Part shown: piece after piece, positions 1 through 64,000 of the stretch
Position numbering within the stretch: the stretch's first letter is position 1
How the letters are laid out: each line of letters begins with the position of its first letter
Assembly (NCBI GenBank): GCA_016220095.1
Contig: JACRIJ010000048.1
Span: forward strand, 5,296 to 69,295
Direction of reading: 5' to 3'
Origin: Planctomycetota bacterium
Lineage (GTDB): Bacteria; Planctomycetota; MHYJ01; JACQXL01; JACRIJ01
Length of the DNA: 64,000 nt
Program-made: the position numbers and the translations under genes
Notes under the pieces: model-generated
The model's input: the letters and a program-made list of their open reading frames with translations, nothing else
Told to the model about the DNA's origin: nothing
Databases searched by the model: none

Positions 1-1217
1 CGTATTCGTATAGGAGGCACTATGATGCCGAGTTCCAGCGCCGCCTGTCGGCGTATCATAGCCACGCGGTCAAGGAGGTCGCCGCCGTGCGCCGGGTCAA
101 CTAATTTGATAAGGCTGTAGCCGATTTCAAGTTCCATGGGATCCACGTACAAAAGGCTTTCAACCTTTTCCGGTTTGCGCATGGCGGATTCCTTTTCTTT
201 CTGCGCGACCTGCGATCTTTCAACCTCAAGAGACCTGTGTTTATTAATATTCCACGCCACGATGAAGATGACTATGATAACGGCAAAAAGCGGTATTTTG
301 GGGAGCGGGGTTAAGACGAGCACCAGCAGGAATCCGCCCGCGACATAGAGAGCGCGGGGATTGGAAAAAAGCTGGCCTATAAGGTCTTTACCGAGGTTGG
401 ATTCCGCCGTTGTCCTTGTTACTATAAGGCCGGCGGATATGGATATGATAAGGGCCGGTATCTGGGAAACCAGTCCGTCGCCGATGGTCAATTTAGTAAA
501 AGTCAAAAGCGCTTCATTTATGCTCATATTATAAGATACCACGCCGAGGATTATGCCCATTACGATGTTGACTATTGTTATAATGATGCCCGCGATGGCG
601 TCGCCGCGCACAAACTTTGTCGCGCCGTCCATGGCGCCGTAGAAATCCGCTTCATGGGATATCTGGGCGCGGCGTTCCCTTGCCTCGGCTTCTTTTATAA
701 TGCCCGCGTTAAGGTCCGCGTCAATGCTCATCTGTTTGCCTGGCATGGCGTCCAAGGTGAAGCGCGCGGCGACTTCCGAGATCCTGTTCGCGCCTTTTGT
801 GATGACGACGAATTGCACGATGACGATAACAACAAAGAGGACAAATCCGATAAAGGGCTGGTCGCCTGCGACAAAAGTCCCGAAGGTCTCTATGACCTTG
901 CCGGCCGCGGCAGTTCCGTGAGTAGGCGCGTTCACAAGGATAAGGCGGGTGGAGGCTATATTCAGTGCCAACCTGAAAAAAGTGGTTACCAACAGCAGGG
1001 ACGGAAACACGGAAAATTGCAGGGGTTCCCTTACGTATATTGTGGTAAGCAATACGATTACAGAAACGGATATGCTTATTACCAGCAGGAAATCCATTAC
1101 GATGGTATTCATCGGGATGAAAATGGTGAATATCATCATAATGATAAGCAACACGAGAAGCATATCCGTGTTCTTAAGCAGTAGGCTTAAAGCAGGCGAT
1201 TTTGTGTTAGCAGGCAT
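1..1217 (-). CDS. flhA: Flagellar export apparatus protein FlhA, N-terminal ~405 aa. The gene continues past the left edge of the window.
   Basis: My own translation of the minus strand starting at the ATG (rc of 1215-1217) gives MPANTKSPALSLLLKNTDMLLVLLIIMMIF...FRLALNIASTRLIL...GDAIAGIIITIVNIVMGI...VDPMELEIGYSLI. These are hallmark FlhA motifs. It sits immediately downstream of flhB. It is not in the ORF track because it runs off the edge. Confidence 0.85.
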   Translation of the reverse strand, partial: MPANTKSPALSLLLKNTDMLLVLLIIMMIFTIFIPMNTIVMDFLLVISISVSVIVLLTTIYVREPLQFSVFPSLLLVTTFFRLALNIASTRLILVNAPTHGTAAAGKVIETFGTFVAGDQPFIGFVLFVVIVIVQFVVITKGANRISEVAARFTLDAMPGKQMSIDADLNAGIIKEAEARERRAQISHEADFYGAMDGATKFVRGDAIAGIIITIVNIVMGIILGVVSYNMSINEALLTFTKLTIGDGLVSQIPALIISISAGLIVTRTTAESNLGKDLIGQLFSNPRALYVAGGFLLVLVLTPLPKIPLFAVIIVIFIVAWNINKHRSLEVERSQVAQKEKESAMRKPEKVESLLYVDPMELEIGYSLIKLVDPAHGGDLLDRVAMIRRQAALELGIIVPPIRI

Positions 1218-1287
1218 CTTTTAGAATTAAAAATTAACAACAGGGTGAACACACAGGTTCACCTCTACACCGTAACTCCTAAACTCA

Positions 1288-2358
1288 TTATGCCGGGATG
1301 CGTTTTTTGGCCTTATAGACCATGCTGAGGACTTCCGCGATTACCTTGTAAAATTCCTCAGGTATAGGCATTCCGACGTCCAGGAACTTATAAAGCGTTT
1401 GAGCCAGCAGGGGGTCGCGTTGTATAGTCACGTTATTAGCTATTGCGATTTCGCGTATGCGTTTAGCCACCTCGCCCGCGCCTTTAGCGACGCATACGGG
1501 CGCGCGGTCTTTACCGGCGTCGTATTTCAGAGCTATGGCGAGTTCGGTCGGATTGGTTATGACGACTGCGGCCTTCGGCACTGCGGCCATCATTCTCTGC
1601 AAGGCGATATGGCGGTGGATGGACCTGCGGCGTTCTCTTGTCCTGGGGTCGCCTTCAAACCGTTTCAATTCCTCTTTTATTTCCTGTTTTGACATACGCA
1701 GGTCTTTTTCATACTGCCATCTCTGGTAACCATAATCAAACAATGCCAGGATTATAAGCGCGATAGAAACCCGGAATCCCATTTTTATGCACACTTCGGC
1801 TATGAAAAAAACGATATCTTTGACATCCATTTCCGGCAGGGCGAGAATCATTTCCTTTTCGTTCATTATTGTGACATAAAGCAATGCCGCGATGACGCCC
1901 ACCTTAAAAAGGCTTCCCAACAGGCGCACAAACGCCCGCAGGGAAAAGACCCTTTGTATGCCGGACACGATGTTTAATTTGTCAAGATTCGGCTCAAGCG
2001 GCGTCAGGGTGAAGATAAATCCTATTTGCAGTATATTTGCCGCTATTGCCGCTATGAGCACTACGACAACAAAAGGAAGCAGGGCCGCTGAGACGTACAA
2101 GAGGCCCGTTTGCGCGTATTCGGTAACGCTGTCCACGGACACTTCCGCTTTATGAAGATTTCCGAAAATATTTCTGCTGAGTTCAAAAATGCGCCCGATC
2201 ATCTCGTTTCCCAGGAAATACAATCCCATGAATGCCGCAAGCAGTATTATGGCGGTGCAAAGGTCCTGGCTCCGGGCGACGTGGCCGCGGTCCTTTGCCT
2301 CCTGCCTGCGGTGCGCGGTCGCCTGCTCAGTTTTTTCTTCAAACCTTTCGTCCGGCAA
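1288..2358 (-). CDS. flhB: Flagellar export apparatus protein FlhB
   Basis: 356 aa with four TM segments followed by a cytoplasmic domain carrying the NPTE-like autocleavage site (VVITNPTELAIAL). Its position after fliR is canonical. Confidence 0.9.
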   Translation of the reverse strand: MPDERFEEKTEQATAHRRQEAKDRGHVARSQDLCTAIILLAAFMGLYFLGNEMIGRIFELSRNIFGNLHKAEVSVDSVTEYAQTGLLYVSAALLPFVVVVLIAAIAANILQIGFIFTLTPLEPNLDKLNIVSGIQRVFSLRAFVRLLGSLFKVGVIAALLYVTIMNEKEMILALPEMDVKDIVFFIAEVCIKMGFRVSIALIILALFDYGYQRWQYEKDLRMSKQEIKEELKRFEGDPRTRERRRSIHRHIALQRMMAAVPKAAVVITNPTELAIALKYDAGKDRAPVCVAKGAGEVAKRIREIAIANNVTIQRDPLLAQTLYKFLDVGMPIPEEFYKVIAEVLSMVYKAKKRIPA

Positions 2359-2373
2359 GGAAATCCTCCTGTG

Positions 2374-3153
2374 TTATTTCATAAGAACAATCAGCCCGTC
2401 AACCGCCTTAAACCATTGGGAAATCATTGACGGGAAGATATATCTGAAAATCGGATCAAGCACCATTATCATTATGGCGAAACCTACTATAAGCCGCAAC
2501 GCGAATCCCATTATGAAAATATTCATTTCCGGCACCGTGCGCGCGAGAAATCCCATTGCTATGGTCGTAATAAGCAGGGCCACCACGATAGGCGCGCTGA
2601 GTTTGACGGACAGTATGAGCATCTGCACGAACATGGTGTCCGAGATCTGCAACGCGAGTTTATCGGTGAATACGAATCCCATGAGCGGGATGTCCTTGAA
2701 GCTGTGCACGACCGTCGCGATAATCAGGTAGTGGCCGTTGAGCAGTATGAACACAATCAATCCGAGGAAAAACTCAAATTGCCCCATGATGGTTACCTGT
2801 TCCGTTGACACGGGGTCAATTACGTTAGCCATGCCTATGCCCATTTCCTGGTCAACAAAATGTCCAGCAAGCTGTACGGCTGAGAAGAGCATTGTAGCGG
2901 CGAATCCTATCAGCAGTCCTATGGAAAGTTCTGAGAGCACCGCCATGGCGACAAGACCGAGGCTTCCCGGCATCACGAGTGCCGATTTATCAACTACCGG
3001 CGCTACTATGAACGCGAGTATCATGGATAGCCCTATTTGCACCTGCGCGGGTATGTTGCGGCTTCCGAGAAACGGGGCTATGAGCATGATCCCGCTTATG
3101 CGGAAGAGTATCAGCAGGTAAGCGAGTATGTTTATCTGGACAAGGTCTAACAT
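2374..3153 (-). CDS. fliR: Flagellar export apparatus protein FliR
   Basis: 259 aa polytopic membrane protein lying between fliQ and flhB. Confidence 0.85.
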   Translation of the reverse strand: MLDLVQINILAYLLILFRISGIMLIAPFLGSRNIPAQVQIGLSMILAFIVAPVVDKSALVMPGSLGLVAMAVLSELSIGLLIGFAATMLFSAVQLAGHFVDQEMGIGMANVIDPVSTEQVTIMGQFEFFLGLIVFILLNGHYLIIATVVHSFKDIPLMGFVFTDKLALQISDTMFVQMLILSVKLSAPIVVALLITTIAMGFLARTVPEMNIFIMGFALRLIVGFAIMIMVLDPIFRYIFPSMISQWFKAVDGLIVLMK

Positions 3154-3419
3154 TAATGCAGTTTAATCATCTCCAATATGACCCGCTCCGTATAATCCAC
3201 AAGGACGGTAATCAGCCATGGGGCCATGACGTAGAGCGTGGCGACGACGGCTATAATTTTCGGGATGAATGTAAGCGTTTGTTCCTGTATCTGCGTCGCG
3301 GCCTGGATTATGCTTATAAGGACGCCTACGACAAGGCCGACTGCAAGCAAAGGCAGCGACAATTGCATCGTTATTACAAGGGCCTCCCGGCCCATTCTTA
3401 CGGCTTCTTCAAGATCCAT
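3153..3419 (-). CDS. fliQ: Flagellar export apparatus protein FliQ
   Basis: 88 aa with two TM helices. Gene order is fliP-fliQ-fliR. Confidence 0.85.
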   Translation of the reverse strand: MDLEEAVRMGREALVITMQLSLPLLAVGLVVGVLISIIQAATQIQEQTLTFIPKIIAVVATLYVMAPWLITVLVDYTERVILEMIKLH

Positions 3420-3458
3420 AGATTTTCTCCGGAAAAATGACTTTAAAGAGCGTTTTCG

Positions 3459-4232
3459 TTACGTTTGGAAACTCTGTACGAGCGCCCCGATTATAAGGTG
3501 CCATCCGTCAACAAGTATAAAGAGCAGTATTTTAAACGGCAGTGAAATCAAAATAGGCGGCAGGACGAGCATGCCCATGGATATGAGTATGGACGCGACG
3601 ACGAGGTCCACGACGATAAACGGCAGGAATATGGCGAATCCCATTATGAACGCCCTGCGCAATTCGCTTATGACAAATGCCGGCACGAGGATTTCAGACG
3701 GAATATCCTTGCGTTTGACATCCTTGGGGAATGTCTTGGACGTGCCGGTGATATTTGCGAAAAGCATGATGTCTTTTACGCGCGTCTGGCCGAACATGAA
3801 TTCCCTTAAAGGTTCCATGGCCTTGTTGAACGCGGCCTTCTGCGTTATAGTCCTGTCCATGTAAGGCACGAGGGCGTTGTCCTTGATTTTGGTGAGCGTG
3901 GGCATCATTATCATAATGGTAAGGATGAGCGACAGCCCTATTATTATCTGGTTGGGCGGCAATTCCTGCGTTGACAACGCGCGTCTTACGAATGACAATA
4001 CGATGACGATTCTTATGAACGAGGTCATCATGACCAGGATTGCGGGCGCGAAGGTCAGGATAAGGAGCAACAGGATGATTTCAAGTGTCGTAGCGACATC
4101 ATCAGGATTGTTTGACCTTTCGAGCCCCTTTATGGTAGGCAGGCCTTGCGCATAGGCGGAATGTTCTGCGGAAATGCTGAAAAAAAGCAGGAGGACAACC
4201 CCTGCAAGCAGAATGGTCTTGTACTTTTTCAT
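3459..4232 (-). CDS. fliP: Flagellar export apparatus protein FliP
   Basis: 257 aa with a signal peptide and a conserved FliP core (FIRIVIVLSFVRRALSTQELPPNQIIIGLSLILTIMIMMPT). Confidence 0.9.
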   Translation of the reverse strand: MKKYKTILLAGVVLLLFFSISAEHSAYAQGLPTIKGLERSNNPDDVATTLEIILLLLILTFAPAILVMMTSFIRIVIVLSFVRRALSTQELPPNQIIIGLSLILTIMIMMPTLTKIKDNALVPYMDRTITQKAAFNKAMEPLREFMFGQTRVKDIMLFANITGTSKTFPKDVKRKDIPSEILVPAFVISELRRAFIMGFAIFLPFIVVDLVVASILISMGMLVLPPILISLPFKILLFILVDGWHLIIGALVQSFQT

Positions 4233-4281
4233 ATAACCTCTCTCCGATGATATTTATATATATTCTATGCCAGTTCTCCGT

Positions 4282-4929
4282 TTACGTGGCATTCCATTTT
4301 TTCATGGTCTCTTTTATTTCGTCCAGCTGTCCCTGCAGTTTCTTATAGGACTCACTGCGCGCGGCGTCTTTATCGTAGGATTCCAGGTCGTTAGCGGCTT
4401 CATTAAGCGCCTTATTGAAATCCGCCTGGCTGGAATCCGGTTTGGACGCGCCGCACTGTATCTTCAGGAGCGCGACCTGGTGCGGGTCGGTGATTTCACT
4501 GAGCGTTTTCAGGCCGGTTTTCGTGACTCCGACAATAAGGATCCTGTTGCCTATCAGCACGAGGTTGATTGAATTAACGGAATCAACCGGCCTCCTTGCT
4601 ATTATCTGTATGGCATCCGAAGCGAAGAGCCGTTTTGAGCCCGGCAGGAACCTTTTAATGCCGTAGAACGCGAGGAAAATCATTCCTATGACAAGCGCCG
4701 TATAGAGTAAAAACTTGAAGAAGTTCGGCGTATAATCAGAGGCGCGCGGTTTTGCCCCGGCCGTGTCGGTATCCGTTACGGGCAGGAGTTCAGACGCGGG
4801 CACGTCTTTGTCCGCGGCAGTGTCAACGGCTTTTTCTTTGCCGGCATCCGTCTGGGCGTAAGACGCCGTCGGCAGGCAGGCCGCGACCGTTGCAAATATT
4901 ACGAATAATTTCAGCAGAAAACATTTCAT
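4282..4929 (-). CDS. fliO: FliO/FliZ-family flagellar biosynthesis protein
   Basis: 215 aa with one TM segment. It lies between fliN and fliP. It carries the FliO-like segment LVLIGNRILIVGVT. Confidence 0.6.
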   Translation of the reverse strand: MKCFLLKLFVIFATVAACLPTASYAQTDAGKEKAVDTAADKDVPASELLPVTDTDTAGAKPRASDYTPNFFKFLLYTALVIGMIFLAFYGIKRFLPGSKRLFASDAIQIIARRPVDSVNSINLVLIGNRILIVGVTKTGLKTLSEITDPHQVALLKIQCGASKPDSSQADFNKALNEAANDLESYDKDAARSESYKKLQGQLDEIKETMKKWNAT

Positions 4930-5450
4930 TTTACTTTGTCCTTTTTAGGAATTATTTCAGTAACCCTGATACAGAAAGTGTCGTCGCCGAGGACGAGTAT
5001 TTCGCCTTTTGCGACAAGCTGTTCATTGACGAAGATATCCAGCGGGTCGCCCGCGAGTTTGTCAAGTTCCACGACCGAGCCTTTGGACAGTCCGAGTATA
5101 TCCTTTACGCGCATCCTGCATTTGCCGAGTTCTATTTTGACGTTCAGCGCGACGTTCATAAGCATGTCTATATTAGCCTGGGATTTGGCTTCGGAAGTTT
5201 CCGGGAACTGGTCAAGGTTGAACGGCGCGTAAGACATCTTGGCGGCGGGCTGTGCGGACGTAATGGACGGCGCTGAAGGAGCGGCTGTTTCGGCGAACTT
5301 GAGCAATTCGTCAACATTCGCGTCCGTCACCGGCTGGGACTTGCCCGGGACATCGGACTCTATGCCGAGTTCCTTCAGGATTTTATCAATCTGGTCATTG
5401 TCAATATTGTCGGGTTGTTTGCTGTTTTCCGGCATTTTAGTGCACCTCAA
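4926..5450 (-). CDS. fliN: Flagellar motor switch protein FliN/FliY C-terminal domain protein
   Basis: 174 aa. The C-terminal SpoA-type domain reads VELDKLAGDPLDIFVNEQLVAKGEILVLGDDTFCIRVTEI. The true start may be the internal Met (MPENSK). Confidence 0.8.
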   Translation of the reverse strand: MRCTKMPENSKQPDNIDNDQIDKILKELGIESDVPGKSQPVTDANVDELLKFAETAAPSAPSITSAQPAAKMSYAPFNLDQFPETSEAKSQANIDMLMNVALNVKIELGKCRMRVKDILGLSKGSVVELDKLAGDPLDIFVNEQLVAKGEILVLGDDTFCIRVTEIIPKKDKVK

Positions 5451-5471
5451 AAAATTAATTTACGTCATTTA

Positions 5472-6026
5472 CTATGGCGGCGAGTATGTCGTGAAGATTA
5501 CGCTTTTAATTCTGCCTTTTCCTCCCACCAGGTTTTCAATTTTTTCTTTGATTTTTATTTTAAGTTCGTCCTCTTCTTCCGGCATTCTTGCGTTCATATA
5601 ACTCAGTTTTGTCATTTCCGTGCGTATGCGGTCTATGATCTTGGGTTCCCAGGTTTTTATCAGGTTTTTGGTATCCGCTTTCAAGACCGGGTCGCCGTCA
5701 AGTTCAAATACCGGCACTATCCGGAACGAGCCGGAGGTCCTTCCCTCCGAACCTATCTGGAGTATGGCCTGGATTTCCGGAAGGGTCACGAAGTCCGGCT
5801 GTTCGGCGTTTGTTTTCTCAACCGGTTCTTCAGGGGTGTTCTGCACGAAGTAGTGAAAAAGCATGTAAAGCACTATTCCTTCGGCGATGATAATGGCGAA
5901 TACGAACAGCAGTCCCGTGGTGCTGAACATGTGCTGTTTCGGCGCGGCCGCGCCGGCAGGAGGCGCCTGTTCCGGGCGTTCCGGCCTATCGGTTGACGCG
6001 AAAGACTGTTTGTCAATAGGACTCAT
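5472..6026 (-). CDS. fliL: Flagellar basal-body-associated protein FliL
   Basis: 184 aa with one N-terminal TM segment. It sits between motB and fliN, the usual place for fliL. Confidence 0.7.
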   Translation of the reverse strand: MSPIDKQSFASTDRPERPEQAPPAGAAAPKQHMFSTTGLLFVFAIIIAEGIVLYMLFHYFVQNTPEEPVEKTNAEQPDFVTLPEIQAILQIGSEGRTSGSFRIVPVFELDGDPVLKADTKNLIKTWEPKIIDRIRTEMTKLSYMNARMPEEEDELKIKIKEKIENLVGGKGRIKSVIFTTYSPP

Positions 6027-6047
6027 ATAAAAACCTCATACAAAAAA

Positions 6048-6752
6048 TTAATGCGAAGGCCGTACCAATTCCTCGGATACGATTATTTCAACGCGCCGGT
6101 TTTTATGGCGTTGTTTCAGGTCAAGCTGGAATACCAGCGGGTCGTTGTTTCCGCAGGCGGTCACGCGGATCCGTTTGGGGTCGATTTTTGTTTTTTCTTT
6201 CTGGTTTATCAGATAGTCGGCGGCGTTTTTGGCCCTGTTGTAAGACAGCAGGCTGTGGTCGCCGTTTACGGAATCCTCGGCATTAGCCGCGGTAAATCCG
6301 CGGATTTCAATGACATTCGGGTAATCGCGGAAAAACTGTTCCGCCATGGAATCAAGGATAGCCTTGAAATCATCGGACAATTCGGCGCTTCCCTCTTCAA
6401 ATTCACTGACGCCTTCGGTCGTTATTTTCAGGCCTTCGTGGACCCTGGTTACAAGCAGGTTCATTCCTTCAATGGGGCCGGGGTATTTCGCGCCTACGGT
6501 ATAAAGTTCGGGTATTTTTTCCGTGAAAATAGTGCTTGCGAGGGCGTTGTTTTCGGATTCTATCGGCGCCGGCGGCAGTCCTTTGCCGAACGTTTCCATT
6601 GCCTGCCGGAGCACGGCCGCCTTGGTCACGTCATATTTCATCATTGCGAACATGAGAACGAACATGCACAGCAATTGCTGAGTGAGGTCGGCATAGGACA
6701 GTATCCATGCCGGAGCTCCTTCTTCAGCTTCTTCTTTTGCGCTTCTGGGCAT
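6048..6752 (-). CDS. motB: Flagellar motor stator protein MotB
   Basis: 234 aa. It has an N-terminal TM segment with a plug region and an OmpA-like C-terminal domain (NRRVEIIV). It follows motA. Confidence 0.85.
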   Translation of the reverse strand: MPRSAKEEAEEGAPAWILSYADLTQQLLCMFVLMFAMMKYDVTKAAVLRQAMETFGKGLPPAPIESENNALASTIFTEKIPELYTVGAKYPGPIEGMNLLVTRVHEGLKITTEGVSEFEEGSAELSDDFKAILDSMAEQFFRDYPNVIEIRGFTAANAEDSVNGDHSLLSYNRAKNAADYLINQKEKTKIDPKRIRVTACGNNDPLVFQLDLKQRHKNRRVEIIVSEELVRPSH

Positions 6753-6774
6753 AAAAGACCTCTTAAAATAATTC

Positions 6775-7590
6775 CTATTTTTTCAATAATTCCCTGAGGC
6801 GCGGTTCAAGGAATATGCGGAGTTTTTGTTCCACCACGCGCGGGTTGTCGCCGGATTGTATGGACATAATTCCTTTTATTATCATTTCTTTTATAAGAGC
6901 TTCTTCTTTTGAGCGTTCTTCAAGTTTAAGGAACAGCGGCCTGCAAATGATATATGTAGCCACGACGCCGTATAAAGTGGTTAAGAGCGCGATTGACATA
7001 TTCCTGGCAATGCCCGTCGGGTCGGTGGTATTGGCGAGCATGGCTATTAATCCTATAAGGGTGCCGAGCATGCCGAAAGACGGCGCGTAAATGGAAAACG
7101 CCTCTATTATCTTTTTGCCTTTCCTGTGGCGGTCAAGCATATTGTCAAGCTCGGTGTTAAGCATCTGCTGGATGACTTCGGGATCGGTGCCGTCAACCGC
7201 GAGCTGGAGGCCCCTGACGAGGAATTCATTATTCTTAATCTGTTCGGTTACGCCTTCCAGTGCGAGGATGCCGTCGCGTCTCGCGATATCGGCATATTTT
7301 GAAAGCTCTTTAATGATGTTTACAGGGTTGTCGTGTTTAATGATGAACGCCTGTTTGACAATTCCCGGCAGGCGCGAGAGTTCAGGCCACGTGAATTGCG
7401 ATACGGTGGCCAATATAGCGCCGCCGAATGTAATCATCATTGAAGGCAGATCAATGAACATCAGAAGGCTGCTGCTGAACTGCAGGGAAGCCAGGAGCAT
7501 AATCATGCCCACGGCCATTCCGATTATGGTTGTAAAATCCAACAAATCAGTAAAACTCCTAACTGCAAAAACACCTTCGCGGACGCGCAC
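6775..7590 (-). CDS. motA: Flagellar motor stator protein MotA
   Basis: 271 aa with four TM segments. The MotA/TolQ/ExbB signature (FGMLGTLIGLIAMLAN) is present. Confidence 0.9.
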   Translation of the reverse strand: MRVREGVFAVRSFTDLLDFTTIIGMAVGMIMLLASLQFSSSLLMFIDLPSMMITFGGAILATVSQFTWPELSRLPGIVKQAFIIKHDNPVNIIKELSKYADIARRDGILALEGVTEQIKNNEFLVRGLQLAVDGTDPEVIQQMLNTELDNMLDRHRKGKKIIEAFSIYAPSFGMLGTLIGLIAMLANTTDPTGIARNMSIALLTTLYGVVATYIICRPLFLKLEERSKEEALIKEMIIKGIMSIQSGDNPRVVEQKLRIFLEPRLRELLKK

Positions 7591-7628
7591 CGCAGTGCGT
7601 TTCCGCGAAAAGAATGTTCACTCCGGAA

Positions 7629-7847
7629 TCAGCCATTCAGGCACCTGATAGAACGGTTAAATTCTATCACGCGCTTGATGACATCGTCAACGGATTCCTT
7701 GACCACGATTTTTTCGTGGTTAACAAGGGTGATGACGGTATCCGGTGTTTCTTCAAGGAACTGGATAAGTTCCGCGTTGATCACAAATTTTTTTCCGTTT
7801 AGCCTTGTAACTTTAATCATTGTTTTACATTTTAACATTAGGGGCAA
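7629..7847 (-). CDS. flbD: Flagellar protein FlbD
   Basis: 72 aa (MIKVTRLNGKKFVINAELIQFLEETPDTVITL...). It lies between flgE and motA, as in the Bacillus and spirochete fla operons. Confidence 0.8.
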   Translation of the reverse strand: MPLMLKCKTMIKVTRLNGKKFVINAELIQFLEETPDTVITLVNHEKIVVKESVDDVIKRVIEFNRSIRCLNG

Positions 7848-7886
7848 GGCAAATCAAGAATTACCTTGCCCCCAAAGTATGTTTTT

Positions 7887-9944
7887 TTAGACTATATTTA
7901 CCAGATCCTGAAGCATCTCATTGGCGACGCTTATAGTGCGGGCGTTAGCCTGGAATGCGCGCTGGCTTACTATAAGGTTGGTGAATTCCTTGGCGATGTC
8001 AACGTTGGATTCTTCCAGGTATCCACTGCGGATCAATCCCCTTGCGAAAGTGCCCGGGGTGCCGACGTTTGCCAGGCCAGAATTCGTGCCTGCCGCGTAG
8101 AGGTTGTTTCCGAGGGATTCAAGGCCGTTGTTATTGGCGAATCTCGCGAGGGCGACCTGTCCAAGGGTTTTTGTCAGGCCGTTCGTGAAGAATCCCGTAA
8201 TCAGGCCGTTTGTTGAGACCGAGAAATCGGAAAGCGTGCCCTGTTCGTAGCCGTCCTGGTTGACCATTGCCACTTCAGAAGTCTGGTTGGCAAAGCCGGT
8301 AACCTTTGAGAAATCGGTTGATACGAGAAGCGGCGAATTCGCGCCCGTGTCCGCCAGGTTTAAGCTTACTGCCGCGCCGGGATTGGACGATTGGAACTGG
8401 CCGTTGGGGTCAAACTGCACCTCGCCGGTTCCCGCAAGGCGCGTGAAATCGGAATTATCCGTGGTTTCCGCGAACCATTTGAAGGTATTTCCGTTGGTGT
8501 TTTTGCTCTGGAGGACGTAGGTCATTTCAACCGTGTGCCCGTTTCCGAGTGAATCAAAAACAGTTACATTGGAAATAATACTTTCGCCTGTCGCGGCTTT
8601 TACTTGGTTGAACGTAGTCAACTGCTGGTCTGCCGCGGTGAGCTCAATATTGCTCAGCGCGTTGGCCAGGCCTGCGTTGCCTGCAATGCGTATTACGCCT
8701 GCGGCCGAATCTGGGTCGTCTTGCGCGCCGGGTATTACGGCGGCGTTGCCCGTGCCGATGGCGGTAAATGCCTTTTCATTGAATTCAAAGTACGTAAGAT
8801 CCGTAGGTAAAGGCATTGTGGGGTCAAGCGGGCTGGAGAAGGTTATGTCGGTATCGCCGACAATTGCGGGCAATCCGTAAGGGCTCGTAGGAGACAGCAG
8901 TGTCGCTACGCGCGCGATTAATCCCGCGCTGTCGCCCGAGGTAAACCTTACATAATCGCCTACGCGCACTCCCTGTGCCCAGAGGTCTCTGCCTTTAAGG
9001 GTCATGCCGTTGGCCGTGACGGTGTCGTCTGTGCCCGCGCCGTCCATATCAAGAGTTCCGGTGGTAATCTGTCCTGAATAGGTGTCATTGCCGGAATCGT
9101 TGACCCCGAGCGCCTTATTGATAAAATCAAGAAGGTCTCCGACGGTCGTACCGGAATCATCGTTTCCTGTTGCGGGCGGCAGGTTGCTGATTTCAAATTT
9201 ATACACCGGCAGTGAGCGGTTGCCTTTGTCAGCGGAGATTTCTATGATATCGCCTGCTGAAAGGCTGAAGTCAATGGCGCCGCCTGATTTGCCGAGGTCG
9301 GTCAGGAGCGTATTGGCTGTAGCGGCCGAGGCGGAGTTCAAATCCCAGAACGCTTCGGATTCCAATACCGAACCGCTGTTGGCTATTTCGCCCGCGCCGT
9401 TGAGGTTGCCGTCAAGATAAACATTGTCGGTTTCCTGCGCTATCCTGAGGTCGCCTACCGGTATTTCTACGTTGGACACAGGCCCGCCTGTGGTAACTGC
9501 GAAAGTATCAAAGTCTGCCATCCAGCCCTGCACGATAAAGCCGTTGGTCGGGCTGTGGAGGTAGTTTGCCGGGTTAAGCGAGAAACTCCCGTCTCTCGTA
9601 TAGACCGGACTGCCATTTTCATCAAGCATCACGAAGAAACCGTCGCCTTCAATGGCGAGGTCTCCCGGGTTGCCTGTTGCTTTCAGGTTGCCCTGTGTGA
9701 AATTTTTTGACGTATCGGCTATCTGGACGCCTAATCCGAGTTGTTTCGGATCAATGCCTCCGAGGAAACCCTGCGGCGCCGTGCCAAACGACATTGTCTG
9801 GCTTAGCACCGTCTGGAAAGTGGCCCTGCCGGACTTGAATCCGGTGGTGTCCACGTTTGCAAGGTTGTCGCCTATGATGTCAATCCTTGCCTGTTGCGCG
9901 GCTAATCCTGATATAGCCGAGTTTAAAGCCCTGATAAGAGCCAT
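7887..9944 (-). CDS. flgE: Flagellar hook protein FlgE
   Basis: 685 aa. The N-terminus is the flagellar rod/hook type (ALNSAISGLAAQQARIDIIGDNLANVDTTGFK) and the C-terminus is conserved (VDIAKEFTNLIVSQRAFQANARTI). Confidence 0.9.
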   Translation of the reverse strand: MALIRALNSAISGLAAQQARIDIIGDNLANVDTTGFKSGRATFQTVLSQTMSFGTAPQGFLGGIDPKQLGLGVQIADTSKNFTQGNLKATGNPGDLAIEGDGFFVMLDENGSPVYTRDGSFSLNPANYLHSPTNGFIVQGWMADFDTFAVTTGGPVSNVEIPVGDLRIAQETDNVYLDGNLNGAGEIANSGSVLESEAFWDLNSASAATANTLLTDLGKSGGAIDFSLSAGDIIEISADKGNRSLPVYKFEISNLPPATGNDDSGTTVGDLLDFINKALGVNDSGNDTYSGQITTGTLDMDGAGTDDTVTANGMTLKGRDLWAQGVRVGDYVRFTSGDSAGLIARVATLLSPTSPYGLPAIVGDTDITFSSPLDPTMPLPTDLTYFEFNEKAFTAIGTGNAAVIPGAQDDPDSAAGVIRIAGNAGLANALSNIELTAADQQLTTFNQVKAATGESIISNVTVFDSLGNGHTVEMTYVLQSKNTNGNTFKWFAETTDNSDFTRLAGTGEVQFDPNGQFQSSNPGAAVSLNLADTGANSPLLVSTDFSKVTGFANQTSEVAMVNQDGYEQGTLSDFSVSTNGLITGFFTNGLTKTLGQVALARFANNNGLESLGNNLYAAGTNSGLANVGTPGTFARGLIRSGYLEESNVDIAKEFTNLIVSQRAFQANARTISVANEMLQDLVNIV

Positions 9945-10040
9945 AAACGTCTCCTTTCTATACAGGCCTTTCGGCCCGGCAGAAGCGCTGCCGGTCCGGG
10001 ACCCTCCTGTTTTAAAACAGGGCCGGGTTTTTTTAAGGGC

Positions 10041-10427
10041 CTATCCTACAATGATCGTGCTATCAATATTCGTGAAAACCTTGTCTTTCATTTCACTCTT
10101 ATCAATAGCGGTAATTACATTACGGTTCTTAATGTTTACGACGAAACCGAGGTCTCTGAGCAGTAAAAGCGATTCCTTCGCGCCTTTGGACTCTGCTTTT
10201 TCACAGGCGTTGTTAAGGGCGCTGAGGTCGTTCTGGGTCAGCTCAATGTTCCTGCTGTGGATTCTCTGCTGGGCATGGCTGGAAAAAGTCAGCGGTTTGT
10301 TTTCGTCAATGACCTGCTGTAGCACTGAGGCGAAATCGCCTTTCTGCTGAGGCTGTACCGCCGCAGGCTTTTGCTGTGCCGGTTTAACAGGCTGGATGTT
10401 CTGTATCTGGTAGATGTTGTTCATCAT
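10041..10427 (-). CDS. Flagellar operon protein of the TIGR02530 type, found between flgD and flgE in Clostridia
   Basis: 128 aa. The core LTFSSHAQQRIHSRNIELTQNDLSALNNACEKAESKGAKESLLLLRDLGFVVNIKNRNVITAID matches my recollection of that family. This is a family-level call only. Confidence 0.5.
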   Translation of the reverse strand: MMNNIYQIQNIQPVKPAQQKPAAVQPQQKGDFASVLQQVIDENKPLTFSSHAQQRIHSRNIELTQNDLSALNNACEKAESKGAKESLLLLRDLGFVVNIKNRNVITAIDKSEMKDKVFTNIDSTIIVG

Positions 10428-10444
10428 ATTTGTAATCCTCCCTG

Positions 10445-10864
10445 TTAAGAAGCTACAACTTCCTGTACGTTGTTAAGGGCAACCGTTTCATTGCCCACTA
10501 CCAGAGAGATGCTGTCATTGTTTACAACGACTTTTGATACCGCGCCTTTGACCAGATTGCCGCTGTCAGCCGTACCGGTGATTGTCTTTCCGATAAGCGT
10601 GCTTGCGGCCCCGAGTTCCTGGTACTTGTTCATGGTCTTGAGCGTGTCGGTAAGCGCCGATGTGGATTCAAGGTTCTGAAGGTTCGTCAACTGGCCGAGG
10701 AATTCCTTATTGTCAAGCGGTGACATAGGGTCCTGGTTGGACACTTCAGCGATGAGTATCTTCATGAATTCATCGCGCGTGAGCCTTGCCCTTTCGGCGG
10801 TTGAGCCTGTCGCGGCCGAAGTCTGTGTCGTGCTCGTCAAAGAGCTGATTGGGTTGGGCATCAT
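10445..10864 (-). CDS. flgD: Flagellar hook assembly/capping protein FlgD
   Basis: 139 aa. The motif SNQDPMSPLDNKEFLGQLTNLQNLE is typical of the FlgD N-terminal region. Confidence 0.85.
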   Translation of the reverse strand: MMPNPISSLTSTTQTSAATGSTAERARLTRDEFMKILIAEVSNQDPMSPLDNKEFLGQLTNLQNLESTSALTDTLKTMNKYQELGAASTLIGKTITGTADSGNLVKGAVSKVVVNNDSISLVVGNETVALNNVQEVVAS

Positions 10865-10897
10865 TTTTCTATTCTCCTAAAAGTTGGGCGTCCTTGT

Positions 10898-12487
10898 CTA
10901 TACCAGCACGTCAACGAGCTGGTTTGAGGTGCGCGGCCGTGTAATTTCGGGCCATTCCGATTCCGGTTCTTCCTGTTTTGACAGTCCGGAATACTGGGTG
11001 AACGGTTTTTCCTGCTTGTCGCCGAACTGCTGCGGGCCCTGCTGTAAATCCTGGTCAACGGTGACTTCAAAGTTGGAGATGCTGATACCCTGGTTCTCAA
11101 GGTCTTGTTTCAGCGCTTCAAGGTTGTTCAGGATGGCATGGCGCGCCGCGTGGTTTTCGGTTACCATGGTTGCGGACAGCGAATTTTCCTTTACCGCGAG
11201 GTTGATTTTGAGCGTGCCGAGTTGCTGCGGATGCAGGAGCATCTTAATGCGGTTCGTGCCGTTTCTTAAGCCTGCCTTTGTCGCATTGGCGATTTTCTCA
11301 ATCATCTCAGCCTGGTCGGCTCTGGGAACGGATGCTGTCTTTGACAGTTTCGCGAAGAACTGTGACTGGTCGGACTTTCCGATGTTAACCGCGGATTTTG
11401 ATTCGGCTGACTGCATCATGGGTTTCTGCGCGGTATCGCTGTTGGCGAAGCCGTTTGTTGTTTTGGCTGTGGGAGCCACGGCGCCCGCGGTTTGCACGTA
11501 AGACGCTTCAAAGCCGTTGAGCGAAGTCGCGGAATAATTTGTTGTACCAACGGCGTCTGTTTTCGGCGCCGGGGCCTGCACTGCGGGAGCTGATATTTTT
11601 ACGCTGTCAGCCTGTCCGTTTTGCGAATTATCCGTGTTCCAAAGTGACGGCGTCTGCGCCTGTTCTGCCTGCGGGTTGGCGGCGGGTTCCGTTCTTGCCT
11701 GTGCGGCGTTAACTGCATTGGCGTCAGGTTTGCCGGCGTTCTGCACGGGTGCGTCCACTGAAAATGCGTCGGGCGCGGTTTGCGTGTCAATTGTTTTTGC
11801 CTGTTCAACAGTCTGTGCGATGGCCGGTTTGCCCGATGTCATAGGCTTGTATTCCTGTTCAATCGGGTCTGTCGCGGCGTTTCCGTCCGTTGTTTCCGGT
11901 GCGATTGTGTAAACGGGTTTCGTCTGCTGTGCCGGCGTTTCAATTGCCTGCAATTCGCTTGCTTCCGGCAGTGCCTGATTCATCGGCGCGGTGTACGCCA
12001 TCGCATCATTTTGAACTGCCTGCAAAGGTTCCGTTTGAGTCGCCTGCGCAGGTTGCGCCGGCTGTTCTTCCGGCTGGAATTGCGCCGTTTGAGCCGTTTG
12101 AACGGGTTCCTGTTTCAACACGGGCTGGGTGTTCTGTTCCGAAGCCGCGGCTTGATAAGGCTTCTCGTTTACTGCCGTATCAACACTGGCGTTGTTCTTC
12201 AGCGGGATGTATTCGCTTTGCGCGAGCGTATGGTCTTTGGCCTGCGTGAAAACCTGGACTTCGTCCTGTTCCTGTTCCGGCAGTTCGTGTTCCGCGGGTG
12301 CGGAATCTTCATTAGCCGTTGCCTGCGGCACCTGCGCGGGTTCGGGCGTTGCCGTAATCATGCTCATCAGGATATCGCTGAACGAAATGTCGGTAATCTC
12401 CGGGCTGAATTTCTGCGCCACTGCCTGTGGCGCCGGCGACGTTGAATTAATGTTACTAACCGCTTTCATGTTCTCACCCCCTTTCAA
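10898..12487 (-). CDS. fliK: Flagellar hook-length control protein FliK
   Basis: 529 aa. The centre is rich in Q, A and P. The C-terminal Flg_hook domain reads NRIKMLLHPQQLGTLKINLAVKENSLSATMVT. Confidence 0.8.
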   Translation of the reverse strand: MKGGENMKAVSNINSTSPAPQAVAQKFSPEITDISFSDILMSMITATPEPAQVPQATANEDSAPAEHELPEQEQDEVQVFTQAKDHTLAQSEYIPLKNNASVDTAVNEKPYQAAASEQNTQPVLKQEPVQTAQTAQFQPEEQPAQPAQATQTEPLQAVQNDAMAYTAPMNQALPEASELQAIETPAQQTKPVYTIAPETTDGNAATDPIEQEYKPMTSGKPAIAQTVEQAKTIDTQTAPDAFSVDAPVQNAGKPDANAVNAAQARTEPAANPQAEQAQTPSLWNTDNSQNGQADSVKISAPAVQAPAPKTDAVGTTNYSATSLNGFEASYVQTAGAVAPTAKTTNGFANSDTAQKPMMQSAESKSAVNIGKSDQSQFFAKLSKTASVPRADQAEMIEKIANATKAGLRNGTNRIKMLLHPQQLGTLKINLAVKENSLSATMVTENHAARHAILNNLEALKQDLENQGISISNFEVTVDQDLQQGPQQFGDKQEKPFTQYSGLSKQEEPESEWPEITRPRTSNQLVDVLV

Positions 12488-12544
12488 AGGTAGCGGTGTT
12501 TATAATCGGCAGGGATTGATGACAATCAAACCCTGCGTAGATAA

Positions 12545-13210
12545 CTATTTTATTTCCGGTTTTTTCGTTGAAGCCGCGAGTACGGTTTCAACTTCAAAAG
12601 ATTTATCTTTGTAGCTTTTCCTGAGTTCCGTGAGGATATCGGCGCTGAAGGATTCCTTGAAGCCCTTAAGATATCTTATCACAGTGGGCGTTTCCCATGC
12701 GGAAAACATGCCCGCAACTTCTTTCGCGGACATTTTGGAAAATATCTTGAGGTTGGACGCGTAGTTAAGTTCGTCGGCCTTCGGGAAGGTCTCTTCAATG
12801 AATTTCTGGAATTTCGCCTTGTTTTCTTCAAAAGCGGCCTTGTCCCTGCCGAGTTTGTCTTCGCGCAGTGTTAATTCCGTAAGCTTGGTGTTTATCTGGT
12901 TCTGGAGCGTTTCAATGAGCGCGAATTTTTCCTCCTGGGTTTTCAGTTTTGCCAGGGCGTCATTCTGGAGCGCCATGGCGCGGTCAAGTTCGTCCGGCTG
13001 GGCCGGTTGTTGGGGCGCGGCTTCGGTAAATTCTTTTCCCTTCAGGGCTGACAGCGAATTGTCAATCTTATGGGAGTTTAAGACACCCGTGGAAAACAGC
13101 ACTGTTATCACCGTAACCAGGATGGCGAACGCGACGAAGAAAACAAATTCAATTGTCTTGAATGCCGTTTTCAACGTTGACAGTTTTAATAATTTCGAAA
13201 AATTAAGCAT
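12545..13210 (-). CDS. YlxF-like flagellar operon protein with an MgtE_N-like domain
   Basis: 221 aa with an N-terminal TM segment and a coiled coil. The C-terminus is MgtE_N-like (SKMSAKEVAGMFSAWETPTVIRYLKGFKESFSADILTEL). It lies between fliJ and fliK like B. subtilis ylxF. Confidence 0.5.
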   Translation of the reverse strand: MLNFSKLLKLSTLKTAFKTIEFVFFVAFAILVTVITVLFSTGVLNSHKIDNSLSALKGKEFTEAAPQQPAQPDELDRAMALQNDALAKLKTQEEKFALIETLQNQINTKLTELTLREDKLGRDKAAFEENKAKFQKFIEETFPKADELNYASNLKIFSKMSAKEVAGMFSAWETPTVIRYLKGFKESFSADILTELRKSYKDKSFEVETVLAASTKKPEIK

Positions 13211-13673
13211 ACACGGCGTCCTGTTTATTGTTCAGGGAATTACAGAATTTTACGGTTGCGATTTCGTCAAGGAACTTGCGCTCTTCAATGTTCAGCTGGT
13301 ACAAGTAATCCCTGTATTTTTTTTCCTTGAGCTTATCAAGGATTTTTCTTTCCTTGGTTGCCTTTAACAGTTCCGCGCGTTTCCGGGTTTCCTGGATGCC
13401 GAGGGCTTTTAGTTCGTTCCGGGCGTTAATGAGTTTTGCCTCAAGCGCCCTCTGGTACCTTTTCTGCGCGAGCACGTCCTGTATCTTTACCGAGGCGGAC
13501 ACGAGTTGCCTGAGGTCATCGGCCGCGCCGGCGATCAGTTTTACGATTGAATCAATCTTCGCCTGCTGGTCAAACACTTTCTTCTGGGCGATCGCAAGCT
13601 CGCGTTTTTTTTCTTCTTCAACCTGTTTTTTGTATTGAAGTACCGTTTCAAGCTGGAATTTAAAGGTTTTCAT
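13203..13673 (-). CDS. fliJ: Flagellar export chaperone FliJ
   Basis: 156 aa coiled-coil protein located after fliI. Confidence 0.75.
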   Translation of the reverse strand: MKTFKFQLETVLQYKKQVEEEKKRELAIAQKKVFDQQAKIDSIVKLIAGAADDLRQLVSASVKIQDVLAQKRYQRALEAKLINARNELKALGIQETRKRAELLKATKERKILDKLKEKKYRDYLYQLNIEERKFLDEIATVKFCNSLNNKQDAVYA

Positions 13674-13676
13674 TGT

Positions 13677-14987
13677 TTATTGCCCTGCCAGTTCAAGTAA
13701 CGATTGCACGGTTTTTTCGTAGGTGGTTTTTTCCGCTATATCCTGTTTCAGGAAGGCGTTGATTTTCGGCATAAGTTTTATCGCGTGGTCTATATCGGGG
13801 TTTGAGCCGTGCACGTAAGCTCCGATATTTATCAGGTCTTCGGCATTCCTGTAAGTTGCCATTATTGATTTTATTTTAACCGCCGCTTCGCGGTGTTCCC
13901 TTGATACGACTTCTATCATAAGGCGGGAAACGCTCATAAGCGGGTCAATTGCCGGGTAGTGGCCTTTGGTGGCGATATCGCGCGACAGCCATATATGGCC
14001 GTCAAGGATGCTTCTGGCGGTATCGGCGACGGGTTCGTTTATGTCATCCGATTCAACAAGCACCGTATAGATTCCAGTAATACTGCCTTTGTCGGACGTG
14101 CCGGCGCGTTCAAGCAGTTTAGGCATCATGGCAAAAACCGATGGGGTGAACCCTTTGGTGGCAGGCGGTTCTCCGATGGACAATCCGATTTCGCGCTGGG
14201 CTATGGCCATGCGCGTGATGGAATCCATAAGGAGCAGAACGTCCATGCCCATATCGCGGAAAAATTCGGCTATGGCAGAGGCGGTAAAAGGCGCTTTTAC
14301 GCGCAGGAGCGCGGGTTCATCCGAGGTGGCGACCACTACGATGGACCTTTTCAGGCCTTCTTTGCCGAGGTCTTTTTCAATGAATTCCCGGACTTCCCTG
14401 CCGCGTTCGCCGACGAGGCAGATGACGTTGACCTGCGCTTCGGTATTCCTTGCCACCATGCCCATGAGCACGCTTTTGCCGACGCCGCTTCCGGAGAAGA
14501 GCCCTACCCGCTGGCCCCTGCCGCAGGTGGAAAGCCCGTCAATGCATTTTACGCCGGTGGCAAGCGGTTTGGAAATACGCTGGCGGGAAAGCGCCTTCGG
14601 GGGCGCGGCGTAAATGAAATTTTTCCTCGCGGTATTTACCGTTGGTCCGTTGTCAATGGGGTTTCCCCGCGCGTCAACGATTCTGCCGAGGAGTTCCATC
14701 CCTATGCTGACGGATTGAATGTTATTTTTGCAGTTTACGATATCGTTTCTTTTAATGCCGCGCATTTCGCCGAACGGCATGAGGAGAAGGCGGTCTTCCC
14801 TGAAACCTACGACTTCGGTTTCTATGGTTTGGTTTGAATGCGACGGCTGGATTGAGCAGATACTTCCTACGGGCGCGGAAAGCCCTTCGCATTCTATGAT
14901 AAGCCCTATGATCTTAGAGACTCTTCCCGAGAGCCGCATGGATGTGGCGTTGTCCAGTATTTCCAATTCTGTCTGAAATATTGACAT
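13677..14987 (-). CDS. fliI: Flagellum-specific ATPase FliI
   Basis: 436 aa. Walker A is GSGVGKS and Walker B is LLLMDSITR. It is an F1/T3SS-ATPase-like protein. Confidence 0.95.
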   Translation of the reverse strand: MSIFQTELEILDNATSMRLSGRVSKIIGLIIECEGLSAPVGSICSIQPSHSNQTIETEVVGFREDRLLLMPFGEMRGIKRNDIVNCKNNIQSVSIGMELLGRIVDARGNPIDNGPTVNTARKNFIYAAPPKALSRQRISKPLATGVKCIDGLSTCGRGQRVGLFSGSGVGKSVLMGMVARNTEAQVNVICLVGERGREVREFIEKDLGKEGLKRSIVVVATSDEPALLRVKAPFTASAIAEFFRDMGMDVLLLMDSITRMAIAQREIGLSIGEPPATKGFTPSVFAMMPKLLERAGTSDKGSITGIYTVLVESDDINEPVADTARSILDGHIWLSRDIATKGHYPAIDPLMSVSRLMIEVVSREHREAAVKIKSIMATYRNAEDLINIGAYVHGSNPDIDHAIKLMPKINAFLKQDIAEKTTYEKTVQSLLELAGQ

Positions 14988-14988
14988 C

Positions 14989-15693
14989 CTATTTATTGCC
15001 TTTCAGGATAATTTTATAAAGTTCATCAAGCTGGACTGCCACGGAGGCGTCCACCGAGCCGGTGCGGGATTTTACGACGACGGAACCTTTCGGAAATTTC
15101 GTATCCTGCACGAGTTTGATGGTTTTTATTTCCGAAAAGGTTTTTTGTATTTCCGGGAAAAAGGTTTCCGCTGACACGAGGTCGTCCGGGCTCATGAGTA
15201 TTTCAAGGTCGGTTTTCTGGGCGGTAAGTTCTATGGCCTTGATTATATTGGCGTTGACGATGTCGGGGTCAAGTTCTATCTGGCGGTTGAGTATTTTTTC
15301 CACTATTTTGAAAGAGAGTTCAACAAGGTCTTTGCGCGCGTTTTCGGACTGGTATCTGGATTTTTCCTCAAGGGCATCAATCAGTTTGCGCAGTACGGCG
15401 ATAAGTTCTGCGGATTCCTTGCGGACCTGCTGGACGGCGCTTTCATTGCCGGATTTCCTGCCGTCAACCGTGCCTTTCTGCATGCCGTCCTGATACCCTT
15501 TTTCGTATCCCTGCTTGTAAGCGTCCGCGGAGATGGTTCTGGACTGGGCGACAGCGTCCGTTATGAGTTCCCTAGATTTAATCTTGGCGTTTTCCAGGAT
15601 GCTCTTCGCGTGGAGCACTATGTCCGTAAGGTCAAGGGGTTTTAATTCGCCCTTGAGAGAATCGGCATCTTTGTTTTTAATTACTTTAACCAT
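14989..15693 (-). CDS. fliH: Flagellar assembly protein FliH
   Basis: 234 aa charged helical protein lying between fliG and fliI. Confidence 0.75.
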   Translation of the reverse strand: MVKVIKNKDADSLKGELKPLDLTDIVLHAKSILENAKIKSRELITDAVAQSRTISADAYKQGYEKGYQDGMQKGTVDGRKSGNESAVQQVRKESAELIAVLRKLIDALEEKSRYQSENARKDLVELSFKIVEKILNRQIELDPDIVNANIIKAIELTAQKTDLEILMSPDDLVSAETFFPEIQKTFSEIKTIKLVQDTKFPKGSVVVKSRTGSVDASVAVQLDELYKIILKGNK

Positions 15694-15703
15694 ATAAATA
15701 CTT

Positions 15704-16717
15704 TTATACTATAATTTCTTCTTCGCCGCCGCGGCCCTGGATGAAGAGTTCGCCTTTTTCTTCAAGCTGTCTTACGACGTCCACGATGGACTGCTGGGCC
15801 GCTTCAACGTCCGCGAGGCGCACGGGGCCCATGAATTCTATTTCTTCTTTTATCATATCCACGGCGCGTTTGGACATATTCTTAAAGAATTTTTCCCTCA
15901 GTTCCACGCTGGCTGTTTTGAGGCCCAGGGCGAGAGTATTGGGTTCAACTTCTTTAAGGAGGTTTTGTATGCCCCTGTCATTGACAAGGAGGATGTCGTC
16001 AAATACGAACATGAGTTTTCTTATCTGGTCTGCGAGTTCCGGGGCCTGTTCTTCAAGCAGGTCAAGTATATTGCGTTCGGTGGACCTGTCGGTGAGGTTG
16101 AGGATTTCCGCGGCGGTCTTTACGCCGCCGGATTCCTTTAGTTCTTCGGTGACGAAAGACGCGAGTTTTTTTTCAAGCGCCTGTTCCACCTGTGATATTA
16201 CTTCAGGGCTCGTATGTTCCATTGAGGCGAGCCGTTTAATGACTTCAAGCTGTTTCTGCGAAGGAAGCCCGGCGAGGATTTCGGCGGACTGCGAGTGGGA
16301 CAGGTGGGCGAGTATCAGCGCGATGGTTTGCGGGTGTTCGTTCTGCATGAAGGTCAGGAGGTTTTCGGCGTCGGCCTTCTGGAGGAATCCGAACGGCGCC
16401 ATTTTCATGGACTGTTCTATCATTTCAAGGATGCGCTGGGTTTCTTCTATGGGGAGCACCTTTTCAAGAAGGGAGCGAGCGTAGGATACGCCGCCCTGTT
16501 CCACGTACTGTTGGGCCATGGAAAGGTGGTAGAATTCTTCAATAGTTCTGTCGCGCTCTTCCTTGGAGACGTTTTCAAGCTTTGCTATTTCCAGGCCGAC
16601 AAGTTCTATGGTTTCTTTATCAAGCTGGGACAGGACTTTCGCGGCCATATCCTGTTCAAGCGAAACCATGAGAATGGCGGCTTTTCTGATGCCCTGTTGT
16701 AGAGTAATTTCTGCCAT
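15704..16717 (-). CDS. fliG: Flagellar motor switch protein FliG
   Basis: 337 aa. The C-terminal torque-generating region is conserved (FVFDDILLVNDRGIQNLLKEV). Confidence 0.9.
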   Translation of the reverse strand: MAEITLQQGIRKAAILMVSLEQDMAAKVLSQLDKETIELVGLEIAKLENVSKEERDRTIEEFYHLSMAQQYVEQGGVSYARSLLEKVLPIEETQRILEMIEQSMKMAPFGFLQKADAENLLTFMQNEHPQTIALILAHLSHSQSAEILAGLPSQKQLEVIKRLASMEHTSPEVISQVEQALEKKLASFVTEELKESGGVKTAAEILNLTDRSTERNILDLLEEQAPELADQIRKLMFVFDDILLVNDRGIQNLLKEVEPNTLALGLKTASVELREKFFKNMSKRAVDMIKEEIEFMGPVRLADVEAAQQSIVDVVRQLEEKGELFIQGRGGEEEIIV

Positions 16718-16729
16718 ATAAATCAGACC

Positions 16730-18343
16730 TCAACTTTTAATCCATCTTTTGACTAAATTGGCGGCAACCCTCGGGTTCTTTTTGACCGTATCTTTAACCC
16801 ATTCGCGCATCTGTGCGATTTTCATGTCGGGCGCGGGAATTGCGAGTTCGGGTATTTCAATCTGCGGCAATTCCGCGGGCGGTTCCATTTCTTTTTTGGC
16901 TTTTTCAAGTTCCTTCATGAGTTCGGTGGGCATTGATTTGCGTATGACGAATCTGTAACCGATGAAGAGCAGGGTGAGCAATATTGCCAGCAGGGCGATC
17001 TGGGGCCCGTATTTGCCGAGCATATCGGTAGCGGTTTCCACGCCGGACGGTTCCTGGAAAGTTTCGGGTTCAGGGAAGGACATTGCCGTGATGGAAATCT
17101 TTTCTTCATTATCCATGCCGCATATCCTCGCGACCTGCGTTTTCCATGTTTTGATATTTTCATCAAGCTGTGCCTGCGCGTTCTTTTTGTCAGCTGCTTT
17201 GCCGCCGGGCAGTAACAGCGCTTTTTCATACGGGACAACGATTGCGATGGAGGTGTCTTTTATCGTACCCGGAGGCACTTCGCTTTCCGTAAGCGTTTTG
17301 GGATAGACGTCAGATGTTTCCGTTTCCGAAGAGGATGTTTTCATGGGTATTTCGCCGCCTCCGGAAGACGGGTTTGTTACGGAAAGGGGCGAGGAAGGCG
17401 ATGACTGGCCTACGAGCCCGCTCTTATCCGTCATTCCGGGTATGCCGCCGGTGCCGGCGCCCAGGACCGGTTCGGATGTTTCCGTGGAAGTGCTGTTTAC
17501 TACAATGGCTACGTGTTCTTCGGAATGTATTTTTTGTTTGGTGAAATCCATTTTCAGGTTGACCTTGACTACCACGGGGAAAAACTGCGCGAAGAAAGAT
17601 CTGACGCTGTCTTCAAGGAATTTTTCTTCCTTTCGTTTTATGTCAAGGTGTGTGGCGGACTGGAGCGCCATGTCGTCCTTGTCAAGGACGCTGAAGAGAT
17701 TGCCGTCCGCGATAATGGCCACATCCTGCGGTTGCATGGAGCCGAACGCGTTCGCGACCAAATTGGCGATTGCGTTTACGTTTACGGCGGAAAGCGACAT
17801 GCCGGGTTTCAGGGTAAGCATTACGGAGGCCGTTCCGTGGTCTTTATCTTCATTGAATATGAATGAATCCTGCGGTATTTTTTCAACGATTGAGGCGGTT
17901 TTGATGAACGGAAGCATCATAAGATAGCGCCTGAGTTCGCGCTTTTTGCTTACGAGAAGGCGCATATCGCGGCGGTCTTTGCTTTCCGCGAAGCTGTCGC
18001 CGAAGACCCATTCCCAGACGTCTTTGCCTTCGGGCAGTTTGCCTTCGCCGTAAAGTTCCAGGAGCAGTTTAGACCGTTCTTCGGAAGGCACGTAGAGTTT
18101 GCTTTCTTCCACCGAGTACGGGATCCTTTTTTCATCAAGGTATTTCTGGACTTCGGACGCCGCTTCGTAGGTCATTGTCTCCGGCGTAAGAGGCACAAGG
18201 CTGGGTTTGGAGCTCATGGACACGAGCGTGATTATGGTGGCGATGACGGCTACGCAGATGGTCCCGAGGATGAACTGTTGAGAGCGGTTCATTCCCTTGA
18301 CGATGTCCCTTATCTGGTTGAACACTTGTCTGAAAAAATCCAT
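16730..18343 (-). CDS. fliF: Flagellar MS-ring protein FliF
   Basis: 537 aa with N- and C-terminal TM segments. It is preceded by fliE and followed by fliG. Confidence 0.9.
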   Translation of the reverse strand: MDFFRQVFNQIRDIVKGMNRSQQFILGTICVAVIATIITLVSMSSKPSLVPLTPETMTYEAASEVQKYLDEKRIPYSVEESKLYVPSEERSKLLLELYGEGKLPEGKDVWEWVFGDSFAESKDRRDMRLLVSKKRELRRYLMMLPFIKTASIVEKIPQDSFIFNEDKDHGTASVMLTLKPGMSLSAVNVNAIANLVANAFGSMQPQDVAIIADGNLFSVLDKDDMALQSATHLDIKRKEEKFLEDSVRSFFAQFFPVVVKVNLKMDFTKQKIHSEEHVAIVVNSTSTETSEPVLGAGTGGIPGMTDKSGLVGQSSPSSPLSVTNPSSGGGEIPMKTSSSETETSDVYPKTLTESEVPPGTIKDTSIAIVVPYEKALLLPGGKAADKKNAQAQLDENIKTWKTQVARICGMDNEEKISITAMSFPEPETFQEPSGVETATDMLGKYGPQIALLAILLTLLFIGYRFVIRKSMPTELMKELEKAKKEMEPPAELPQIEIPELAIPAPDMKIAQMREWVKDTVKKNPRVAANLVKRWIKS

Positions 18344-18370
18344 ATTATTTAACCCCTTTAATTAAAACGA

Positions 18371-18679
18371 CTATACGCGCATACGCATGATTTCTTCGTA
18401 CGCGTCAACGATTTTATTTCTAAGCTGGATCATCAGTTTGCTGGTGATTTCAGCCTTTTGCGCGGCGGACACGACTTCGGCGATATTGTCCGTTTTGCCG
18501 GTAACGAGGTCGGCGACCGAGGACTGGTATTCTTTCTGGACTTCATTATACTTGTCCATGTAATCCGACAGGATTTCCTTGAAGGATTTTCCGGATTCGG
18601 TCTGCCCTGTTGGAGCGGAAGGCGCCGGGGATATGGGCTGTATTGCCGCGGGTTTAATCGGTTGTATCTGGTCTGCCAT
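18371..18679 (-). CDS. fliE: Flagellar hook-basal body protein FliE
   Basis: 102 aa located after flgC. Confidence 0.8.
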   Translation of the reverse strand: MADQIQPIKPAAIQPISPAPSAPTGQTESGKSFKEILSDYMDKYNEVQKEYQSSVADLVTGKTDNIAEVVSAAQKAEITSKLMIQLRNKIVDAYEEIMRMRV

Positions 18680-18699
18680 ATGGAACTCCTATTATAAAA

Positions 18700-19104
18700 T
18701 CAGGCTAAAAGCCTTATTGTTGTTGAGAATAACTGTTTTGTCACTTCAAATGCCGTGGCGTTCATTTCGTACGCCCTTGCGGCTTCAATGGCGTCAACGA
18801 ATTCAAAAAGCGGGTCTATGTCCGGGAATTTTACGTTGCCGTTTTCATCCGCGTCCGGGTGGTTGGGAATATGGCTCATCTTAAACGCGGGGAATTCCTT
18901 TATTTCCGACACCCTGACGCCCTGATTCGGCATGCCTTTCTCAGGCAGGCCCGTCTGGAACACCGCCCTCTTGGGTTTGTAGGGGTTGACATTGCCGAAG
19001 GCGTCTCTCGTGGATTCTATGTTCGCGTAATTATCCGCGGCCACGTTTAATCGCGCGCGCTGGGCGGTCATGCCGGATGTAAGGACGTCTAAAGTTGAAA
19101 ACAT
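18700..19104 (-). CDS. flgC: Flagellar basal-body rod protein FlgC
   Basis: 134 aa with the rod N-terminal motif SGMTAQRARLNVAADNYANIES. Confidence 0.9.
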   Translation of the reverse strand: MFSTLDVLTSGMTAQRARLNVAADNYANIESTRDAFGNVNPYKPKRAVFQTGLPEKGMPNQGVRVSEIKEFPAFKMSHIPNHPDADENGNVKFPDIDPLFEFVDAIEAARAYEMNATAFEVTKQLFSTTIRLLA

Positions 19105-19130
19105 ATTATAATCTCCTGACTAAATTATTA

Positions 19131-19568
19131 CTAAGTTGCTTTTTCAGCGATGGCGCTTTTCAGGGAATCAAAATTATTCCTCAGTAGTTGCACGAGCACG
19201 GAATAGTAAAGCGCGTTTTTTGCCAGCTTGGCGTTTTCCCTGTCAACGTCAACGTTGTTGCCGTTGTGGGACATCACGCCGGGTTCCGGGGATAGCACGG
19301 GATCAACCTTGAACTCGCCGGAGTTACTGGTGAAACCTCCGCCCGAGGCGCTTTCAAATTCCAGGTAGCCTACATCCCTTTTACTGCTTTCCTGCAGGGC
19401 TTTTTCAAGGTATTCCATGAACTCTTTTTCAGGCAGGTCAAGCGCCTTGAACCCGGGCGTTGTGGCATTTGCGATATTGTTGGCAATCACATTATGCCTC
19501 TGATAAGAAAAAGAAATCGCTTTTTCCAGTAAAGGAATATTGCCTTTGCTGAAGATTGAGTTAATCAT
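19131..19568 (-). CDS. flgB: Flagellar basal-body rod protein FlgB
   Basis: 145 aa. It is the first gene of the operon. Confidence 0.85.
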   Translation of the reverse strand: MINSIFSKGNIPLLEKAISFSYQRHNVIANNIANATTPGFKALDLPEKEFMEYLEKALQESSKRDVGYLEFESASGGGFTSNSGEFKVDPVLSPEPGVMSHNGNNVDVDRENAKLAKNALYYSVLVQLLRNNFDSLKSAIAEKAT

Positions 19569-19726
19569 AACTAATCCTTCTAAATACTTGCCAGTTATTG
19601 CATTTGCAGGCCGAGACCCGCGGCCAATGGTCAGTGATCGGTGAAAAAGGTCATAAATTCAGTGGTAGTGACAGTGGAAAAAGATGAACTGAAGATGTTG
19701 ACCACTTATCACTAATCACTGACCAC

Positions 19727-19742
19727 TATACAGTTATGCAAC
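19727..19742 (-). promoter_or_regulatory. Sigma-54 (RpoN) -24/-12 promoter driving the flgB-flhA operon
   Basis: The minus strand reads TGGCACGcaggTTGCA. The -24 element, the -12 element and the GG-N10-GC spacing all match consensus. It lies about 160 nt upstream of the flgB ATG. Confidence 0.7.
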
Positions 19743-19934
19743 CTGCGTGCCAAAAATACAGTTTTCGTGTTTTTGGCGCCACGTAAGGCATAACATGTTT
19801 ATTTTCAGTTGGTTATAGCAGAAATCGCATTTCAGTCACGGGTGCGGATTCCTGCAGAGAGCGGTTTTTGGCAGAAAATGCCGGGGTATTCGGCACTTTT
19901 TGCCGTGTTAAATCAGTTAAGAGCGCTAAGCTCT

Positions 19935-20040
19935 TTTAACCACGAAGCACACGAAGTGCACGAAGAGCGGCTCGTGAAACTCGTGATCTTCGTGGTAGAA
20001 AGCGCTATGACGACGGCTAAATTAGCCACGAATAAATACG
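19935..20040. repeat. Repeat family R4 (CCACGAAG-cACACGAAG-tgCACGAAG ... CTTCGTGG), palindromic CACGAAG motifs
   Basis: Related copies lie at 25995-26040, 32570-32610, 37615-37645 and 53580-53650. Variants 34480-34580 and 26440-26500 replace cacgaag with cacagag. Confidence 0.7.
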
Positions 20041-20136
20041 AACATCGGAATCTTGTGAGCCTCAGCGGTCCTGCGGCTACAACTGGCCACCGGTCACTGT
20101 CCACTGGTTACGGCCTCCGGTTCCCGGATCCCAGGA

Positions 20137-21507
20137 TTACGGCGTTAATTTTTTTATTTTATCTCTCAATGAGCGCTCGGATATGCCGAGGGCCTTGGCT
20201 GTCTTTACACGGTTGCCGTTGAAACTCTCAAGGGCATTTTTAATGGCAATGAGTTCTATTTCTTCCAGCGATTGGATAGCGGTATCGGATTGCGCGGCAA
20301 CGCCTTGAGGCGGAGTTTTTTTCAACATGCATGACAAGTCTGCGGCGTTAAACTCCGCGGCATCCGCCGGGGCAAGCAGGTGCAATCGTTCAATGATATT
20401 AGCCAATTCGCGCACGTTTCCCGGCCAGGGGTAGTTCATGAGCGCCATTTCAGCGTCATGGTTAAAGGATTTTGCCTTGCGCCCGGATTTCTGCGCAATT
20501 AACGCGCAGAAATGCTGTGCGAGTTCCGGTATATCTTCCGCGTGTTCCTTCAGCGGCGGCAGGTGTATCGGCACCACATTCAGCCTGTAAAAAAGGTCCT
20601 GCCTGAACTTGTTATTCTTAATCGCGTTTTCCAGGTTCCTGTTGGTAGTGGCGATAATGCGGACATCAACGGTTTTTGAGAATGAACTGCCGACCTTTTC
20701 AAAGTTTTTTTCCTGCAGTACCCGGAGCAATTTTGCCTGCAGTCCGAGGTCAATTTCACTGACCTCGTCAAGCAGGAGGGTGCCTTTATCCGCCAGTTCA
20801 AATCTGCCTTTGCGGGTCCTGTCTGCTCCGGTAAAGGCGCCTTTTTCATGGCCGAACATTTCGCTTTCAAGCAGGCCTGCTGAGAGCGCGGCGCAGTTGA
20901 CAGCGAAAAATGGCTTATCACGGCGGTTGCTTAGCGCGTGAATGGTTCTTGCGAAGACCTCCTTGCCTGTGCCGCTTTCGCCCGTTACAAGCACGGTGGA
21001 ACCGGAATCGGCAATCTTTTTTGTCTGTTCGTATGCATCGCGCATGACCTTGCTCTTGCCGAGTACAAGCTTATAATCAGCCGTATCCGACAATTGCGCC
21101 CGCAGTCGTTCGTTTTCGCTGATAATGTTATAATGGTAAATAGCCTTTGTCAGCACGATTTCAAGCTGTCCAATGCTGAACGGTTTGGCTATATAATCAA
21201 ACGCGCCTTTTCTTACCGAATCAAGCACGGTTTTTACGGATTCCGCGTCTTTTACCGCGAAATGCGCGGTGATTATGACAACGGGCACGTCGGGCGCTAT
21301 TTTTTTTAGTTCCTCAAGCACTTCCAACCCGTGCATGACCGGCATTATCAGGTCGCAGAATACGCAATGGTAAGTCTGGGTCTTGAATGATTCCAGGGCG
21401 TCCGGGCCGTTTGAAAACGTGCTTACGGAGAAGCCGAGTGTTTTAAGGGAATCCGCCAGGGCGTCCCTTAAAGAATCTACATCGTCAATAACAAGGATGT
21501 TATACAT
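20137..21507 (-). CDS. Sigma-54-dependent response regulator (NtrC/FleR/FlrC-like)
   Basis: 456 aa. It has a receiver domain (CDLIMP), a sigma-54 AAA+ core (GESGTGKE, ESEMFGHEKGAFTGA, GAFTGA) and a C-terminal Fis-type HTH. Confidence 0.9.
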   Translation of the reverse strand: MYNILVIDDVDSLRDALADSLKTLGFSVSTFSNGPDALESFKTQTYHCVFCDLIMPVMHGLEVLEELKKIAPDVPVVIITAHFAVKDAESVKTVLDSVRKGAFDYIAKPFSIGQLEIVLTKAIYHYNIISENERLRAQLSDTADYKLVLGKSKVMRDAYEQTKKIADSGSTVLVTGESGTGKEVFARTIHALSNRRDKPFFAVNCAALSAGLLESEMFGHEKGAFTGADRTRKGRFELADKGTLLLDEVSEIDLGLQAKLLRVLQEKNFEKVGSSFSKTVDVRIIATTNRNLENAIKNNKFRQDLFYRLNVVPIHLPPLKEHAEDIPELAQHFCALIAQKSGRKAKSFNHDAEMALMNYPWPGNVRELANIIERLHLLAPADAAEFNAADLSCMLKKTPPQGVAAQSDTAIQSLEEIELIAIKNALESFNGNRVKTAKALGISERSLRDKIKKLTP

Positions 21508-21588
21508 AGAAAATACGGGATTATGGGGTTACGGAGTTACGGGGTTATGGAGTAGGGGTGAACCCATATGTTCACCCTGTTAAAGAGT

Positions 21589-22401
21589 TCAATTTTTCAG
21601 CGGGAGTATAACGGTAAAGACCGCGCCTTTTTCCGGGTTATTCCGGCCTTCAATGGAGCCCTTATGGGCTTCAATAATCCTGTGGGCTATCGCGAGCCCC
21701 AGGCCGGTTCCTTTGGATTTATTCGTAAAAAACGGCGTAAACAATTTATCGGAGGCATCGGCGGAAATGCCGCACCCGTTATCCGAAATGGACACCGAGG
21801 CTTTGGCATTGTCCATCGTTGCCGCGATGGCTATAGAGCCGTTCTTATCAACCGCCTGCGTGGCGTTAAGGATAATATTTAAAAATACGCGTTGAAGCAT
21901 ATATTGGTCAGCGGAGATATCCATGCGGCCGTCCTGAAATTTTGTTACGACGGAAATATTCTTGTTTTCAATATGCCTTGCGGCGAGCGCGAGGGATTCG
22001 TTTATTACGGCGCGGAGGTCGCAAGGCGCGAAGGCTGGGTTTATTTCCCCGGCAAACGAAAGTATATCTTCCACGGTCGCGTTAAGCGTGTGGATGGCGG
22101 AGATTATCTTATCGGTTACGCCGGCGGAATCGGCGTCATCGGCAAGCCGGCGCTGGAGCATGGACGAATATAGCTCAATGGTGGCAAGGGGGTTTCTTAT
22201 CTCATGCGCCACGCAGGCGGCCATTTCGCCGATGACAGCAAGTCGGTTCTTCCGGCTGAGTTCCTTTTCCAGGCCGACAACTTTTGCCTGGAGGAGCTGA
22301 TTGCTCTTTTCAAGCTCCGTGGACGTCCTTATAAGAACCGGAATCGTTTCCTTCAGGAAATTAATGTCTTCAAGCTGTTTGCCGGATAAATTCTCATTCA
22401 T
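21589..22401 (-). CDS. Cytoplasmic sensor histidine kinase (FleS/FlrB-like), cognate to the downstream response regulator
   Basis: 270 aa with no TM segment. It has an N-terminal coiled coil, an H-box (HEIRNPLATIE) and a HATPase_c domain (GTGLGLAI). Confidence 0.85.
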   Translation of the reverse strand: MNENLSGKQLEDINFLKETIPVLIRTSTELEKSNQLLQAKVVGLEKELSRKNRLAVIGEMAACVAHEIRNPLATIELYSSMLQRRLADDADSAGVTDKIISAIHTLNATVEDILSFAGEINPAFAPCDLRAVINESLALAARHIENKNISVVTKFQDGRMDISADQYMLQRVFLNIILNATQAVDKNGSIAIAATMDNAKASVSISDNGCGISADASDKLFTPFFTNKSKGTGLGLAIAHRIIEAHKGSIEGRNNPEKGAVFTVILPLKN

Positions 22402-22561
22402 ATTAACGAAATATGAAATATGAAAAATGAAGGACGACGTTCGGGTCTCGACTCCCGGATCTCGGACATCGGCCCTCAGGCAACGTCCTTTCGTCTTCCT
22501 TTTTCATTTTTCATCCTCGTTCGTTTAAACGGGCCACGGGAAACGGGTCACGGGCCACGGA

Positions 22562-22984
22562 CTACGGCTTCTGTTTCTTCATATTTGCGTAGGCTGACGC
22601 GGCCTTTTTGGCATTTATAATCTTATCAAGTTCCGAGGAGACGGTTGTTTTTGATTTTTCGGCGAGGGCTACGCATTTATTTTCTTCTTCCATAAGCCGT
22701 TTATGGGCTTCGGTTATTTTATCAAGCAGGGCGTTTACCGAGGCGCGCTGTTCTTCGGGCGCGGAATTCGCGGTTTCCAGCCACTGTTGTTTCAGCGAGG
22801 CAAGCGCCTTGCTGTCAACGTCTATTTCCACGAAGAGCGAATTCTTTTTTTCAAGCAAAGGCATAAGCTGGTTGAAGTTGCCCTGCTGGAACAGCAGGTA
22901 TTGTTCCCCGGCGGTCTTAAGGAGTTCATCGTAATTATTCAGTATTTTTGTCAGGGACCGGCAGAGGTCTTCAAACAGCGGCAT
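22562..22984 (-). CDS. FlgN-like flagellar export chaperone (tentative)
   Basis: 140 aa all-helical protein adjacent to flagellar regulators. The match is at family level only. Confidence 0.35.
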   Translation of the reverse strand: MPLFEDLCRSLTKILNNYDELLKTAGEQYLLFQQGNFNQLMPLLEKKNSLFVEIDVDSKALASLKQQWLETANSAPEEQRASVNALLDKITEAHKRLMEEENKCVALAEKSKTTVSSELDKIINAKKAASAYANMKKQKP

Positions 22985-22987
22985 AAC

Positions 22988-25495
22988 CTATTCTCCTCCA
23001 ACCAAAAGAGTAAGGTCATCCAGTTCTTTTTTCCAGCGCAGGAAGCTCGGGCTGTTGGCGTTTTCAGGGGATGCGTTTGTGAATTTTTCGTAAGCGAACA
23101 AGGCGAGTTCTATGTTTTTTTGCGCGTCAGCGGTGCGGTTAAGGGAATAATAGCATTTAGCTTCCTGTATAAGCGCCCATAGCATTTCGGGCTGGGAATT
23201 GAATTTTTTCCAGGCCGTTGAATACGTGTTCGCGGCGTTCGCATAGTCCTGCAGGTTGAAGAATGCGTCGGCGATATTAAAATAGGAATTCCTGTTCATC
23301 TCGGAATATCCGGGGTAAGAGGCGATGGGTATGCCGTCCCGGCCGTCCAATTTTCCGGTCTCTATGGTGTTGTAATAATCGGCGATGGCGTTTTTCCAGT
23401 CCTGTTTGAGCGAGTATGACTGGGCGCGGTGGTAATACGCGGAAAAAGTGTTTTCCGGGTCATCGTTTTTATAGCGCGTGATGGCCTCGGACAGCGTAAG
23501 AACGGCGCTGGAGATGTCGTTTGTTTTCTTTTCAAAATTTGATGACTGCAGGAGCGCTCTTTTATAATAAAGTTCTCCGAGTTTGAAGATGGACAATTTC
23601 CATTCCGGCGTGAGCGGCGAGAACAAAGTGGAACTGCTCAGTATGTTCAGGAACGCCTGTTCGGCGTTATCAAGGTTACCGGAGAGCATTATGGAATGGG
23701 CTTTTTCGTAATAAGACATGTAGCCGTACGGAGGCGTATAGGGATAAAACGTGATATTTTCGTCAAAGGTTTTGATGGCCTCGCTGTATTGGCCGAGTTT
23801 TTGATAACACATGCCGAGCTTATAGTATGCTTCAGTCCTGTTAAGCGGAAAATGAGTGCTTATGTATTGTTTGAATACGCCGGCCGCCGGGGAGTAGGCC
23901 TCTGCCTGATAGAGCGAATCGCCGGCGGACCACAGATGGATATTGGACGCGGGCGCGGCGGGAGCCGCCTTATAGGCGCTGATAAATGCCTTTGCGGTTT
24001 TGACATAGAATCTTTTTGTCACATTGCGGAGGTCCATGTAATCGCTGGTTATGCCGGACTTAATGGTGGCGCTGTATTCCCTTTCATGCAATTTTGATAC
24101 GTTAAGGTAAGTCCTGCCGAGGAGCGCGTAATTATCCTGCGAAGGGTCAACGGACGTAAGTTTTTCAACCGTATTCATTATTCGCAGGAGCGTTTGCCGC
24201 GAATCCATAGTCGGCAGAATGGCGTCAATTTTGGCGCGGAAGTCTTTTATGAAATCATCGCGGCCCGCGGGGAGTTTTTTAATTTTCTGAAAGGACGACT
24301 CGTAAAGTTCAAGCGATTTTTCAATGAGGTTATTTTTAAAGTAAATATCGGCGAGCTTAAGAGTTGCCAGAAACTGGTATTCGTTGGGAACCTTGCTTCC
24401 GGCCAGAAGGGCCTCAAAGCAGGTATAGGCGTTGGGATAGTCGTTATTGCCGATGTAGGCAAGGCCGAGCGCAAAAGAGAGTTCTGGGAAGGCTTCCTTG
24501 TCGGAGTTACGGGGAAGGACGGGTTGCAGAAGCGCGATGGTATCGGCGAAATTGCCGGTTTTTATAAACAGGTTGGCGATTCTCAGCAAGGCGGTTTTGT
24601 TGTTTTTTTCAAGTTCAAGGATGTTCAAATAGCAAATGTACGCGTGGTTAAGGTTGAAATCAGCCCGGTTGATATTTTCGGAAATGGCGCCTTCAACGAG
24701 CAATTTGGCTATTTCTTCCTGCACGCCCGCGTTTTTATCATAGGCGGCGAGGGCTTTTTTTATCTTATCCAGTCTTTCTTGCACGGCCGCATCGGCGTCT
24801 TCCGCTTTTTCAAATGTAGGCAGAGGGAGCAGGCTGATGCATTCGGCAATCTTAAGGTTAAAAAGCCTTTCATTCGGATAATACTGCTGGAACCTTTTGA
24901 ATTCCGCGAGGGCCTGGGTTGGATTGCCGGAATCCTTGATTTTCTCAATGGAATCCATTATAGCGCCGGACATTTCCGGGACAAAAAAATCGTTTTTGAT
25001 TGCGGATTCAAACATGCCAAGATTAGATTGGAGCGCGTTGGCCGAGGGCATGGTTTCCGCGAATTCCTGTTTATAAGCCGTTAATGCCATAAGGCCCTGG
25101 ATTTCGCCTGTGAACTTATTGCGGGGGAAGCGGGCGATGAAATCAGCGCCTTCTTTCATGGTGTTGACATAATCGTTAAGCATGTAAAGCTGGCGGATTT
25201 TATCGGCTTCAAAGGCGTAGACTTTTTCGTAACGCCCTTTAGACGGCAGGAATAGCGGGACGAGGAGCACGGAAAGAATTGCGAATACAAAGGTAGACAC
25301 CTGCCAGTGTACTGCGCATTTTCGCGCGAACGATGCAAATGTAGGAATAGATTCAATTAAAGGCATAATATTAAAGAAATACTTTTCGTCCTGGTCGTTT
25401 TGCTGCTGAATAACGAAACGACGATACGGATTTTGCCACAGCCCTTCGCTCTGCTCCCTTCGGCACCTCAGGATTGCGACAGGATAAAAGAGCAC
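22988..25495 (-). CDS. Membrane-anchored tetratricopeptide-repeat protein
   Basis: Many TPR-like Y/A/L-rich repeats. The likely true start is the internal Met at 25366 (MPLIESIP... followed by a TM helix). The first 43 codons of the track ORF overlap intergenic repeat sequence. Confidence 0.6.
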   Translation of the reverse strand: MLFYPVAILRCRREQSEGLWQNPYRRFVIQQQNDQDEKYFFNIMPLIESIPTFASFARKCAVHWQVSTFVFAILSVLLVPLFLPSKGRYEKVYAFEADKIRQLYMLNDYVNTMKEGADFIARFPRNKFTGEIQGLMALTAYKQEFAETMPSANALQSNLGMFESAIKNDFFVPEMSGAIMDSIEKIKDSGNPTQALAEFKRFQQYYPNERLFNLKIAECISLLPLPTFEKAEDADAAVQERLDKIKKALAAYDKNAGVQEEIAKLLVEGAISENINRADFNLNHAYICYLNILELEKNNKTALLRIANLFIKTGNFADTIALLQPVLPRNSDKEAFPELSFALGLAYIGNNDYPNAYTCFEALLAGSKVPNEYQFLATLKLADIYFKNNLIEKSLELYESSFQKIKKLPAGRDDFIKDFRAKIDAILPTMDSRQTLLRIMNTVEKLTSVDPSQDNYALLGRTYLNVSKLHEREYSATIKSGITSDYMDLRNVTKRFYVKTAKAFISAYKAAPAAPASNIHLWSAGDSLYQAEAYSPAAGVFKQYISTHFPLNRTEAYYKLGMCYQKLGQYSEAIKTFDENITFYPYTPPYGYMSYYEKAHSIMLSGNLDNAEQAFLNILSSSTLFSPLTPEWKLSIFKLGELYYKRALLQSSNFEKKTNDISSAVLTLSEAITRYKNDDPENTFSAYYHRAQSYSLKQDWKNAIADYYNTIETGKLDGRDGIPIASYPGYSEMNRNSYFNIADAFFNLQDYANAANTYSTAWKKFNSQPEMLWALIQEAKCYYSLNRTADAQKNIELALFAYEKFTNASPENANSPSFLRWKKELDDLTLLVGGE

Positions 25496-25651
25496 AGAGA
25501 CTACGGAGAACGCAACGAATTAGACAGGGACTTAACGAGACTCTAAAGAGATACGACGACGAAACTACAATAGGTATTTTCGACGCTTGCGTTTACGTAC
25601 GCTCTTAAAAATCGTTTTACGTTCTGTGACCTCTGTGGCAAATCGGCACAG

Positions 25652-25966
25652 TTAAGGGTTTTTGATTTCTTCCTTATCAAGCATTTCCTTAACTTCCTGG
25701 AGCGTATGATGGCGCTTAAGGCGTTCAATTTTTGCGAGCCGCTGGAACACCAGTTCCGGATATAAACGGTGCCCGGATTTCGTGCGTTCGGCCTCGGAAA
25801 TAAGGCCGAGCATGGTATAGTTATGCAGGGTTTGGCGCGAGATACCCGTGTAGTGGATGATTTCGCCGATCTTAAAAAGTTTAACGGGAAGCACCACTCC
25901 CGTAGCGGCGAACGCAAGATGCCCGTCTTTCTGTTCAACCTCGGATTCAGCTTGATTTTTTTTCAT
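25652..25966 (-). CDS. MerR-family transcriptional regulator
   Basis: 104 aa with the HTH LFKIGEIIHYTGISRQTLHNYTMLGLI...SGHRLY. The overlapping ORF 25543-25938 is rejected. Confidence 0.65.
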   Translation of the reverse strand: MKKNQAESEVEQKDGHLAFAATGVVLPVKLFKIGEIIHYTGISRQTLHNYTMLGLISEAERTKSGHRLYPELVFQRLAKIERLKRHHTLQEVKEMLDKEEIKNP

Positions 25967-26280
25967 TATTCAATCCCCCGAAATAATTTAAGATTTACGC
26001 AGAGAACAACGTTTTTTGCCACGAAGACACGAAGGACGATTATTCCTGTCACTACGATGACTGATAAGCGATAGCTTTCCCGGCAATTTTTGTGACTTCT
26101 TGGCAAATCCTTTGTTACTTTATATTTTATAAAGTATAAAGTATAAAATTAAGAGGAATTTGTCAAGTAAAATTTTGCATTTCATGAAAAATTTATTTTG
26201 CATAACATGTTGAATTGCAGTCTGTTGTGAGACGTGTGTAGAATTTTGAAAAATTATCGGAAGTTCCGATAATACGAAGG

Positions 26281-26405
26281 AGGAAAAACGAAAAATGAAG
26301 AATGAAGGACGATACGAAAGAATGATAGAATGGCAGGATGATAGAATGTTTTGTAAAAATCTTAATTTTTAAATTCAAAATCTTAAATTTTAATGCCTGC
26401 CCCTT
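26281..26405. repeat. Dispersed intergenic repeat family R1 (gaaaaatgaagaatgaaggacg...agaatgatagaatggcaggatgatagaatgtttt...aatcttaaatttta-gcctgcccc)
   Basis: Other copies lie at 30695-30817 (inverted) and 60474-60592. Fragments lie at 22395-22440, 34585-34630, 56700-56745 and 58955-59045. Confidence 0.8.
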
Positions 26406-26509
26406 ATCGTTTGAAAACCTGTAAAACTCGTCGTTTTCCGTGTATTCTGTGTGTTCTGTGGTAAAAAATTATCGTCGTTTCGTCTTCGTGTGCATTCGTG
26501 TGTATTCGT

Positions 26510-26569
26510 GGCTAATCAGCCGTCCCGCCGTCAAATTACACAGAACCGCACAGATTACGACGAAGGAGG
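26510..26569. repeat. Dispersed repeat family R2 (ggctaatcagccgtcccgccgtcaaattacacagaaccgcacagattacgacgaaggagg)
   Basis: An inverted copy lies at 30618-30680 and a partial copy at 37731-37760. Confidence 0.8.
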
Positions 26570-26835
26570 GAGTACTCTGTTGGGATTTAATGACTGGATG
26601 ATTTGCGATTTAATGATTGAGACGTGCAACGCGTAATCGTTTACCCTGAGGCGGCCCGAAGGGTAAATCATCAAGTCATCCAGTCACCAAATCATTAAAT
26701 TTCCGAAAGGTTTCGTCGTTCAGTCGTTTACTCGCAGTTGTCAATCTGCCTAATCTGTTGCTAAAAAAAAACGGCCTGCCCGCTTTTTCAAGCAGACAGG
26801 CCGTGTAAAATTTGCGTCTATGAACGCCGCGTCAA

Positions 26836-29800
26836 TTACTTGCCGCCTCTGGAGGATTTGGCTTTCATCTTGGCGCCGAACATTTCTGCGCTCTTATAGT
26901 ATGAACCGGTCTTGTAATACCAGTTGTCATACTGGGTGAACGTGAATTTCACGCCCGGGTCTTCGTTAAGAACCTGGACATTATCAATCGTCCAACCGCG
27001 ATAACCGTTATACAGTCCGTCATTCGAGGTAAAGTAGAATCTTACCTGGATCACGTGGCCTGCAAACGGGTCAAGGTTGACTGAATAGTTCAGCCACACC
27101 GGTACCGCGTCAACGCCGCCCGAAGAATAGTTCGTGTAAGCGACCTGGCCGCCGTACGGGGGTTCGCTTTCCGGGTTCAGGTTGAACAACGTGTTCCAAC
27201 CGGCATTGGGGTAATTAGTAGTAGCAGTGTCTATTGTATAGTTGTTGGTATCTGAATAGATATCAACCGTGCCTGCATCGTCAACCACTCTGACCTGGAC
27301 GTACATCTGGTCATACTGGCCGCCTGCGCAATCAACGCTTTCGGTTTCAAACCATGATTTGAAAGCGAGTTTCGCGTTGGCGAAATCGGTCAGGTCAATA
27401 AGCGGGGATGTCAGGTAACCTTCGTTACCGCCGCTCGGTGATGTGCCGCCGTTATTGGCATAATTGGAATACTGCAACGCGTTCGTTTCAGTGGTATCCA
27501 GCGTGCCGTCTCCGCTATAAAGCGGCGTATCCGCGCCGATGAATGTGCCTGTGGCGTCTTCACCGTACCAGAATACTGTTGTGCCTGTTGAAGGAGCAAG
27601 CAGTGTTACGGAAGCGGTAGAGGCGGTGTCTGTAACAGTGACAATAAGCACGTCGCCTGCATCAATCGTTCCATTACTGTTCGTATCGGTAAAGGACGAA
27701 ATCGGCAGTTCGTTACTTCCCTGGGAATCCGACAGATATATGGTGTCATCAAGCGTAAACGCGTTGTCATAGTTCCAGTCATAAACATAGCCCCACGCGT
27801 CAGCCGTGCTGTCACCATTGGTATCCAGGGTTAAATCCCCGTAACCATAGTTGTTTGTGATGGTGAGGACAACAAAATCCTTGTCAATCTTCGGTTCGTC
27901 CGGGTATTCAACGAGCGTGCTTACAATGTAAGGCAGTACTGCGATTGAATTCGGATTTGTGACTGTGTGCCACAAACCGCTTGCATCCCAATCTGACGCG
28001 TCGGCTTCAAAGTCCCAGTCATAAGTGACCGCGACTGCAATGGGGTCAAGGGCGAAATTGACTGTTACGGTTTGGTTGGCTACCAATGTGCCTACAGCAT
28101 CCGTAGGAGAAGGCGAGAAATCGTCTGCCTGTGCCTTGATTGTCAGCAATCCGCTGAGAATCGGGTCAACGTCTTCAAACGTATAAACGCCGTTAGCATC
28201 CGTTACCGCTGTCATAACTGCGGTGTTGATGCCTGATGCGGGCAGATAGATGTTCTTTACGAGAACCATTGATGTCGGGTCGCCCTGCAGATCAATATCC
28301 GCAGTTGCCGAACCGCTGAACGGTATGCTGTTAATCGTCCATGAAGCAGTTACGCCGAATGTCAGCGTAAGTGTATCTTCAAGGTAGGATGTGCCGGGCG
28401 TAAAATCCTGGATAATCGCGCCGAAGTTATCGGTCACGAAGTTTGTAAGGGCGTTGTAGAAAACCAGGTCGCCGCTGGATATCGTTGTTTCCGGAACAAT
28501 GAAATAGGTAGGCAGATCGTTACTGTCCGTACCATTGGCGGTAACGCCGGCGTATGTTCCGTGCAAACTGGCTGTCCATTCAAAAGTTGCATTCTGTCCG
28601 GCTGTTGCAAAGAAGAAACCGACATTCTGGCCGCCCCAGATATTGACTGTTCCCAAATTGGCCGTAAGCGAGCCGGTCATATTGATCTTGCTCTTGTCAA
28701 AGATGACTTCAAACGAACCCTGTGAGATTTCCGTCAAGGTTGCGCTTTCGTCCACCGCGGTAACCTGCAGGTCGTAAATGCCTGAGAAATCCGCAGTAGC
28801 GTAGTTCGTAAGAACTGATAGGAGAAGTTCATCGTTCATGACAAAGTTCATGCTTTCCGAGCCCATGCCGTGTTTAATGCTGACCCACGTAGTTTCGTCC
28901 GGTTTCTTGAAATCCCAGTAATAATGCGTGTCGGGATTCATGCCTACCGCGACGCCCGTTACTACGTCACCGCCGTCGGTGGTGTATTCAATCGATTCAA
29001 CGGATGTTAATACGGACGGGTTCTTCATGGTGACTATTGCGCCTTCAATGGGCGAACCATTGGCGGAATTCGTTACCGTTCCCGATACCGTGGCCGTTGT
29101 TGAAATCGGAGCAAGGGCGAAATTCAGGGCGTAATCTGTTACGTTATTTTCCACAGTGACAATTGAATAATCTTCAAAGAAACTTTCCGCTTTGACAAGA
29201 AGGCTTACGCTGGGTGAGTCAAACGGGATTGTCAGTGTGATGGAATATGCACCGTCCGTGCCTGACATGACGAATGTTTCATTGGCAAATACCAGTGCAT
29301 TCTCAATGGCGTTATCGGACGTGTCTTTTACAGTTCCTGTAATGGTGATTGTCGGATCAACTATCACGCTTTCATAAGCGAATACAAAAGGATAAAGCAC
29401 ATTCAGATAGACGCCGCTTGCGGATGCGAGGTTGTATGAACCGTTGCCGCCGTTGGCTGTCGGATTGAATTCCACCTGTGCGTCTCCTGCTTTCGTCCAG
29501 GTCTTATCACTGTTATCCGTCATGTCATAATACCAGAGTGACAGTGTAACAAGTCCCTGGGAAGCGAGGTTATTCAGTGTTTCAGCGTCTTTGTCGCCGA
29601 GCACTTTTGAGGATCTCGGGGTAATCATGTTCTTGGTTGGATCGGTTGTGTTCCAGCCGATTTCAGTTAGAGTGGCCTTTTTGCCGTTATCAGACCTTAC
29701 GAAGCTTACATCCGCTCCGCCGCAGACCGTTCCGGTTACGCCGTGGTCTTCGCTGTTGACCGCGGGCGGTACGTTCGGGTTGGTGTAAGGCGTTACGCTG

Positions 29801-30384
29801 ACTGCAATGTCCTGTGTAAGCGACATTGATTCAATCGTAATGCTTGTGCTTCCATCTGAAGACGTGACAACCTTCGGAGCAGCTTTCTGTGACTTTGACG
29901 CGCTTGCGATAAGTTCCACGCTATTCGAGTCCAACTGTTGAAGGAAGAGATAAAGGGTTGTCGCCGTTGACAGGTCCACCGTTGCCGAAGCTTCGGTATA
30001 ATTCGGGGCGTCAACCGTTACGAGAGCCGTAGCGCTCGGGGACACGTTGACTGCGAAAATACCGCTTGAATTGGTCGTGGACGAGGCCGTGCCGATAGCG
30101 ATATCAGCGCCGGAAAGAGGCAGAAGCGTGCTCGTGCCTTCCATTTTGAACAACATGCCCGTAAGGGATACTGTTGTTCCGGAACCGCCGCCGGTTGTGC
30201 CACCGCCAGTCGTGCCGCCACCCGTGGTGCCGCCGCCTGTGGTGCCGCCGCCAGTCGTGCCGCCGGTCGTTGTGTCAGTAGTCGTAGAACTACTGCCGCC
30301 GCCGCCACCGCAGCCTACTGCGCCAATGCCTACGGCAATGGCAAACAATACCAGGCTCAGTGCCATAGTATGCTTTCTAAGCAT
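26836..30384 (-). CDS. Large surface lipoprotein (1182 aa) with a (TTGGG)n low-complexity linker and Ig-like or carboxypeptidase-regulatory-like beta domains
   Basis: A signal peptide is followed by the lipobox AVGC. A G/T-rich tandem linker follows, then the rest is rich in beta-strand T, S, N, D and G residues. Confidence 0.75.
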   Translation of the reverse strand: MLRKHTMALSLVLFAIAVGIGAVGCGGGGGSSSTTTDTTTGGTTGGGTTGGGTTGGGTTGGGTTGGGSGTTVSLTGMLFKMEGTSTLLPLSGADIAIGTASSTTNSSGIFAVNVSPSATALVTVDAPNYTEASATVDLSTATTLYLFLQQLDSNSVELIASASKSQKAAPKVVTSSDGSTSITIESMSLTQDIAVSVTPYTNPNVPPAVNSEDHGVTGTVCGGADVSFVRSDNGKKATLTEIGWNTTDPTKNMITPRSSKVLGDKDAETLNNLASQGLVTLSLWYYDMTDNSDKTWTKAGDAQVEFNPTANGGNGSYNLASASGVYLNVLYPFVFAYESVIVDPTITITGTVKDTSDNAIENALVFANETFVMSGTDGAYSITLTIPFDSPSVSLLVKAESFFEDYSIVTVENNVTDYALNFALAPISTTATVSGTVTNSANGSPIEGAIVTMKNPSVLTSVESIEYTTDGGDVVTGVAVGMNPDTHYYWDFKKPDETTWVSIKHGMGSESMNFVMNDELLLSVLTNYATADFSGIYDLQVTAVDESATLTEISQGSFEVIFDKSKINMTGSLTANLGTVNIWGGQNVGFFFATAGQNATFEWTASLHGTYAGVTANGTDSNDLPTYFIVPETTISSGDLVFYNALTNFVTDNFGAIIQDFTPGTSYLEDTLTLTFGVTASWTINSIPFSGSATADIDLQGDPTSMVLVKNIYLPASGINTAVMTAVTDANGVYTFEDVDPILSGLLTIKAQADDFSPSPTDAVGTLVANQTVTVNFALDPIAVAVTYDWDFEADASDWDASGLWHTVTNPNSIAVLPYIVSTLVEYPDEPKIDKDFVVLTITNNYGYGDLTLDTNGDSTADAWGYVYDWNYDNAFTLDDTIYLSDSQGSNELPISSFTDTNSNGTIDAGDVLIVTVTDTASTASVTLLAPSTGTTVFWYGEDATGTFIGADTPLYSGDGTLDTTETNALQYSNYANNGGTSPSGGNEGYLTSPLIDLTDFANAKLAFKSWFETESVDCAGGQYDQMYVQVRVVDDAGTVDIYSDTNNYTIDTATTNYPNAGWNTLFNLNPESEPPYGGQVAYTNYSSGGVDAVPVWLNYSVNLDPFAGHVIQVRFYFTSNDGLYNGYRGWTIDNVQVLNEDPGVKFTFTQYDNWYYKTGSYYKSAEMFGAKMKAKSSRGGK
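30150..30300 (-). repeat. Tandem 15-bp coding repeat (about 5 units, gccgccRgtSgtgcc) encoding (GGTTG)n in the lipoprotein linker
   Basis: The periodicity is directly visible. The poly-P antisense ORFs 30018-30308 and 30047-30400 are artefacts of it. Confidence 0.8.
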
Positions 30385-30472
30385 AAAAACACCTCCATAG
30401 AAAAAAGTTACGTCCGTTGATCCAACATTGATTAACAGACAATGGTTAAACGTTAAATCCCTAAGTAAGAAT

Positions 30473-30501
30473 ATTATACCCTACAAAACGCGAAAAGTCA
30501 A
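30473..30501 (-). promoter_or_regulatory. Sigma-70 promoter of the lipoprotein gene
   Basis: The minus strand reads TTGACT, a 17-bp spacer and TATAAT. It lies about 85 nt upstream of the ATG, which has an RBS GGAGG. Confidence 0.65.
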
Positions 30502-30694
30502 GGCAATTATAAAGTTTTTTTTTGTAACACTGGTAAGGCGAAGGAAGCAGGGAGAAGACAGACCGGACGTCCGTGGCCCGTTTAAACGGGAACCGGGCAA
30601 CGGGAACCGGGTGACGTCCTCTCTCCTTCGTCGTAATCTGTGCGGTTCTTTGTAGTTTGACGGCGGGACGGCTGATTAGGGACAATGGAGTTAA

Positions 30695-30817
30695 GGGGGC
30701 AGGCATCAAAATTTAAGATTTTAGATTTGAGAATTAAGATTTTCTAAAACATTCTATCATCCTGCCATTCTATCATTCTTTCGTTCCGTCCGTCCTTCAT
30801 TCTTCATTTTTCGTTTC
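30695..30817. repeat. R1 copy, inverted relative to 26281-26405
   Basis: Together with R2 and R3 copies it forms a composite module of about 300 bp. That module is the inverted counterpart of 26281-26590, and the two flank the lipoprotein gene. Confidence 0.8.
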
Positions 30818-32413
30818 GGCATCAGACGCCGTCAATATGCGCGGTATGAACATCAGGCCTTTTACCACCTGCTGGGAGATGTCGTTTACCATTACGGTTA
30901 TCGGTTTTGCGCCGGTGTCCGTGAGTTTCATTATCCAGAACAGCACCGCTAATCTTGCCACGGAGGTCCACAGGAACAGTATCTGTTGGTAGCACATCCC
31001 GGCTACCTGCACGTTATAAGACTGGATGATGCTCGCCAGGCTTCCTGCCAGCATCGCTGAACTTGCCGCGGCTACGTTGGCAAAACAGGAGAATATCGCG
31101 TAATAGACCTCTTTTCCCCTCTGGGGCGAAACGCCAAGAAGCATATTGAATAAGGCCAGTTCAAGTCCGCCCCATATAATCCCCGATGAAATGTAGTCCC
31201 ACCATATAGGCAGGGTAAAGCCACGCCTTGCAATAATATACATCAGCGGATGGAATACCCCGAAATAAACTGTAAAAAGCATGACGGGCTTGTTGCCGTA
31301 TTTCTGAATCAGCCTTCCCCATATAGGTATGAAGATAATTCTCGCCACCTGCGAAGCCAAAGACATCAGGGCTATGCTTTTGTAAGTCAACGACAGGTTC
31401 TCTATCTGGAACGCGCCCCAGAACGGCCCCGCAAATCCGTTCAGAAAACCCCATAATACAATAAAGAGCAGGAGATTATTGAAGTTTTTATCCTTCCTGT
31501 ATTCCTTCCAGCTGAAAGGTTCCTGCGCCGGAAAGGTCTGTTGCGCCGGTTCCGGCTGTCTGAGTATGAAAAAAAGCGACATAAGAGACGCTATAGCTCC
31601 GGCAATGAACAGGATTGAAAGCCCGACGAATTCCAGCGTCTTAAACGAATTGCCGAATAGATCCATTATCTTATCCGTGAACGGGAAGATATCCATGAAA
31701 AATTTCCCGATGCCTTTTGACATGTCCAGAACGTGGCTCGGGTCGTTTTTGTCCAATTGGAAATTCGCAATGAAGTACCCTGCCGCGAGGGTTATGACGA
31801 ATGAGACTATGGTAACGTACATGTTTCGCCGGCCGAAATAGGTTGAACGGACTTTTTCAGGCACCAGGTCGCTCATCCAGCTTGTCCAGACGTTGCCGCT
31901 TATAGCGAGGCTTGCCCAGCTGATTCCGTAGATGATGAAGAAAATCATGAGTGCCGTGGATTTTACGAAAAAGCACGGTATGAAAGGCACGGTTATCCAG
32001 ATAAACCTTGATACGATGCCTGTGACGGCGGTGACATTTTTCCTGCTGGATATCCTGCTGAGGAATACCGACGTGAAGACCGGTATGATGTTTACGAGCG
32101 GCGGAATGGCGGCCAGGAGCCCGTAATGGAATTCATTCGCGCCTAACAGGATGATGAACCCCAGCGGGTAAATGCCGCCGGTGAGCGCCATGTGCACGGT
32201 CGCGAAACATCCTTCAATAGTTGATATCTTTAACCCGTAACGGGTATCTGTTTTCTTTGTGGACATAACCTTAATATAACGATTTAAGATGTAAGATTGA
32301 AGATATAAGGTAATACTTAAGCTATTTGAAGTAATTCCCCCCTCCCTTGATGGGAGGGGGCATAGGGGGAGGGTGAAAAACATTTTCCCCCTTTCTCTGT
32401 CCCTCTCCCGCAA
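30797..32413 (-). CDS. MFS-type transporter
   Basis: About 12 TM helices. The likely true start is the Met at 32266 (MSTKKTDTRYGLKIST...), which gives 489 aa. The upstream part of the track ORF overlaps the palindromic repeat. Confidence 0.7.
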   Translation of the reverse strand: MRERDRERGKMFFTLPLCPLPSREGGITSNSLSITLYLQSYILNRYIKVMSTKKTDTRYGLKISTIEGCFATVHMALTGGIYPLGFIILLGANEFHYGLLAAIPPLVNIIPVFTSVFLSRISSRKNVTAVTGIVSRFIWITVPFIPCFFVKSTALMIFFIIYGISWASLAISGNVWTSWMSDLVPEKVRSTYFGRRNMYVTIVSFVITLAAGYFIANFQLDKNDPSHVLDMSKGIGKFFMDIFPFTDKIMDLFGNSFKTLEFVGLSILFIAGAIASLMSLFFILRQPEPAQQTFPAQEPFSWKEYRKDKNFNNLLLFIVLWGFLNGFAGPFWGAFQIENLSLTYKSIALMSLASQVARIIFIPIWGRLIQKYGNKPVMLFTVYFGVFHPLMYIIARRGFTLPIWWDYISSGIIWGGLELALFNMLLGVSPQRGKEVYYAIFSCFANVAAASSAMLAGSLASIIQSYNVQVAGMCYQQILFLWTSVARLAVLFWIMKLTDTGAKPITVMVNDISQQVVKGLMFIPRILTASDAETKNEE

Positions 32414-32456
32414 GGGGAGAGGGGATTACTTCAAATGACTTAAATCTTACATCATA
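32283..32456. repeat. Nested palindromic element with G-quadruplex-prone core, in the divergent promoter region between the MFS gene and dodecin
   Basis: The core reads GGGAGGGGGCATAGGGGGAGGG plus CCCTCCC/GGGAGGG hairpins. The outer inverted repeats are taagatgtaagatt/aatcttacatca and tttgaagtaat/attacttcaaa. Confidence 0.7.
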
Positions 32457-32708
32457 GATTTGTTTTCTTTGGTTACGGCTGGTTTGTTTTGCCTTATCTT
32501 ACACTTACACTTTTTCTTTACAAAAAGAATCGTTAATGTTTAAATAGTTTTAATATGTAACTTCTACGTTTTTAGCCACGAGGGCACGAAGACACGAAGG
32601 ACGCATGTTTCAGTACAATGATTGACATTCGGCATTCTTTATGTAAATCTTCATGCCTTCGTGGCAATATATATAGTGGTTGATTTTTATTTTTTAGGAG
32701 TATTTTTT

Positions 32709-32912
32709 ATGGCAGTCGCAAGGGTTTCAGAAATAGTAGCTTCTTCTTCCAAGGGTTTTGATGATGCCGTTAAGGAAGGGTTCCATCGCGCATCCAAGAC
32801 CTTAAGGGGCATCACCGGCATTGAAATCACAAAGTTTCAGGCCAAGGTCGAAGGCAATAAGCTGAAAGAATACCGCGTTCATATGAATGTAACGTTCATA
32901 TTGGAAGATTAA
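32709..32912 (+). CDS. Dodecin-family small flavin-binding protein
   Basis: 67 aa (MAVARVSEIVASSSKGFDDAVKEGFHRASKTLRGITGIEITKFQAKVEGNKLKEYRVHMNVTFILED). It has the RBS aggag. The track ORF 32622 start is too far upstream. Confidence 0.7.
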   Translation: MAVARVSEIVASSSKGFDDAVKEGFHRASKTLRGITGIEITKFQAKVEGNKLKEYRVHMNVTFILED

Positions 32913-32976
32913 GTCTGAGGTTTACACCGTGATCCGTTTAAACGGGAACCGGGCACCGGGTCACGGGAAACGGAAA

Positions 32977-34434
32977 TCAATCCACCCAGTAATTCGGCGC
33001 TTCCTTGGTTATAACGACGTTATGGGGATGGCTTTCTTTCAGGCTGGCCGTGGATATCTTGACGAAGCGCGCCTTTTCGCGCAATTCTTCGATATTCTTC
33101 GCGCCGCTGTAGCCCATGCCTGCTTTGAGGCCGCCGATTAACTGATGCACAAAATCAGACAACGGGCCCTTGGACGGCACCAGGCCTTCTATTCCTTCGG
33201 GTACGAGTTTTGAGCGTTCTTCAACGCTTGACTGCTGATAGCGGTCTTTACTGCCTTTTTCCATCGCGTCAATGGAGCCCATGCCGCGGTATGCCTTATA
33301 AGACCTTCCTTTATATATAATGGATTCTCCAGGGCTTTCATTCGTACCGGCAAACAGGCTTCCTATCATCACGCTGTTTGCGCCTGCGGCAATGGCCTTG
33401 GTGATATCGCCCGAATGCGTAATGCCGCCGTCGGCTATAACGGGTATCTTGTATTTTTCCGCGGCGAGCGTGCATTGGTAAACCGCGGTAATCTGCGGGA
33501 CGCCTACGCCGCTTATGATTCTCGTGGTGCATATGGAACCGGGCCCTATGCCGACCTTTATCCCGTCGGCGCCGGCTTTTATCAATTCTTCGGCGGCTTC
33601 ATTCGTGGCAATATTGCCGGCAATCAATTCTATGCCGAATTTCTTTTTTATTTCTTTTATTGTTTCAATGACGTTTTTGCTGTGGCCGTGCGCCGTATCC
33701 ACGACGATGACATCCACGTCGTTTTTTACGAGTTCGGAAACCCTGTCATAATCATGCACGCCGACTGCGGCTCCGACTCTCAACCTGCCGCGGCCGTCCT
33801 TGCAGGCGTTCGGATATTGCAGGAGCTTGTTTATATCTTTGATTGTTATCAGCCCTTTTAATTGGAAGGCCTTGTCAACCAGCAGTAATTTTTCAACCTT
33901 TGCCTGATGCAGGATCTGTTTGGCCTGTTCAAGCGATGTCCCGAACGGCGCCGTTATAAGGTTGGTTTTGGTCATTACGTCGGCTATTTTCTTGCTGTCA
34001 TCCTTCTGGAATCGCAGGTCCCTTATGGTAAGTATGCCGACAAGTTTCTTCCTGTTGTCAAGGACCGGTATGCCGGAGATATGGTGGTCGTTCATTATTT
34101 TTTTCGCGGTCCTGATGGTTTCGTCGGGCGGGAGCGATATGGGGTCAAGTATGATTCCGTTGGCGGACCTTTTTACTTTCATAACCTCCCGCGCCTGGTC
34201 AACGACAGGCATGTTTTTATGGACGATGCCTATGCCGCCTTCCTGGGCGAGGGCTATGGCGAGCCGGGAATCCGTTACGGTATCCATGGCCGCGGATACG
34301 ATAGGTATGTGCAGGTTTATATTTTTGGTCAGGCGCGTCATGGTGCCGATCTGGGACGGCACGATGTCGGATTTGTTCGGCACTATCAGGACGTCGTCAA
34401 AGGTAATCCCGTCACCTATGAATTTGTCTTTCAT
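32977..34434 (-). CDS. guaB: IMP dehydrogenase GuaB
   Basis: 485 aa. It has tandem CBS domains, the catalytic loop ([11 protein letters not shown]) and an IMPDH barrel. Confidence 0.95.
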
Positions 34435-34627
34435 ATATAAATCCTTTCGTAAGAAGTTCAGGGGATAAAAAAACGTTTTTTAGCCACAGAAAACACAGAG
34501 AGCGCAGAGAACTATGGCTCGTAATTCGTGGCAAAAATGTCATCGTTATTCCTCCGTGATCTCTGTGCGCTCTGTGGTTTCGTAATCGTCCGCCGTCCTT
34601 CATTATTCATTTTTCATATTTCATTTT

Positions 34628-35227
34628 TTACTTATATCTTCGCAGTGTCTCAAACGGGTCTTCCATTTTTATTATAACCGGGCTGGCTGACGCCTGGAAG
34701 GCCGCGGTTATGGCGGTTCCGATGTCTATAAAAGCCTTTTGTTGTTCCGCATTAACGAGCGATTCGTAAGCGACAATGCGTTTCATTTCCGCGGTTTCAA
34801 GGCAGATGGCCTTGGAAACATCCATGGCCCTGGAGGTTTTTTCCGCGGCGGGCATGTCAAAGAAACCGTTATCCCGCATGATTTCCAGCAATCTCGCGGA
34901 AAATTTTATGTCCATTACGGATTCCAGCGGCGCGCCGAGATTCTGGAGCGGGTTTCGGGCGTACATGTGTTTATTAAGCCAATCCTGCGTCTGCATTACT
35001 ATAATGGCGCTCGTGTAGGGATTTTCGGGTTTTGTAAATGTCTGCGGGGTGGCTCCGGCGAGTTTGTTGTTATAATACGAAATCCTTACGTATTTCGGGT
35101 TTATTTCCGGAGCGGCGCCGGAAGTTGACGCGCAGGAGGCGCAGAGTATTGACAGCGCGAAGGCAAATGCGATGCCCCGCCAGTTCTTCGTTCCCGGTAT
35201 CCTGAAAAATACGTTGAAAAAATTCAT
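34628..35227 (-). CDS. Hypothetical lipoprotein
   Basis: 199 aa with a signal peptide and the lipobox ILCASC. It is translationally coupled to proS (stop and start overlap). Confidence 0.5.
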   Translation of the reverse strand: MNFFNVFFRIPGTKNWRGIAFAFALSILCASCASTSGAAPEINPKYVRISYYNNKLAGATPQTFTKPENPYTSAIIVMQTQDWLNKHMYARNPLQNLGAPLESVMDIKFSARLLEIMRDNGFFDMPAAEKTSRAMDVSKAICLETAEMKRIVAYESLVNAEQQKAFIDIGTAITAAFQASASPVIIKMEDPFETLRRYK

Positions 35228-36960
35228 TACTGTAACCGCATTTTTTCCATTAGGGTCGTATATTCATTCCAGAAGCCGTGTATTTTCACGCCGACTTCGT
35301 TTATGTTTACGGTGTATTGTTCTTTTTGCATGCGAAGTTTTACGTCAACCGTATTGCTTTTGAGCGTTTTTGAGCCGACCGTTATGCGGATGGGCATTCC
35401 GATGAGGTCAGCGTCCTTGAATTTGACTCCCGCGGACACGTCGCGGTCGTCCAGGAGCACGTCAATGTTCATGCCCTTCAATGTCTCGTATATGCCGTTG
35501 GCCGCGGCGGCTATTTTTTCGTCTCTCGGATTTATGGCGGAAATTACCGCCTGAAACGGCGCCAGATTAGGCGGCCAGATAATGCCGTCCTGGTCATTGA
35601 AAAGTTCCAGCGCGGAGGCGATAATCCTGTTTACGCCTATTCCGTAACAGCCCATTATTATCGGGTGCGATGCGCCTTTTTCGTCCAGGTACAGGGCGCC
35701 GAGTTTCTGGGAATATTTCGTGCCGAGTTTGAATATATGCCCTATTTCAATGCCGCGCGAAATAGAAAGGGTGCCGTCGCATTTAGGGCACTTGTCGCCG
35801 GTAACGCATACGCGCGCGTCAACGAATTGGGCCGGAGTGAAGTCGCGGTCAAGATTGACATTGGTTAAATGCGTATCCGCTTTGTTTGCGCCGGTGACGA
35901 AATTTTTCAGCGCCTTTACCGAATGGTCCGCGATAACGGTCATTTTCAATCCGACCGGCCCGGAGAATCCAAGGGGGCCGCCGGTGGTTTTTTCTATGGT
36001 TTCCTTATCGGCCATGGCGATATTGGCCGTATTAAGGATGTGCGCGAGTTTGGTTTCATTGACGTCATGGTCACCCCTGACAAGCACTGCAACGGGTTTG
36101 CCGTCCGCGACATAAATAAGCGTTTTGACAAGTTTCATTGCGGGCACTTTCAGGAATTCCGTAACCGCGTCAATGGTGGATTTGCCCGGGGTTAAGACGG
36201 ATTCGCTTGCTTTCAGTGGTTCCTGTTCTAAAGATTGCGGGGGCCGGCATTCGGCCTTTTCCATATTGGCGCTGTAGCGGCATTTGCCGCAGGAAACAAG
36301 CAGGTCTTCGCCGGATTCCGCGGGGATCATGAATTCCAGGGACGTATCCCCTCCCATAAGTCCGGAATCCGCCAGTACTATTTTATATTTCAGTCCGCAA
36401 CGGTCAAAGATACTGCTATAGGCCTTATACATCGCGTCAAAGCTCTTATCAAGTCCGCCTTTTGAGGTGTCAAACGAATAGGCGTCTTTCATAAGGAATT
36501 CCTTACTGCGTATGACGCCGAAGCGCGGGCGTATCTCGTCGCGGAACTTGGTCTGTATCTGGTATAGGTTGATAGGCAGTTGTTTATAAGACGAAATCTC
36601 ATTGCGTACGATATGCGTAACGACCTCTTCGTGCGTAGGGCCGAGGACCATGATTTTGCCGGTCCTGTCGGTGAATTTGCACATCAGAGGGCCGAAGGCG
36701 TTAAAGCGTTCGGATTCAATCCACAGTTCCGACGGCTGGAGCACGGGCATAAGAATTTCCTGGGCGCCGGCGCGGTTCATTTCCTCGCGTACGATGTTAA
36801 TGGCCTTGTTTAAGACCTTGAAACCTGCGGGCAGGTAGTTGTAGATGCCGGAACCGAGTTTTCTTATAAGGCCGGCGCGGATCATCAGCTTCTGGCTGAT
36901 AGTATCCGTTTCGGAAGGGTCTTCTTTTAATGTGGGAATAAGATAATTGGACCAGCGCAT
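35227..36960 (-). CDS. proS: Prolyl-tRNA synthetase (bacterial type with an editing domain)
   Basis: 577 aa. It has class II aaRS motifs, an INS editing domain and an anticodon-binding domain. Confidence 0.95.
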   Translation of the reverse strand: MRWSNYLIPTLKEDPSETDTISQKLMIRAGLIRKLGSGIYNYLPAGFKVLNKAINIVREEMNRAGAQEILMPVLQPSELWIESERFNAFGPLMCKFTDRTGKIMVLGPTHEEVVTHIVRNEISSYKQLPINLYQIQTKFRDEIRPRFGVIRSKEFLMKDAYSFDTSKGGLDKSFDAMYKAYSSIFDRCGLKYKIVLADSGLMGGDTSLEFMIPAESGEDLLVSCGKCRYSANMEKAECRPPQSLEQEPLKASESVLTPGKSTIDAVTEFLKVPAMKLVKTLIYVADGKPVAVLVRGDHDVNETKLAHILNTANIAMADKETIEKTTGGPLGFSGPVGLKMTVIADHSVKALKNFVTGANKADTHLTNVNLDRDFTPAQFVDARVCVTGDKCPKCDGTLSISRGIEIGHIFKLGTKYSQKLGALYLDEKGASHPIIMGCYGIGVNRIIASALELFNDQDGIIWPPNLAPFQAVISAINPRDEKIAAAANGIYETLKGMNIDVLLDDRDVSAGVKFKDADLIGMPIRITVGSKTLKSNTVDVKLRMQKEQYTVNINEVGVKIHGFWNEYTTLMEKMRLQ

Positions 36961-37057
36961 TTAATGAAAAACTTCCTAAAAAAGCGTAAATCTATAATCC
37001 GGCAATTATATCAAAAAAAACGCGGTATGCAAGAAAAAAAGGATGACGAAGGTAACC

Positions 37058-37284
37058 CGTCAGTAAACTGTGGCATTTCAATATGTGATTTGTGATATAA
37101 AACAAATAAAAGCGTATAGTAGCCCAGCCATTTATGGCTGGGTTTGTATGTCAAAAGCCTAACATATACGCCATTTATGGCGTTATGTTAAGGGTATGAA
37201 TGCCCTTTATGTTTTTCAATTTTCTATTCCCCAGCCATAAATGGCTGGGCTACTAACGTCCTTTAATGCCACCGTTTACTGACG
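37058..37284. mobile_element. MITE-like palindromic element with 20-bp terminal inverted repeats
   Basis: The terminal inverted repeats are CGTCAGTAAACTGTGGCATT and AATGCCACCGTTTACTGACG. A nested internal inverted repeat reads agtagcccagccatttatggctggg / cccagccataaatggctgggctact. A related partial copy lies at 56933-57050. Confidence 0.6.
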
Positions 37285-37472
37285 CCTTACTCAGGCGGCA
37301 AGATTTTCCTTGACAAACACAGGAAGGAAGTGGTAGTTCCAACTTAAGGAGGGAGTGATAGGGACGGATTTTAACGATTCACTTTTCAGGTATTATATAT
37401 TTCGAAAAATGAAAAGGCTAAGCGCCACAGAATTCCGCGTGAATCATTGAACGCTTTATGCTTTTGTTCATA

Positions 37473-37512
37473 AGCGTGGAGTGATGATTTTTCAGCTCCA
37501 CGCTTTTTTTTT
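37473..37512 (+). terminator. Rho-independent terminator on the plus strand
   Basis: A perfect 9-bp stem (agcgtggag/ctccacgct) is followed by T9. Confidence 0.6.
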
Positions 37513-37888
37513 AACTTTCTGGCCGAGCGGAAGACCGAAGAAGGTAACCGATGCCAATCTGAATCACAAAATCTTCCACCCCCTTCGGAAGTACGAAATA
37601 AATCGACGTTCTTTGTGTCCTCGTGCCTTCGTGGCTAAAAACATACTATCGGCGTAAGGGGGTAGGCTTTCCTTTCTTCGCTAAAGCTGCGGACAGCGCG
37701 GCTCTAAGTGTACTTTGGCGTTTGTACTTTGTAATTTAACGGCGGGACGGCTGATTAGCCACTAATGAACACTGATGCACACGAAAAGCTGTTGAAGCTC
37801 CCTGTTGCTTGCAGTAGTGAGCTTCAACAAGATGAATACATGGATTCCCCCCTACCCCATAACTTCGTAACCCCACAACCCCGTAACC

Positions 37889-39739
37889 CTACGGCACGTA
37901 CATGACATACGTTATGGCGGGCAATTCTATGTAATAATTATTATCCGAGGTTATATTGCGGAGCAAAGGATATTTGAAATTCCTGTCCAAAAGGCATCCC
38001 ATGGCGGCCATGCAGAACTGCCTGGTATTTTTCTGCTTTTCTTTTTTGCAGATACCTATGAGTATTTCAGCGGTTTTTACGTCGCCGAGCCGGCCCATAA
38101 GGTCTATCGCAGTCAATTTGAGTTCCGAATCGTCGGTTTTTACGTCGTCTTTCAATTCTTTATAAACGAATTTGTCTTCCCCGAGCATCATAAGGGCGTA
38201 CATGGCGCTCCGGTATATTTCCGTATCGCGCTTTTTGGATTCGCTGAGGGATTCCTTGATTTTCTTGACCGCGTCCTTGTCAGGTTCGCCGATTATTCCG
38301 AGCGCGAGTATTGCGTATTTTTTCAGGGCAGGATACCTTTTTTTCTCGGTGCATTTTACAAGCAGGCCGATGGAATCCTTATCGCGGAGCAACCCCAGCG
38401 CAAGCGCGCACGCGGCGCGCACGGCTTCAAACTTTTTTGCGTCATCGGCGATATCGGAGAGTATTTTGGAAGCCTTTTCCTTATTGCCGAGGATGCCGAG
38501 CCCGATAGCGGCAAAGCCCTGCAATTCGGGGCTTGTGCTGTTTACCAGCGCGTCCAGCAGAGGGTCGCACGCGGCCTCATTTCCGAGTCGGCCCAGCGAT
38601 ACTGCCGCGAAACATCTGGCCATGACATCGCGGTCCGTACGCAGTATTTTTATAAGCGTATTCAGGCCTTTTTCGTATTTCATAGAGCCCAGCGCGACAG
38701 CCGCACTGCGCCTGATATCCGGGTTTTCATCATCAACGGCGCCCCGGATAATCTCTCCGGCGGAATCTCCGCCTATCCTTCCGAGCGCCAATACCGCGCA
38801 TGCGCGCACGTTATTGAAAGTATCCCTTTTTTCGCTTGAGTTCAGGACGGTGCCGAGGAATTCCGTACAATCATCGGCCTTCATCATACCCAGCGCCGTT
38901 ACCGCGCAGGAGCGGACCTCCCAATCCTCGTTTTCATCCGTTATAAACTGCTTTAATGCTTCAATGGACGGTTTATGTCCCATAAAGCCTATGGCGAACG
39001 CCGCAAAACCCCTGGTAATTTTATTGCTTTTCCTGTCTTTCAGGAGTGACATCATCTTTTCAGCGTGCGATATGTCGCCGAGCATGCCAAGTCCGAGGAT
39101 AGTAAAATTCAAGAGGTCTTTTTCGCTGGCATCAAGCAATTTTTCAATATCCTGCGCGGCGAATTTATCATTGCTTTTCGCCAGGGCTATCACCGCGGGA
39201 AAACGGATTTCAGGGTCTTTATCCTTAAGGCATCCTAACAGGAAATCCCACAGGAGCTTGTATTCATTTTCGCGCACTACGCGCGCATCGTCTTTTTCAT
39301 CCAGGCCTTCGGTCTTATCAAAAGGATAAACCCTGCCCGTATCAATAAATTTATCCTGATTCAACTGCCACCAGAATTCCCATGCCGACGCCATATTTTC
39401 ATAAGACCTTTGATTGCCTGAAGGCATTTCAGAACCGGCGGAGCCTGAATCCCCTGAAGAATCGGGCGGCGCGGAAGGAGACGCGGCCGGAGAAGGGGTT
39501 GGCTGGGGCGGCTGTTCCGTAGGGGTGCTCTTGGGCGGGGCCTTGGGCGGAATGCCGGCCGGAGGCTGTGTTTTAGGCGGTTCCGGGGGAGGAGGCGGGG
39601 GCGGGTCGGCCCAGCGCGCCCTGAATTTTCCGCACGCATCGCCGCCGCAGATGCACCACGCATAGCTGTAGCCGCGCGCGGCATTAAGAACGGTTGCCAA
39701 AATTAGCACCGTAAAAAACAAACGAAAGATTTTTTTCAT
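37889..39739 (-). CDS. Exported HEAT/PBS-lyase-repeat protein with a proline-rich N-terminal region
   Basis: 616 aa with a signal peptide. The N-terminus is P-rich (PPPPPPPEPPKTQPP). About 12 HEAT-like repeats follow (RxxAxxALG motifs). It lies immediately downstream of the giant protein gene. Confidence 0.7.
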   Translation of the reverse strand: MKKIFRLFFTVLILATVLNAARGYSYAWCICGGDACGKFRARWADPPPPPPPEPPKTQPPAGIPPKAPPKSTPTEQPPQPTPSPAASPSAPPDSSGDSGSAGSEMPSGNQRSYENMASAWEFWWQLNQDKFIDTGRVYPFDKTEGLDEKDDARVVRENEYKLLWDFLLGCLKDKDPEIRFPAVIALAKSNDKFAAQDIEKLLDASEKDLLNFTILGLGMLGDISHAEKMMSLLKDRKSNKITRGFAAFAIGFMGHKPSIEALKQFITDENEDWEVRSCAVTALGMMKADDCTEFLGTVLNSSEKRDTFNNVRACAVLALGRIGGDSAGEIIRGAVDDENPDIRRSAAVALGSMKYEKGLNTLIKILRTDRDVMARCFAAVSLGRLGNEAACDPLLDALVNSTSPELQGFAAIGLGILGNKEKASKILSDIADDAKKFEAVRAACALALGLLRDKDSIGLLVKCTEKKRYPALKKYAILALGIIGEPDKDAVKKIKESLSESKKRDTEIYRSAMYALMMLGEDKFVYKELKDDVKTDDSELKLTAIDLMGRLGDVKTAEILIGICKKEKQKNTRQFCMAAMGCLLDRNFKYPLLRNITSDNNYYIELPAITYVMYVP

Positions 39740-39783
39740 TTTCCTAACTTGTTCCAGAAGGCCCTGGTATATTACCTGAATTT

Positions 39784-42700
39784 TTATTGTCTCCTGAACA
39801 GCAATACCGCGACGAGTCCGAGGAGCGTTAACAGCATATATATATAAGAAGCCCTATTGTCTTGAGATGCCATTTGGGTTACAAAGCAGGCCGGTTGTGT
39901 GAGTTTACTGCCGGAATCCGAACTGTTGTCGGAAACCTGCGGATTCGGCGTTACCGGGTCAGGGGTTACCACGGGGTCCTGGCCGCCTGTTCCGGGATCC
40001 GGCTGGGTTGTTTTATTTGTAACGACTACCGTAACATAGCTTACGGCGCTGTAGTCAACCGCGTCGCTGACTGTAAGTTTGAACTTATAATTTCCGTTTA
40101 CCGTGGGGGTAAAAGACGGCTCCGGGGTGTCGGCATTGTAGAGTTCAATAACAGGGCCTTCCAACTGCGTCCAGCTGAACAGCAGGCCGTTTGAATAACC
40201 GGCTACTCCGTCCGAGTCGGTATCTGAATCATAGCTTCCCGAGCCATCCAGAGCTACCTGTTTTCCGGGTTTCGTGCTGATGGAATCACCGGCATTGGCG
40301 ACCGGCAGGTTATTTCCCTGCGGATTCAGCACGCTGTCAAAATCGTCTATTATTACAGTCACATTATCGTATGCCTGCACGGAATTCTGGTCTGTAACGG
40401 TCAATTGGAATTCATACAATCCCCTTGCCGGCGGCGCGAATTTAGGCGCTGAACTTGCGGCATCGTCAAGTGTAACGGAAATGCCGGTTTTCTGTTGCCA
40501 TAAGAAAGACAGGGAGCCGGCGCCGGTGCTTGTGTAACCGATAAGCGTTACGACAGGCATGTCATACATGTTAACGATACTGTCGCCGTCGGGATCTGTT
40601 TCAGGCGACACGAATGCCTCGGCAACAGGGAATTCGTCCGCAGTCTGCGGCACAACGTAAATCGTTATCTCGTCCGGCACGCCCCAGGCGGTTCCGTCAT
40701 TGACGGACAATTTATAAATCAAAGTGCCCGTTTCAGCGGCCGTAAAGGACAATATCTTATCCGTGCCAGCCTGAGACCCTGATAACGCGTTTTCTGTCTG
40801 CAGGAGTTCCCATTTATATGTCAAAGCATCGTTGTCCGGGTCAGAGCTGAAGCCTGCGTCAAGCGTAACAGTCTGTCCCAGGGTATATCTTGTGGCTGAA
40901 GTTGTAATCACGGCGGAAGGCATATGATTGGACGGGCTGTTCGCGTAAACTGACACGTAAGAAGTCATGCCAGGCGCATTGTCATCGTCCGTGACGTCCA
41001 GAGAGAAATAATAAACTCCGGTAGTTGCCGGTACAAAGGCGGCTATGGCGCCGTTACTGCTGTTTAATGTCAGGGTTTCGCTTGGGCCGCTGAGGTATTG
41101 CCACAAGTAGGTCTTTATATTGCCATCGTCATCCCTGCTCGTTGAACCGTCAAGGTAAACCGTAGTGCCGGTTACAGCGTTCCTGTCCGGACCCGCGCAA
41201 GCGAGCGGAGGCATATTGGTATCTTGAACCGCTATCGTTACATCAGCCGGCGAAGACAGGTTGATGCCGTCGGAAACAACCAATGAGAAATTGAATACGC
41301 CGCTTAATCCTGTTGTATCAAACACGGGTTTATCTGTCGCAGTGCTGTCAAGATTAGGATGGAACGTCCAGTTATACGTGAGAGCATCGCCGTTAGCGTC
41401 GTAAGAACCGCCGGCGTCAAGGGTAACCAAATCACCTTCGGTCACCGTTGTTGTTTTTTCGTTACTGATAACAGCCACGGGACTGACGTTATTTATTTTA
41501 ATTGTAACGGAATCAGGGGCGCTTGAAATGGCGCCTTCTTTTATTATAAGCTGGAAGACATATTCGCCTGTGGCCTTGCCCGTGAAAGACGGTGTTGAAG
41601 TGGAAGAACTGTTCAACACAACTTCCGGGCCTGACACCTGCGACCACTGGTAAATGATTCCGGTTTTGGTGCCGGTGGTATTGGTGCTTTTTGTGCCGTC
41701 AAGGGTGATAACGCTGGGGTCGGAGGTTTTATCCGAGCCGGCATTTGCGGCCGGGACTGCTCCCGTGTATTCATAACCGTTCGCTAATGTAACTGCGGCC
41801 TGAGACGGGCTTGTTATTACGACATTCACCTTTCCTGTATATCCTGAAGGGGTATAGCCGGTGAATACCGTACTGCTGACGAAAGTTACGCCTGTTGCGG
41901 GACTGCCGCCGAAGGTAATTGTTGAGCCGGATTCAAAATTCGTGCCTGTTATCGTAAAAAAGATATTGCCCGCGACACTGCCGTTATTCGGCGCAATGGA
42001 AGTTATTGTCGGCGGGGAGATATACGTAAACCCGTTCTGGCTGGTATAGCTCTGGCCGTCCGGGTTGGTTATAGTTACGTTAGCCTGGCCGAGCGTACCG
42101 TTCGGCGTTACTGCCGTGACAGCAGACGTGGAAACAACAGTCACGCTTGTTGCGGAACTGCTTCCGATTTTGAGGGTCAAACCGTTCTGGAAATTATATC
42201 CGCTGACCGTTATGCTGGTGCCGCCGCTTGAAACGCCGGAAGCGGGAGATATTAGCGCAATAGCCGGCGCTGTGGACAGGTCGTAAGAAAAACCCGCTGT
42301 CAGGGTAACGGCCTGCGAATCCGGATTAGTAACGGTCACATTTACGGTAGAGGCGACCGCCACGGCCGGCGTTAAGCAGGTTATGGTTGACGAATTAACG
42401 ACAGTTACGCTTGTGGCATTATTCGGTCCTATTTTAACGATAAGGCCGTTTGAAAAATTATTGCCCGAGATAGTCAGAGACGTACCGCCTGCAATCGGGC
42501 CGTGCGTAGGCGATACTGATGTTATCTGCGGAGACGGCAGGGCATTATATGTAAAACCGTTGGTCAGAAGGCCGTACTGCGTATCGGTATTAACGGCTTT
42601 AATCGTAACGGTTCCTGCGTTTCCGGCAGGTGAGAAACAGGTGATAGTGTTTGAATCCACACGCGTAACATTAGAAGCCGCGTTAGCGCCGAAAAATACG

Positions 42701-45700
42701 GCCACGCCGCTATTGAAGTTGCTTCCGGATATCGTGCACGAAGTGCCGCCTGTCACAAAGCCGTTATCAGGGCTGACAGACGTTATCTGCGGCACGGGCA
42801 GTGAATTATACGTATATCCGTTGAACAAAATATAATATTGCGCGTCGGTATTGACCACTTTAATTGAAACTGCACCGGCGTTTCCGGCAGGGGAAGAACA
42901 TGTTATGGTATTTGCATCCACGCGTACAACGCTCGCGGCCGCGTTAGCGCCGAAAAATACGGTTACGCCGCTGTTGAAATTGTTTCCCGCGATGGTGCAC
43001 GAGGTGCCGCCTGCCATAAGGCCGTTATCCGGGGTGATGGAAGTTATCTGCGGCGCCGGCGGCGCGTTGTATGTAAAGCCGTTAAACAGCAGGTCATATT
43101 GCGTGTCCGGATTGACGACCTTGACGGGAACTGCGCCGATACTGCCTGCCGGCGAGGAGCACGTAATGGAGGTGGAATCCACCCATGTTACAAGCAATGC
43201 CGGATTGGCGCCGAAGAACACGGTTGCGCCGTTTTTGAAATCCGTGCCCGTGATAGTGCATGGCGTATTTCCTGCGACATCGCCGTTATCAGGCGCTATG
43301 GAAATTATGTTCGGCATGGCTACGGGCTGGAACGTAAAACCGTTCGTAAGGGTTCCGGCAAGAGTGGAGGGATTGGTAACAACGACATTCACTCCTCCTA
43401 TGGTGCCGGACGGCGTGGTGCACGTAATAGACGTGCTGTTTACAACAGTTACGCCGGTAGCGCTGTTCGCGCCGATTTTCACCGTCGCGCCGGAGACGAA
43501 ATTAGTGCCTGTGATTGTCACAGAATCGCCGCCGTCGGAAGTGCCCGTATTCGGGGCTATTGATGAAACCGTGGGGCTGTTGGCGTAAACAAAGCCGTTA
43601 GTAAGAATATTATACTGTGTATCGGGATTTACGACTTTTATGTCATATGTGCCGGCGCTTTTTGCAGGCGCGGTAAAGGTCAGTGAAGAAGAACTGACGA
43701 ATGTCACGCCGGAGATGGAAGTAGTCCCGAAGAAAACGGAACAGCCGGAGACAAAATTCGTGCCTGAAATGGCGACAGAAGCGCCGCCGGCGATATCGGA
43801 TGCGGACGGAGCCGCAGAAGTTACGGAAGGCGCCGGGTCTGTGAAATACGTGAAACCGTTTGTCAATGACGCAGACTGCGGACCGGGAACTGTTACGGTA
43901 ACGGTCGCGTTTCCCGCGGCTCCTGAAGGCGCAGTGCAGGTTATTGTCAAAGCATTAACGACAATGATATTTGTCGCGAGGACTCCGCCGAAAGTGACCG
44001 TCGTGGCGGGATTGTCAATGAAATTAGTTCCCGTTACGGTAACGTTGGTTCCGCCGGTTGACGGTCCCTGGTTTGGCGAAACCGAGACAACCGTTATAGG
44101 AGTAGAAACCGTATATCTCCAGAAAGAGTAATTCGTATTACTGCTTCCGGCTATGGCAAAAATTGAGCCGTTGTAGTAGTTCAAGGATGCGCCGTCGTAG
44201 AAATAACCGAGATCTGCCGCAGACGCGTCGTCCCAAGTATTCAGGCTTATGGTGTACCTGTAATACCCCAGAGAACCGTTGCCGGCGACGGCAAAAATGT
44301 AATCGCCTGTTCCGGTGCATGCAAGCGAACCGCCTATGTTGACAGTACCCGGGAGATTAGCGCGTGCCAGCCAGGAATCTCCGGAAATAGAATATCTCCA
44401 GAACTCATTTACTCCGGAGCCGCGCAATACATAAATATAATCGCCTGTGCCGGGATATGCCATATCCGCCCCGTTTCCAGGAACATTGGTTATCGGAGTC
44501 CGGACGTCCCAGCTATTGGTTGCGATGGTATATCTCCAGAAATCATTAACACTTCCCTGGAGCAAATAAACATAAGTGCCTGTCGCGGTCATTGCCGCGC
44601 CGGTATTCACTAATCCCGGAACCGGTGCCATGGAAGTCCACGTGTTAAGGGATATTGAATACCTGTAGAAATCTGTTGTATTAGAACAGCGGGCGGCGTA
44701 AAGATAATCGCCTGTGCCCGGATAAGCTATTGCCCCTGCGGTAGCAATAGCCGCGGGCGTGCTTGCAAGGAATTTCCACGTATTGGTGCTGATATCATAG
44801 GCATTGAAATAAGAAGTGCTGGCTCCCCTCAGCGCATAGATGGAAGAACCCGCAATCTCGGAATCGCCGCCTGTGCCAGCCGTGAAATTTGTCTGGGAAA
44901 TGGAATTCCAGCTTAATCTTGAAGTGGAGAATCTCCATAATTCCTGAGTATTGGCGGCCCTGAAGGCATAGATGTAATCTGAATTCCCTATGGATACGAG
45001 GGTGGCATTGGTGCTTATTGTATTGGGAGGATACGATGTAGCCTGCCAATTCTGATTAATCAGGGAATATCTCCAGAAAGATTGATTGCCATTCCCCTGG
45101 AAGGCATACAGGTATTCGCTGTCGGAATTATGGAATTGCAAATAGCCGCCTGCGACAACATTGCCCGGCGCGGATGCTAATACCGTCCAGGTGTTGCCGG
45201 AAATGGAATATCTCCAGAAATCAGCCGTGGTACTGCCGTGGAAAGCGTAGATATAATCCCCTGAGCCGGGGTACGCGAGATAGCCGCCGTCAGTTACGGT
45301 AGCAGGCGCAGATGCCGGCGTGGTATTGTCCCATGTATTGGTGCCCGTGTCATAGGTCATAAATTCCGATTGGGTATTGCCCTGGAAGAAATACAGTTTA
45401 GTGCCCACGCGAACGGCGGAGGCGCCCGCGCTTAAATTTACCGGCGCATCCGCGTAAGAGGCGTCATTCCAGGAATTGCCTGAAATGGAATATCCCCAGA
45501 AAGTAGCCGTGTTGTTGGCTCTCGCGCAGTATATGATATCGCCGGACCCCGGATACAAAAGAACGGAGCCGGTGGATATTGTTCCCAATGTAACGGCAAG
45601 GGTCGAGTGCGTATTTGTAGAAATAATATATTTAGAAAAAGTTGTTGAATTGTTGCCATTCGTATAATATATCGTATCATTGCCGTCCCATTGAGCCCTT

Positions 45701-48700
45701 CCGCCCGTGCTCATCACCGCAGGCAAGAGAGCGGGTTCGGTCCAGACATTTGCCTGGATGTATCTGAAAGCGGCCCTGAGTGTGGCGGTTTGCACGTCGG
45801 GATTAGTAACCGTTACAGAAGCGGCCCATGCGGTGCCGGCGGGCGTCAGGCAGGTCAGCGTTTGCGAATTCACAAACGCAACGCTGGTCGCGGATGTGCC
45901 GCCGATTGTAACTGTTGCGCCGTTTACGAAATTATAGCCTTTGATTGTAACGGACGATTTTCCTGCGGACACGCCTTCTTCCGGAGTAATGGATGTTACA
46001 TAAGGTTTACTTACGAATGTCACGGCATTAGAAGAGGTATAAGTCAGGGAACCGTTACTGACCGTAATATCCGACAGTCCCAGAACGCCTGCGGGAACGA
46101 CGACCTCCAACCTCGTTGAATTTATAAAAGTAACGCTTGTGGCATTTATGGCGCCAAATTTGACCGTTGTAGTCGGGGTGAAATTAGAACCGTAGATTAC
46201 AATAGTCATTCCTCCGTTTACGGGAATGGTTGTCGGGAAGACCGTTGTAATTGAAGGAGTAAGGCCTTCAAAAAGAAGCCTGTATCTCGCAAAATACAGG
46301 CCGCCGCCTCCATTTATAGCGTACAAGTAATTATCATTTCCGTATGTCAAAAATCCGCCGGTTGAATAGGTGTAAGGGGCCGATGAAAGCGAAACCCAGG
46401 ACTTTGTAGTCTTGTAATATCCCCAAAACCCGGTCGTTGTATTGCCTTGAAGCGCATATATTACATCGCCATATCCGGGCCATGCCATGTCAAAACCGGA
46501 CGTCTCAGCAAATGGAACCGATGACTCTATAAGCCAGGTATTTGAAGCAATGTCATACGAATAGAAACCGGTCTGGGAATTACCAACCGACAAATATATT
46601 TTTCCATTGCTGTAACACAAAGCGCCGCCGTCGTTTACCACAAATGGCGTGGTTGCGAGGGATTCCCACTTGTTCTGGGATATGACATATCTCCAGAAAT
46701 ATAGTGTTCCGCCGCCGCCCGTCGCGTAGATGTAATCGCCGGTTCCGGGATAAACCGAATCCGCTCCGTAGCCGACAATGGTTGGCGCATCAGTCAAAGA
46801 AGTCCAAACGTTCGTTGTCATGTTGAATTTTGCAAATGAACTACTGCCATAACCTCTTAGGGCATATAAATAAGTAGAATCCACCTGCGTTAAGGATGAT
46901 CCATAATAAGTTCCCCAGGGCGTGGCGGTCATGGTAGTTGCGGTGTTGGCTGTGATATCATATTTATAAAAATTGGTTCCACCCTGCCCGTACATTACGT
47001 AAATCTTTTTATCGGTTGTTCCGCATATATTGCCATAGCTCATAGAACTGGGAATCGGCGTAAGCTTGGACCATTTCTGGCTCGCGAGATAATACTTGAA
47101 AACATATTGAGTGCTCTGAGCCGGGATCAGCATAATGGCATTCAGGCTTGCGATGTAGGCCATTTTGCCGCATTGATATACGCCTACAGGCGTGGCGGTC
47201 AAACTTGTCCAGCTGTTGCCTGTAATATTATAACGGGCAAAACCCGTAGTGTTGGAGCCCTGCGTACAGTAAATATACCCGTCGTTACCGTATGCCTGAT
47301 AAGCGCCGTAATAAGTTGAAAACGGCATATTTGCCATTTGCAGCCAGGAGTTTCCGGAGATGGAATACCTGTAATAGGTATTCGTATTATTGTGAGTCAC
47401 ATATATAAAATCGCCTGAACCCGGATAGTTGCCGCTTGCGCCGTAATTAAAAGTTGCGGTGAAATTAGTCATTGCCAGCCAGCTGTTGCCGGAAATCGAA
47501 TACCTTAGAAACGTATTCGTGTTGCCTCCCGGGGCGCAATAGATAAAGTCGCCCGAACCGGGATAAACCAGAAAACCTCCCGTAGTTACGTTACTGGTGC
47601 AGGCAGTCATTGTGTCCCAGGTATTTGGTCCGATATTGTAACGGTAAAATGTACTGGTGCCGCCGCCTCTTGTCAGATACAAGGCGGTTGTTGAAGGCAC
47701 ATATACCATATCAGCCCCGATGCCGCCTGTTGTTGTTACGGGCGTAAGTAATGTATAGGCATTTGAGGTAAACGAATATTTATAGAAGGCTGAAGAACTT
47801 CCAGGATAAGGCCAGAAATACGTGAAATCCCCTGTGCCGGGATAGCAGAGCGTTAAACCCTGATAGGCATTTACGGGAAGCAGGGCCATCTCGTTCCATG
47901 AATTCACGGCTTCAAATTCAAAATAATTCGTCAATGTCGCGTTCTGTAAATCCGGATTGGCGACGGTCAGGCTGGCAATCGCAAGGCCGGACGGCGCGGT
48001 GCAGGTTATCGTAAAGGGGTCAACTACCAGTACTCCCGTGGCGGAAACGCCTCCGACAGATACGGTTGCCCCGCTCACAAAATTTGCCCCGGTTATGGTA
48101 ATCGGAGTACCGCCGCTTGCCACCAAAATCTGCGGCGTTGCGGAAGTCAAATACGGTTTGCTATCGTAAGTGAAGCCGCCGACAAGGGTGGACGTCTTGG
48201 TATTAGGATTCGTTATTACCACATTGGCGGCGCCTGCTGAACCGGCCGGAATCGTCACAGTCAGGCTGATAGAACTGTTGAAAACTATGTTGGTCGCGGC
48301 CTGGCCTCCAAATGTGAGCGTAAGCCCGGGATAAAAACCGGTACCTGTAATAGACACCGGACTGTTGCCGGAAGTAGGCCCTGTTGATGGATTAATCAGC
48401 GATATTGACGGCGTTGCGCCTGAATCCAAGACGCAGTATTTCGTGATGTACGGGGTGTTATTGCCGACTAATGAATAAATATAATCATTTACTCTCGCAA
48501 AATCAGTAACCTGATAGTATTTGAAAGGCGTATTGGTCAGCGTTGTCCATGCATTAGTGGTTGTGGAATAATACCACCAGGCGTGATTTGTCGTGCTTGA
48601 CGGGCCGTAATTTGCACCGGTGGCATAAATTTTATCGCCAAACCCGGCATAAACCATTTGAGGGTAATACCCGAAAGTTGACGGGGCATTTGCCAATTGC

Positions 48701-51700
48701 GTCCATGCATTCAGGGAAATAGAATACTTATAAAAAGTCTGCTGGCCGTTTGAACCGAACATGTACATGAAATCGCCCGTGCCGGGATAATGCAGGCCGC
48801 CTCCGTAGTTAAGAGTGGCGGATAAAGAGGACATTACAGACCATGAATTTGAAGTAATATCATATTTATAGAAATCGCTGGAACTGCTGGCCCGCGCGCA
48901 ATATATGGCGTTTGCGGACGATACGTAAGCCAATCCGGCGCCGTAAGACGCGGTGTTTGGAAGCGCTGTCATCGTGTCCCAGGTATTTGTGGAAATAGTA
49001 TATCTGTAAAATGTTGTTGTCGCCGTTCCGCGCATCAAATAAATCTTATCCGTGCCGGCCAGCACCATATCCGCGCCGTAATTCACGGTGGCAGGTATGG
49101 CGGCTAAGGTTGCCCAGGTATCGGTGGCAGTGGTGTATTTCCAGAAATTCGTAGTGCTTGCGCCGCCGCATACGTATAAATTGGCTGAACCGTCATACAA
49201 TATATTTCCGCCTTCAGCTATTGATGCCGGGGCCGGGGCCACATCAACCCAGTTGTTTCTGGAAACGGAATACCTTACAAAATCCCTCTGGTAATATGCG
49301 GGCATGGAGTACAGATAATCGGAATTGGAAATGGAAAGCAATGTCCCGCCTTCCCAGTTATACGACATTGGCTGAGGTTGCATGGTTTCCCACGAATTAA
49401 GCCCCATGGAATAACGATAGAAGTACGCGCCGCTGCTAGTGGCATTTCCGCGTAATAGATAAAAGTAATTTGTCCCGTACGCCCATGCAAGCGAACCGCC
49501 GTACCGGATGGTGTTGGGCGTTGATGGCAACGTCTCCCACGTATTGCCGGCAATGGAATATCTCCAGAAATCCGTAGTATTGGCCCCGCGCGTGGCATAC
49601 AGGTAATCGCCCTGGCCGGGCCATACCAGGTCGCATCCGCCTTCCTGCTCGTTCGGGGTGCTGGCCAATTGGGCCCATGTATTGCCGGAAATTGAATATC
49701 TCAACAAGAGCTTTCTGTTTGCCGAAATACTGGCGTGGGTGCCTAATGTCGCGTAAATGTAATCGCCGCCTAACCATGCCATTGAACATCCGTAGTCCGC
49801 CAGGTATGTCGCGTTAAGAACTGTCGTATCCTGGGGGTCAACATCGTTCCACGTATCAGTAGATATCTTGTATCTCCAGAAGATGCCGGTCTGATTGCCC
49901 CTGAAGACATAGATATAGTCACCGTTCGCGAAACACATGCTTGAAGCGCGGTATAATAACGTTCCGCCGGGCGTGGTCGCGCAAACCGTCCATACGTTTG
50001 TTGACAGGCTGTATTTCCATAAAGTCGTAGTATTGTCTCCACGCAAGGCATAAATAGTATCTGCGCCGTCATAAGCCATTGCCGAGCCGTCATTAAACCA
50101 ATTGGGCGCGCAGGCAGGCGTATCCCACCCGTCCACGCTTACATATCTGAAAGCAGTTTTTAAAGAACCGTTGAAAGGGCCGGGATTGGTTACGGTTAGA
50201 TCCACGGACCAGGTATTGCCGGTTCCGGCCGGTGTCGCGCAGGTAATGCTCGTTGAGCTGACCCTGACGACGTTAGTGGCGGAATTCGCCCCGAATTTAA
50301 CCGTCACTCCAACCGCAAAATTCTCGCCTGTTATGGTAGCGTTAGTGCCGCCGGTATAAGAACCCGAATATGGCGATACTGATTTTACGATAGGATCGGT
50401 CTTGTAGGTAAACCCTCCTGTAAGCGTATTGGAAAGAGGGCCTGGGTTGGTAACAACCACATTCGCGGCCCCGGCTACTCCGGCCGGTGCGGCCGCGCTG
50501 ATTAAACCGGTATCCAGGAAAGCAACGTTCACAGCCGCAACGCCGCCGATAGTAACCGTTGCAGTCGGATAAAAATTCTTGCCGATTATCTTAACCGTGG
50601 TCCCGCCGGCCGTGCCGCCTTCATTAGGGAATATGGCTTCAGCCGTTGGAGTTGAACTTTCAAAAACCTTGTATCTGAAGAAAGATGCCGTGGTATTGCC
50701 GGCAAAACAATAGATATAATCGTTGGCGAATGTTAACGATATTCCGACATTATTAAACGTAAATGGCGAAGAACCCATTGTTGCCCATGTGTTGGTCGTC
50801 ATATTGTAACGATAGAATTCGGCCGTATTCTGGCCTCTCGTGGCATAAAGATAATTGCCGTATTTAGGATATATGAGCGCTCCACCGGACCCTATTGTGG
50901 CCGGAGTGGAAGCGAGAACGCTCCAAGTATTGCCGGAAATGGAATATCTCCAGAATTCGGAAGTGGCCGCGCCGCGCAGGGCATAGATATAATCTCCGGT
51001 GCCCGGATACGAAAGCGATGCGCCGGCCTCAACTACATTAGGCGTAAGCGCAAGCTGAGACCATGAATTTCCGGAAATGGAATATCTCCAGAAACTTGAG
51101 AAACTGCCGCCGCGAAAGGCGTAAATGAAATCGCCGGTTCCTGGATATAACAAAAATCCGCCGGTAGTTACCGTTCCGGGCGTTGAAGTCATGGTGGACC
51201 ATGAATTTGAGCCGACCGTGTATTTCCAGAAATTAGATGTGGAATTGCCGGCCATTACAAAAAGATTGGTGCCGTCGGAACAGATAGCGCCGCCTGCGCC
51301 GATAGTCCCGGTCGGCTGGGCCAGGCCAGTATTCCATGTGCCCGCGGACGTGTCATAGCGCCAGAAATCCGCCGTAGTACTGCCTCTAAGCGCATAAATA
51401 TAATTTCCCGAGCCGTAATACGACAATGAACCGCCTGCAGTGATTGTATTGGGCGCGGCAGGAATTGCACCCCACCTGTTATTGCTGATGGAATACCTTA
51501 AAACAGTATAACCCCAGTTTCCCTGATTAAAATAGAACCAATCAGTGCCGGGAACGTACACTATATCTGCGCCGCCTGCTGTGGATATCGGCACATTTGC
51601 CATATCGGACCAGGTTGTGGTGGAAATCCGATATTTTTTGAAACCATTGCTCGGCCAATTCGTACAATAAGCGTAAACATAATCGGGGTCAGACCCGAAT

Positions 51701-52416
51701 ATAAGGTCGCCTTCCGTTGTTACCGCTGTAGGCGAAACAGTGAGAGCCCCCCAGGAATTTCCGGAAATGGAATATCTCCAGAAATCCGTGGTATTGGCGC
51801 CGCGCAAGGCATAGATGTAATCGCCGGAACCCGGATACGCCAGAGCGCCGCCGGTATTGACAGCGCCGAGAGCAACCGCCTGCGCGCCTGACCATGTGTT
51901 ACTGCCAATATCATAATAGTAAAACGCGGTGCCATTGCCTATAAGGCAGTATATTCTGTTATTGGAACTGACATAAACAACATCGCTTCCGGCACTGACT
52001 GCCACGGGTATGGCCGCGCACGGAGACCATGCATTGCCGGATATGGAGTATTTTTGAAATCCTGTGGCGCCATCCCCCTGCGTCGCGTAAATAAAATCTC
52101 CACCGCCCCAGCACATAGAACCGTAACTGGGAATGCCCCAGGGACTGCCGGTAACCGAGGTGTAAGTTCTACTGCTGATAGTGTACTTGTAAAATTGAGA
52201 ACCGCCGCCGCCTTGCGTTATAAATAATGTGTCCGCTCCGGCCGCGGTTATTTGTGAACCGTAGTACGTTTGCAGAGGACAGGACGGCGGTTCTTCCCAC
52301 CCTACCTGCGCGTAAAGCTCTGCGGGAATAAAAAAGGCCATTGCAAAAATAAATAATGCAATAACCCATTTGTTTGTAATCGCCGCTGTTTTAAGATTTT
52401 TTGTGCGCATAAACAT
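39784..52416 (-). CDS. Giant cell-surface protein (4210 aa) built from beta-propeller blade repeats, many IPT/TIG domains, PKD-like domains and a C-terminal membrane anchor
   Basis: A signal peptide is followed by about 50-aa blade repeats (GxGDYIYAxRGxxxxxFWRYSISGNSW). More than 20 IPT/TIG units are present (e.g. PNEGGTAGGTTVKIIGKNFYPTATVTIGG). Five PKD-like units follow (ANAGSDKT...YQWSQVSGP). The C-terminus is a hydrophobic helix plus RRQ. Confidence 0.85.
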   Translation of the reverse strand: MFMRTKNLKTAAITNKWVIALFIFAMAFFIPAELYAQVGWEEPPSCPLQTYYGSQITAAGADTLFITQGGGGSQFYKYTISSRTYTSVTGSPWGIPSYGSMCWGGGDFIYATQGDGATGFQKYSISGNAWSPCAAIPVAVSAGSDVVYVSSNNRIYCLIGNGTAFYYYDIGSNTWSGAQAVALGAVNTGGALAYPGSGDYIYALRGANTTDFWRYSISGNSWGALTVSPTAVTTEGDLIFGSDPDYVYAYCTNWPSNGFKKYRISTTTWSDMANVPISTAGGADIVYVPGTDWFYFNQGNWGYTVLRYSISNNRWGAIPAAPNTITAGGSLSYYGSGNYIYALRGSTTADFWRYDTSAGTWNTGLAQPTGTIGAGGAICSDGTNLFVMAGNSTSNFWKYTVGSNSWSTMTSTPGTVTTGGFLLYPGTGDFIYAFRGGSFSSFWRYSISGNSWSQLALTPNVVEAGASLSYPGTGDYIYALRGAATSEFWRYSISGNTWSVLASTPATIGSGGALIYPKYGNYLYATRGQNTAEFYRYNMTTNTWATMGSSPFTFNNVGISLTFANDYIYCFAGNTTASFFRYKVFESSTPTAEAIFPNEGGTAGGTTVKIIGKNFYPTATVTIGGVAAVNVAFLDTGLISAAAPAGVAGAANVVVTNPGPLSNTLTGGFTYKTDPIVKSVSPYSGSYTGGTNATITGENFAVGVTVKFGANSATNVVRVSSTSITCATPAGTGNTWSVDLTVTNPGPFNGSLKTAFRYVSVDGWDTPACAPNWFNDGSAMAYDGADTIYALRGDNTTTLWKYSLSTNVWTVCATTPGGTLLYRASSMCFANGDYIYVFRGNQTGIFWRYKISTDTWNDVDPQDTTVLNATYLADYGCSMAWLGGDYIYATLGTHASISANRKLLLRYSISGNTWAQLASTPNEQEGGCDLVWPGQGDYLYATRGANTTDFWRYSIAGNTWETLPSTPNTIRYGGSLAWAYGTNYFYLLRGNATSSGAYFYRYSMGLNSWETMQPQPMSYNWEGGTLLSISNSDYLYSMPAYYQRDFVRYSVSRNNWVDVAPAPASIAEGGNILYDGSANLYVCGGASTTNFWKYTTATDTWATLAAIPATVNYGADMVLAGTDKIYLMRGTATTTFYRYTISTNTWDTMTALPNTASYGAGLAYVSSANAIYCARASSSSDFYKYDITSNSWSVMSSLSATLNYGGGLHYPGTGDFMYMFGSNGQQTFYKYSISLNAWTQLANAPSTFGYYPQMVYAGFGDKIYATGANYGPSSTTNHAWWYYSTTTNAWTTLTNTPFKYYQVTDFARVNDYIYSLVGNNTPYITKYCVLDSGATPSISLINPSTGPTSGNSPVSITGTGFYPGLTLTFGGQAATNIVFNSSISLTVTIPAGSAGAANVVITNPNTKTSTLVGGFTYDSKPYLTSATPQILVASGGTPITITGANFVSGATVSVGGVSATGVLVVDPFTITCTAPSGLAIASLTVANPDLQNATLTNYFEFEAVNSWNEMALLPVNAYQGLTLCYPGTGDFTYFWPYPGSSSAFYKYSFTSNAYTLLTPVTTTGGIGADMVYVPSTTALYLTRGGGTSTFYRYNIGPNTWDTMTACTSNVTTGGFLVYPGSGDFIYCAPGGNTNTFLRYSISGNSWLAMTNFTATFNYGASGNYPGSGDFIYVTHNNTNTYYRYSISGNSWLQMANMPFSTYYGAYQAYGNDGYIYCTQGSNTTGFARYNITGNSWTSLTATPVGVYQCGKMAYIASLNAIMLIPAQSTQYVFKYYLASQKWSKLTPIPSSMSYGNICGTTDKKIYVMYGQGGTNFYKYDITANTATTMTATPWGTYYGSSLTQVDSTYLYALRGYGSSSFAKFNMTTNVWTSLTDAPTIVGYGADSVYPGTGDYIYATGGGGTLYFWRYVISQNKWESLATTPFVVNDGGALCYSNGKIYLSVGNSQTGFYSYDIASNTWLIESSVPFAETSGFDMAWPGYGDVIYALQGNTTTGFWGYYKTTKSWVSLSSAPYTYSTGGFLTYGNDNYLYAINGGGGLYFARYRLLFEGLTPSITTVFPTTIPVNGGMTIVIYGSNFTPTTTVKFGAINATSVTFINSTRLEVVVPAGVLGLSDITVSNGSLTYTSSNAVTFVSKPYVTSITPEEGVSAGKSSVTIKGYNFVNGATVTIGGTSATSVAFVNSQTLTCLTPAGTAWAASVTVTNPDVQTATLRAAFRYIQANVWTEPALLPAVMSTGGRAQWDGNDTIYYTNGNNSTTFSKYIISTNTHSTLAVTLGTISTGSVLLYPGSGDIIYCARANNTATFWGYSISGNSWNDASYADAPVNLSAGASAVRVGTKLYFFQGNTQSEFMTYDTGTNTWDNTTPASAPATVTDGGYLAYPGSGDYIYAFHGSTTADFWRYSISGNTWTVLASAPGNVVAGGYLQFHNSDSEYLYAFQGNGNQSFWRYSLINQNWQATSYPPNTISTNATLVSIGNSDYIYAFRAANTQELWRFSTSRLSWNSISQTNFTAGTGGDSEIAGSSIYALRGASTSYFNAYDISTNTWKFLASTPAAIATAGAIAYPGTGDYLYAARCSNTTDFYRYSISLNTWTSMAPVPGLVNTGAAMTATGTYVYLLQGSVNDFWRYTIATNSWDVRTPITNVPGNGADMAYPGTGDYIYVLRGSGVNEFWRYSISGDSWLARANLPGTVNIGGSLACTGTGDYIFAVAGNGSLGYYRYTISLNTWDDASAADLGYFYDGASLNYYNGSIFAIAGSSNTNYSFWRYTVSTPITVVSVSPNQGPSTGGTNVTVTGTNFIDNPATTVTFGGVLATNIIVVNALTITCTAPSGAAGNATVTVTVPGPQSASLTNGFTYFTDPAPSVTSAAPSASDIAGGASVAISGTNFVSGCSVFFGTTSISGVTFVSSSSLTFTAPAKSAGTYDIKVVNPDTQYNILTNGFVYANSPTVSSIAPNTGTSDGGDSVTITGTNFVSGATVKIGANSATGVTVVNSTSITCTTPSGTIGGVNVVVTNPSTLAGTLTNGFTFQPVAMPNIISIAPDNGDVAGNTPCTITGTDFKNGATVFFGANPALLVTWVDSTSITCSSPAGSIGAVPVKVVNPDTQYDLLFNGFTYNAPPAPQITSITPDNGLMAGGTSCTIAGNNFNSGVTVFFGANAAASVVRVDANTITCSSPAGNAGAVSIKVVNTDAQYYILFNGYTYNSLPVPQITSVSPDNGFVTGGTSCTISGSNFNSGVAVFFGANAASNVTRVDSNTITCFSPAGNAGTVTIKAVNTDTQYGLLTNGFTYNALPSPQITSVSPTHGPIAGGTSLTISGNNFSNGLIVKIGPNNATSVTVVNSSTITCLTPAVAVASTVNVTVTNPDSQAVTLTAGFSYDLSTAPAIALISPASGVSSGGTSITVSGYNFQNGLTLKIGSSSATSVTVVSTSAVTAVTPNGTLGQANVTITNPDGQSYTSQNGFTYISPPTITSIAPNNGSVAGNIFFTITGTNFESGSTITFGGSPATGVTFVSSTVFTGYTPSGYTGKVNVVITSPSQAAVTLANGYEYTGAVPAANAGSDKTSDPSVITLDGTKSTNTTGTKTGIIYQWSQVSGPEVVLNSSSTSTPSFTGKATGEYVFQLIIKEGAISSAPDSVTIKINNVSPVAVISNEKTTTVTEGDLVTLDAGGSYDANGDALTYNWTFHPNLDSTATDKPVFDTTGLSGVFNFSLVVSDGINLSSPADVTIAVQDTNMPPLACAGPDRNAVTGTTVYLDGSTSRDDDGNIKTYLWQYLSGPSETLTLNSSNGAIAAFVPATTGVYYFSLDVTDDDNAPGMTSYVSVYANSPSNHMPSAVITTSATRYTLGQTVTLDAGFSSDPDNDALTYKWELLQTENALSGSQAGTDKILSFTAAETGTLIYKLSVNDGTAWGVPDEITIYVVPQTADEFPVAEAFVSPETDPDGDSIVNMYDMPVVTLIGYTSTGAGSLSFLWQQKTGISVTLDDAASSAPKFAPPARGLYEFQLTVTDQNSVQAYDNVTVIIDDFDSVLNPQGNNLPVANAGDSISTKPGKQVALDGSGSYDSDTDSDGVAGYSNGLLFSWTQLEGPVIELYNADTPEPSFTPTVNGNYKFKLTVSDAVDYSAVSYVTVVVTNKTTQPDPGTGGQDPVVTPDPVTPNPQVSDNSSDSGSKLTQPACFVTQMASQDNRASYIYMLLTLLGLVAVLLFRRQ

Positions 52417-52440
52417 TTCTCCAATTTATTTTCGCGTTAC

Positions 52441-52576
52441 GAAAAACCGCACCACTGCGAAGAAGGATGCGGGACAGCACGTAAGGGAACTGCCCTGCCG
52501 CACTCTTCCCCGGCCTATCCCGTTGTTGTCCGGAACAGGCCGTTCAGTGCATGTGCAGAGATTGTGTTGTGTTTCA
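52441..52576 (-). ncRNA. Conserved structured 3' element downstream of small-protein paralog 1, possibly an attenuator in front of the giant gene
   Basis: It is about 85% identical to 53851-53961. It forms two hairpins with compensatory and wobble changes between copies, and a T5 tract follows. Confidence 0.4.
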
Positions 52577-52792
52577 TTATAATTCCGTCTTCTGCCAGCC
52601 AACAAGGTATCCGTCCGTAAAAATATAGCGTTCTTTCATGTTGCCGCTGACATGCGAATAAATCCATTCCTCATGCCTCGCGGAATTCCTGTTGCTGGCC
52701 GTCCTGACCTCTTTGGCCATGGGCTTGCCGCGTACGCATAAAATGTCCTCGGTCGTAAACGGCGGACAACATATTTTTAAGTCTTTATTCAT
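52577..52792 (-). CDS. Small 71-aa protein, paralog 1, sigma-54-dependent, unknown function
   Basis: The sequence is MNKDLKICCPPFTTEDILCVRGKPMAKEV...YIFTDGYLVGWQKTEL. It is about 80% identical to the 53962-54180 product. It has the RBS GGAGG. Confidence 0.6.
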   Translation of the reverse strand: MNKDLKICCPPFTTEDILCVRGKPMAKEVRTASNRNSARHEEWIYSHVSGNMKERYIFTDGYLVGWQKTEL

Positions 52793-52841
52793 ATATATTC
52801 CTCCAGAAATAATGCAAAACCTTCTCTATAATATAGTATAA

Positions 52842-52857
52842 CGCAAATGCAGTGCCA
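52842..52857 (-). promoter_or_regulatory. Sigma-54 promoter of small-protein paralog 1
   Basis: The minus strand reads TGGCACtgcatTTGC with the GG-N10-GC spacing. It lies about 50 nt upstream of the ATG. Confidence 0.65.
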
Positions 52858-52968
52858 TAGCGCTTAATAAGGCAAAAGCAGGCGCTATCTCTAACACGCT
52901 GTTTGTCAACATGTTGTGGCGGCGGCAAAGGGCCGGTTTTTAGGGGTTTTACGGCAGATGTGCTAAAA

Positions 52969-52997
52969 TTCATACAGATGGATAATTTTTCATACAG
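52969..52997 (-). promoter_or_regulatory. Putative enhancer/UAS direct repeat TTCATACA-N13-TTCATACA
   Basis: It lies about 115 bp upstream of the sigma-54 promoter. The same motif sits at the same distance upstream of paralog 2. Confidence 0.45.
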
Positions 52998-53850
52998 AAG
53001 CGTTGAAATGCAGGGTAACCAGGATATGCCGGCGTTATTTTGCAGCAAGGGACGATTTTTACAACAGATTGAACAGATTAAACGGATTGACGACTACGAC
53101 TAAACAACGAAACAATCCGGACGATGAAACGAAACCACAGATTTTACAAGATTAACACACACATTCGCTCTGCGCAATGCAGGCAAGATTGCGACGACGT
53201 ATCCTGGGTATCCTGTACATCCGATGCAGATAACGGCGCGTTTACGAACGGTTATTTACATGGCAAAACATATATACTTAGCGTGCTTAACGGCCTTTGC
53301 GGGCAAAACGTCGTTCGCTCTAACGGCGACGATTCAACCGCAAAGCAAGTTTACCCTGAGCGGAGCGAAGGGCAAAGTACGCTAAGACGATGCGAATATC
53401 CGTCGTCTTTGCGTTCTTTGCGGTCTTAGCGGTTTATTTCGGTCGTCGTACGTCCGAGCCGCCGACGAACGCAATAAGCCGCAGAGGACGTCAAGAGCGC
53501 CAAGTGACTTGACGAAAGTAGAAGTTGAGACTTAAGACTATAAAGCAGCATAGCCGCAACCAAAACGACTACACGATTATTTGCCACGAAGGCACGAGGT
53601 CACGAAGAATGACGAACGACTATGCCAATTAGCCACAGAGCGCACAGGGAGCGCGGAAAACCATATGACATTCCAATAAATTACTTGAAAAAAGGTGTTC
53701 CCCTTCGTAAAATTCTAAAATCTTCCAATCTTGGAATTTTCTAATCTTGGAATCCGTAAAGTGATTTTCGACATTCGCCCCGGCACCCGGATCTTGGCTC
53801 TCGGCCGTCGTTCTCCCTCCTTCGTTTTCTCTTCTTCCTCCTCATAAAAG

Positions 53851-53961
53851 AAGAGTGCAGGACAGCCCGTAAGAGAACTGCCCTGCCTTGATCTTCCCCG
53901 GCCTATTCCGTTGTTGTCCGGAATAGCCCGTTTAGTGTATGTGTAGAGGTTGTGTTGTGTT
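53851..53961 (-). ncRNA. Conserved structured 3' element downstream of paralog 2
   Basis: One hairpin is CTATTCCG-gacaacaa-CGGAATAG and a second is GCAGGGCAG...CTGTCCTGC. It is homologous to 52441-52576. Confidence 0.4.
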
Positions 53962-54180
53962 TTACTGTAATTCCGTCTTCTGCCAGCCTACAAGATATCC
54001 GTCCGTGAAAATGTATTTTTCTTTCGTATTGCCGTTAACGTGCGAATAAATCCATTCCTCCTGCTTTGCGGAATTCCTGTTATTGATAATCCTGACCTCT
54101 TTGGCCATGGGTTTGCCGCGTACGCATAAAACATCCTCGGTCGTGAACGGCGGACAAGATACTTTTGATTCTTTGTTCAT
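53962..54180 (-). CDS. Small 72-aa protein, paralog 2, sigma-54-dependent, unknown function
   Basis: The sequence is MNKESKVSCPPFTTEDVLCVRGKPMAKEVRIINNRNSAKQEEWIYSHVNGNTKEKYIFTDGYLVGWQKTELQ. It has the RBS GGAGG. Confidence 0.6.
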   Translation of the reverse strand: MNKESKVSCPPFTTEDVLCVRGKPMAKEVRIINNRNSAKQEEWIYSHVNGNTKEKYIFTDGYLVGWQKTELQ

Positions 54181-54228
54181 GATTCCTCCGGAAACAATTC
54201 AAGATTCTCTCTGCTATTCTCTTTACAC

Positions 54229-54243
54229 GCAAAAATAATGCCA
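54229..54243 (-). promoter_or_regulatory. Sigma-54 promoter of small-protein paralog 2
   Basis: The minus strand reads TGGCATtatttTTGC with the GG-N10-GC spacing. Confidence 0.55.
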
Positions 54244-54346
54244 TTAAAATGAAAAAAACAAACACTGGCGTGTCGTTATAACGGATTGATTATCAAGGTG
54301 TTGCGTTGGCGGAAGAAGTGCGCCTTTCATACCTCAATTAAACGGG

Positions 54347-54374
54347 TGTAGTAAAATTCATACATGTGATTGAA
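54347..54374 (-). promoter_or_regulatory. Putative UAS direct repeat TTCATACA-N13-TTCATACC
   Basis: It is a homolog of 52969-52997. A third half-site lies at 54313. Confidence 0.45.
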
Positions 54375-54406
54375 TTTTCATACCTGGAAATGAATTTACA
54401 TAATTC

Positions 54407-56407
54407 TTAATTCGTTAAAGTAATTATTCCCAACAGGCGCAGTTTCCTGTACAATGCCGACCTGTTATATTTCAACGTTCGCGCGGCCTGGACGATATTG
54501 CCGTTGCATTTGCGGAGTGTTTCCGTCAGGACCTGCTTCTCAAACGCGTCTCTTAATTCCTTAAAACTCGTTTGGCCTGTTGTTTGCGCGGGTTCCTGTG
54601 GCCTGTAGGCGTTAATGACCGGAGAGAACATCGGTGTTTCTAACAGAACCGATTCCTTATTCAGGGCGCAGATCCTTTTTATTTCGTTTTTCATCTCGCG
54701 TATATTGCCCGGCCAATTATAATTGACGGCCGTTGTCAGGGCCTCCTGCGTGATTTCCATGGGCCGGCCGGTTAAAGTATATTTCACAAGGAAATATTTC
54801 AATAACAGCGTTATGTCTTCCCTGCGTTCCCTTAAGGCGGGCAGGTTGATCATGATGGCGTTTATCCGGTAATACAAATCCTCCCGGAACATTTTTTTTC
54901 TCACCAATTCTTCAATATTCTGATTGCTCGCGAAAATAAAACGCGTATTTATCGGGACCGGGTTTTCCGCGCCGATGCGCCAGACCTGTTTTTCTTCAAG
55001 CACGCGCAGTAATTTCTGCTGGATTTTCAAAGACATGTCCGCGATTTCGTCCATGAAAAGCGTGCCGTTGGAAGCCAGTTCAACGTAGCCTTTTTTGACT
55101 TCCACGGCGCCCGTGAACGCGCCTTTGGTATGGCCGAAAAGTTCGCTTTCCACGAGGGATTCCGTCAGGGCGCCGCAATTGAACGCCAGCCAATTCTCAT
55201 TCTTGCGCAGGCTGTTCTGGTGCAGGGCTGAGGCGATGAGTTCTTTGCCGGTGCCGGTTTCGCCCTGGATAAGCACGGGCAGGTCGGTCGGCGCGATTTT
55301 TTCCAGTATCTTGAAAACATCCTGCATTGCCGTGGACGTTCCTATGATATCCCTGTACGGCGAATTTTCATACTTCGTGTTTATCGTATTTTTCAACACC
55401 TCAGGCAGGTCAACTAAACCGGACTGTTTCTGCGGAGTCACCGACTGCAGACGACGGAAAAGCTGTTCCAATTCCCGGCTCTTTTCATAAAGCCAGACCA
55501 CGTCCAATTTGTTAAGGACCGGTTTGATCCTGCGTTCGGCCGCGGCGGCCTTATCGGGCATGTTCTTCAGGAAATAGCATTTGCTCAGAAGAAGTTCGGA
55601 TTCCGCGTAGATGTAAGTAATCTTTGCCTGCCCGGATTCTTTTTTTATGGCAAGCAGTTCTTTTATGGCCTCATCAACGTGCGATTCCAACATGTCCATG
55701 ACTGCAAAATGGATCCTGGCTTCAAGGGCGCCTGTCAGAAAATTCTTCTGGTTGCTGAAGTCCACGCATTCTTTAAAGACGGCCTTTGCCCCGGCATAGT
55801 CGTTGACCGCCATCAGGTATTCGCCCTTTAAATGATTGTGATCCAGCGGAAAAAATCCGAGACTGCTGTCGTCTTTGAAAGCGCCTAATTTATCGTAGAT
55901 GATATCCCTGACTTTCGGCAATTCCGCGTTATGGAGATAGCAATATGCGAGGCAGACGAACGTATAGATATACGTCATCTTATCCATAGGGAATTCGCCG
56001 TAGCCGTATTTTTCAAAGTAGTCCTCGGCCTTTTTGAGATTTTGGATTGCCGGGCCTATATTTTTCAGGAGCATGAGATTGCTTCCGATTTCGCAGGAAA
56101 CGTATACGCTCTTAGCCAATGGGAAATGGTGCCTGGACGCCAATAGAGAGGCCTTGTAATACATGTCAATCGCGCGTGAAAATTCTATGAGGTTGTAATA
56201 TATGCGGCCCATATTGCAATAGAATCCGAACTCCTTTTCCGGGCTGAAGGAGAGCAGTGGCATTTTTTTCAGGGCATCTTCCCCGCAGGCCTTTGCCTTC
56301 ACGAAGTTGCTTTCCCGTATGAATTGGGCTATAAGCCCGTCATAATAATCCAGAGTTTGGTTTTTCATAGGTTTGCTGTATTTTATCAATTGATTTCTGT
56401 TTGTCAA
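54407..56407 (-). CDS. Sigma-54-dependent transcriptional activator with an N-terminal TPR-like sensor domain and no receiver domain
   Basis: 666 aa. It carries GETGTGKE, ESELFGHTKGAFTGA and a C-terminal Fis-type HTH. The track start is a TTG codon, and an in-frame ATG at 56368 is the more likely start. Confidence 0.85.
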   Translation of the reverse strand: MTNRNQLIKYSKPMKNQTLDYYDGLIAQFIRESNFVKAKACGEDALKKMPLLSFSPEKEFGFYCNMGRIYYNLIEFSRAIDMYYKASLLASRHHFPLAKSVYVSCEIGSNLMLLKNIGPAIQNLKKAEDYFEKYGYGEFPMDKMTYIYTFVCLAYCYLHNAELPKVRDIIYDKLGAFKDDSSLGFFPLDHNHLKGEYLMAVNDYAGAKAVFKECVDFSNQKNFLTGALEARIHFAVMDMLESHVDEAIKELLAIKKESGQAKITYIYAESELLLSKCYFLKNMPDKAAAAERRIKPVLNKLDVVWLYEKSRELEQLFRRLQSVTPQKQSGLVDLPEVLKNTINTKYENSPYRDIIGTSTAMQDVFKILEKIAPTDLPVLIQGETGTGKELIASALHQNSLRKNENWLAFNCGALTESLVESELFGHTKGAFTGAVEVKKGYVELASNGTLFMDEIADMSLKIQQKLLRVLEEKQVWRIGAENPVPINTRFIFASNQNIEELVRKKMFREDLYYRINAIMINLPALRERREDITLLLKYFLVKYTLTGRPMEITQEALTTAVNYNWPGNIREMKNEIKRICALNKESVLLETPMFSPVINAYRPQEPAQTTGQTSFKELRDAFEKQVLTETLRKCNGNIVQAARTLKYNRSALYRKLRLLGIITLTN

Positions 56408-56745
56408 TAAATATTGAAGAATTGAATAAGCGGACAGTGAATGACGGCGAAATCAACAGGGGCTCTAAGAGACTTTAAAGAGACTGACGACGAGCCCTGA
56501 ACAACAGATTGAACAGATTAAACGGATTGACGACTACGACTAAACGACTGAACAACCGGACGACGGGATGAAACCATATAAAGAAGAAGGCAGTAAGAAG
56601 GCAGGCTGACGCACCGTTCGTCGTCCGTCGTTCAACTGTCGCCTGTTCACATATCACCTTTCGTCGTCGTCCCTCGCTACTCGTTACTGGCTACTCGCTA
56701 CTTCGTCCATCCGTCCTTCATTCTTCATTCTTCATACTTCGTAAG

Positions 56746-56819
<74 letters not shown>

Positions 56820-57066
56820 AAAATCTGCTCTGCAGATTTTGCAGAAGCAAATGCAGTTAATTTTCAACTGTTAAACGTATTTTAATCAACAATAGATAAA
56901 AACGCAAGAAAAAGAATGTTCTAATAGTAACCCGTCAGTAAACGGTGGCATTAAAGGGCGGTAGTGGCCCAGCCATTTATGGCCGGGGTGTAGAAAACTG
57001 AAAAACATGGAGGGCATTCATGCCCTTAATATAACGCTATAAATAGCCTGGTTTGTTGACCTGTTT

Positions 57067-57621
57067 TTATTGTAAGAGTAGCTTCATTTCACGCAAGGCA
57101 CGGCTAACTTCCGCTTCATCTATATTGCCATATTGGCTTTGCATAAACTCCCGGTAAAGTTGGATGCCCGGAGCATCAATATCTTTGAAATATTCCATAA
57201 CTATTTCAACGCACTGCTGTTTTAACCCTTCTTCTTTACCAAATTGCGACCAAAATAGTTTGTTAAAATTGCCATTCTGAATATTGTGCCTGACGATTTT
57301 TATGCTATCGGCAGAATGCACCTGGGCTCTTTCTCTATTTTCCTTAGGCTTGTCAGGCCTTCTAAGGTTTTTGTATCTGTCTTTAATTGCCAGAAGCTTC
57401 AGCATTAAAACAGCATTAGGTTTAGCAAAACGAATTTTAACTTTGGCAGGCCTGCCATCCGGCAAATTACCTTCTATGAATGCGTAATCAAATTGCTGTA
57501 ACACAATCTCTGCGCCAACACACTGAAATGCATGGATTCCTTTTTGAATATCTACTCTGACAGGATCCTTAGGTCTTTTTTCCTTATCGGACGCCATAAA
57601 TTCAATTCGCATCAGTTCCAT
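57067..57621 (-). pseudogene. C-terminal part of an AbiEii/DUF1814-like nucleotidyltransferase toxin, out of frame with its N-terminal part
   Basis: It continues the 57612-57833 ORF after a +1 shift inside an A7 (plus-strand T7) tract at 57633-57639. The combined length is about 257 aa. Confidence 0.5.
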
Positions 57622-57833
57622 GCTGTCAGGAATTTTTTTAAGACTTCAGCAATTGAGGTTAATGATTTACGCAAAGAAATTACATCCAACAGAAAATCAA
57701 AGTCTTTGGAATAACGTGGATTATTGACATTGAATGTCATTGCTTGAGCGCCAGATAAAACAAAATCCTCCGCGGCACTGCCCAATTCAGTCATCAATTC
57801 TAATAAATAGGTTTTTTGCGGTTCTTTAATCAT
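57612..57833 (-). CDS. N-terminal part of an AbiEii/DUF1814-like nucleotidyltransferase
   Basis: It carries the NTase core FVLSGAQAMTFNVNNPRYSKDFDFLLD (GS...DxD). It overlaps the upstream gene by 8 nt. Confidence 0.5.
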   Translation of the reverse strand: MIKEPQKTYLLELMTELGSAAEDFVLSGAQAMTFNVNNPRYSKDFDFLLDVISLRKSLTSIAEVLKKFLTAWN

Positions 57834-58932
57834 TTTTCATCCATCTCTTTTCAATTATGTTGGTTAAAAGATATTCCGCTTGCTTTGCATCACGTCCTCC
57901 CTTGGCATAACAGTCCAGATATGCCTGAATATTAGAAACTGTCTTTATGCTGTCAAATCTATTGGAATACATCGCCACGCCTTTATCATAAGGACTAAAG
58001 AAAAGAAAATCAGGGCCTTTCCCTTTTTCATCCGTTGCGGCAAATTTACGCAATTCACCGTATGCGCCAGGATTCATTACATATACATCAATCCTGTCAA
58101 TATTAACAAATGGCGCTGTAAAATTAGCCGCCGCGGAGCCAGTAAGAACAAAATCCGCATCAGGAAACTTCAGCATCAGCCCGTTTAATGACGTTTTTAA
58201 GTCGAAGTCAAATGAATTTTTGCAGAGCCAGGAACTCCGGAGCATCCATTTGTATCGTTCCTGGTATTTTTCCGCCCATTTGAAAAGAAGCCTGTTGGGC
58301 TCAGGAATCGCGATTTTCATTCCATCTCTGCGTACCAATAATGCCTCATCCAGAGAATCAATGGTCTTTGATACAGAGGAAAGACTGATTTGAAAATATT
58401 TATCCCTGCCCTGTTCAAGCGATTCTTTTAGTAATTCCTGATATATATCACCTACTAACCATTTCCGGCCCGGATTATTAAGCAATACACGAAGAACTCT
58501 TGAAGAAACTCCGCTAAATGGATTACGCAGTAATCGAGGCGTTTTAAAGATATTAGGACGGCCTAAACGTTGAATTAATACTTTTCCGGGTATTCCGATA
58601 GAAATATTCCCGCACATATCTATGAAGCCGACATTGTTTTCCTGGCAATACTTTTGGCTTTCCAGCGGCAGGTATGGGCATACTAAAATATATAGATTCG
58701 TTGAATTACTTAAATTAAACTTTATAAGCCAGGGGGCGATTTCTTTTAATATTTTAGGAGTAATTTGGGTTTTTATTTCACCATATAGTAATATTTTTGT
58801 TCCTGAAAAATCCAAACAAATTGCCACATCAGGTCGAGCACTTATGTTCGGGCTGTTCCGCCATGATTCGGGTTCAATACTTATAACTTTAATGCCAGAC
58901 AATCCATTAAACGGCTCGCCTTTATTAAGCAA
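57826..58932 (-). CDS. Putative AbiEi-like antitoxin/regulator with a PD-(D/E)xK-like N-terminal domain, a wHTH and a C-terminal GS...DxD segment
   Basis: 368 aa. The N-terminal domain reads PDVAICLDFSG...LYGEIKTQ. The central wHTH-like segment is SSRVLRVLLNNPGRKWLVGDIYQEL. The C-terminal segment is FVLTGSAAANFTAPFVNIDRIDVYV. Confidence 0.4.
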   Translation of the reverse strand: MLNKGEPFNGLSGIKVISIEPESWRNSPNISARPDVAICLDFSGTKILLYGEIKTQITPKILKEIAPWLIKFNLSNSTNLYILVCPYLPLESQKYCQENNVGFIDMCGNISIGIPGKVLIQRLGRPNIFKTPRLLRNPFSGVSSRVLRVLLNNPGRKWLVGDIYQELLKESLEQGRDKYFQISLSSVSKTIDSLDEALLVRRDGMKIAIPEPNRLLFKWAEKYQERYKWMLRSSWLCKNSFDFDLKTSLNGLMLKFPDADFVLTGSAAANFTAPFVNIDRIDVYVMNPGAYGELRKFAATDEKGKGPDFLFFSPYDKGVAMYSNRFDSIKTVSNIQAYLDCYAKGGRDAKQAEYLLTNIIEKRWMKND

Positions 58933-59100
58933 TTCTACAAAACGGATTTAAGATTTAAGACTTACGATGTAAGATTTTTTCGGCGTATCTTCATAAAATT
59001 TTAATTCTTAAATCCAAAATCTTAAATCTTCAGGCCTGCCCCCCTGCGTTTTTGACCCCGTTTTCAGACATCCCGATTTTTTGACCGAAGTAGAAAATTC

Positions 59101-59128
59101 TTGACAACATTTTTGACTTTGGTATAAT
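59101..59128 (+). promoter_or_regulatory. Sigma-70 promoter of the ATPase gene
   Basis: The sequence is TTGACA, a 16-bp spacer and TATAAT. An RBS aggag precedes the ATG at 59155. Confidence 0.6.
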
Positions 59129-59154
59129 ATTCCGGATATAGGAGATTTCTTGAA

Positions 59155-60333
59155 ATGCTTAAAAGATACCTGGAGAAACGCATCGTTGAAGACCTCAGGG
59201 AAAAAATGGTGTTTATTGCCGGACCAAGGCAGGTTGGCAAGACAACGCTCGCTCTGGAGATAGGCAAACTGCATTTTTATGACAAAACATCGTATCTGAA
59301 TTGGGATGACAGGGGAGACAGGAAAAAGATGCTGGAAGAAACGTTCAACCCTGAACACGAATTCATCGTGTATGATGAAATACATAAATACAGACATTGG
59401 AAAAATTATCTTAAAGGTATTTACGACAAGAACAAATCAAGGTTCAAAATAGCCGTTACCGGAAGTGCGCGGCTTGATATATTCCGTCGGGGCGGGGATT
59501 CCCTTATTGGCAAGTACAGGCTTTTCCGTCTGCACCCATTGTCCTTGAATGAACTGATTGGCAGACATTCTGATACGGCGCCGTTTGAACAACTCAGGTT
59601 TTCGCCCGTAGTCAGGGAGGCTGCTGACGCGTTTGCGCGTCTCTTTAAGTTCGGTGGTTTTCCTGAAATTTGTCTTAAGGGCAGTGAGCGAGCGTTAAGA
59701 TTATGGCATAACGAACGCGTTGACAGGCTAATTAAAGGTGAAATCAGGGATTTGGAGAACATCAGGGACCTCTCTGCCCTGCAGGTTATGACCGAACTTA
59801 TGCCGGACAAGGTCGGGTCGCTTTTCTCGTTGAACTCGCTCAGCGAAGATCTCAGCGTCGCGCATAAAACCGCCATGCTATGGCTTGACATCCTGGAAAG
59901 ATTCTATTTCTCCTACAGAATTCGTTCGTTCAGAGGCAGTAAAATTAAATCACTGCGAAAAGCCCCGAAGGTTTATTTGTGGGATTGGTCGGATATCAAG
60001 AACGAAGCCATAAGGTTTGAAAACAATATTGCGTCGCATCTGCTGAAATTTTGTCATTACCTCAACGACGCCGAGGGTTACAAAGCGGAACTTCATTTTC
60101 TCCGTGATATTGACGGCCGGAAGGTGGATTTCCTTGTCGCAGTGGATGGAAAGCCGTGGTTCTGCGTGGAAACGAAGACGCAATACAAAACTATACCCTC
60201 CGGACTAAGATATTTCGTTTCGCGGTTGAATATTCCGTATGCCTATCAGGTGGTGAGAGAGGCGGGCGTGGATGAACTGAAAGACGGCATAAGGACAATA
60301 AGCGCGGATAAATTTCTGACAGCCCTTTGTTAA
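59155..60333 (+). CDS. AAA_14/DUF4143-family ATPase
   Basis: 392 aa with a Walker A motif GPRQVGKTT. The architecture is typical of the widespread ATPase plus DUF4143 family. Confidence 0.75.
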   Translation: MLKRYLEKRIVEDLREKMVFIAGPRQVGKTTLALEIGKLHFYDKTSYLNWDDRGDRKKMLEETFNPEHEFIVYDEIHKYRHWKNYLKGIYDKNKSRFKIAVTGSARLDIFRRGGDSLIGKYRLFRLHPLSLNELIGRHSDTAPFEQLRFSPVVREAADAFARLFKFGGFPEICLKGSERALRLWHNERVDRLIKGEIRDLENIRDLSALQVMTELMPDKVGSLFSLNSLSEDLSVAHKTAMLWLDILERFYFSYRIRSFRGSKIKSLRKAPKVYLWDWSDIKNEAIRFENNIASHLLKFCHYLNDAEGYKAELHFLRDIDGRKVDFLVAVDGKPWFCVETKTQYKTIPSGLRYFVSRLNIPYAYQVVREAGVDELKDGIRTISADKFLTALC

Positions 60334-60649
60334 GCTTCCGGGAACCAGCAAAGGTCTGGCATCCGCGTCTAATTAACCAGAATAACCTAAAAGTGAATTG
60401 CTGAGCCCTCCGAAGCCAAGGGCGAAGGAGGGAAGGCATGCCCCCTTGCGCTCTTTCGACGAAGGAGGAAGAAGGAAAAATGGAGAATGAAGGACGTACG
60501 GAACGCAAGAATGATAGAATGGCAGGATGATAGAATGTTTTGTAAAAATCTCAATTCTTAAATCTAAAATCTTAAATTTTGAGCCTTGCCTTTTACGCCT
60601 GCTCTTCAAAAAATATTTTTCTTGACAAATACAGGAAAGAGGTGGTAAA

Positions 60650-60799
60650 ATGCCTAATGTTGATCCTGTCCAGCACTTGTATCTTGGATTTCTCTATGCC
60701 AAGATAAATAATCATGAAGGTGCAGTGGATGAACATAATATTTTAAAGGGTTTGGATAAACATTTAGCAGACGATTTGTTCGGTCTTTTTCTTAAGAAA
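60650..60799 (+). CDS. Small 49-aa ORF with promoter-like repeat module R7 upstream (tentative)
   Basis: The upstream sequence reads TTGACAAATACAGGAAAGAGGTGGTAAAATG. It lies directly before the TPR gene pair. Confidence 0.25.
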
Positions 60800-60815
60800 T
60801 GATAAAGATAATGCT

Positions 60816-62069
60816 ATGATAACGTCACAAGATATTATAGTGAAATATAAGTATAATTATTTAGTTGCTTTACAATTCATAAGTGCAGGAATAGGAATCC
60901 TTGTCGCTCTGTTCACGTTACTGCCGTTGTATATTGCAGTCGTATCCGCACTGTGCATTATTTTCGCAATAGTCCTTTTATTTATATGGATTTTCGCAGA
61001 CGCGGCAGAAATCCATATAAATGCCGGAGAAATCACTTTTTATTCAGATCTCGATGCTTTTGCGGTCATTAATATTGCTGGAATTGAACGATTCGTGCTG
61101 GTTAAATTTATGCGGATATATTGTTTAAAAATCGAGGATCCGAGCATATCCATTGACTCGCAGTATACTCCGTTAAAATACAAGCTAATCTTTTGGCTTA
61201 ACAGGAAAATATTTAAAACGCCGGGTGTCATAAAAATATCAGGGGCGTCTTTGCCGGCCGACGCGCTTTTGGAACAAATTAACGAAATAAGCCCCGTTTT
61301 GTATAACAACAGCTATTACAGTGACATCAAGGCATCCCTGTTTCCGTTCGTAGCATATCGTAATGGCTTCGGGCTGGCGCGGATATTTGCCGTCATTTTT
61401 TTCGTATTGCTTGCGGGATTATTGCCTATTGGCTTTTTCGTGCAGATTCAGGAATCCGTCTGGCAGAAAAAGTATGATAAAGCGCTTGAATCTTATGAAA
61501 ACGGAAATTTAGAAGATGCCGGACAATATGCCAAAGAAGCCCTGGATACCGCAAAAAATTCAATAACTCTGCGGGACAGCGATGAACCTTTATATTCAAT
61601 GCTGCTTTCCGCGGACATTTATTACGATCAAAATAAACTTGCGGAGGCCGAACCGATTTTTAGGGAATTGCTCGCAAAATACGAGAAAAAAGATTCTCAA
61701 TTTCATACATTTATAGGAAAATATTCTTTTTTAACGGCGGAATCCTGTTTCGCGCAAGGGAAGCTTGATGAAGCAGAAATCTTTTATAACAAGGCCTTGA
61801 CTGCTCAGAATTACAGCTATTGGGCTGACAAGCTGATGCTCGCGAAGCTCTTGCGTTCGCTTGGAGTAATATACTGCCGTAAGGGAAATCTGCTCAAATC
61901 AGAAGAATTGCTTAACAAAGCCTTGAATATCTATGAAACTAATTCCGGCACTGATGAAGATACCGTTGAAGTGTTGAAAAACCTTGCTGAAACATATAAA
62001 AAAATGGGAAAGCCGGACCAATCTGAAATGATGTTGGAAAGGGCTGAAGGAATTCTTTCGGAGGATTAA
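60816..62069 (+). CDS. Membrane protein with N-terminal TM helices, a bacterial-PH-like region and C-terminal TPR repeats
   Basis: 417 aa. The product is AT-rich and is a paralog of the next gene. Confidence 0.6.
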   Translation: MITSQDIIVKYKYNYLVALQFISAGIGILVALFTLLPLYIAVVSALCIIFAIVLLFIWIFADAAEIHINAGEITFYSDLDAFAVINIAGIERFVLVKFMRIYCLKIEDPSISIDSQYTPLKYKLIFWLNRKIFKTPGVIKISGASLPADALLEQINEISPVLYNNSYYSDIKASLFPFVAYRNGFGLARIFAVIFFVLLAGLLPIGFFVQIQESVWQKKYDKALESYENGNLEDAGQYAKEALDTAKNSITLRDSDEPLYSMLLSADIYYDQNKLAEAEPIFRELLAKYEKKDSQFHTFIGKYSFLTAESCFAQGKLDEAEIFYNKALTAQNYSYWADKLMLAKLLRSLGVIYCRKGNLLKSEELLNKALNIYETNSGTDEDTVEVLKNLAETYKKMGKPDQSEMMLERAEGILSED

Positions 62070-62074
62070 CTCAG

Positions 62075-63385
62075 GTGTATCCAAGCAGTAATGCCGCAAT
62101 TGCAGGCAATAATAACGAAATAGTCGTTAAACCGCAGAGGAATGCGCTCAGGATGGCATTGATTGTTTTTCTTCTGGTTTTCTCGGCCATGATAGTATAT
62201 TTGAGCCGTATTGAAGTTTACAATGAAGCTTCCGGTGTAGGATTCGGAATCATCTTTCTTGTAGCCCTTGGCGAGTTATGCCGAAGCATCTTAAGAAAAC
62301 CCAAATATTATGTCATTAATGAAATCGGCATCACCTGCCAAACCAAAACAACAAAAATATATACACTAAAATGGCAAGATATCACCGAAATAAAAATAAT
62401 TCAGCAGGTATTTCTTTATTCGCTCGGCATATCCGCGCGGAACTACCGTATGATATCAGGAAAACTTGGATTAAGCGGAAAAATTGTAGCATTCATGAAT
62501 AAACTTAATTTTCAGACGCCTATAGTAATACAACTGTTCGGTGCATCAGTGCCAATGCGGGATGTGCTGTCATTCATCGGTAATTTTTATGAAAGGCCGC
62601 TGGGGCTTTGTTACGGGAATATAGCATGCAATCCTCCGATAATTCGTCTTTACCAGAAATTCATAAAACCGTACAAAATGCTTTCTTACGCATGTATAAT
62701 ATTTTTTGTTGTCCTTTTGATTTTCGGGGTTTTAAGCCTGTACGAAGATGCTGTATGGAAAAAAGATTATCTGAAGGCAAACGCATATTACGAACAAAAA
62801 GATTATAAAAACGCCGAGGAGTATGCGCAAAAAATTCTGGATTTCACCAGGAAACGTATAATCATTGGCGGAGTTGAAAAGAATTTAAATATGCGGGATT
62901 CAATGGCACTCCTTGCGAATTCCCTCAGAATGCAGGACAAGCATTTTGACGCTCAGAGGATATATAAGCGGATATTGACCGGTCTTGAAAGTAATTTTAG
63001 CATAACCAATGCGGCGGTCGGCCAGTATTCGTACGCCTTGGGAGATGAGTATCTTTTGTTAAATGATTACATTAAAGCTGAAGTTTACTTGAAACGGTCA
63101 TTACTGTCGCATGATTACAATAAATGGGCTACGGATGAAGAAATCGCATATATTTCAAATGGGCTTGGCGTAATCTATATGGAACAGGGGGACTATAAAG
63201 AATCTGAAATCATGCTGACTAAATCACTGAAGATTTACGAAGGCATGAAAAATGAAAGCAATAATTTTGATACGGCTACAATAATGCTTAATCTTGCGGA
63301 TTTGTATTTCAGAACGGGGCGTAATGTCGAAGCACAGGCATTGACTAACCGCGCCAACGAAATTAAAACGAACATGAAATACTAA
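62075..63385 (+). CDS. Membrane TPR protein, paralog of the 60816-62069 product
   Basis: 436 aa with the same architecture. Confidence 0.6.
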   Translation: MYPSSNAAIAGNNNEIVVKPQRNALRMALIVFLLVFSAMIVYLSRIEVYNEASGVGFGIIFLVALGELCRSILRKPKYYVINEIGITCQTKTTKIYTLKWQDITEIKIIQQVFLYSLGISARNYRMISGKLGLSGKIVAFMNKLNFQTPIVIQLFGASVPMRDVLSFIGNFYERPLGLCYGNIACNPPIIRLYQKFIKPYKMLSYACIIFFVVLLIFGVLSLYEDAVWKKDYLKANAYYEQKDYKNAEEYAQKILDFTRKRIIIGGVEKNLNMRDSMALLANSLRMQDKHFDAQRIYKRILTGLESNFSITNAAVGQYSYALGDEYLLLNDYIKAEVYLKRSLLSHDYNKWATDEEIAYISNGLGVIYMEQGDYKESEIMLTKSLKIYEGMKNESNNFDTATIMLNLADLYFRTGRNVEAQALTNRANEIKTNMKY

Positions 63386-63698
63386 GGGACAAGGGGTCAG
63401 AACTTCAATTTTCACTTTTGCAATACGCATCATAGCAATCTCTCATGGATTTTCAAATATTTTTTATTTCATTTGCAATGCATCAGACTAAGTGGTCTAC
63501 GCATTGTTTTGCACAGGCTAACTCCGAAGGAGTGAAAGCGTATAGGCGGGCGCGTTAAAAAACGACAATGGGTCAGGCCTGAATGACATGAAGATAGCAC
63601 ATAACCATTTGGACGACAATATAGTATAAAAGAAAAGGTCTCCTTTAGCCGATAAAGGAAGTATCAAACAAACCCTTTATCTAAAAGGAGACCTATCT

Positions 63699-64000
63699 AT
63701 GTTAAGTATCGGCAATTGTGTGGAAACACTTGCGAAAAAATATCACAATTCTTTCGGTCTTCCCTTCCGAAACCATCTGTCTAAAGTAGACATCCAATCT
63801 GTCGTCCGTACAAGCAATATTTCATGGAGAGAGCGTGTTTTTTCGCCCTCGGTTACTATTTGGGCGATGCTTTCCCAAGTTCTTGATTCCGATAGGGCTT
63901 GTCGCCTGGTTTCTGCCCGGGTAGCCGCATATCTGGTTTCTGAAGGCAAGCCGGCGTGTTCGGATGATCCCAGCGCTTACTGCCAGGCTCGCAAGCGGCT
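63699..64000 (+). mobile_element. IS4-family DDE transposase gene, 5' part, truncated by the window end
   Basis: It has the RBS aaaggag. The N-terminus is MLSIGNCVETLAKKYHNSFGLPFRNHLSKVDIQSVVRTSNISWRERVFSPSVTIWAMLSQVLDSDRACRLVSARVAAYLVSEGKPACSDDPSAYCQARKR, which is typical of IS4-type transposases. Confidence 0.7.

Follow-up and report, generated by a model that had tools for sequence, protein, structure and literature searches.

A lineage-specific sigma-54 cassette of uncultivated Planctomycetes, with a TPR-sensor activator and a small BLIP/BamE-like protein as its probable constant output

What is the role of a small gene that occurs twice beside a sigma-54 activator, each copy behind an apparent sigma-54 promoter of its own and one of them in front of the gene for a giant surface protein? 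This question is raised by a 64-kb stretch of DNA (the window) from an uncultivated groundwater planctomycete, in which all of the features named in the initial annotation were found on the minus strand at the positions it gave. Our analyses identify this locus as one copy of a lineage-specific sigma-54 cassette of uncultivated Planctomycetes from groundwater and similar samples, and the cassette is probably a sigma-54/activator module of which the small protein is the constant output. The circuit resembles familiar sigma-54 switches, and the 70-residue small protein is previously undescribed. The genes and repeats of the locus are as follows.

54407..56368, minus strand: gene for a receiver-less sigma-54 enhancer-binding protein, 653 aa if translation begins at the likely start, the ATG at 56368 (open reading frame to a TTG at 56407)
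56380..56407, minus strand: sigma-70-like promoter match of the activator gene, TTGACA-16-TAAAAT with extended TG, 11/12, a consensus match only
53962..54180, minus strand: small protein paralog 2, 72 aa, predicted BLIP/BamE-like fold, without a signal peptide
52577..52792, minus strand: small protein paralog 1, 71 aa, annotated as hypothetical protein HZA48_04675 of a Planctomycetes MAG
39784..52416, minus strand: giant surface-protein gene, 4210 aa, with a signal peptide, Kelch/TIG/PKD domains and a C-terminal transmembrane helix
53116..53847, no strand: repeat-rich spacer between the two small-gene units, without a convincing gene, carrying a dispersed intergenic motif
53061..53115, plus strand: first copy of a 55-nt direct repeat, which closely precedes the paralog 1 unit
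56501-56555: 55-nt direct repeat, copy 2, upstream of the activator gene

The two copies of the 55-nt repeat are 95% identical (chance expectation 0). In the spacer, a 101-aa plus-strand open reading frame was assigned to no family, and an Rfam search of this segment returned nothing.

The activator contains the domains Sigma54_activat (E 2e-66), AAA_lid_14 and HTH_8 and lacks a receiver domain; the Walker A motif (GETGTGKE) and the GAFTGA loop of its AAA+ domain are intact, as is its C-terminal Fis-type HTH. The first ~330 aa, which had been described as a TPR-like sensor, give weak TPR matches at the sequence level, and it is the predicted structure, a confident TPR superhelix (pLDDT 90), that bears out this description. 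The model is structurally closest to LGN, NprR with NprX, MalT domain III, and a peptide-bound phage Rap. These are ligand-enclosing TPR sensors, and the modelled superhelix is proposed to be a ligand-binding sensor, most likely for a peptide or a protein. The promoter match at 56380..56407, combined with a start at the ATG at 56368, would imply a very short leader.

The two small proteins are 82% identical (58/71, E 8e-48), in agreement with the earlier estimate of about 80%, and a homology search with the 71-aa protein recovered 49 representative clusters at 50% identity, so that these are not orphan open reading frames. The family spans at least 50% sequence divergence, belongs to no Pfam family (DUF2845 gives a weak match, below the Pfam threshold, in just 4 of 47 members) and has no sequence relative in the PDB. 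Judged from its dN/dS values (0.03 against an orthologue and 0.22 between the paralogs), the small protein is under purifying selection. The two cysteines that had been called conserved do not hold this status: in 47 family members, conservation is partial for the first and absent for the second. Structure prediction yielded a confident, globular, single-domain BLIP/BamE-like fold, a fold that serves protein binding and inhibition, and the closest folds are inhibitor and immunity proteins (viz. 3d4e, 3gmx, BtiO, and BLIP). Only 6-11 codons separate the upstream stop from the ATG of the small gene, which leaves no room for a signal peptide, and the protein should hence be cytoplasmic. No natural fusion of the small protein with a TPR activator was found; the true family members are all stand-alone proteins of 66-103 aa.

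The succession of an orthologous TPR activator, a sigma-54 promoter and the small gene is kept in 11 further, independent loci of Planctomycetes metagenomes. A -24/-12 motif precedes the small gene or its operon in 13 of 13 cases (the 11 relatives and the two paralogs of the window), against 0.02 expected. A search from the activator side found the small gene downstream in all five assessable loci, and a signal-peptide protein follows in the nine loci with enough readable downstream DNA. The domains of this cargo vary in every locus (viz. Kelch/TIG/PKD, Laminin_G_3/DUF2341, RCC1/fn3, DUF4082, and Big_1). In one relative (L015) an intrinsic terminator stands behind the small gene and the cargo has a sigma-70-like promoter of its own, and paralog 2 of the window has no downstream gene and a terminator-like hairpin at its end. 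Because these two copies are separate from any cargo and the cargo domains vary, the small protein is read as the core output. The recognition helix of the HTH is identical in L006, L008 and L011, which also have identical upstream sites, and different helices accompany different sites; these comparisons indicate that the upstream sites co-vary with the activator's recognition helix across loci. The initial proposal of a dedicated sigma-54 module with a TPR-sensor activator is thus supported by homologues, synteny, promoter recurrence and the co-variation of site and helix.

We prefer to regard the small protein as a partner of the regulatory machinery and not as a helper of any one cargo. The simplest form of this reading, a tentative one, is that the small protein could be a feedback ligand of the activator's TPR sensor. 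The first competing explanation, which we consider unlikely, is that the small protein serves the cargo as a cytoplasmic chaperone or export pilot, binding the large secreted protein (or just its signal-peptide region) until it is translocated, while the activator merely co-regulates both. It would account for the position of the small gene right before a large signal-peptide protein in most loci, often within 10-70 nt, and for the N-terminal pattern that several cargos share (signal peptide, Cys, K(S/T)GSS), and BLIP/BamE-like folds do bind proteins. However, it accords poorly with the locus-to-locus variation of the cargo domains, with the giant protein of the window, which lacks the shared pattern, with the transcriptional separation of paralog 2 and the L015 copy, and with L006, where an additional copy lies upstream of the activator; to our knowledge, Sec-exported proteins normally need no dedicated 70-aa chaperone.

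Slightly less probable still is a circuit whose real effector is the small protein itself, acting on a cytoplasmic target encoded elsewhere (e.g. as an inhibitor of an enzyme or regulator, in the manner of BLIP and immunity proteins), with the surface protein only one co-regulated output. The inhibitor-like nearest folds and the monocistronic copies are in keeping with this, and the strong ribosome-binding site and the stem-loop after the gene suggest expression above that of the downstream genes. In the neighbourhoods, however, the flanking genes vary from locus to locus and a third conserved partner gene is absent, and in L002 and L005, both from one MAG, each module has its own diverged small protein and its own diverged activator, a module-by-module divergence that points to a partner inside the module.

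The duplicated unit extends beyond the small genes and takes in a strongly conserved 3' element of 112 nt.

53848..53961, minus strand: conserved 3' element, copy 2, a G-free CA-rich tract and two hairpins, terminator-like
52465..52576, minus strand: conserved 3' element, copy 1, hairpin 1 intact and hairpin 2 weakened

A G-free tract of 33 nt, rich in C and A, follows both stop codons. In copy 2, hairpin 1 (12 bp) has the loop GACAACAA and the GC-rich hairpin 2 (12 bp, 53857-53886) is followed by ACTCTTCTTT; in copy 1, hairpin 2 has two mismatches and the T tract is lost, and the folding z-scores are -7.9 for copy 2 vs. -4.0 for copy 1. Copy 2 differs from L001, an orthologous contig, at 1 position in ~112 nt where dS is 0.19-0.36, and in both paralogs the element is more conserved than synonymous sites. 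An Rfam search with the element gave no match. From its sequence, the element looks like a terminator after paralog 2 that has been weakened after paralog 1.

These features might suggest that the small open reading frame acts mainly in cis, as a leader whose translation, in concert with the G-free tract and hairpins, controls the share of transcription that gets to the very long downstream gene by Rho-dependent or intrinsic attenuation, the peptide being secondary. The conservation of the element and the stem-loops found behind the small gene in several relatives agree with this explanation, which is nevertheless highly improbable given the strong purifying selection on the amino-acid sequence, the confident globular fold of so divergent a family, the lack of a gene downstream of paralog 2, and the near absence of space for an attenuator in L005, L020 and L021. 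Attenuation by the 3' element may exist as an added layer.

Paralog 1 does lie directly before the giant gene, as first noted. The encoded protein has a signal peptide, 15 TIG domains, Kelch propellers and PKD domains, and its C-terminus is a transmembrane anchor ending in RRQ, in which neither a known sorting domain nor a PEP motif was found. A simple consensus scan found no sigma-70-like promoter between paralog 1 and the giant gene, and in relatives the small and the large gene are often 10-70 nt apart or overlap; co-transcription is therefore favoured, and on these grounds we lean towards expression of the cargo by read-through from the small-gene promoter. The initial suggestion of read-through into this adhesin is thus retained in a restricted form, since the conserved hairpin element that intervenes probably makes it partial or regulated. 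Read-through could be low, as the double hairpin and a weak 5-bp hairpin with T5 (52447-52460) both stand in the way, and the giant gene might own a promoter missed by the simple scan.

The regulatory DNA upstream of the small genes comprises the following elements.

52843..52857, minus strand: TGGCACTGCATTTGC, sigma-54 promoter 50 nt ahead of the paralog 1 ATG
54229..54243, minus strand: TGGCATTATTTTTGC, sigma-54 promoter 48 nt ahead of the paralog 2 ATG, identical in L001
52969..52995, minus strand: upstream activator site of paralog 1, GTATGAA-N13-GTATGAA
54357..54383, minus strand: upstream activator site of paralog 2, GTATGAA-N13-GTATGAA, 100% kept in L001
54377-54403: degenerate third repeat near the upstream site of paralog 2
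54279..54291, minus strand: candidate IHF site AATCAATCCGTTA between the upstream site and promoter of paralog 2, kept in L001

On re-inspection, both paralogs have the reported promoters with the correct spacing (TGGCAC or TGGCAT-N5-TTGC) and the reported ribosome-binding site, GGAGG, 4-7 nt ahead of the ATG. The pattern TGGCAY-N5-TTGC has three matches in the 64-kb window against 0.44 expected, and the third precedes the flagellar rod genes flgB/flgC, beside a receiver-type sigma-54 activator and a histidine kinase; this third match is an internal positive control, showing the consensus to be in use in the organism. The direct-repeat upstream sites, said to lie about 110 bp upstream, precede the -24 element by 112 nt (paralog 1) and 114 nt (paralog 2); the described N13 spacing is correct for the 7-mer core (a 20-nt period), whereas for the 8-mer TTCATACA it is N12. 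A scan of the window found exact tandem sites at the two paralogs only, and these sites and the two promoters are the only such matches in their region. When the two paralog units are compared, the tandem sites, the -24/-12 element and the ribosome-binding site stand out as conserved islands in otherwise diverged upstream DNA, and these islands are intact in L001 despite an insertion of ~130 nt directly upstream of the paralog 2 site. A point against the proposed binding is that Fis-type HTH dimers usually target inverted repeats; the window-type site, known from three sequences only, is a direct repeat in which each GTATGAA is at best an imperfect palindrome (4-5/7). The candidate IHF site, which matches the consensus WATCAANNNNTTR, has a paralog 1 counterpart with one mismatch and is a weak lead. 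The regulatory architecture is thus very likely as proposed (activator, tandem sites and -24/-12 promoters), and the idea that these matches are due to chance, with ordinary sigma-70 promoters (such as the weak 9/12 match overlapping promoter 1 at 52830-52858) transcribing the genes and the activator regulating something else, is very improbable in view of the 13 recurrent promoters, the conserved islands and the co-variation of sites and helix.

Starting from these observed sequence features, conservation, synteny and predicted folds, we infer the following mechanism, in which the conjectural steps are binding of the activator to the repeats, dependence on sigma-54, read-through and, most of all, what the small protein targets. 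The activator would be produced from its own sigma-70-type promoter, and its TPR superhelix would sense a ligand and gate the AAA+ motor. The Fis-type HTH of the active protein would bind the two GTATGAA sites two helical turns apart, and from ~110 bp upstream the activator would remodel sigma-54 RNA polymerase at the two -24/-12 promoters. From promoter 2, the gene for small protein 2 would be transcribed monocistronically, up to the terminator-like hairpin, and promoter 1 would give small protein 1, with a fraction of transcripts passing the weakened hairpin element into the gene for the 4210-aa protein. The small protein would be the invariant output of the cassette and the secreted cargo its variable one.

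Several known systems share parts of this arrangement. In the PEP-CTERM PrsK/PrsR/PrsT system, surface-protein genes have long intergenic regions bearing an activator site and a -24/-12 sigma-54 promoter, and the system also has an activator of its own as well as a TPR protein (Haft et al., 2006; PMC1569441). In that system, however, the activator PrsR is a response regulator that has a receiver domain and comes with a kinase, and the TPR protein PrsT is a separate lipoprotein, whereas in the window the TPR region is fused to the activator and there is no kinase; its giant protein ends in a plain transmembrane helix instead of a PEP-CTERM signal, and a small cytoplasmic protein is added. Characterised members of the BLIP/BamE/OsmE/DUF2845/DUF4309 group are all exported (periplasmic, lipoprotein or secreted), whereas the window family has neither a signal peptide nor a lipobox context. 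The predicted structure of the sensor is similar to that of the peptide-binding TPR domains in NprR, Rap and MalT, but MalT itself is an ATPase of the STAND type that carries a LuxR-type HTH and acts at sigma-70 promoters, while the ATPase of the window activator is a sigma-54 AAA+ domain. The RRNPP regulators (viz. NprR-NprX, PlcR-PapR, Rap-Phr, and AimR-AimP) occur in Firmicutes or their phages, have an N-terminal HTH or a phosphatase as output and an exported pro-peptide as small product; the cassette of Planctomycetes differs from them in its sigma-54 AAA+ motor with a C-terminal Fis-type HTH and in its folded 70-aa domain without a signal peptide. In PspF-PspA and HrpS-HrpV, a small protein from the activator's own regulon controls the sigma-54 activator in trans. 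PspF lacks a sensor domain, and PspA, a coiled-coil, ESCRT-III-like protein, binds its AAA+ domain; the window activator differs in its 330-aa TPR sensor, and its small protein is BLIP/BamE-like, their interaction being hypothetical. What both systems have in common with the window is a receiver-less sigma-54 activator adjoining its target promoter and, as the first product of the operon, a small cytoplasmic protein that could feed back.

Our analyses provide strong support for a regulatory architecture in which an activator with a TPR sensor, tandem upstream sites and two sigma-54 promoters are combined with a constant small protein and variable surface proteins. The paralogs, promoters, tandem sites, activator and giant open reading frame (ORF) described in the initial annotation are all present where it had placed them. 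In the order of transcription, and all on the minus strand, the locus consists of a tRNA gene, a spacer, the activator gene, small gene 2, a second spacer, small gene 1 and the 4210-aa ORF (paralogs 1 and 2 being the products of small genes 1 and 2). The main features are as follows.

56745-56819, minus strand: tRNA-Arg(CCT), directly upstream of the cassette
Between the tRNA-Arg(CCT) and the activator gene: repeat-rich spacer
54407-56368, minus strand: activator gene, with an ORF that extends to a TTG at 56407
54229-54243, minus strand: sigma-54 promoter with canonical spacing, pointing at small gene 2
53962-54180, minus strand: small gene 2 (72 aa)
Between small genes 2 and 1: spacer of ~730 nt with no convincing gene
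52843-52857, minus strand: sigma-54 promoter with canonical spacing, pointing at small gene 1
52577-52792, minus strand: small gene 1 (71 aa)
39784-52416, minus strand: 4210-aa ORF, beginning 160 nt past small gene 1
19738-19752, minus strand: third sigma-54 promoter (TGGCACGCAGGTTGC), ~170 nt before flgB/flgC

The ATG at 56368 is the likely start of the activator, because a match to a sigma-70-like promoter (TTGACA-16-TAAAAT) covers positions 56380-56407. When the two paralog units are aligned, an identity of ~85% extends over 300 nt, viz. the coding region and ~112 nt past the stop codon, and their upstream DNA has diverged save for three islands: the GTATGAA-N13-GTATGAA repeat, the -24/-12 element and, at the ribosome-binding site, TTTC-GGAGGAAT. 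At 53061-53115 and again at 56501-56555 (plus strand) there is a direct repeat of 55 nt, its copies 95% identical; the first lies a short way upstream of the paralog 1 unit and the second a short way upstream of the activator gene, and they flank the segment carrying the activator and paralog 2 and may be a trace of how the second small-gene unit arose. A genomic island beside the tRNA was considered for the cassette and rejected, the GC content of the cassette (0.46-0.51) being that of the rest of the window. Beyond the tRNA-Arg(CCT) (57000-63000) the GC content falls from ~0.50 to 0.40 and the ORFs at 57067-57621 and 57826-58932 have no family match; an integrated foreign segment may lie on this far side of the tRNA (57-63 kb). 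Word-like repeats are abundant in the intergenic DNA of this lineage. One dispersed motif, CCTCGTGCCTTCGTGGC with its variants, made of words such as CTTCGTG and CACGAAG, is found in at least five intergenic regions where 0 are expected (26018, 32575, 32649, 37619 and 53583, also ~19950-19990), and again in an insertion (~960-1070) in L001, the orthologous contig. A MITE-like element (AACCCGTCAGTAAAC.GTGGCATT ... CCCAGCCATTTATGGCTGGG) occurs as an inverted pair at 37054 and 37265 (37054-37288), with a single further copy beside the tRNA at 56929 (56929-57000).

The pattern TGGCAY-N5-TTGC occurs three times in the 64 kb of the window, compared with 0.44 expected, and on re-inspection the spacing reported for the small-gene promoters is indeed present at both. 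The third copy serves as a built-in control that the organism uses the canonical sigma-54 consensus, since it precedes flgB/flgC in a flagellar cluster. This cluster (1288-19568), which the third promoter heads, includes fliF, fliG, fliI, fliK, flgE and flhB; the genes around the promoter lie at 18700-19568, 20137-21507 and 21589-22401 (all minus strand), and a receiver-type sigma-54 activator and a histidine kinase are located upstream of it. The region looks like a FlrBC/FleSR-type flagellar tier in a planctomycete. The presence in the window of two activators with GAFTGA-type domains, and of this promoter before flgB/flgC, is an indirect pointer to rpoN in the genome.

The activator of the cassette contains a Sigma54_activat domain (PF00158, E 1.8e-66, residues 354-520), a match to AAA_lid_14 and, at its C-terminus, HTH_8 (PF02954, E 1.4e-11, residues 621-657), and a receiver domain is absent. 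Walker A (GETGTGKE) and Walker B (LFMDEI) are intact, and the GAFTGA loop, the element of sigma-54 activators that contacts sigma-54, is present as GHTKGAFTGA and is invariant across 5 orthologues. With its AAA+ domain, Walker A/B and GAFTGA motifs and C-terminal HTH, the protein can be assigned from its sequence to the enhancer-binding proteins. Pfam matches to TPR are weak over the first 330 residues; a structure prediction built with nine homologues shows an all-helical superhelix of 15 helices (pLDDT 90), and this model is good evidence that the N-terminus is a TPR sensor. That the ligand would be a peptide or a protein is only a hint from the model, because TPR superhelices match one another generically. 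No NCBIfam equivalog reaches its cut-off for the activator, which is therefore a generic superfamily member with an unnamed N-terminus, and a search of the GTDB species-representative genomes with the TPR domain found no relatives.

The direct repeat noted upstream of each small gene is present, and the correction that it needs concerns its spacing: the 8-mer TTCATACA gives a spacer of 12 nt and not of 13 nt. In the form GTATGAA-N13-GTATGAA, the two sites (52969-52995 and 54357-54383) are the sole exact matches in the window; their distances to the -24 element downstream are 112 and 114 nt, respectively, within the ~80-150 bp typical of activator sites at sigma-54 promoters. This form is common to the window and L001, and another contig, L002, has TGTAGACT-N12-TGTAGACT with the same period of 20 nt. 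In three further contigs (L006, L008 and L011) the site consists of a pair of palindromes of 16 bp each, GTTACC.AAA.GTAAC and TTGACCATTTGGTCAA, at a distance of 21 bp. These classes of site track the HTH recognition helix of the activator, viz. YNRSALYRKLR in the window, LDRSGLYKKMR in L002 and YALSPFYRKMK in L006, L008 and L011. Of the evidence available, this co-variation argues most strongly that the repeats are where the activator binds. In L008 and L011 the upstream sites are intact despite the insertion of palindromic mobile repeats around them. These G/C-run repeats (e.g. CCCCCTT..AAGGGGG blocks) are intergenic and near the small gene (L008 2760-2860, 3060-3150 and 3460-3560; L011 3540-3640), and those of L008 lie in the 5' leader and past the stop codon, leaving the activator sites and promoter undisturbed.

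Comparison contigs from Planctomycetes metagenomes were gathered in two independent ways, from the small protein and from the TPR domain of the activator. The activator gene precedes the small gene on the same strand in all 10 comparison loci whose contig reaches upstream, and, starting from the activator, the small gene is present in 5/5 loci with enough downstream sequence. Complete activators in these relatives are ~650-685 aa long, are 47-51% identical to that of the window over their full length and, where the sensor ends, keep motifs such as RIKP.L.KLD.VWLYEK.RE. A -24/-12 motif is found in every one of 13 upstream windows of 250 nt (11 comparison loci and the two window paralogs), compared with 0.02 expected from shuffles. 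It precedes the small gene in 11 of these cases; in the other two, L005 and L021, the gene next to it is an additional one (thioredoxin-like or RmlA-like) that lies ahead of the small gene. One MAG (GCA_016207825.1) carries two cassettes, L002 and L005, which appear to be mutually insulated because their recognition helices, sites and small proteins differ. Between the sigma-54 promoter and small gene of L005 (5067-5978), ORFs of 58 aa and 235 aa share a frame, and only a TGA, in the context TCDC-TGA, stands between them, with a hairpin (GCAAGC-CGTGT-GCTTGC) shortly after it; the pair has the look of a thioredoxin-like selenoprotein of the CxxU type that the gene caller broke in two. L006 contains a second, divergent small-protein paralog (3117-3326, 69 aa, matching the family profile at E 6e-11), located upstream of the activator and directly after a gene for a HEAT-repeat protein; in the window, a 616-aa HEAT-repeat protein (37889-39739, minus strand) directly follows the giant gene.

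The small proteins encoded by the window are 82% identical to each other. A word-indexed protein search with one paralog returned only the protein itself (hypothetical protein HZA48_04675, from a Planctomycetes MAG) and one orthologue, and was too narrow to define the family. Homologues of this protein, which the initial annotation had been unable to place, are present: a profile search run exhaustively over 1.84 billion representatives (among 15 billion proteins) recovered 49 clusters. Three long proteins from this search (P0021, P0043 and P0046) were rejected as fusions, being lectin, Cna_B and other repeat proteins in which spurious partial matches had been summed; the other clusters are stand-alone proteins of 66-95 aa. 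The family alignment shows the signature (C)PPLT..DIL.LRGKP.AK, ~13 residues, EEW.Y....KE.Y.F.NG.LVGW, with P24, K27, W43, Y45 and F58 invariant. The two cysteines thought to be conserved do not hold up in this alignment, in which the first is conserved only in part and the second is not; the pair is thus a local feature. The family is absent from Pfam. DUF2845 (PF11006) matches paralog 1 below its 21-bit gathering threshold (15.5 bits, E 0.022), does not match paralog 2 and is weakly matched by only 4 of 47 family members; the sole mention of it found in the literature is unrelated. All family members with an organism name come from Planctomycetes MAGs and the proteins are labelled hypothetical in every named source; the family is rare. 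A back-translated pattern, RG(K/x)PxAK-13aa-EEWxY, representing one common spacing variant, has no match in the GTDB species-representative genomes, and the lineage seems to be absent from that set.

The predicted structure of the small protein has a BLIP/BamE-type alpha-beta fold, and no sequence relative was found in the PDB. From the upstream in-frame stop to the ATG there are only 6 and 11 codons in the small genes of the window, and the N-termini are short and polar across the family; hence the protein must be cytoplasmic. A misannotated envelope lipoprotein was rejected, because a signal peptide would not fit into the space available. A RiPP precursor or Cys-dependent peptide was likewise rejected, given the unconserved cysteines, the folded domain and the lack of maturation genes nearby, as was the immunity protein of a polymorphic toxin, since the small gene lies upstream and not downstream of the large genes, whose products end in anchors or ordinary domains. 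The dN/dS values (0.03 against the L001 orthologue, 0.22 between the paralogs) indicate that the small protein is under purifying selection.

A protein with a signal peptide follows the small gene in nine loci, viz. those with enough downstream DNA. The giant protein of the window has a signal peptide, Kelch propellers, 15 TIG domains and PKD domains, and ends in a transmembrane helix followed by RRQ; neither a PEP motif nor an NCBIfam sorting-domain match was found at its C-terminus. Elsewhere this secreted or surface protein (the cargo) is a Laminin_G_3/DUF2341 protein (843 aa and >2900 aa), an RCC1/fn3 protein (1123 aa), a DUF4082 protein (449 aa), a Big_1 protein (1802 aa) or an 856-aa protein with no domain match. 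Every cargo has a signal peptide, several being lipoprotein-like, and no common C-terminus or C-terminal sorting signal was found among them. Because the cargo differs from locus to locus, what stays constant in the cassette is the activator together with the small protein. Several cargos, among those of L006, L008, L010, L014, L015 and L020, share a Cys, basic residues and K(S/T)GSS after the signal peptide (e.g. ATKGCFKREKPSPQSGSS and LAPKSCAKQANKVKSGSS), a pattern which suggests lipoprotein-type processing and a common N-terminal linker and is not present in the giant protein. The L002 and L005 cargos (6813-8162 and 6276-8807, respectively), from one MAG, differ in their other domains and end in the same C-terminal domain of ~70 aa (TGDTFI.KGNFTNG.CYLNM..WQVTTT.KTYYIVYKLA.DIGGGQRAGV...DSSYLEFENATCVGVP).

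Both small genes are followed by a conserved 3' element, consisting of a C- and A-rich tract of 33 nt without G, a 12-bp hairpin with the loop GACAACAA, then GGGGAAGA and a second GC-rich hairpin. Its folding z-scores (-4.0 and -7.9) are far below those of shuffles. The element of paralog 2 differs from that of L001 at one position in ~112 nt, compared with a synonymous divergence of 0.19-0.36, which argues that it is under selection in its own right. An Rfam scan of 52000-57200 (E up to 1) matched neither the element nor the spacer and returned only the tRNA and a chance snoRNA match, and no further copies of the element were found in the window. In the copy behind paralog 2 the second hairpin has a stem of 12 bp with no mismatch, ACTCTTCTTT comes next, and the scan flags the structure as terminator-like; in the copy behind paralog 1 two mismatches interrupt this stem and the T tract is lost. 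These sequences fit a monocistronic paralog 2 and a paralog 1 that would let partial read-through reach the giant gene. A promoter scan found no sigma-70-like promoter between paralog 1 and the giant gene. Stem-loops past the small gene are also present in L002, L006, L008 and L015; in L015 a clear intrinsic terminator follows the small gene and the cargo has its own promoter. We suggest, as a suggestion only, that the G-free tract is a Rho loading site.

In the mechanism that we propose, the TPR-sensor activator would be made constitutively and would act from tandem sites two helical turns apart on two sigma-54 promoters, the small protein being the constant output and the surface proteins the variable one. 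Tentatively, the small protein may have its partner within the regulatory module, the simplest candidate being the TPR sensor, with feedback analogous to that of PspA on PspF. This reading is favored because the small protein stays constant across loci with different cargos, because it co-diversifies with the activator within one genome, and because stand-alone targets of the activator exist (paralog 2, L015), as does an extra copy beside the activator (L006). It is doubtful that the small protein acts as a chaperone or export pilot for the cargo, and similarly improbable that it inhibits an unlinked cytoplasmic target. A small gene acting purely in cis as a leader ORF is unlikely and is countered by the selection on the protein; chance as the source of the promoter and site matches is excluded in practice. 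The partner-in-module reading can be extended, at rather long odds, to a self-contained autoregulatory switch of an undescribed kind, in which the RRNPP/MalT-like TPR sensor of the activator would read the level of the activator's own product, the cytoplasmic BLIP-fold mini-protein, paralog 2 would tune the loop and the 3' element would be a valve on transcription into the 12.6-kb gene. If true, such a tuned loop would lead to bistable or pulse-like expression of giant surface adhesins.

These results add TPR to the types of input domain of sigma-54 activators, as well as a protein family with no Pfam entry. To our knowledge, this is the first cytoplasmic use of a fold otherwise known from exported inhibitors and envelope lipoproteins; we are also aware of essentially nothing on the control of very large planctomycete surface proteins, and of almost nothing on sigma-54 circuits beyond a few model phyla. 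The cassette is a compact and testable unit, comprising a single activator, a single defined DNA site, a single type of promoter and a single, invariant small product, and it recurs with orthogonal specificities, twice even in one genome. Its parts are of a size that allows them to be reassembled in a heterologous host bearing sigma-54, so that experiments on the proposed feedback and read-through do not depend on growing the organism in culture.

Our literature search found no description of the cassette, of this type of TPR-fused sigma-54 activator or of the small-protein family. In the PEP-CTERM/PrsR system, PrsR has a receiver domain and the cargo a PEP-CTERM signal, neither of which is found here, and the corresponding model (TIGR02915) scores 302.7 bits on the activator against a cut-off of 502.6, through the AAA+ and HTH part only. 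In RRNPP systems the small ORF paired with the receptor codes for a pro-peptide that carries a signal sequence and is exported, and the effector is an N-terminal HTH or a phosphatase, whereas here the small product is a folded domain with no signal peptide and the effector is a sigma-54 AAA+ domain with a C-terminal HTH_8. The BamE and SmpA_OmlA lipoproteins have in common with the small protein its predicted type of fold, but they possess a signal peptide with a lipobox and an envelope location, which the small protein lacks. Hence, the sigma-54/activator module belongs to a very well-known class, and its new elements are the type of sensor, a cytoplasmic product with the BLIP/BamE fold and the conserved 3' element.

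Follow-up and report, generated by a model that had tools for sequence, protein, structure and literature searches.

Gene content of the locus

The window analysed here, a 64,000-nt stretch of a contig from a Planctomycetota bacterium, carries every gene relevant to this study on its minus strand, and all features of the locus given below are read on that strand. In 5' to 3' order, a tRNA-Arg gene (56745-56819) is followed by the gene of a sigma-54 enhancer-binding protein (54407..56368), copy 2 of a small gene (53962..54180, 72 aa), about 850 nt downstream of it in which no credible gene is found, copy 1 of the small gene (52577..52792, 71 aa) and a giant open reading frame (39784..52416). 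The enhancer-binding protein, hereafter the activator, combines a TPR-like N-terminus with an AAA+ domain that carries a GAFTGA motif and a Fis-type HTH, and it scores 223 bits against PF00158 and 44 bits against PF02954. The giant gene spans 12.6 kb and encodes a surface protein of 4,210 aa with 15 IPT/TIG domains, PKD domains and Kelch propellers; its start is probably the ATG at 52410, which has a GGAG 8 nt before it. A gap of 160 nt separates small gene copy 1 from the giant gene, and a sequence scan of the minus strand between the two returned no sigma-70-like or other promoter-like site.

The small ORFs are genuine protein-coding genes. Both are preceded by a Shine-Dalgarno sequence, the two paralogs differ at 4, 9 and 17 first, second and third codon positions, respectively, and copy 2 differs from its ortholog on a Logan contig (L001) by seven synonymous codon changes and one non-synonymous change. 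The predicted fold of the small protein (pLDDT 84) shows likeness to protein-interaction domains of the BLIP, OsmE and BamE type; the protein is without a signal peptide, and its Pfam matches are all below threshold. A role as an RNA-binding autoregulator was considered as well and found no support, the predicted fold being unlike that of RNA binders.

The two small genes belong to a duplicated unit with a period of 1388 nt. This unit begins with a pair of GTATGAAWWTT repeats, continues through a promoter and the small gene and ends at 52460 in copy 1 and at 53848 in copy 2, and thus includes a structured element behind each stop codon, which is the subject of this study.

Predicted sigma-54 control of the small genes

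A motif of the form TGGCAC/T-N5-TTGC lies about 50 nt ahead of each small-gene ATG and constitutes a predicted sigma-54 promoter (-24/-12). In copy 1, it reads TGGCAC-TGCAT-TTGC (52843..52857), and in copy 2 TGGCAT-TATTT-TTGC (54229..54243), with an identical sequence in L001. The motif occurs three times in the 64-kb window, each time on the minus strand. The third occurrence stands in front of flgB-flgC-fliE-fliF, with a second activator gene immediately upstream, and serves as a positive control, this flagellar operon being a textbook sigma-54 target. The motif is likewise found upstream of the small gene in all eight related loci examined.

Likely activator-binding sites lie further upstream. 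In copy 1, two GTATGAAWWTT repeats (52959..52995, part of repeat D9) precede the -24 element by about 105-140 nt; their counterpart in copy 2 (54347..54383) follows at the same 1388-nt spacing as the gene copies and is identical in L001, where the surrounding intergenic DNA has diverged. As judged from sequence, the locus thus combines the features expected of a sigma-54-dependent unit, namely a predicted GG-N10-GC promoter, a nearby gene for a GAFTGA activator and putative upstream binding sites.

Anatomy of the element

Behind both small-gene stop codons lies a module of 115 nt, at 52459-52573 in copy 1 and at 53847-53961 in copy 2, separated from the stop codon by a variable linker of 3-6 nt. 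The original prediction had put the identity of the sequences downstream of the two stop codons at about 85%, which is borne out by 98 identical positions out of 115. It had also drawn the element of copy 1 from 52441 to 52576. The homologous module does lie within this span, but paralog homology ends at 52459/52460 (repeat D1 starts at 52460), and positions 52441-52458, including a T5 tract, are specific to copy 1. Both the paralog and the ortholog homology drop off right past the outer stem of the second hairpin, with ortholog homology gone within about 20 nt past it.

The module consists, in order, of a 31-nt CA-rich tract, hairpin 1 and hairpin 2 with a pyrimidine tail (CUUCUU). The CA-rich, G-poor tract of copy 1, AACACAACACAAUCUCUGCACAUGCACUGAA (52543..52573), starts 3 nt past the stop codon and is predicted to be unpaired; folded alone, it reaches -3.1 kcal/mol (z -1.4). 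The tract of copy 2 (53931..53961) contains zero G and stands directly behind the stop codon. The first 12 nt of the tract are the same in all three known copies of the element, and the four differences between the paralogs all fall in its 3' half.

Hairpin 1 of copy 1 (52511..52542) has a 12-bp stem with two G-U pairs and an 8-nt loop, GACAACAA, and is very stable (-22.4 kcal/mol, z -6.83). Its counterpart in copy 2 (53899..53930) pairs 3+8 bp around a G.G mismatch and carries the same 8-nt loop as copy 1 (-18.5 kcal/mol, z -6.49); the loop is shared by all three known copies. The stem strands are CUGUUCCG/CGGGAUAG in copy 1 and CUAUUCCG/CGGAAUAG in copy 2.

Hairpin 2 is bipartite. In copy 1 (52459..52508), an outer stem of 4-5 bp (GAAGA/UCUUC) is followed by an internal loop, a 12-bp G+C-rich stem with an A.C and a U.U mismatch and a 6-nt loop, and the hairpin ends in the tail CCUUCUUC (-21.1 kcal/mol, z -3.54). 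In copy 2 (53847..53896), the outer stem comprises 5 bp and the 12-bp inner stem is perfect (-24.8 kcal/mol, z -4.55). The inner stem is formed by the strands GCAGGGCAG.../...CUGUCC(C/U)GC, and the tails behind the hairpin read ACUCUUCUUUUAU in copy 2, AUCCUUCUUCGC in copy 1 and ACUCUUCUUCGA in L001.

Copy 1 alone continues with a weak mini-hairpin, CGCAGUGGUGCG, followed by U5 (52442..52460; -5.0 kcal/mol, z -1.08), part of which is a terminator-like match (52460-52447). This combination is not conserved and its stability is not significant. As such, the T5 tract noted in the original prediction is real (52442-52446) and confined to copy 1, but it lies outside the conserved module and behind a hairpin of little stability.

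Strand-specific folding

Compared with dinucleotide shuffles, the whole element is far more stable than expected on the sense strand, with z = -4.26 in copy 1 and z = -8.95 in copy 2, and the two hairpins that had been proposed are both present, their quoted stems lying inside the 12-bp stems described above. On the antisense strand, the corresponding values are z = -0.65 and z = -3.35. Folded singly, hairpin 1 reaches z -6.8 and -6.5 and hairpin 2 z -3.5, -4.6 and -5.1, the energy of hairpin 2 with its outer stem ranging from -21 to -25.6 kcal/mol across the three copies. The strand asymmetry arises because G-U pairs turn into C.A mismatches on the other strand; hairpin 2 holds three such pairs without variation, and as many as three additional ones vary among the copies. 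This asymmetry points to an RNA transcribed from the strand of the gene and not to a DNA palindrome.

Several further structural and coding features were considered and discarded. Minimum free energy folds contain a third helix that joins both hairpins into a three-way junction, followed in copy 1 by the U5; pairing of the tract with the flank is, however, not above that obtained with shuffled flanks (p = 0.14, 0.21 and 0.85). A register-shifted hairpin 2 in copy 1 might be taken for compensation, but the register of copy 2 is equally stable there (-21.4 versus -21.1 kcal/mol). In each of the three copies, the +1 frame runs through the element without a stop; a start codon for it is absent in copy 2 and L001, however, and most of its paralog differences alter the amino acid, according to a by-eye reading of the translations. 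A 20-codon ORF of copy 1 starts with an ATG that is absent in the other copies.

Evidence for selection on the RNA

Three copies of the element are known in public data, two of which (copy 2 and L001) are nearly identical. L001, which likewise carries the activator gene upstream, is orthologous to the locus of copy 2 and holds the only other public copy beside the two in the window. Changes on both sides of a pair occur in 0 of 35 pairs of the RNAalifold structure and in 0 of 29 pairs of our own structure, a count in which three sequences offer almost no covariation power. Three pairs change on one side only, A-U versus G-U twice in hairpin 1 and G-C versus G-U once in the outer stem, and four pair cells are broken: both copy 2 and L001 have a G.G in hairpin 1, and copy 1 has an A.C and a U.U in hairpin 2. 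The compensatory base changes that the original prediction had reported are therefore not found, and the covariation analysis with further homologs that it had proposed yielded one additional copy and not a single two-sided change.

The similarity of the paralogs is likewise of limited value. They differ at 14.8% of the positions of the element versus 23.9% of the third-codon positions of the small ORF, a difference that is not significant (p = 0.12), and paralog identity alone therefore proves nothing. Two further tests do reveal selection, the first of them being the ortholog comparison. Between copy 2 and L001, the element differs at 2 of 115 nt, as compared with 58 of 366 third-codon positions (16%; p = 8e-6 versus the element), 21 of 144 fourfold-degenerate sites (p = 2.5e-4) and 36 of 209 upstream intergenic positions (p = 7e-6). 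The activator gene, compared between the copy 2 locus and L001, offers 776 windows of 115 nt, of which none has two or fewer differences, the minimum being four. This constraint affects paired and unpaired positions alike: the CA-rich tract shows 0 differences in 31 positions (P = 0.005 under the neutral rate), and all unpaired positions together show at most one in 57 (P = 6e-4).

The second test shows that the substitutions between the paralogs preserve the structure. When 17 random substitutions (13 transitions and 4 transversions) are placed into copy 2, the minimum free energy changes from -46.5 kcal/mol to a mean of -30.9 +/- 5.9 kcal/mol, as compared with -49.8 kcal/mol for the real copy 1. 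Only 0.17% of the simulated copy 2 mutants are as stable as copy 1; in the reverse direction, the fraction is 5.7%.

The element is a discrete, constrained and strand-specific RNA module. Selection on the RNA is indicated by its strand-specific stability, the ortholog constraint and the structure-preserving paralog substitutions, so that RNA-level selection as originally proposed finds support on grounds other than the one-sided wobble changes, which are no evidence of covariation. As only three public copies exist, the case is built on constraint and thermodynamics and not on covariation. Since conservation extends to the loops and the unpaired tract, an additional sequence-specific partner, which may be a protein or an RNA, is suggested.

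Relatives and distribution

In the collections searched, the element is confined to one narrow lineage. Protein-guided scans of genome and metagenome collections gave no relative, an exact-pattern scan of these collections with the core of hairpin 1 gave no match, and neither did scans of viral contigs for two patterns. A search of 5.8 billion proteins, together with a cluster look-up, returned only the two genes of the window and one Logan contig. A profile search then widened the small-protein family to 17 members, all of them from planctomycete MAGs or metagenomes. At seven distant loci, which represent six family members, the element is absent, as judged by eye and by searching with a covariance model derived from the three known sequences. 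The expectation that the hairpins would be conserved in other genomes consequently holds for the close relative L001, where they are near-perfect (2 of 115 nt differ), but not for these seven loci.

What the relatives share is the gene order. All related loci with enough context show a TPR-sigma-54 activator, a sigma-54 promoter, the small gene and a large surface-protein gene in this order, and the module of activator, small gene and surface-protein gene is present in at least eight loci. The distance from the small to the large gene is 0 nt in L006 and 14 nt in L004, and the two genes overlap in L010, L011 and L005. The small gene thus usually abuts or overlaps the large gene in the relatives, and the two therefore form an operon. 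Across the sequences compared, the structured spacer of 160 nt is new to a single narrow lineage, in which it arose before the local duplication.

The element does not behave as a dispersed repeat of the REP or MITE type, with two gene-linked copies only in the 64 kb and none in the genome, metagenome and viral collections. A cmscan of positions 51000-55500 on both strands against Rfam 15 at E <= 10 produced three chance matches elsewhere and none on the element. A literature search for such a module in Planctomycetes yielded nothing relevant. The complement of the invariant 12-mer has four matches in the window, including two self-hits, versus 5.8 expected, and hence no candidate target emerges there.

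Interpretation

The reading that we favour, tentatively and at a probability of roughly 0.45, is that the element provides the small-protein mRNA with a structured 3' end particular to this lineage, acting as a leaky terminator and a protective hairpin and, in copy 1, attenuating expression of the giant gene. Sigma-54 polymerase, switched on by the TPR-type activator encoded upstream, would start about 50 nt ahead of each small gene. Past the stop codon, the transcript would present the unpaired CA-rich tract, the very stable 12-bp hairpin, the long bipartite hairpin and CUUCUU. Hairpin 2 and its weak U-tract may then act as a leaky intrinsic terminator or 3'-end-forming site and, together with hairpin 1, could shield the short small-gene mRNA from 3' exonucleases. 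In copy 2 and its ortholog, the element would simply close the transcript. In copy 1, which does lie between the small gene and the ORF of 4,210 aa, as had been predicted, read-through polymerases would go on into the 12.6-kb gene, for which the 160-nt gap offers no promoter of its own, and the element would serve as an intra-operon attenuator through which a single sigma-54 operon yields much more of the small than of the giant protein. In favour of this reading stand the sharp module boundaries, where both the paralog and the ortholog homology end with hairpin 2 and so lend indirect support to a transcript 3' end there, as well as the sense-strand stability, the ortholog constraint, the structure-preserving divergence of the paralogs, the persistence of the element in copy 2 and L001, the sigma-54 promoters and the small-large operon of the relatives.

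The stem of hairpin 2 is suited to such a role: it comprises 12 bp with seven G-C pairs and reaches z -3.5 to -5.1 in the three copies. A lenient scan of the window for terminator-like structures flags hairpin 2 of copy 2 (53886-53857, 12 pairs, seven G-C) and leaves hairpin 2 of copy 1 unflagged. The tail is a weakness, since the clear terminators of the window have 7-8 unbroken U (26804-26771 and 4205-4187) versus the CUUCUUC/U behind hairpin 2. Furthermore, the conservation of unpaired and loop sequence exceeds what a plain terminator or stabiliser would need, the 29 pairs show no double-sided change, and the seven distant loci manage without the element.

The conservation of unpaired sequence would fit a different proposal, which we consider unlikely overall, although it is the most probable of the alternatives: a sigma-54-controlled, 3'UTR-derived regulatory RNA or protein sponge. 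Termination, together with processing close to the stop codon, would free the module of about 115 nt, which would then pair with target RNAs, or sequester an RNA-binding protein, by means of its CA-rich tract and ACAACAA loop. The unchanged CA-rich tract (0/31, P = 0.005) and unpaired positions (<=1/57, P = 6e-4) speak in its favour, as do the invariance of the first 12 nt of the tract and of the hairpin 1 loop in three copies, the persistence of the element in the "orphan" copy 2 and its ortholog, and a seed-like tract of 31 nt that is predicted to be unpaired ahead of terminal hairpins. The layout of unstructured 5' segment, internal hairpin and 3' hairpin also resembles that of known 3'UTR-derived sRNAs. 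Against it stand the lack of candidate targets in the window, where the 12-mer complement occurs at chance level, a tail without the long U-run typical of Hfq-dependent sRNAs, a strict "seed" of only about 12 nt, given the four paralog differences in the 3' half of the tract, and the confinement of the element to one narrow lineage. The specific version in which the module, released from the small-protein mRNA, acts through the CA-rich tract and the ACAACAA loop, either as such a regulatory RNA or by decoying an RNA-binding protein, is improbable and somewhat less credible than the general proposal. Equally improbable is a processing or stability element that operates with no termination at all, where polymerases would read through, an endonuclease would cut and the hairpins would protect the small-gene segment, resulting in differential decay. 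Candidate cuts would be made by RNase III on the bipartite hairpin 2 or by a single-strand-specific RNase in the CA-rich tract. Together with its outer stem, hairpin 2 does form an irregular duplex of about 17 bp that is interrupted by an internal loop. The canonical terminators of this genome have stronger U-tracts, copy 1 is intercistronic, and the module boundaries match the end of hairpin 2; yet in copy 2 and L001 there is no further cistron to be separated off, and termination fits the same data equally well.

The gene-less copies also weigh against a function directed at the giant gene. A cis-regulatory leader (riboswitch-like, thermosensor or RBS-sequestering), with the copy behind small gene 2 as a passenger of the duplication, would account for the position of the copy 1 element directly upstream of the giant-gene ribosome-binding site, whose GGAGAA could in principle pair with CUUCUU, as seen by eye. 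Two of the three copies, however, are without a downstream gene, with about 850 nt devoid of a credible gene after copy 2 and no ORF in the remaining 145 nt of L001, and it is exactly in the pair of copy 2 and L001 that the strong constraint is seen. These gene-less copies possess the outer stem that would free the anti-SD strand just as copy 1 does, a leader is missing altogether from relatives that share the operon, and an Rfam match is absent even at E <= 10. That copy 2 and L001 keep the element though no gene follows indicates that it serves the transcript of the small gene rather than acting as a leader of the adhesin gene, and we consider this the least plausible of all readings. Only slightly more plausible, and still very unlikely, is the absence of any RNA function, with the element as a duplication leftover with chance palindromes or as a protein-binding palindrome at the DNA level. 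The non-significant paralog comparison (14.8% versus 23.9%, p = 0.12), the zero compensatory double changes and the near-perfect inverted repeat that hairpin 1 of copy 2 forms in the DNA are in line with it. It is opposed by the ortholog constraint (p = 8e-6), which places the element above any stretch of the neighbouring coding gene, by the simulation, in which 0.17% of mutants are as stable, and by the strand asymmetry of folding, the three invariant G-U pairs of hairpin 2 being C.A on the opposite strand and mismatches in duplex DNA.

Implications

If the element is indeed a leaky terminator and protective 3' end, the operon would offer a solution to a problem of stoichiometry, in which a 71-aa partner and a 4,210-aa surface protein are produced from one sigma-54 promoter. 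A structured, partly terminating spacer would set their ratio, where relatives overlap the two genes instead. If, on the other hand, the regulatory-RNA reading is correct, the activator of the giant protein would also emit a trans-acting RNA signal, and the element would be among the first regulatory RNAs defined in Planctomycetota, for which we know of essentially no characterised sRNAs. The element presents a defined candidate RNA motif in a phylum in which regulation by RNA has hardly been explored. Broader interest than in the RNA itself may lie in the surrounding module: its TPR-type sigma-54 activator, sigma-54 promoter, BLIP/BamE-like small protein without a signal peptide and giant surface protein together provide a handle on the regulation of giant planctomycete surface proteins.

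Comparison with known systems

On its sequence features, the element cannot be filed as a member of the terminator, protective-hairpin or 3'UTR-sRNA classes, and it has nothing in common with the Rfam families of release 15 on either strand; it does, however, share traits with each of the three classes. Like the leaky intrinsic terminators that act as intercistronic attenuators in operons, it places a G+C-rich stem-loop and a pyrimidine- or U-rich tract directly behind the upstream cistron and ahead of a much larger gene without its own promoter, an arrangement from which a high ratio of first to second product would be expected. It differs from them in its broken U-tract (CUUCUU, versus U7-U8 in the same genome) and in the second conserved hairpin and conserved unpaired tract ahead of the terminator-like stem, and its terminator-like character is a prediction from sequence.

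Protective stem-loops that confer segmental mRNA stability are known from the puf operon of Rhodobacter and, as REP hairpins, from malE-malF of E. coli. They share with the element the position of stable hairpins at the 3' end of a promoter-proximal cistron whose product, as compared with that of the next gene, is needed in a very different amount. Unlike the REP type, the element is no dispersed repeat, and it is conserved in its sequence and not in pairing alone.

CpxQ, SroC, DapZ and MicL, finally, are enterobacterial small RNAs derived from 3'UTRs. From these, the element is set apart by a tail with no long U-run and by its three known copies. It resembles them in that the module begins just past the stop codon, has a conserved segment, predicted to be single-stranded, followed by hairpins and would have its 3' end in common with the parent mRNA. 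As in these RNAs, its expression would track the regulator of the parent gene, here sigma-54 and its activator.

A recurrent gene module is found in planctomycete MAGs and metagenomes, both in the window (52796-56407, minus strand) and at the related loci L004, L005, L006, L007, L008, L010 and L011. Its components are a sigma-54 enhancer-binding protein of the TPR type, a canonical TCTGGCACGCTATTTGC-like sigma-54 promoter, a small protein of 66-103 aa that lacks a signal peptide, and a large surface protein with RCC1, Big_1, TIG or Kelch domains. Immediately upstream of this locus of activator, small genes and giant gene lies a tRNA-Arg(CCT) gene (56745-56819, minus strand), which could mark a genomic-island integration site. 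Apart from the promoters of the two small genes, the window has only one further sigma-54 motif, TTGGCACGCAGGTTGCAT (19738-19752, minus strand), located upstream of 19131-19568. It stands at the head of a flagellar operon, flgB-flgC-fliE-fliF, and directly follows the gene of a sigma-54 activator of the response-regulator type (20137-21507). This motif is a useful positive control for the sigma-54 promoter calls in this genome.

A 77-nt repeat of 89.6% identity is shared between the region upstream of the activator gene (56501-56576) and that upstream of the predicted activator-binding repeats of copy 1 (53061-53137), which suggests that the duplication originally took in the activator's upstream region. 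The activator gene itself was perhaps also once duplicated, with that copy being lost later. The spacer of about 850 nt that leads from the two-hairpin RNA element of copy 2 to the upstream repeats of copy 1 (52996-53846) contains no credible ORF and shows no homology to the sequence 3' of the element in L001, a Logan contig carrying the ortholog of the copy 2 locus. Its composition is odd and repeat-rich, with purine-rich runs, and it includes terminator-like hairpins at 53574-53548 (minus strand) and 53384-53409 (plus strand).

Many intergenic regions of this clade carry palindromic repeats of low complexity that consist of CACGAAG/CTTCGTG-like units and look like a REP/MITE-like mobile hairpin family. 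Within the window they occur at 19941-19995, 26020-26035 with 26484-26510, 32585-32660 and 53585-53610, and elsewhere in L001 (960-1010), L005 (3825-3905) and L008 (4295-4400). In L008, the strongly folding repeat (z -5.46) occupies the 150-nt gap from the small to the large gene, whereas in its ortholog L005 the repeat is located within the 5' UTR.

In each of the three copies (52426-52605 and 53790-53985, both minus strand; L001 1475-1680), the +1 frame with respect to the small gene is open across the element from end to end. Since a TTG start is present in copy 1 only, most substitutions, judged by eye, alter the amino acid, and an open stretch of about 40 codons is nothing unusual, this is probably a coincidence of three similar sequences. 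The giant ORF probably starts at its second ATG (52410; site 52408-52422, minus strand), which lies 8 nt after GGAG and gives a signal-peptide-like N-terminus (MRTKNLK...), while the first ATG (52416), that of the ORF list, follows GGAG by only 2 nt.

The small-protein family of the module carries the motif CPPL[ST]xxD[IV]LxLRGxPxxK...EEWxYY...EHYxFxNGRLVxW and has no Pfam assignment; across 5.8 billion clusters it counts just 17 members. As modelled by AlphaFold (pLDDT 84), the predicted fold of the small protein resembles BLIP, OsmE and BamE domains.

Follow-up and report, generated by a model that had tools for sequence, protein, structure and literature searches.

AbiE of Lactococcus and Streptococcus agalactiae and MenAT of M. 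tuberculosis are bicistronic modules in which an upstream gene for a DNA-binding partner overlaps a downstream gene for a DUF1814 nucleotidyltransferase (NTase) (PMC3985639, PMC7450476, PMC11375011, bioRxiv 10.64898/2026.01.19.700257). DUF1814 NTases carry motifs I and II, hG[G/S]-x15-DhD with a family-specific Arg, and motif III, KLxAaxxR (PMC3985639). Inverted repeats in the AbiE promoter are established to mediate autorepression (PMC3985639). COG4861-COG4849 gene pairs form a second, uncharacterized branch of the AbiE superfamily (Dy et al., 2014, PMC3985639).

We analyzed a locus with the same bicistronic, overlapping arrangement, at positions 57067-58932 of a 64,000-nt stretch of Planctomycetota DNA (GCA_016220095.1 JACRIJ010000048.1:5296-69295), here called the window. 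By homology to the AbiEii and MenT toxins (PMC7450476, PMC10435456, PMC11375011, bioRxiv 10.64898/2026.01.19.700257), its ancestral module would have been a single operon encoding a DNA-binding partner and an overlapping DUF1814 NTase toxin of ~272 aa. The intact toxin would have added nucleotides to tRNA acceptor ends, blocking translation and arresting growth unless it was neutralized, while the partner would have repressed the operon and neutralized the toxin, perhaps by triggering toxin auto-phosphorylation. With a probability of about 0.87, we conclude that the locus is an ordinary AbiE-type pair in which the toxin was pseudogenized by a 52-nt deletion, a run of seven adenines (A7) is the scar of that deletion, and the partner is intact.

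Gene layout and family identity

The antitoxin-like partner gene is an intact ORF of 368 aa with a TTG start (58932..57826, minus strand). It overlaps by 8 nt a 73-aa ORF (57833..57612, minus strand) whose sequence includes FVLSGAQAMTFNV...RYSKDFDFLLD and which ORF calling, Pfam and alignment identify as the 5′ fragment, with motifs I and II, of a probable toxin pseudogene. The 3′ fragment, which carries motif III, was found by ORF calling, protein search, alignment and tblastn at 57639..57067 (minus strand). Residue 83 onward of the orthologues is matched from 57639, and the 184-aa ORF starts at the ATG at 57621 (57621..57067). NCBI annotates this fragment as 181 aa, which would fit the ATG at 57612 as its start codon. 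The region open in both frames extends only from 57645 to 57612 and contains the A7 run (57633-57639, minus strand; T7 on the plus strand), which is also a formal A_AAA_AAA slippery heptamer. The sequence TGATG at 57614-57610 combines the stop codon of the 73-aa ORF with an ATG in the frame of the second ORF. The three ORFs, their 8-nt overlap and the A7 run at the frame junction are thus all in the sequence as the original prediction described them. It had assigned the downstream ORF to the +1 frame; relative to the 73-aa ORF, the frame is −1 (= +2). The window derives from a metagenome-assembled genome (MAG Planctomycetes bacterium, HZA48_04695/04705).

The toxin belongs to the AbiEii family by a real but weak match. 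Pfam AbiEii (PF08843) scored 24.2 bits against the 73-aa ORF and 27.7 bits against the fusion of both ORFs that an eighth adenine (A8) would create, with a cut-off of 22.5. PF08843 was matched by 19 of 22 toxin relatives (best E 1.6e-9), which also match PF12281 (NTP_transf_8), and the PADLOC AbiEii models matched the toxin weakly (1.3e-4). These results, together with weak AbiEi_2 matches in the partner family, uphold the earlier identification of an AbiE-like pair. When the AF2 model of an intact orthologue, P0003 (pLDDT 93.1, pTM 0.91), was compared with known folds using Foldseek, the top matches were to the DUF1814 protein JHP933 (4O8S, 4OK0; probability 0.99-1.00), and MenT3/4 were not among them. 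A profile of the toxin family had no match among PDB sequences, and P0003 had none in NCBIfam.

The catalytic motifs are divided between the two fragments. Motif I (VLSG28A) and motif II (R40YSKD44FD46F) are on the 73-aa fragment with 15 residues between G28 and D44, and G28, R40, D44 and D46 are invariant across the toxin family. Motif III, K146-L-L-A149-I-K-D-R153, is on the 3′ fragment; its K and A are invariant and its R nearly so, and the "a" position is I or M, not aromatic. A candidate for motif IV (the acidic +DxxD pentad), placed by spacing alone, reads HDREE in the majority of relatives; the window has ENRER, with a D-to-N change that is also present in intact P0002 and P0005. The window gene lacks a complete NTase core in one intact ORF.

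The partner family comprises more than 220 matches, mostly unannotated and typically 370-380 aa long. The AF2 model of the window's partner (pLDDT 93.4) predicts three domains: an N-terminal PD-(D/E)xK nuclease-like domain, a central wHTH, and a C-terminal NTase-like/AbiEi_2-like domain. In a fold search with this model, the N-terminal domain resembled EndoMS/NucS, XisH and restriction enzymes; of its nuclease-like residues, D35 is invariant in the family and E52 and K54 are nearly so. AbiEi_2 (PF09952) was matched weakly by 17 of 55 family members (best E 1.6e-5). It was also the sole Pfam match of the window protein, which fell below threshold (E=0.067; 14 bits against a cut-off of 21), and PADLOC and NCBIfam gave no match for the partner. 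We considered whether the partner is a two-domain COG5340 AbiEi with an N-terminal wHTH, and rejected this assignment, as the wHTH is the central one of three domains and the protein has no AbiEi Pfam match above threshold.

A 52-nt deletion at the frame junction

The protein search recovered the window's own C-terminal fragment (P0001, HZA48_04695) and 26 toxin relatives, most of them 270-292 aa long. The nearest were 69-74% identical, and a collection of 5.8 billion protein clusters contained no relative above about 74% identity. The original prediction had expected the A8 fusion to be an AbiEii-sized protein of roughly 257 aa. The fusion is 255 aa, which is not full size, since intact relatives have 270-292 aa (or about 384 aa). 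We aligned it with 14 intact relatives (alignment A1). All 14 have exactly 17 residues (e.g., LKYSPDPKALRFQFTKD) between VLK[KR] and IP[DNG]S, and the window has none of them; in all, the protein comparison covered 14-22 intact orthologues (270-292 aa).

When the window gene was aligned with the genes of its three closest orthologues (L001-L003), the window sequence showed one gap of 52 columns, whose position coincides exactly with the A7 run. Outside this gap, the sequences are collinear at 72-74% DNA identity, except for two 3-nt gaps near the 3′ end. By tblastn, orthologue residues 1-67/68 matched frame −3 (57833..57630) and residues 83-272 matched frame −2 (57639..57073), while residues 69-82 had no match anywhere in the window. 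A search across the window for a second, intact copy of the toxin found none. Since 52 nt equals 17 codons plus 1 nt, one deletion explains the lost residues as well as the change of frame. Protein alignment, DNA alignment and tblastn agree that the two ORFs were once one toxin gene, as had been proposed.

The orthologues also suggest how the A7 run arose. None of those aligned has a homopolymer where the 52-nt segment begins or ends. In L003, the ends of the segment are direct repeats, AAGGCAATT and AAGGAAATT, which are 9 nt long, identical at 8 of 9 positions, and exactly 52 nt apart; A7TT in the window is probably the surviving copy. As the orthologues lack the tract and repeats flank the lost segment, we infer that the A7 run is a deletion scar. 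The window's ancestor would have had A-rich repeats like those of L003, with Lys codons on both sides, and slippage or recombination between these ~9-nt repeats would have removed one copy and the spacer, leaving AAAAAAATT. With the closest orthologues only 69-74% identical, the ancestral repeat sequences are reconstructions. The deletion took codons 68-84 plus one base.

To understand what the lesion does to the protein, we examined conservation and the orthologue model. Fifty columns are invariant in the 14 orthologues. Five of these (L, Y, F, F, K) lie inside the deleted segment, and the window retains 44 of the 45 outside it. As so many invariant residues remain, the deletion is probably recent. 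In the P0003 model, residues 80-84 (NFQFT) form a strand that is followed by a short turn and by strand 91-99 (MRVEFMASD), which bears a nearly invariant Glu; from the listed secondary structure, we read the two strands as a probable hairpin of the NTase sheet. The frameshift ends translation after 73 aa, and the lesion both parts catalytic motifs I and II from motif III and removes a core β-strand. Conservation and the orthologue model together indicate that the toxin is most likely a non-functional pseudogene.

The MAG sequence could be in error here, with an unbroken toxin gene in the real genome, as MAG consensus sequences can collapse repeats. The exact 368-aa partner is also encoded on a Logan contig (L006; 2,097 bp; run SRR12113407) that has identical 368-, 73- and 184-aa gene calls and is 100% identical to window positions 56928-59024, the A7 junction included. 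Both assemblies may come from one read set, as their matching sequence suggests, and a collapse between the 9-nt repeats could in principle have occurred in both; a minority of the population might carry an undeleted or an A8 allele, the agreement being between two assemblies. However, the Logan assembly was built independently, and the lesion is a deletion of 52 nt rather than a 1-nt miscount of a homopolymer. These results make an artefact highly improbable and do not support the earlier suggestion of a homopolymer sequencing error.

The A7 run might instead be a phase-variable or recoding switch, in which slippage to A8, transcriptional slippage or −1 frameshifting yields the 255-aa fused toxin stochastically or at a low level. 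One additional A or a −1 slip does join the ORFs, as VLKK-IPDS, and the AbiEii match crosses the junction in the fusion (residues 19-151). The heptamer has the zero-frame register that recoding requires (TTA AAA AAA), with the downstream ORF in the −1 frame. However, this register is the only feature of a programmed −1 frameshift that we found: the RNA downstream of the heptamer did not fold significantly better than its shuffles (z = −1.27; equalled by 22 of 200), no SD-like element was visible upstream, and the site is not conserved in relatives. For a phase-variable locus, too, the tract would be expected in orthologues and the A8 product to be whole. The tract is in no orthologue, having been made by the deletion, and the fusion still lacks the 17 residues, with the five invariant ones and the core strand. 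Moreover, the independent Logan contig reads straight through the junction with A7, and relatives are inactivated elsewhere in the gene by stops, frameshifts and truncations. A run of this length is nothing unusual in the 64-kb window, which has 35 A/T runs of at least 7, and seven adenines are few for a hypermutable A/T tract. The proposal that inserting one A would give a single protein was thus correct in that the ORFs fuse, but the toxin is not repaired. We consider a switch very improbable, although the chance slippery heptamer could allow trace amounts of the 255-aa fusion to be made by −1 slippage. We give scarcely more weight to a role for the fragments themselves, in which the 73- and 181-aa pieces reassemble after UGAUG stop-start coupling or one of them has acquired a new function as a decoy or regulator. 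The TGATG overlap and the near-complete retention of family-invariant residues are consistent with such a role, as continued selection would also give 44 of 45. However, neither piece can supply the missing strand or the five invariant residues, and high retention is also expected after a recent lesion. Chance is the simplest explanation of the overlap: its ATG is an ancestral Met codon (the conserved M in MRIEF), and its TGA came about through the frameshift. Of the four alternatives that the original prediction offered, a decaying toxin is the one that the evidence favors.

Toxin and partner across the family

Other members of the family have also lost their toxins. In L007/L008, which carry a distant homologue of the partner (P0122, on at least 8 contigs) 5′ of the toxin, a TAG stop interrupts the toxin at codon 57, beyond which the homology goes on without a change of frame. 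In L009/L010, the toxin (P0012, 4 contigs) is ended by TAA at codon 212. In a survey of 80 species-representative genome loci with a homologue of the partner, we scored both genes, using the partner, which is the longer gene, as an internal control for the error rate. The partner gave one clean full-length match at 74 of 80 loci; the exceptions were one contig end, four effects of N-terminal extensions and one C-terminal frameshift. The toxin was intact at 58 loci, ran off the contig at three, was not evaluable at one, and was disrupted or missing at 18. These 18 comprise eight frameshifts, two in-frame stops, seven truncations (with homology ending at residues 26, 40, 53, 54, 83, 84 and 175) and one locus without toxin homology.

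Disruption was therefore far more frequent in toxins (18 of 76 evaluable, ~24%) than in partners (1-4 of 79, 1-5%; Fisher p 1e-5 to 1e-3). Two of the toxin frameshifts are in C5-C7 runs and may be sequencing errors; when they are left out, the conclusion holds (p = 0.003). The toxin lesions differ in kind and are scattered over unrelated positions. The original prediction had named the orthologue comparison as a test beforehand, and toxins split at unrelated positions were to refute a switch and mark a plain pseudogene; this is the outcome that we obtained.

The pairing itself is tight. Toxin homology was found downstream of the partner at 77 of 79 evaluable loci, and L001-L005 and most of the 80 surveyed loci share the order of partner then toxin, the two genes overlapping slightly or standing a few bases apart. 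Other partner loci have different neighbor genes. An AAA_14/DUF4143 ATPase is encoded divergently from the window pair (59155-60333), and we rejected it as a conserved third component: the AAA ATPase at L009/L010, which is likewise divergent, is unrelated (E = 0.78). This ATPase also had no NCBIfam match. The G+C content of the pair (0.37-0.41, against a window mean of 0.48) and the adjoining tRNA-Arg(CCT) suggest horizontal acquisition.

Directly upstream of the partner gene are imperfect inverted repeats (58945-58978 and 58995-59028), with 34-nt arms that are 79% complementary and contain TCTTAAATC-like units. By analogy with AbiE, they are a candidate autoregulatory operator. A sigma-70-like promoter match, TTAAGA-16-TAAAAT (59025..58998, minus strand), lies within the repeats and agrees with the consensus at 9 of 12 positions; it is a consensus match only, and the region has 9 such matches where 7.3 are expected. 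Inverted repeats are also present upstream of the partner in L001, L004 and L005, but their sequences are unrelated, and no common operator sequence was found at these three loci. A terminator-like hairpin with a T-run (57026..57011, minus strand) lies 40 nt past the toxin stop codon. Taken together with the lesion, the present state of the locus would be a dead toxin and a partner that persists as an orphan, probably still expressed from the autoregulated promoter.

Since the partner is intact at ~95% or more of loci and about one species in four has a broken toxin, the partner may be more than an antitoxin. It might have a toxin-independent role, such as DNA-targeting defense or regulation, or anti-addiction immunity against incoming AbiE-like modules. 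We regard this as unlikely on present evidence; if true, the locus would be a "solo partner" that still functions, not mere debris.

Comparison with known systems

Beyond their gene arrangement, AbiE and MenAT have in common with the window locus motif I, motif II (with the family Arg and the x15 spacing), the lysine and arginine of motif III, and inverted repeats in the promoter region. The window toxin differs in being only distantly related (24-29 bits in Pfam) and in being a pseudogene, and the window partner differs in its additional N-terminal PD-(D/E)xK-like and C-terminal NTase-like domains. This three-domain architecture is undescribed, and we consider it, along with the better preservation of the partner than of the toxin, mildly novel.

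The locus also resembles the COG4861-COG4849 pairs. Shared features are the PF08843 and PF12281 matches of the toxin relatives, motif III (KLxAaxxR, here KLLA[M/I]xDR), partner relatives with AbiEi_2 matches and a wHTH, and tight pairing; in the window family, however, the "a" residue of motif III is non-aromatic. Based on motif III, the double Pfam matches of the toxin relatives and the AbiEi_2 similarity of the partner, sequence comparison points to a degenerate module of this branch. To our knowledge, no member of the branch has been tested experimentally. In the COG4861/COG4849-like branch surveyed here, loss of the toxin is far more frequent than loss of the partner.

Homopolymers and slippery heptamers are well known from phase-variable contingency genes and from programmed −1 sites such as dnaX and the IS3-family A_AAA_AAG/A. 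The window locus shares with them a homopolymer at the frame junction and the register of its heptamer, but its tract is unconserved, has no stimulatory element and would give a product without a core segment. This likeness carries a caution: what looked like a switch, a homopolymer where two frames meet, proved on comparison with orthologues to be the scar of a larger deletion.

Orphan antitoxins and decayed chromosomal toxin-antitoxin loci also resemble the window locus, as in these the toxin is dead, the antitoxin is kept, and lesions are scattered and varied. The window locus differs from them only in that its lesion left a homopolymer in a slippery register. Our results add one more decayed member to the AbiE/DUF1814 toxin-antitoxin superfamily.

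Toxin lesions and the stop-start overlap

Using the 80 species-level genome loci that encode partner homologues (L011-L090), we determined that the DUF1814 toxin gene beside the partner family was disrupted or missing in 18 of the 76 evaluable loci, while the partner gene was disrupted in about 1-4 of 79. Toxin lesions in these loci, and in the contigs carrying broken toxin genes (L007-L010), comprised stop codons, frameshifts and truncations scattered over unrelated positions, with several breakpoints at residues ~50-67, directly past the DxD motif. Intact toxins beside the partner family were of two lengths, ~277-292 aa and ~379-392 aa, with the longer class bearing an uncharacterised C-terminal extension.

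At the TGATG of window positions 57610-57614 (minus strand), the 73-aa fragment ends in a stop codon that shares bases with an ATG in frame with the downstream fragment, a stop-start coupling arrangement. Translation from this ATG would yield a 181-aa product, as in the NCBI annotation. The overlap is most likely a chance product of the frameshift.

Genomic setting of the pair

Since the G+C content of the pair and its flanks (56800-59400) is 0.37-0.41, compared to 0.48 for the window, this region may be horizontally acquired DNA. Beyond the 3′ end of the toxin pseudogene, at a distance of ~250 nt, is a tRNA-Arg(CCT) gene (56745-56819, minus strand). Adjoining the pair and divergently transcribed is a gene for an AAA_14 + DUF4143 ATPase (59155-60333, plus strand), with a sigma-70 site of perfect consensus form, TTGACA-16-TATAAT plus TG (59101-59128), in front of it; this ATPase was not conserved beside the pair in the other loci compared. 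The window also contains a giant ORF of 4,210 aa (39784-52416, minus strand) with 15 IPT/TIG domains, Kelch beta-propellers and PKD domains, presumably encoding a large surface or adhesin-like protein.

In an Acidobacteriaceae genome (locus L005, positions 7343-9260 and 10502-12498), the neighbours of the intact pair include IS66 and mutator-type transposases, a ThiF/Multi_ubiq pair and Peptidase_M78-HTH genes. These surroundings look like a defence-island or mobile-element context.

The partner gene and its product

The partner gene starts with TTG (within 58930-58950, minus strand), and its product is missing eight N-terminal residues (MTEQEIIE-like) that are present in 32 of 55 relatives. 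Because homology runs on for five codons upstream of the TTG, as far as an in-frame TAA that occupies the place of ancestral codon 3, the 5′ end of the gene has undergone remodelling. Imperfect 34-nt inverted repeats (58945-59028), built from clustered TCTTAAATC / GATTTAAGA units, extend over a sequence resembling a promoter of the partner gene and are a candidate operator.

For the partner protein (57826-58932, minus strand), no above-threshold assignment was found in Pfam, NCBIfam or PADLOC. The protein (alignment A3) has a PD-(D/E)xK nuclease-like N-terminus in which D35, E52 and K54 are conserved, followed by a wHTH middle domain and an NTase-like C-terminal domain. This three-domain layout is apparently new to description. 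The conserved TGSAAA...DRID motif of the C-terminal domain is reminiscent of hG[GS]...DxD.
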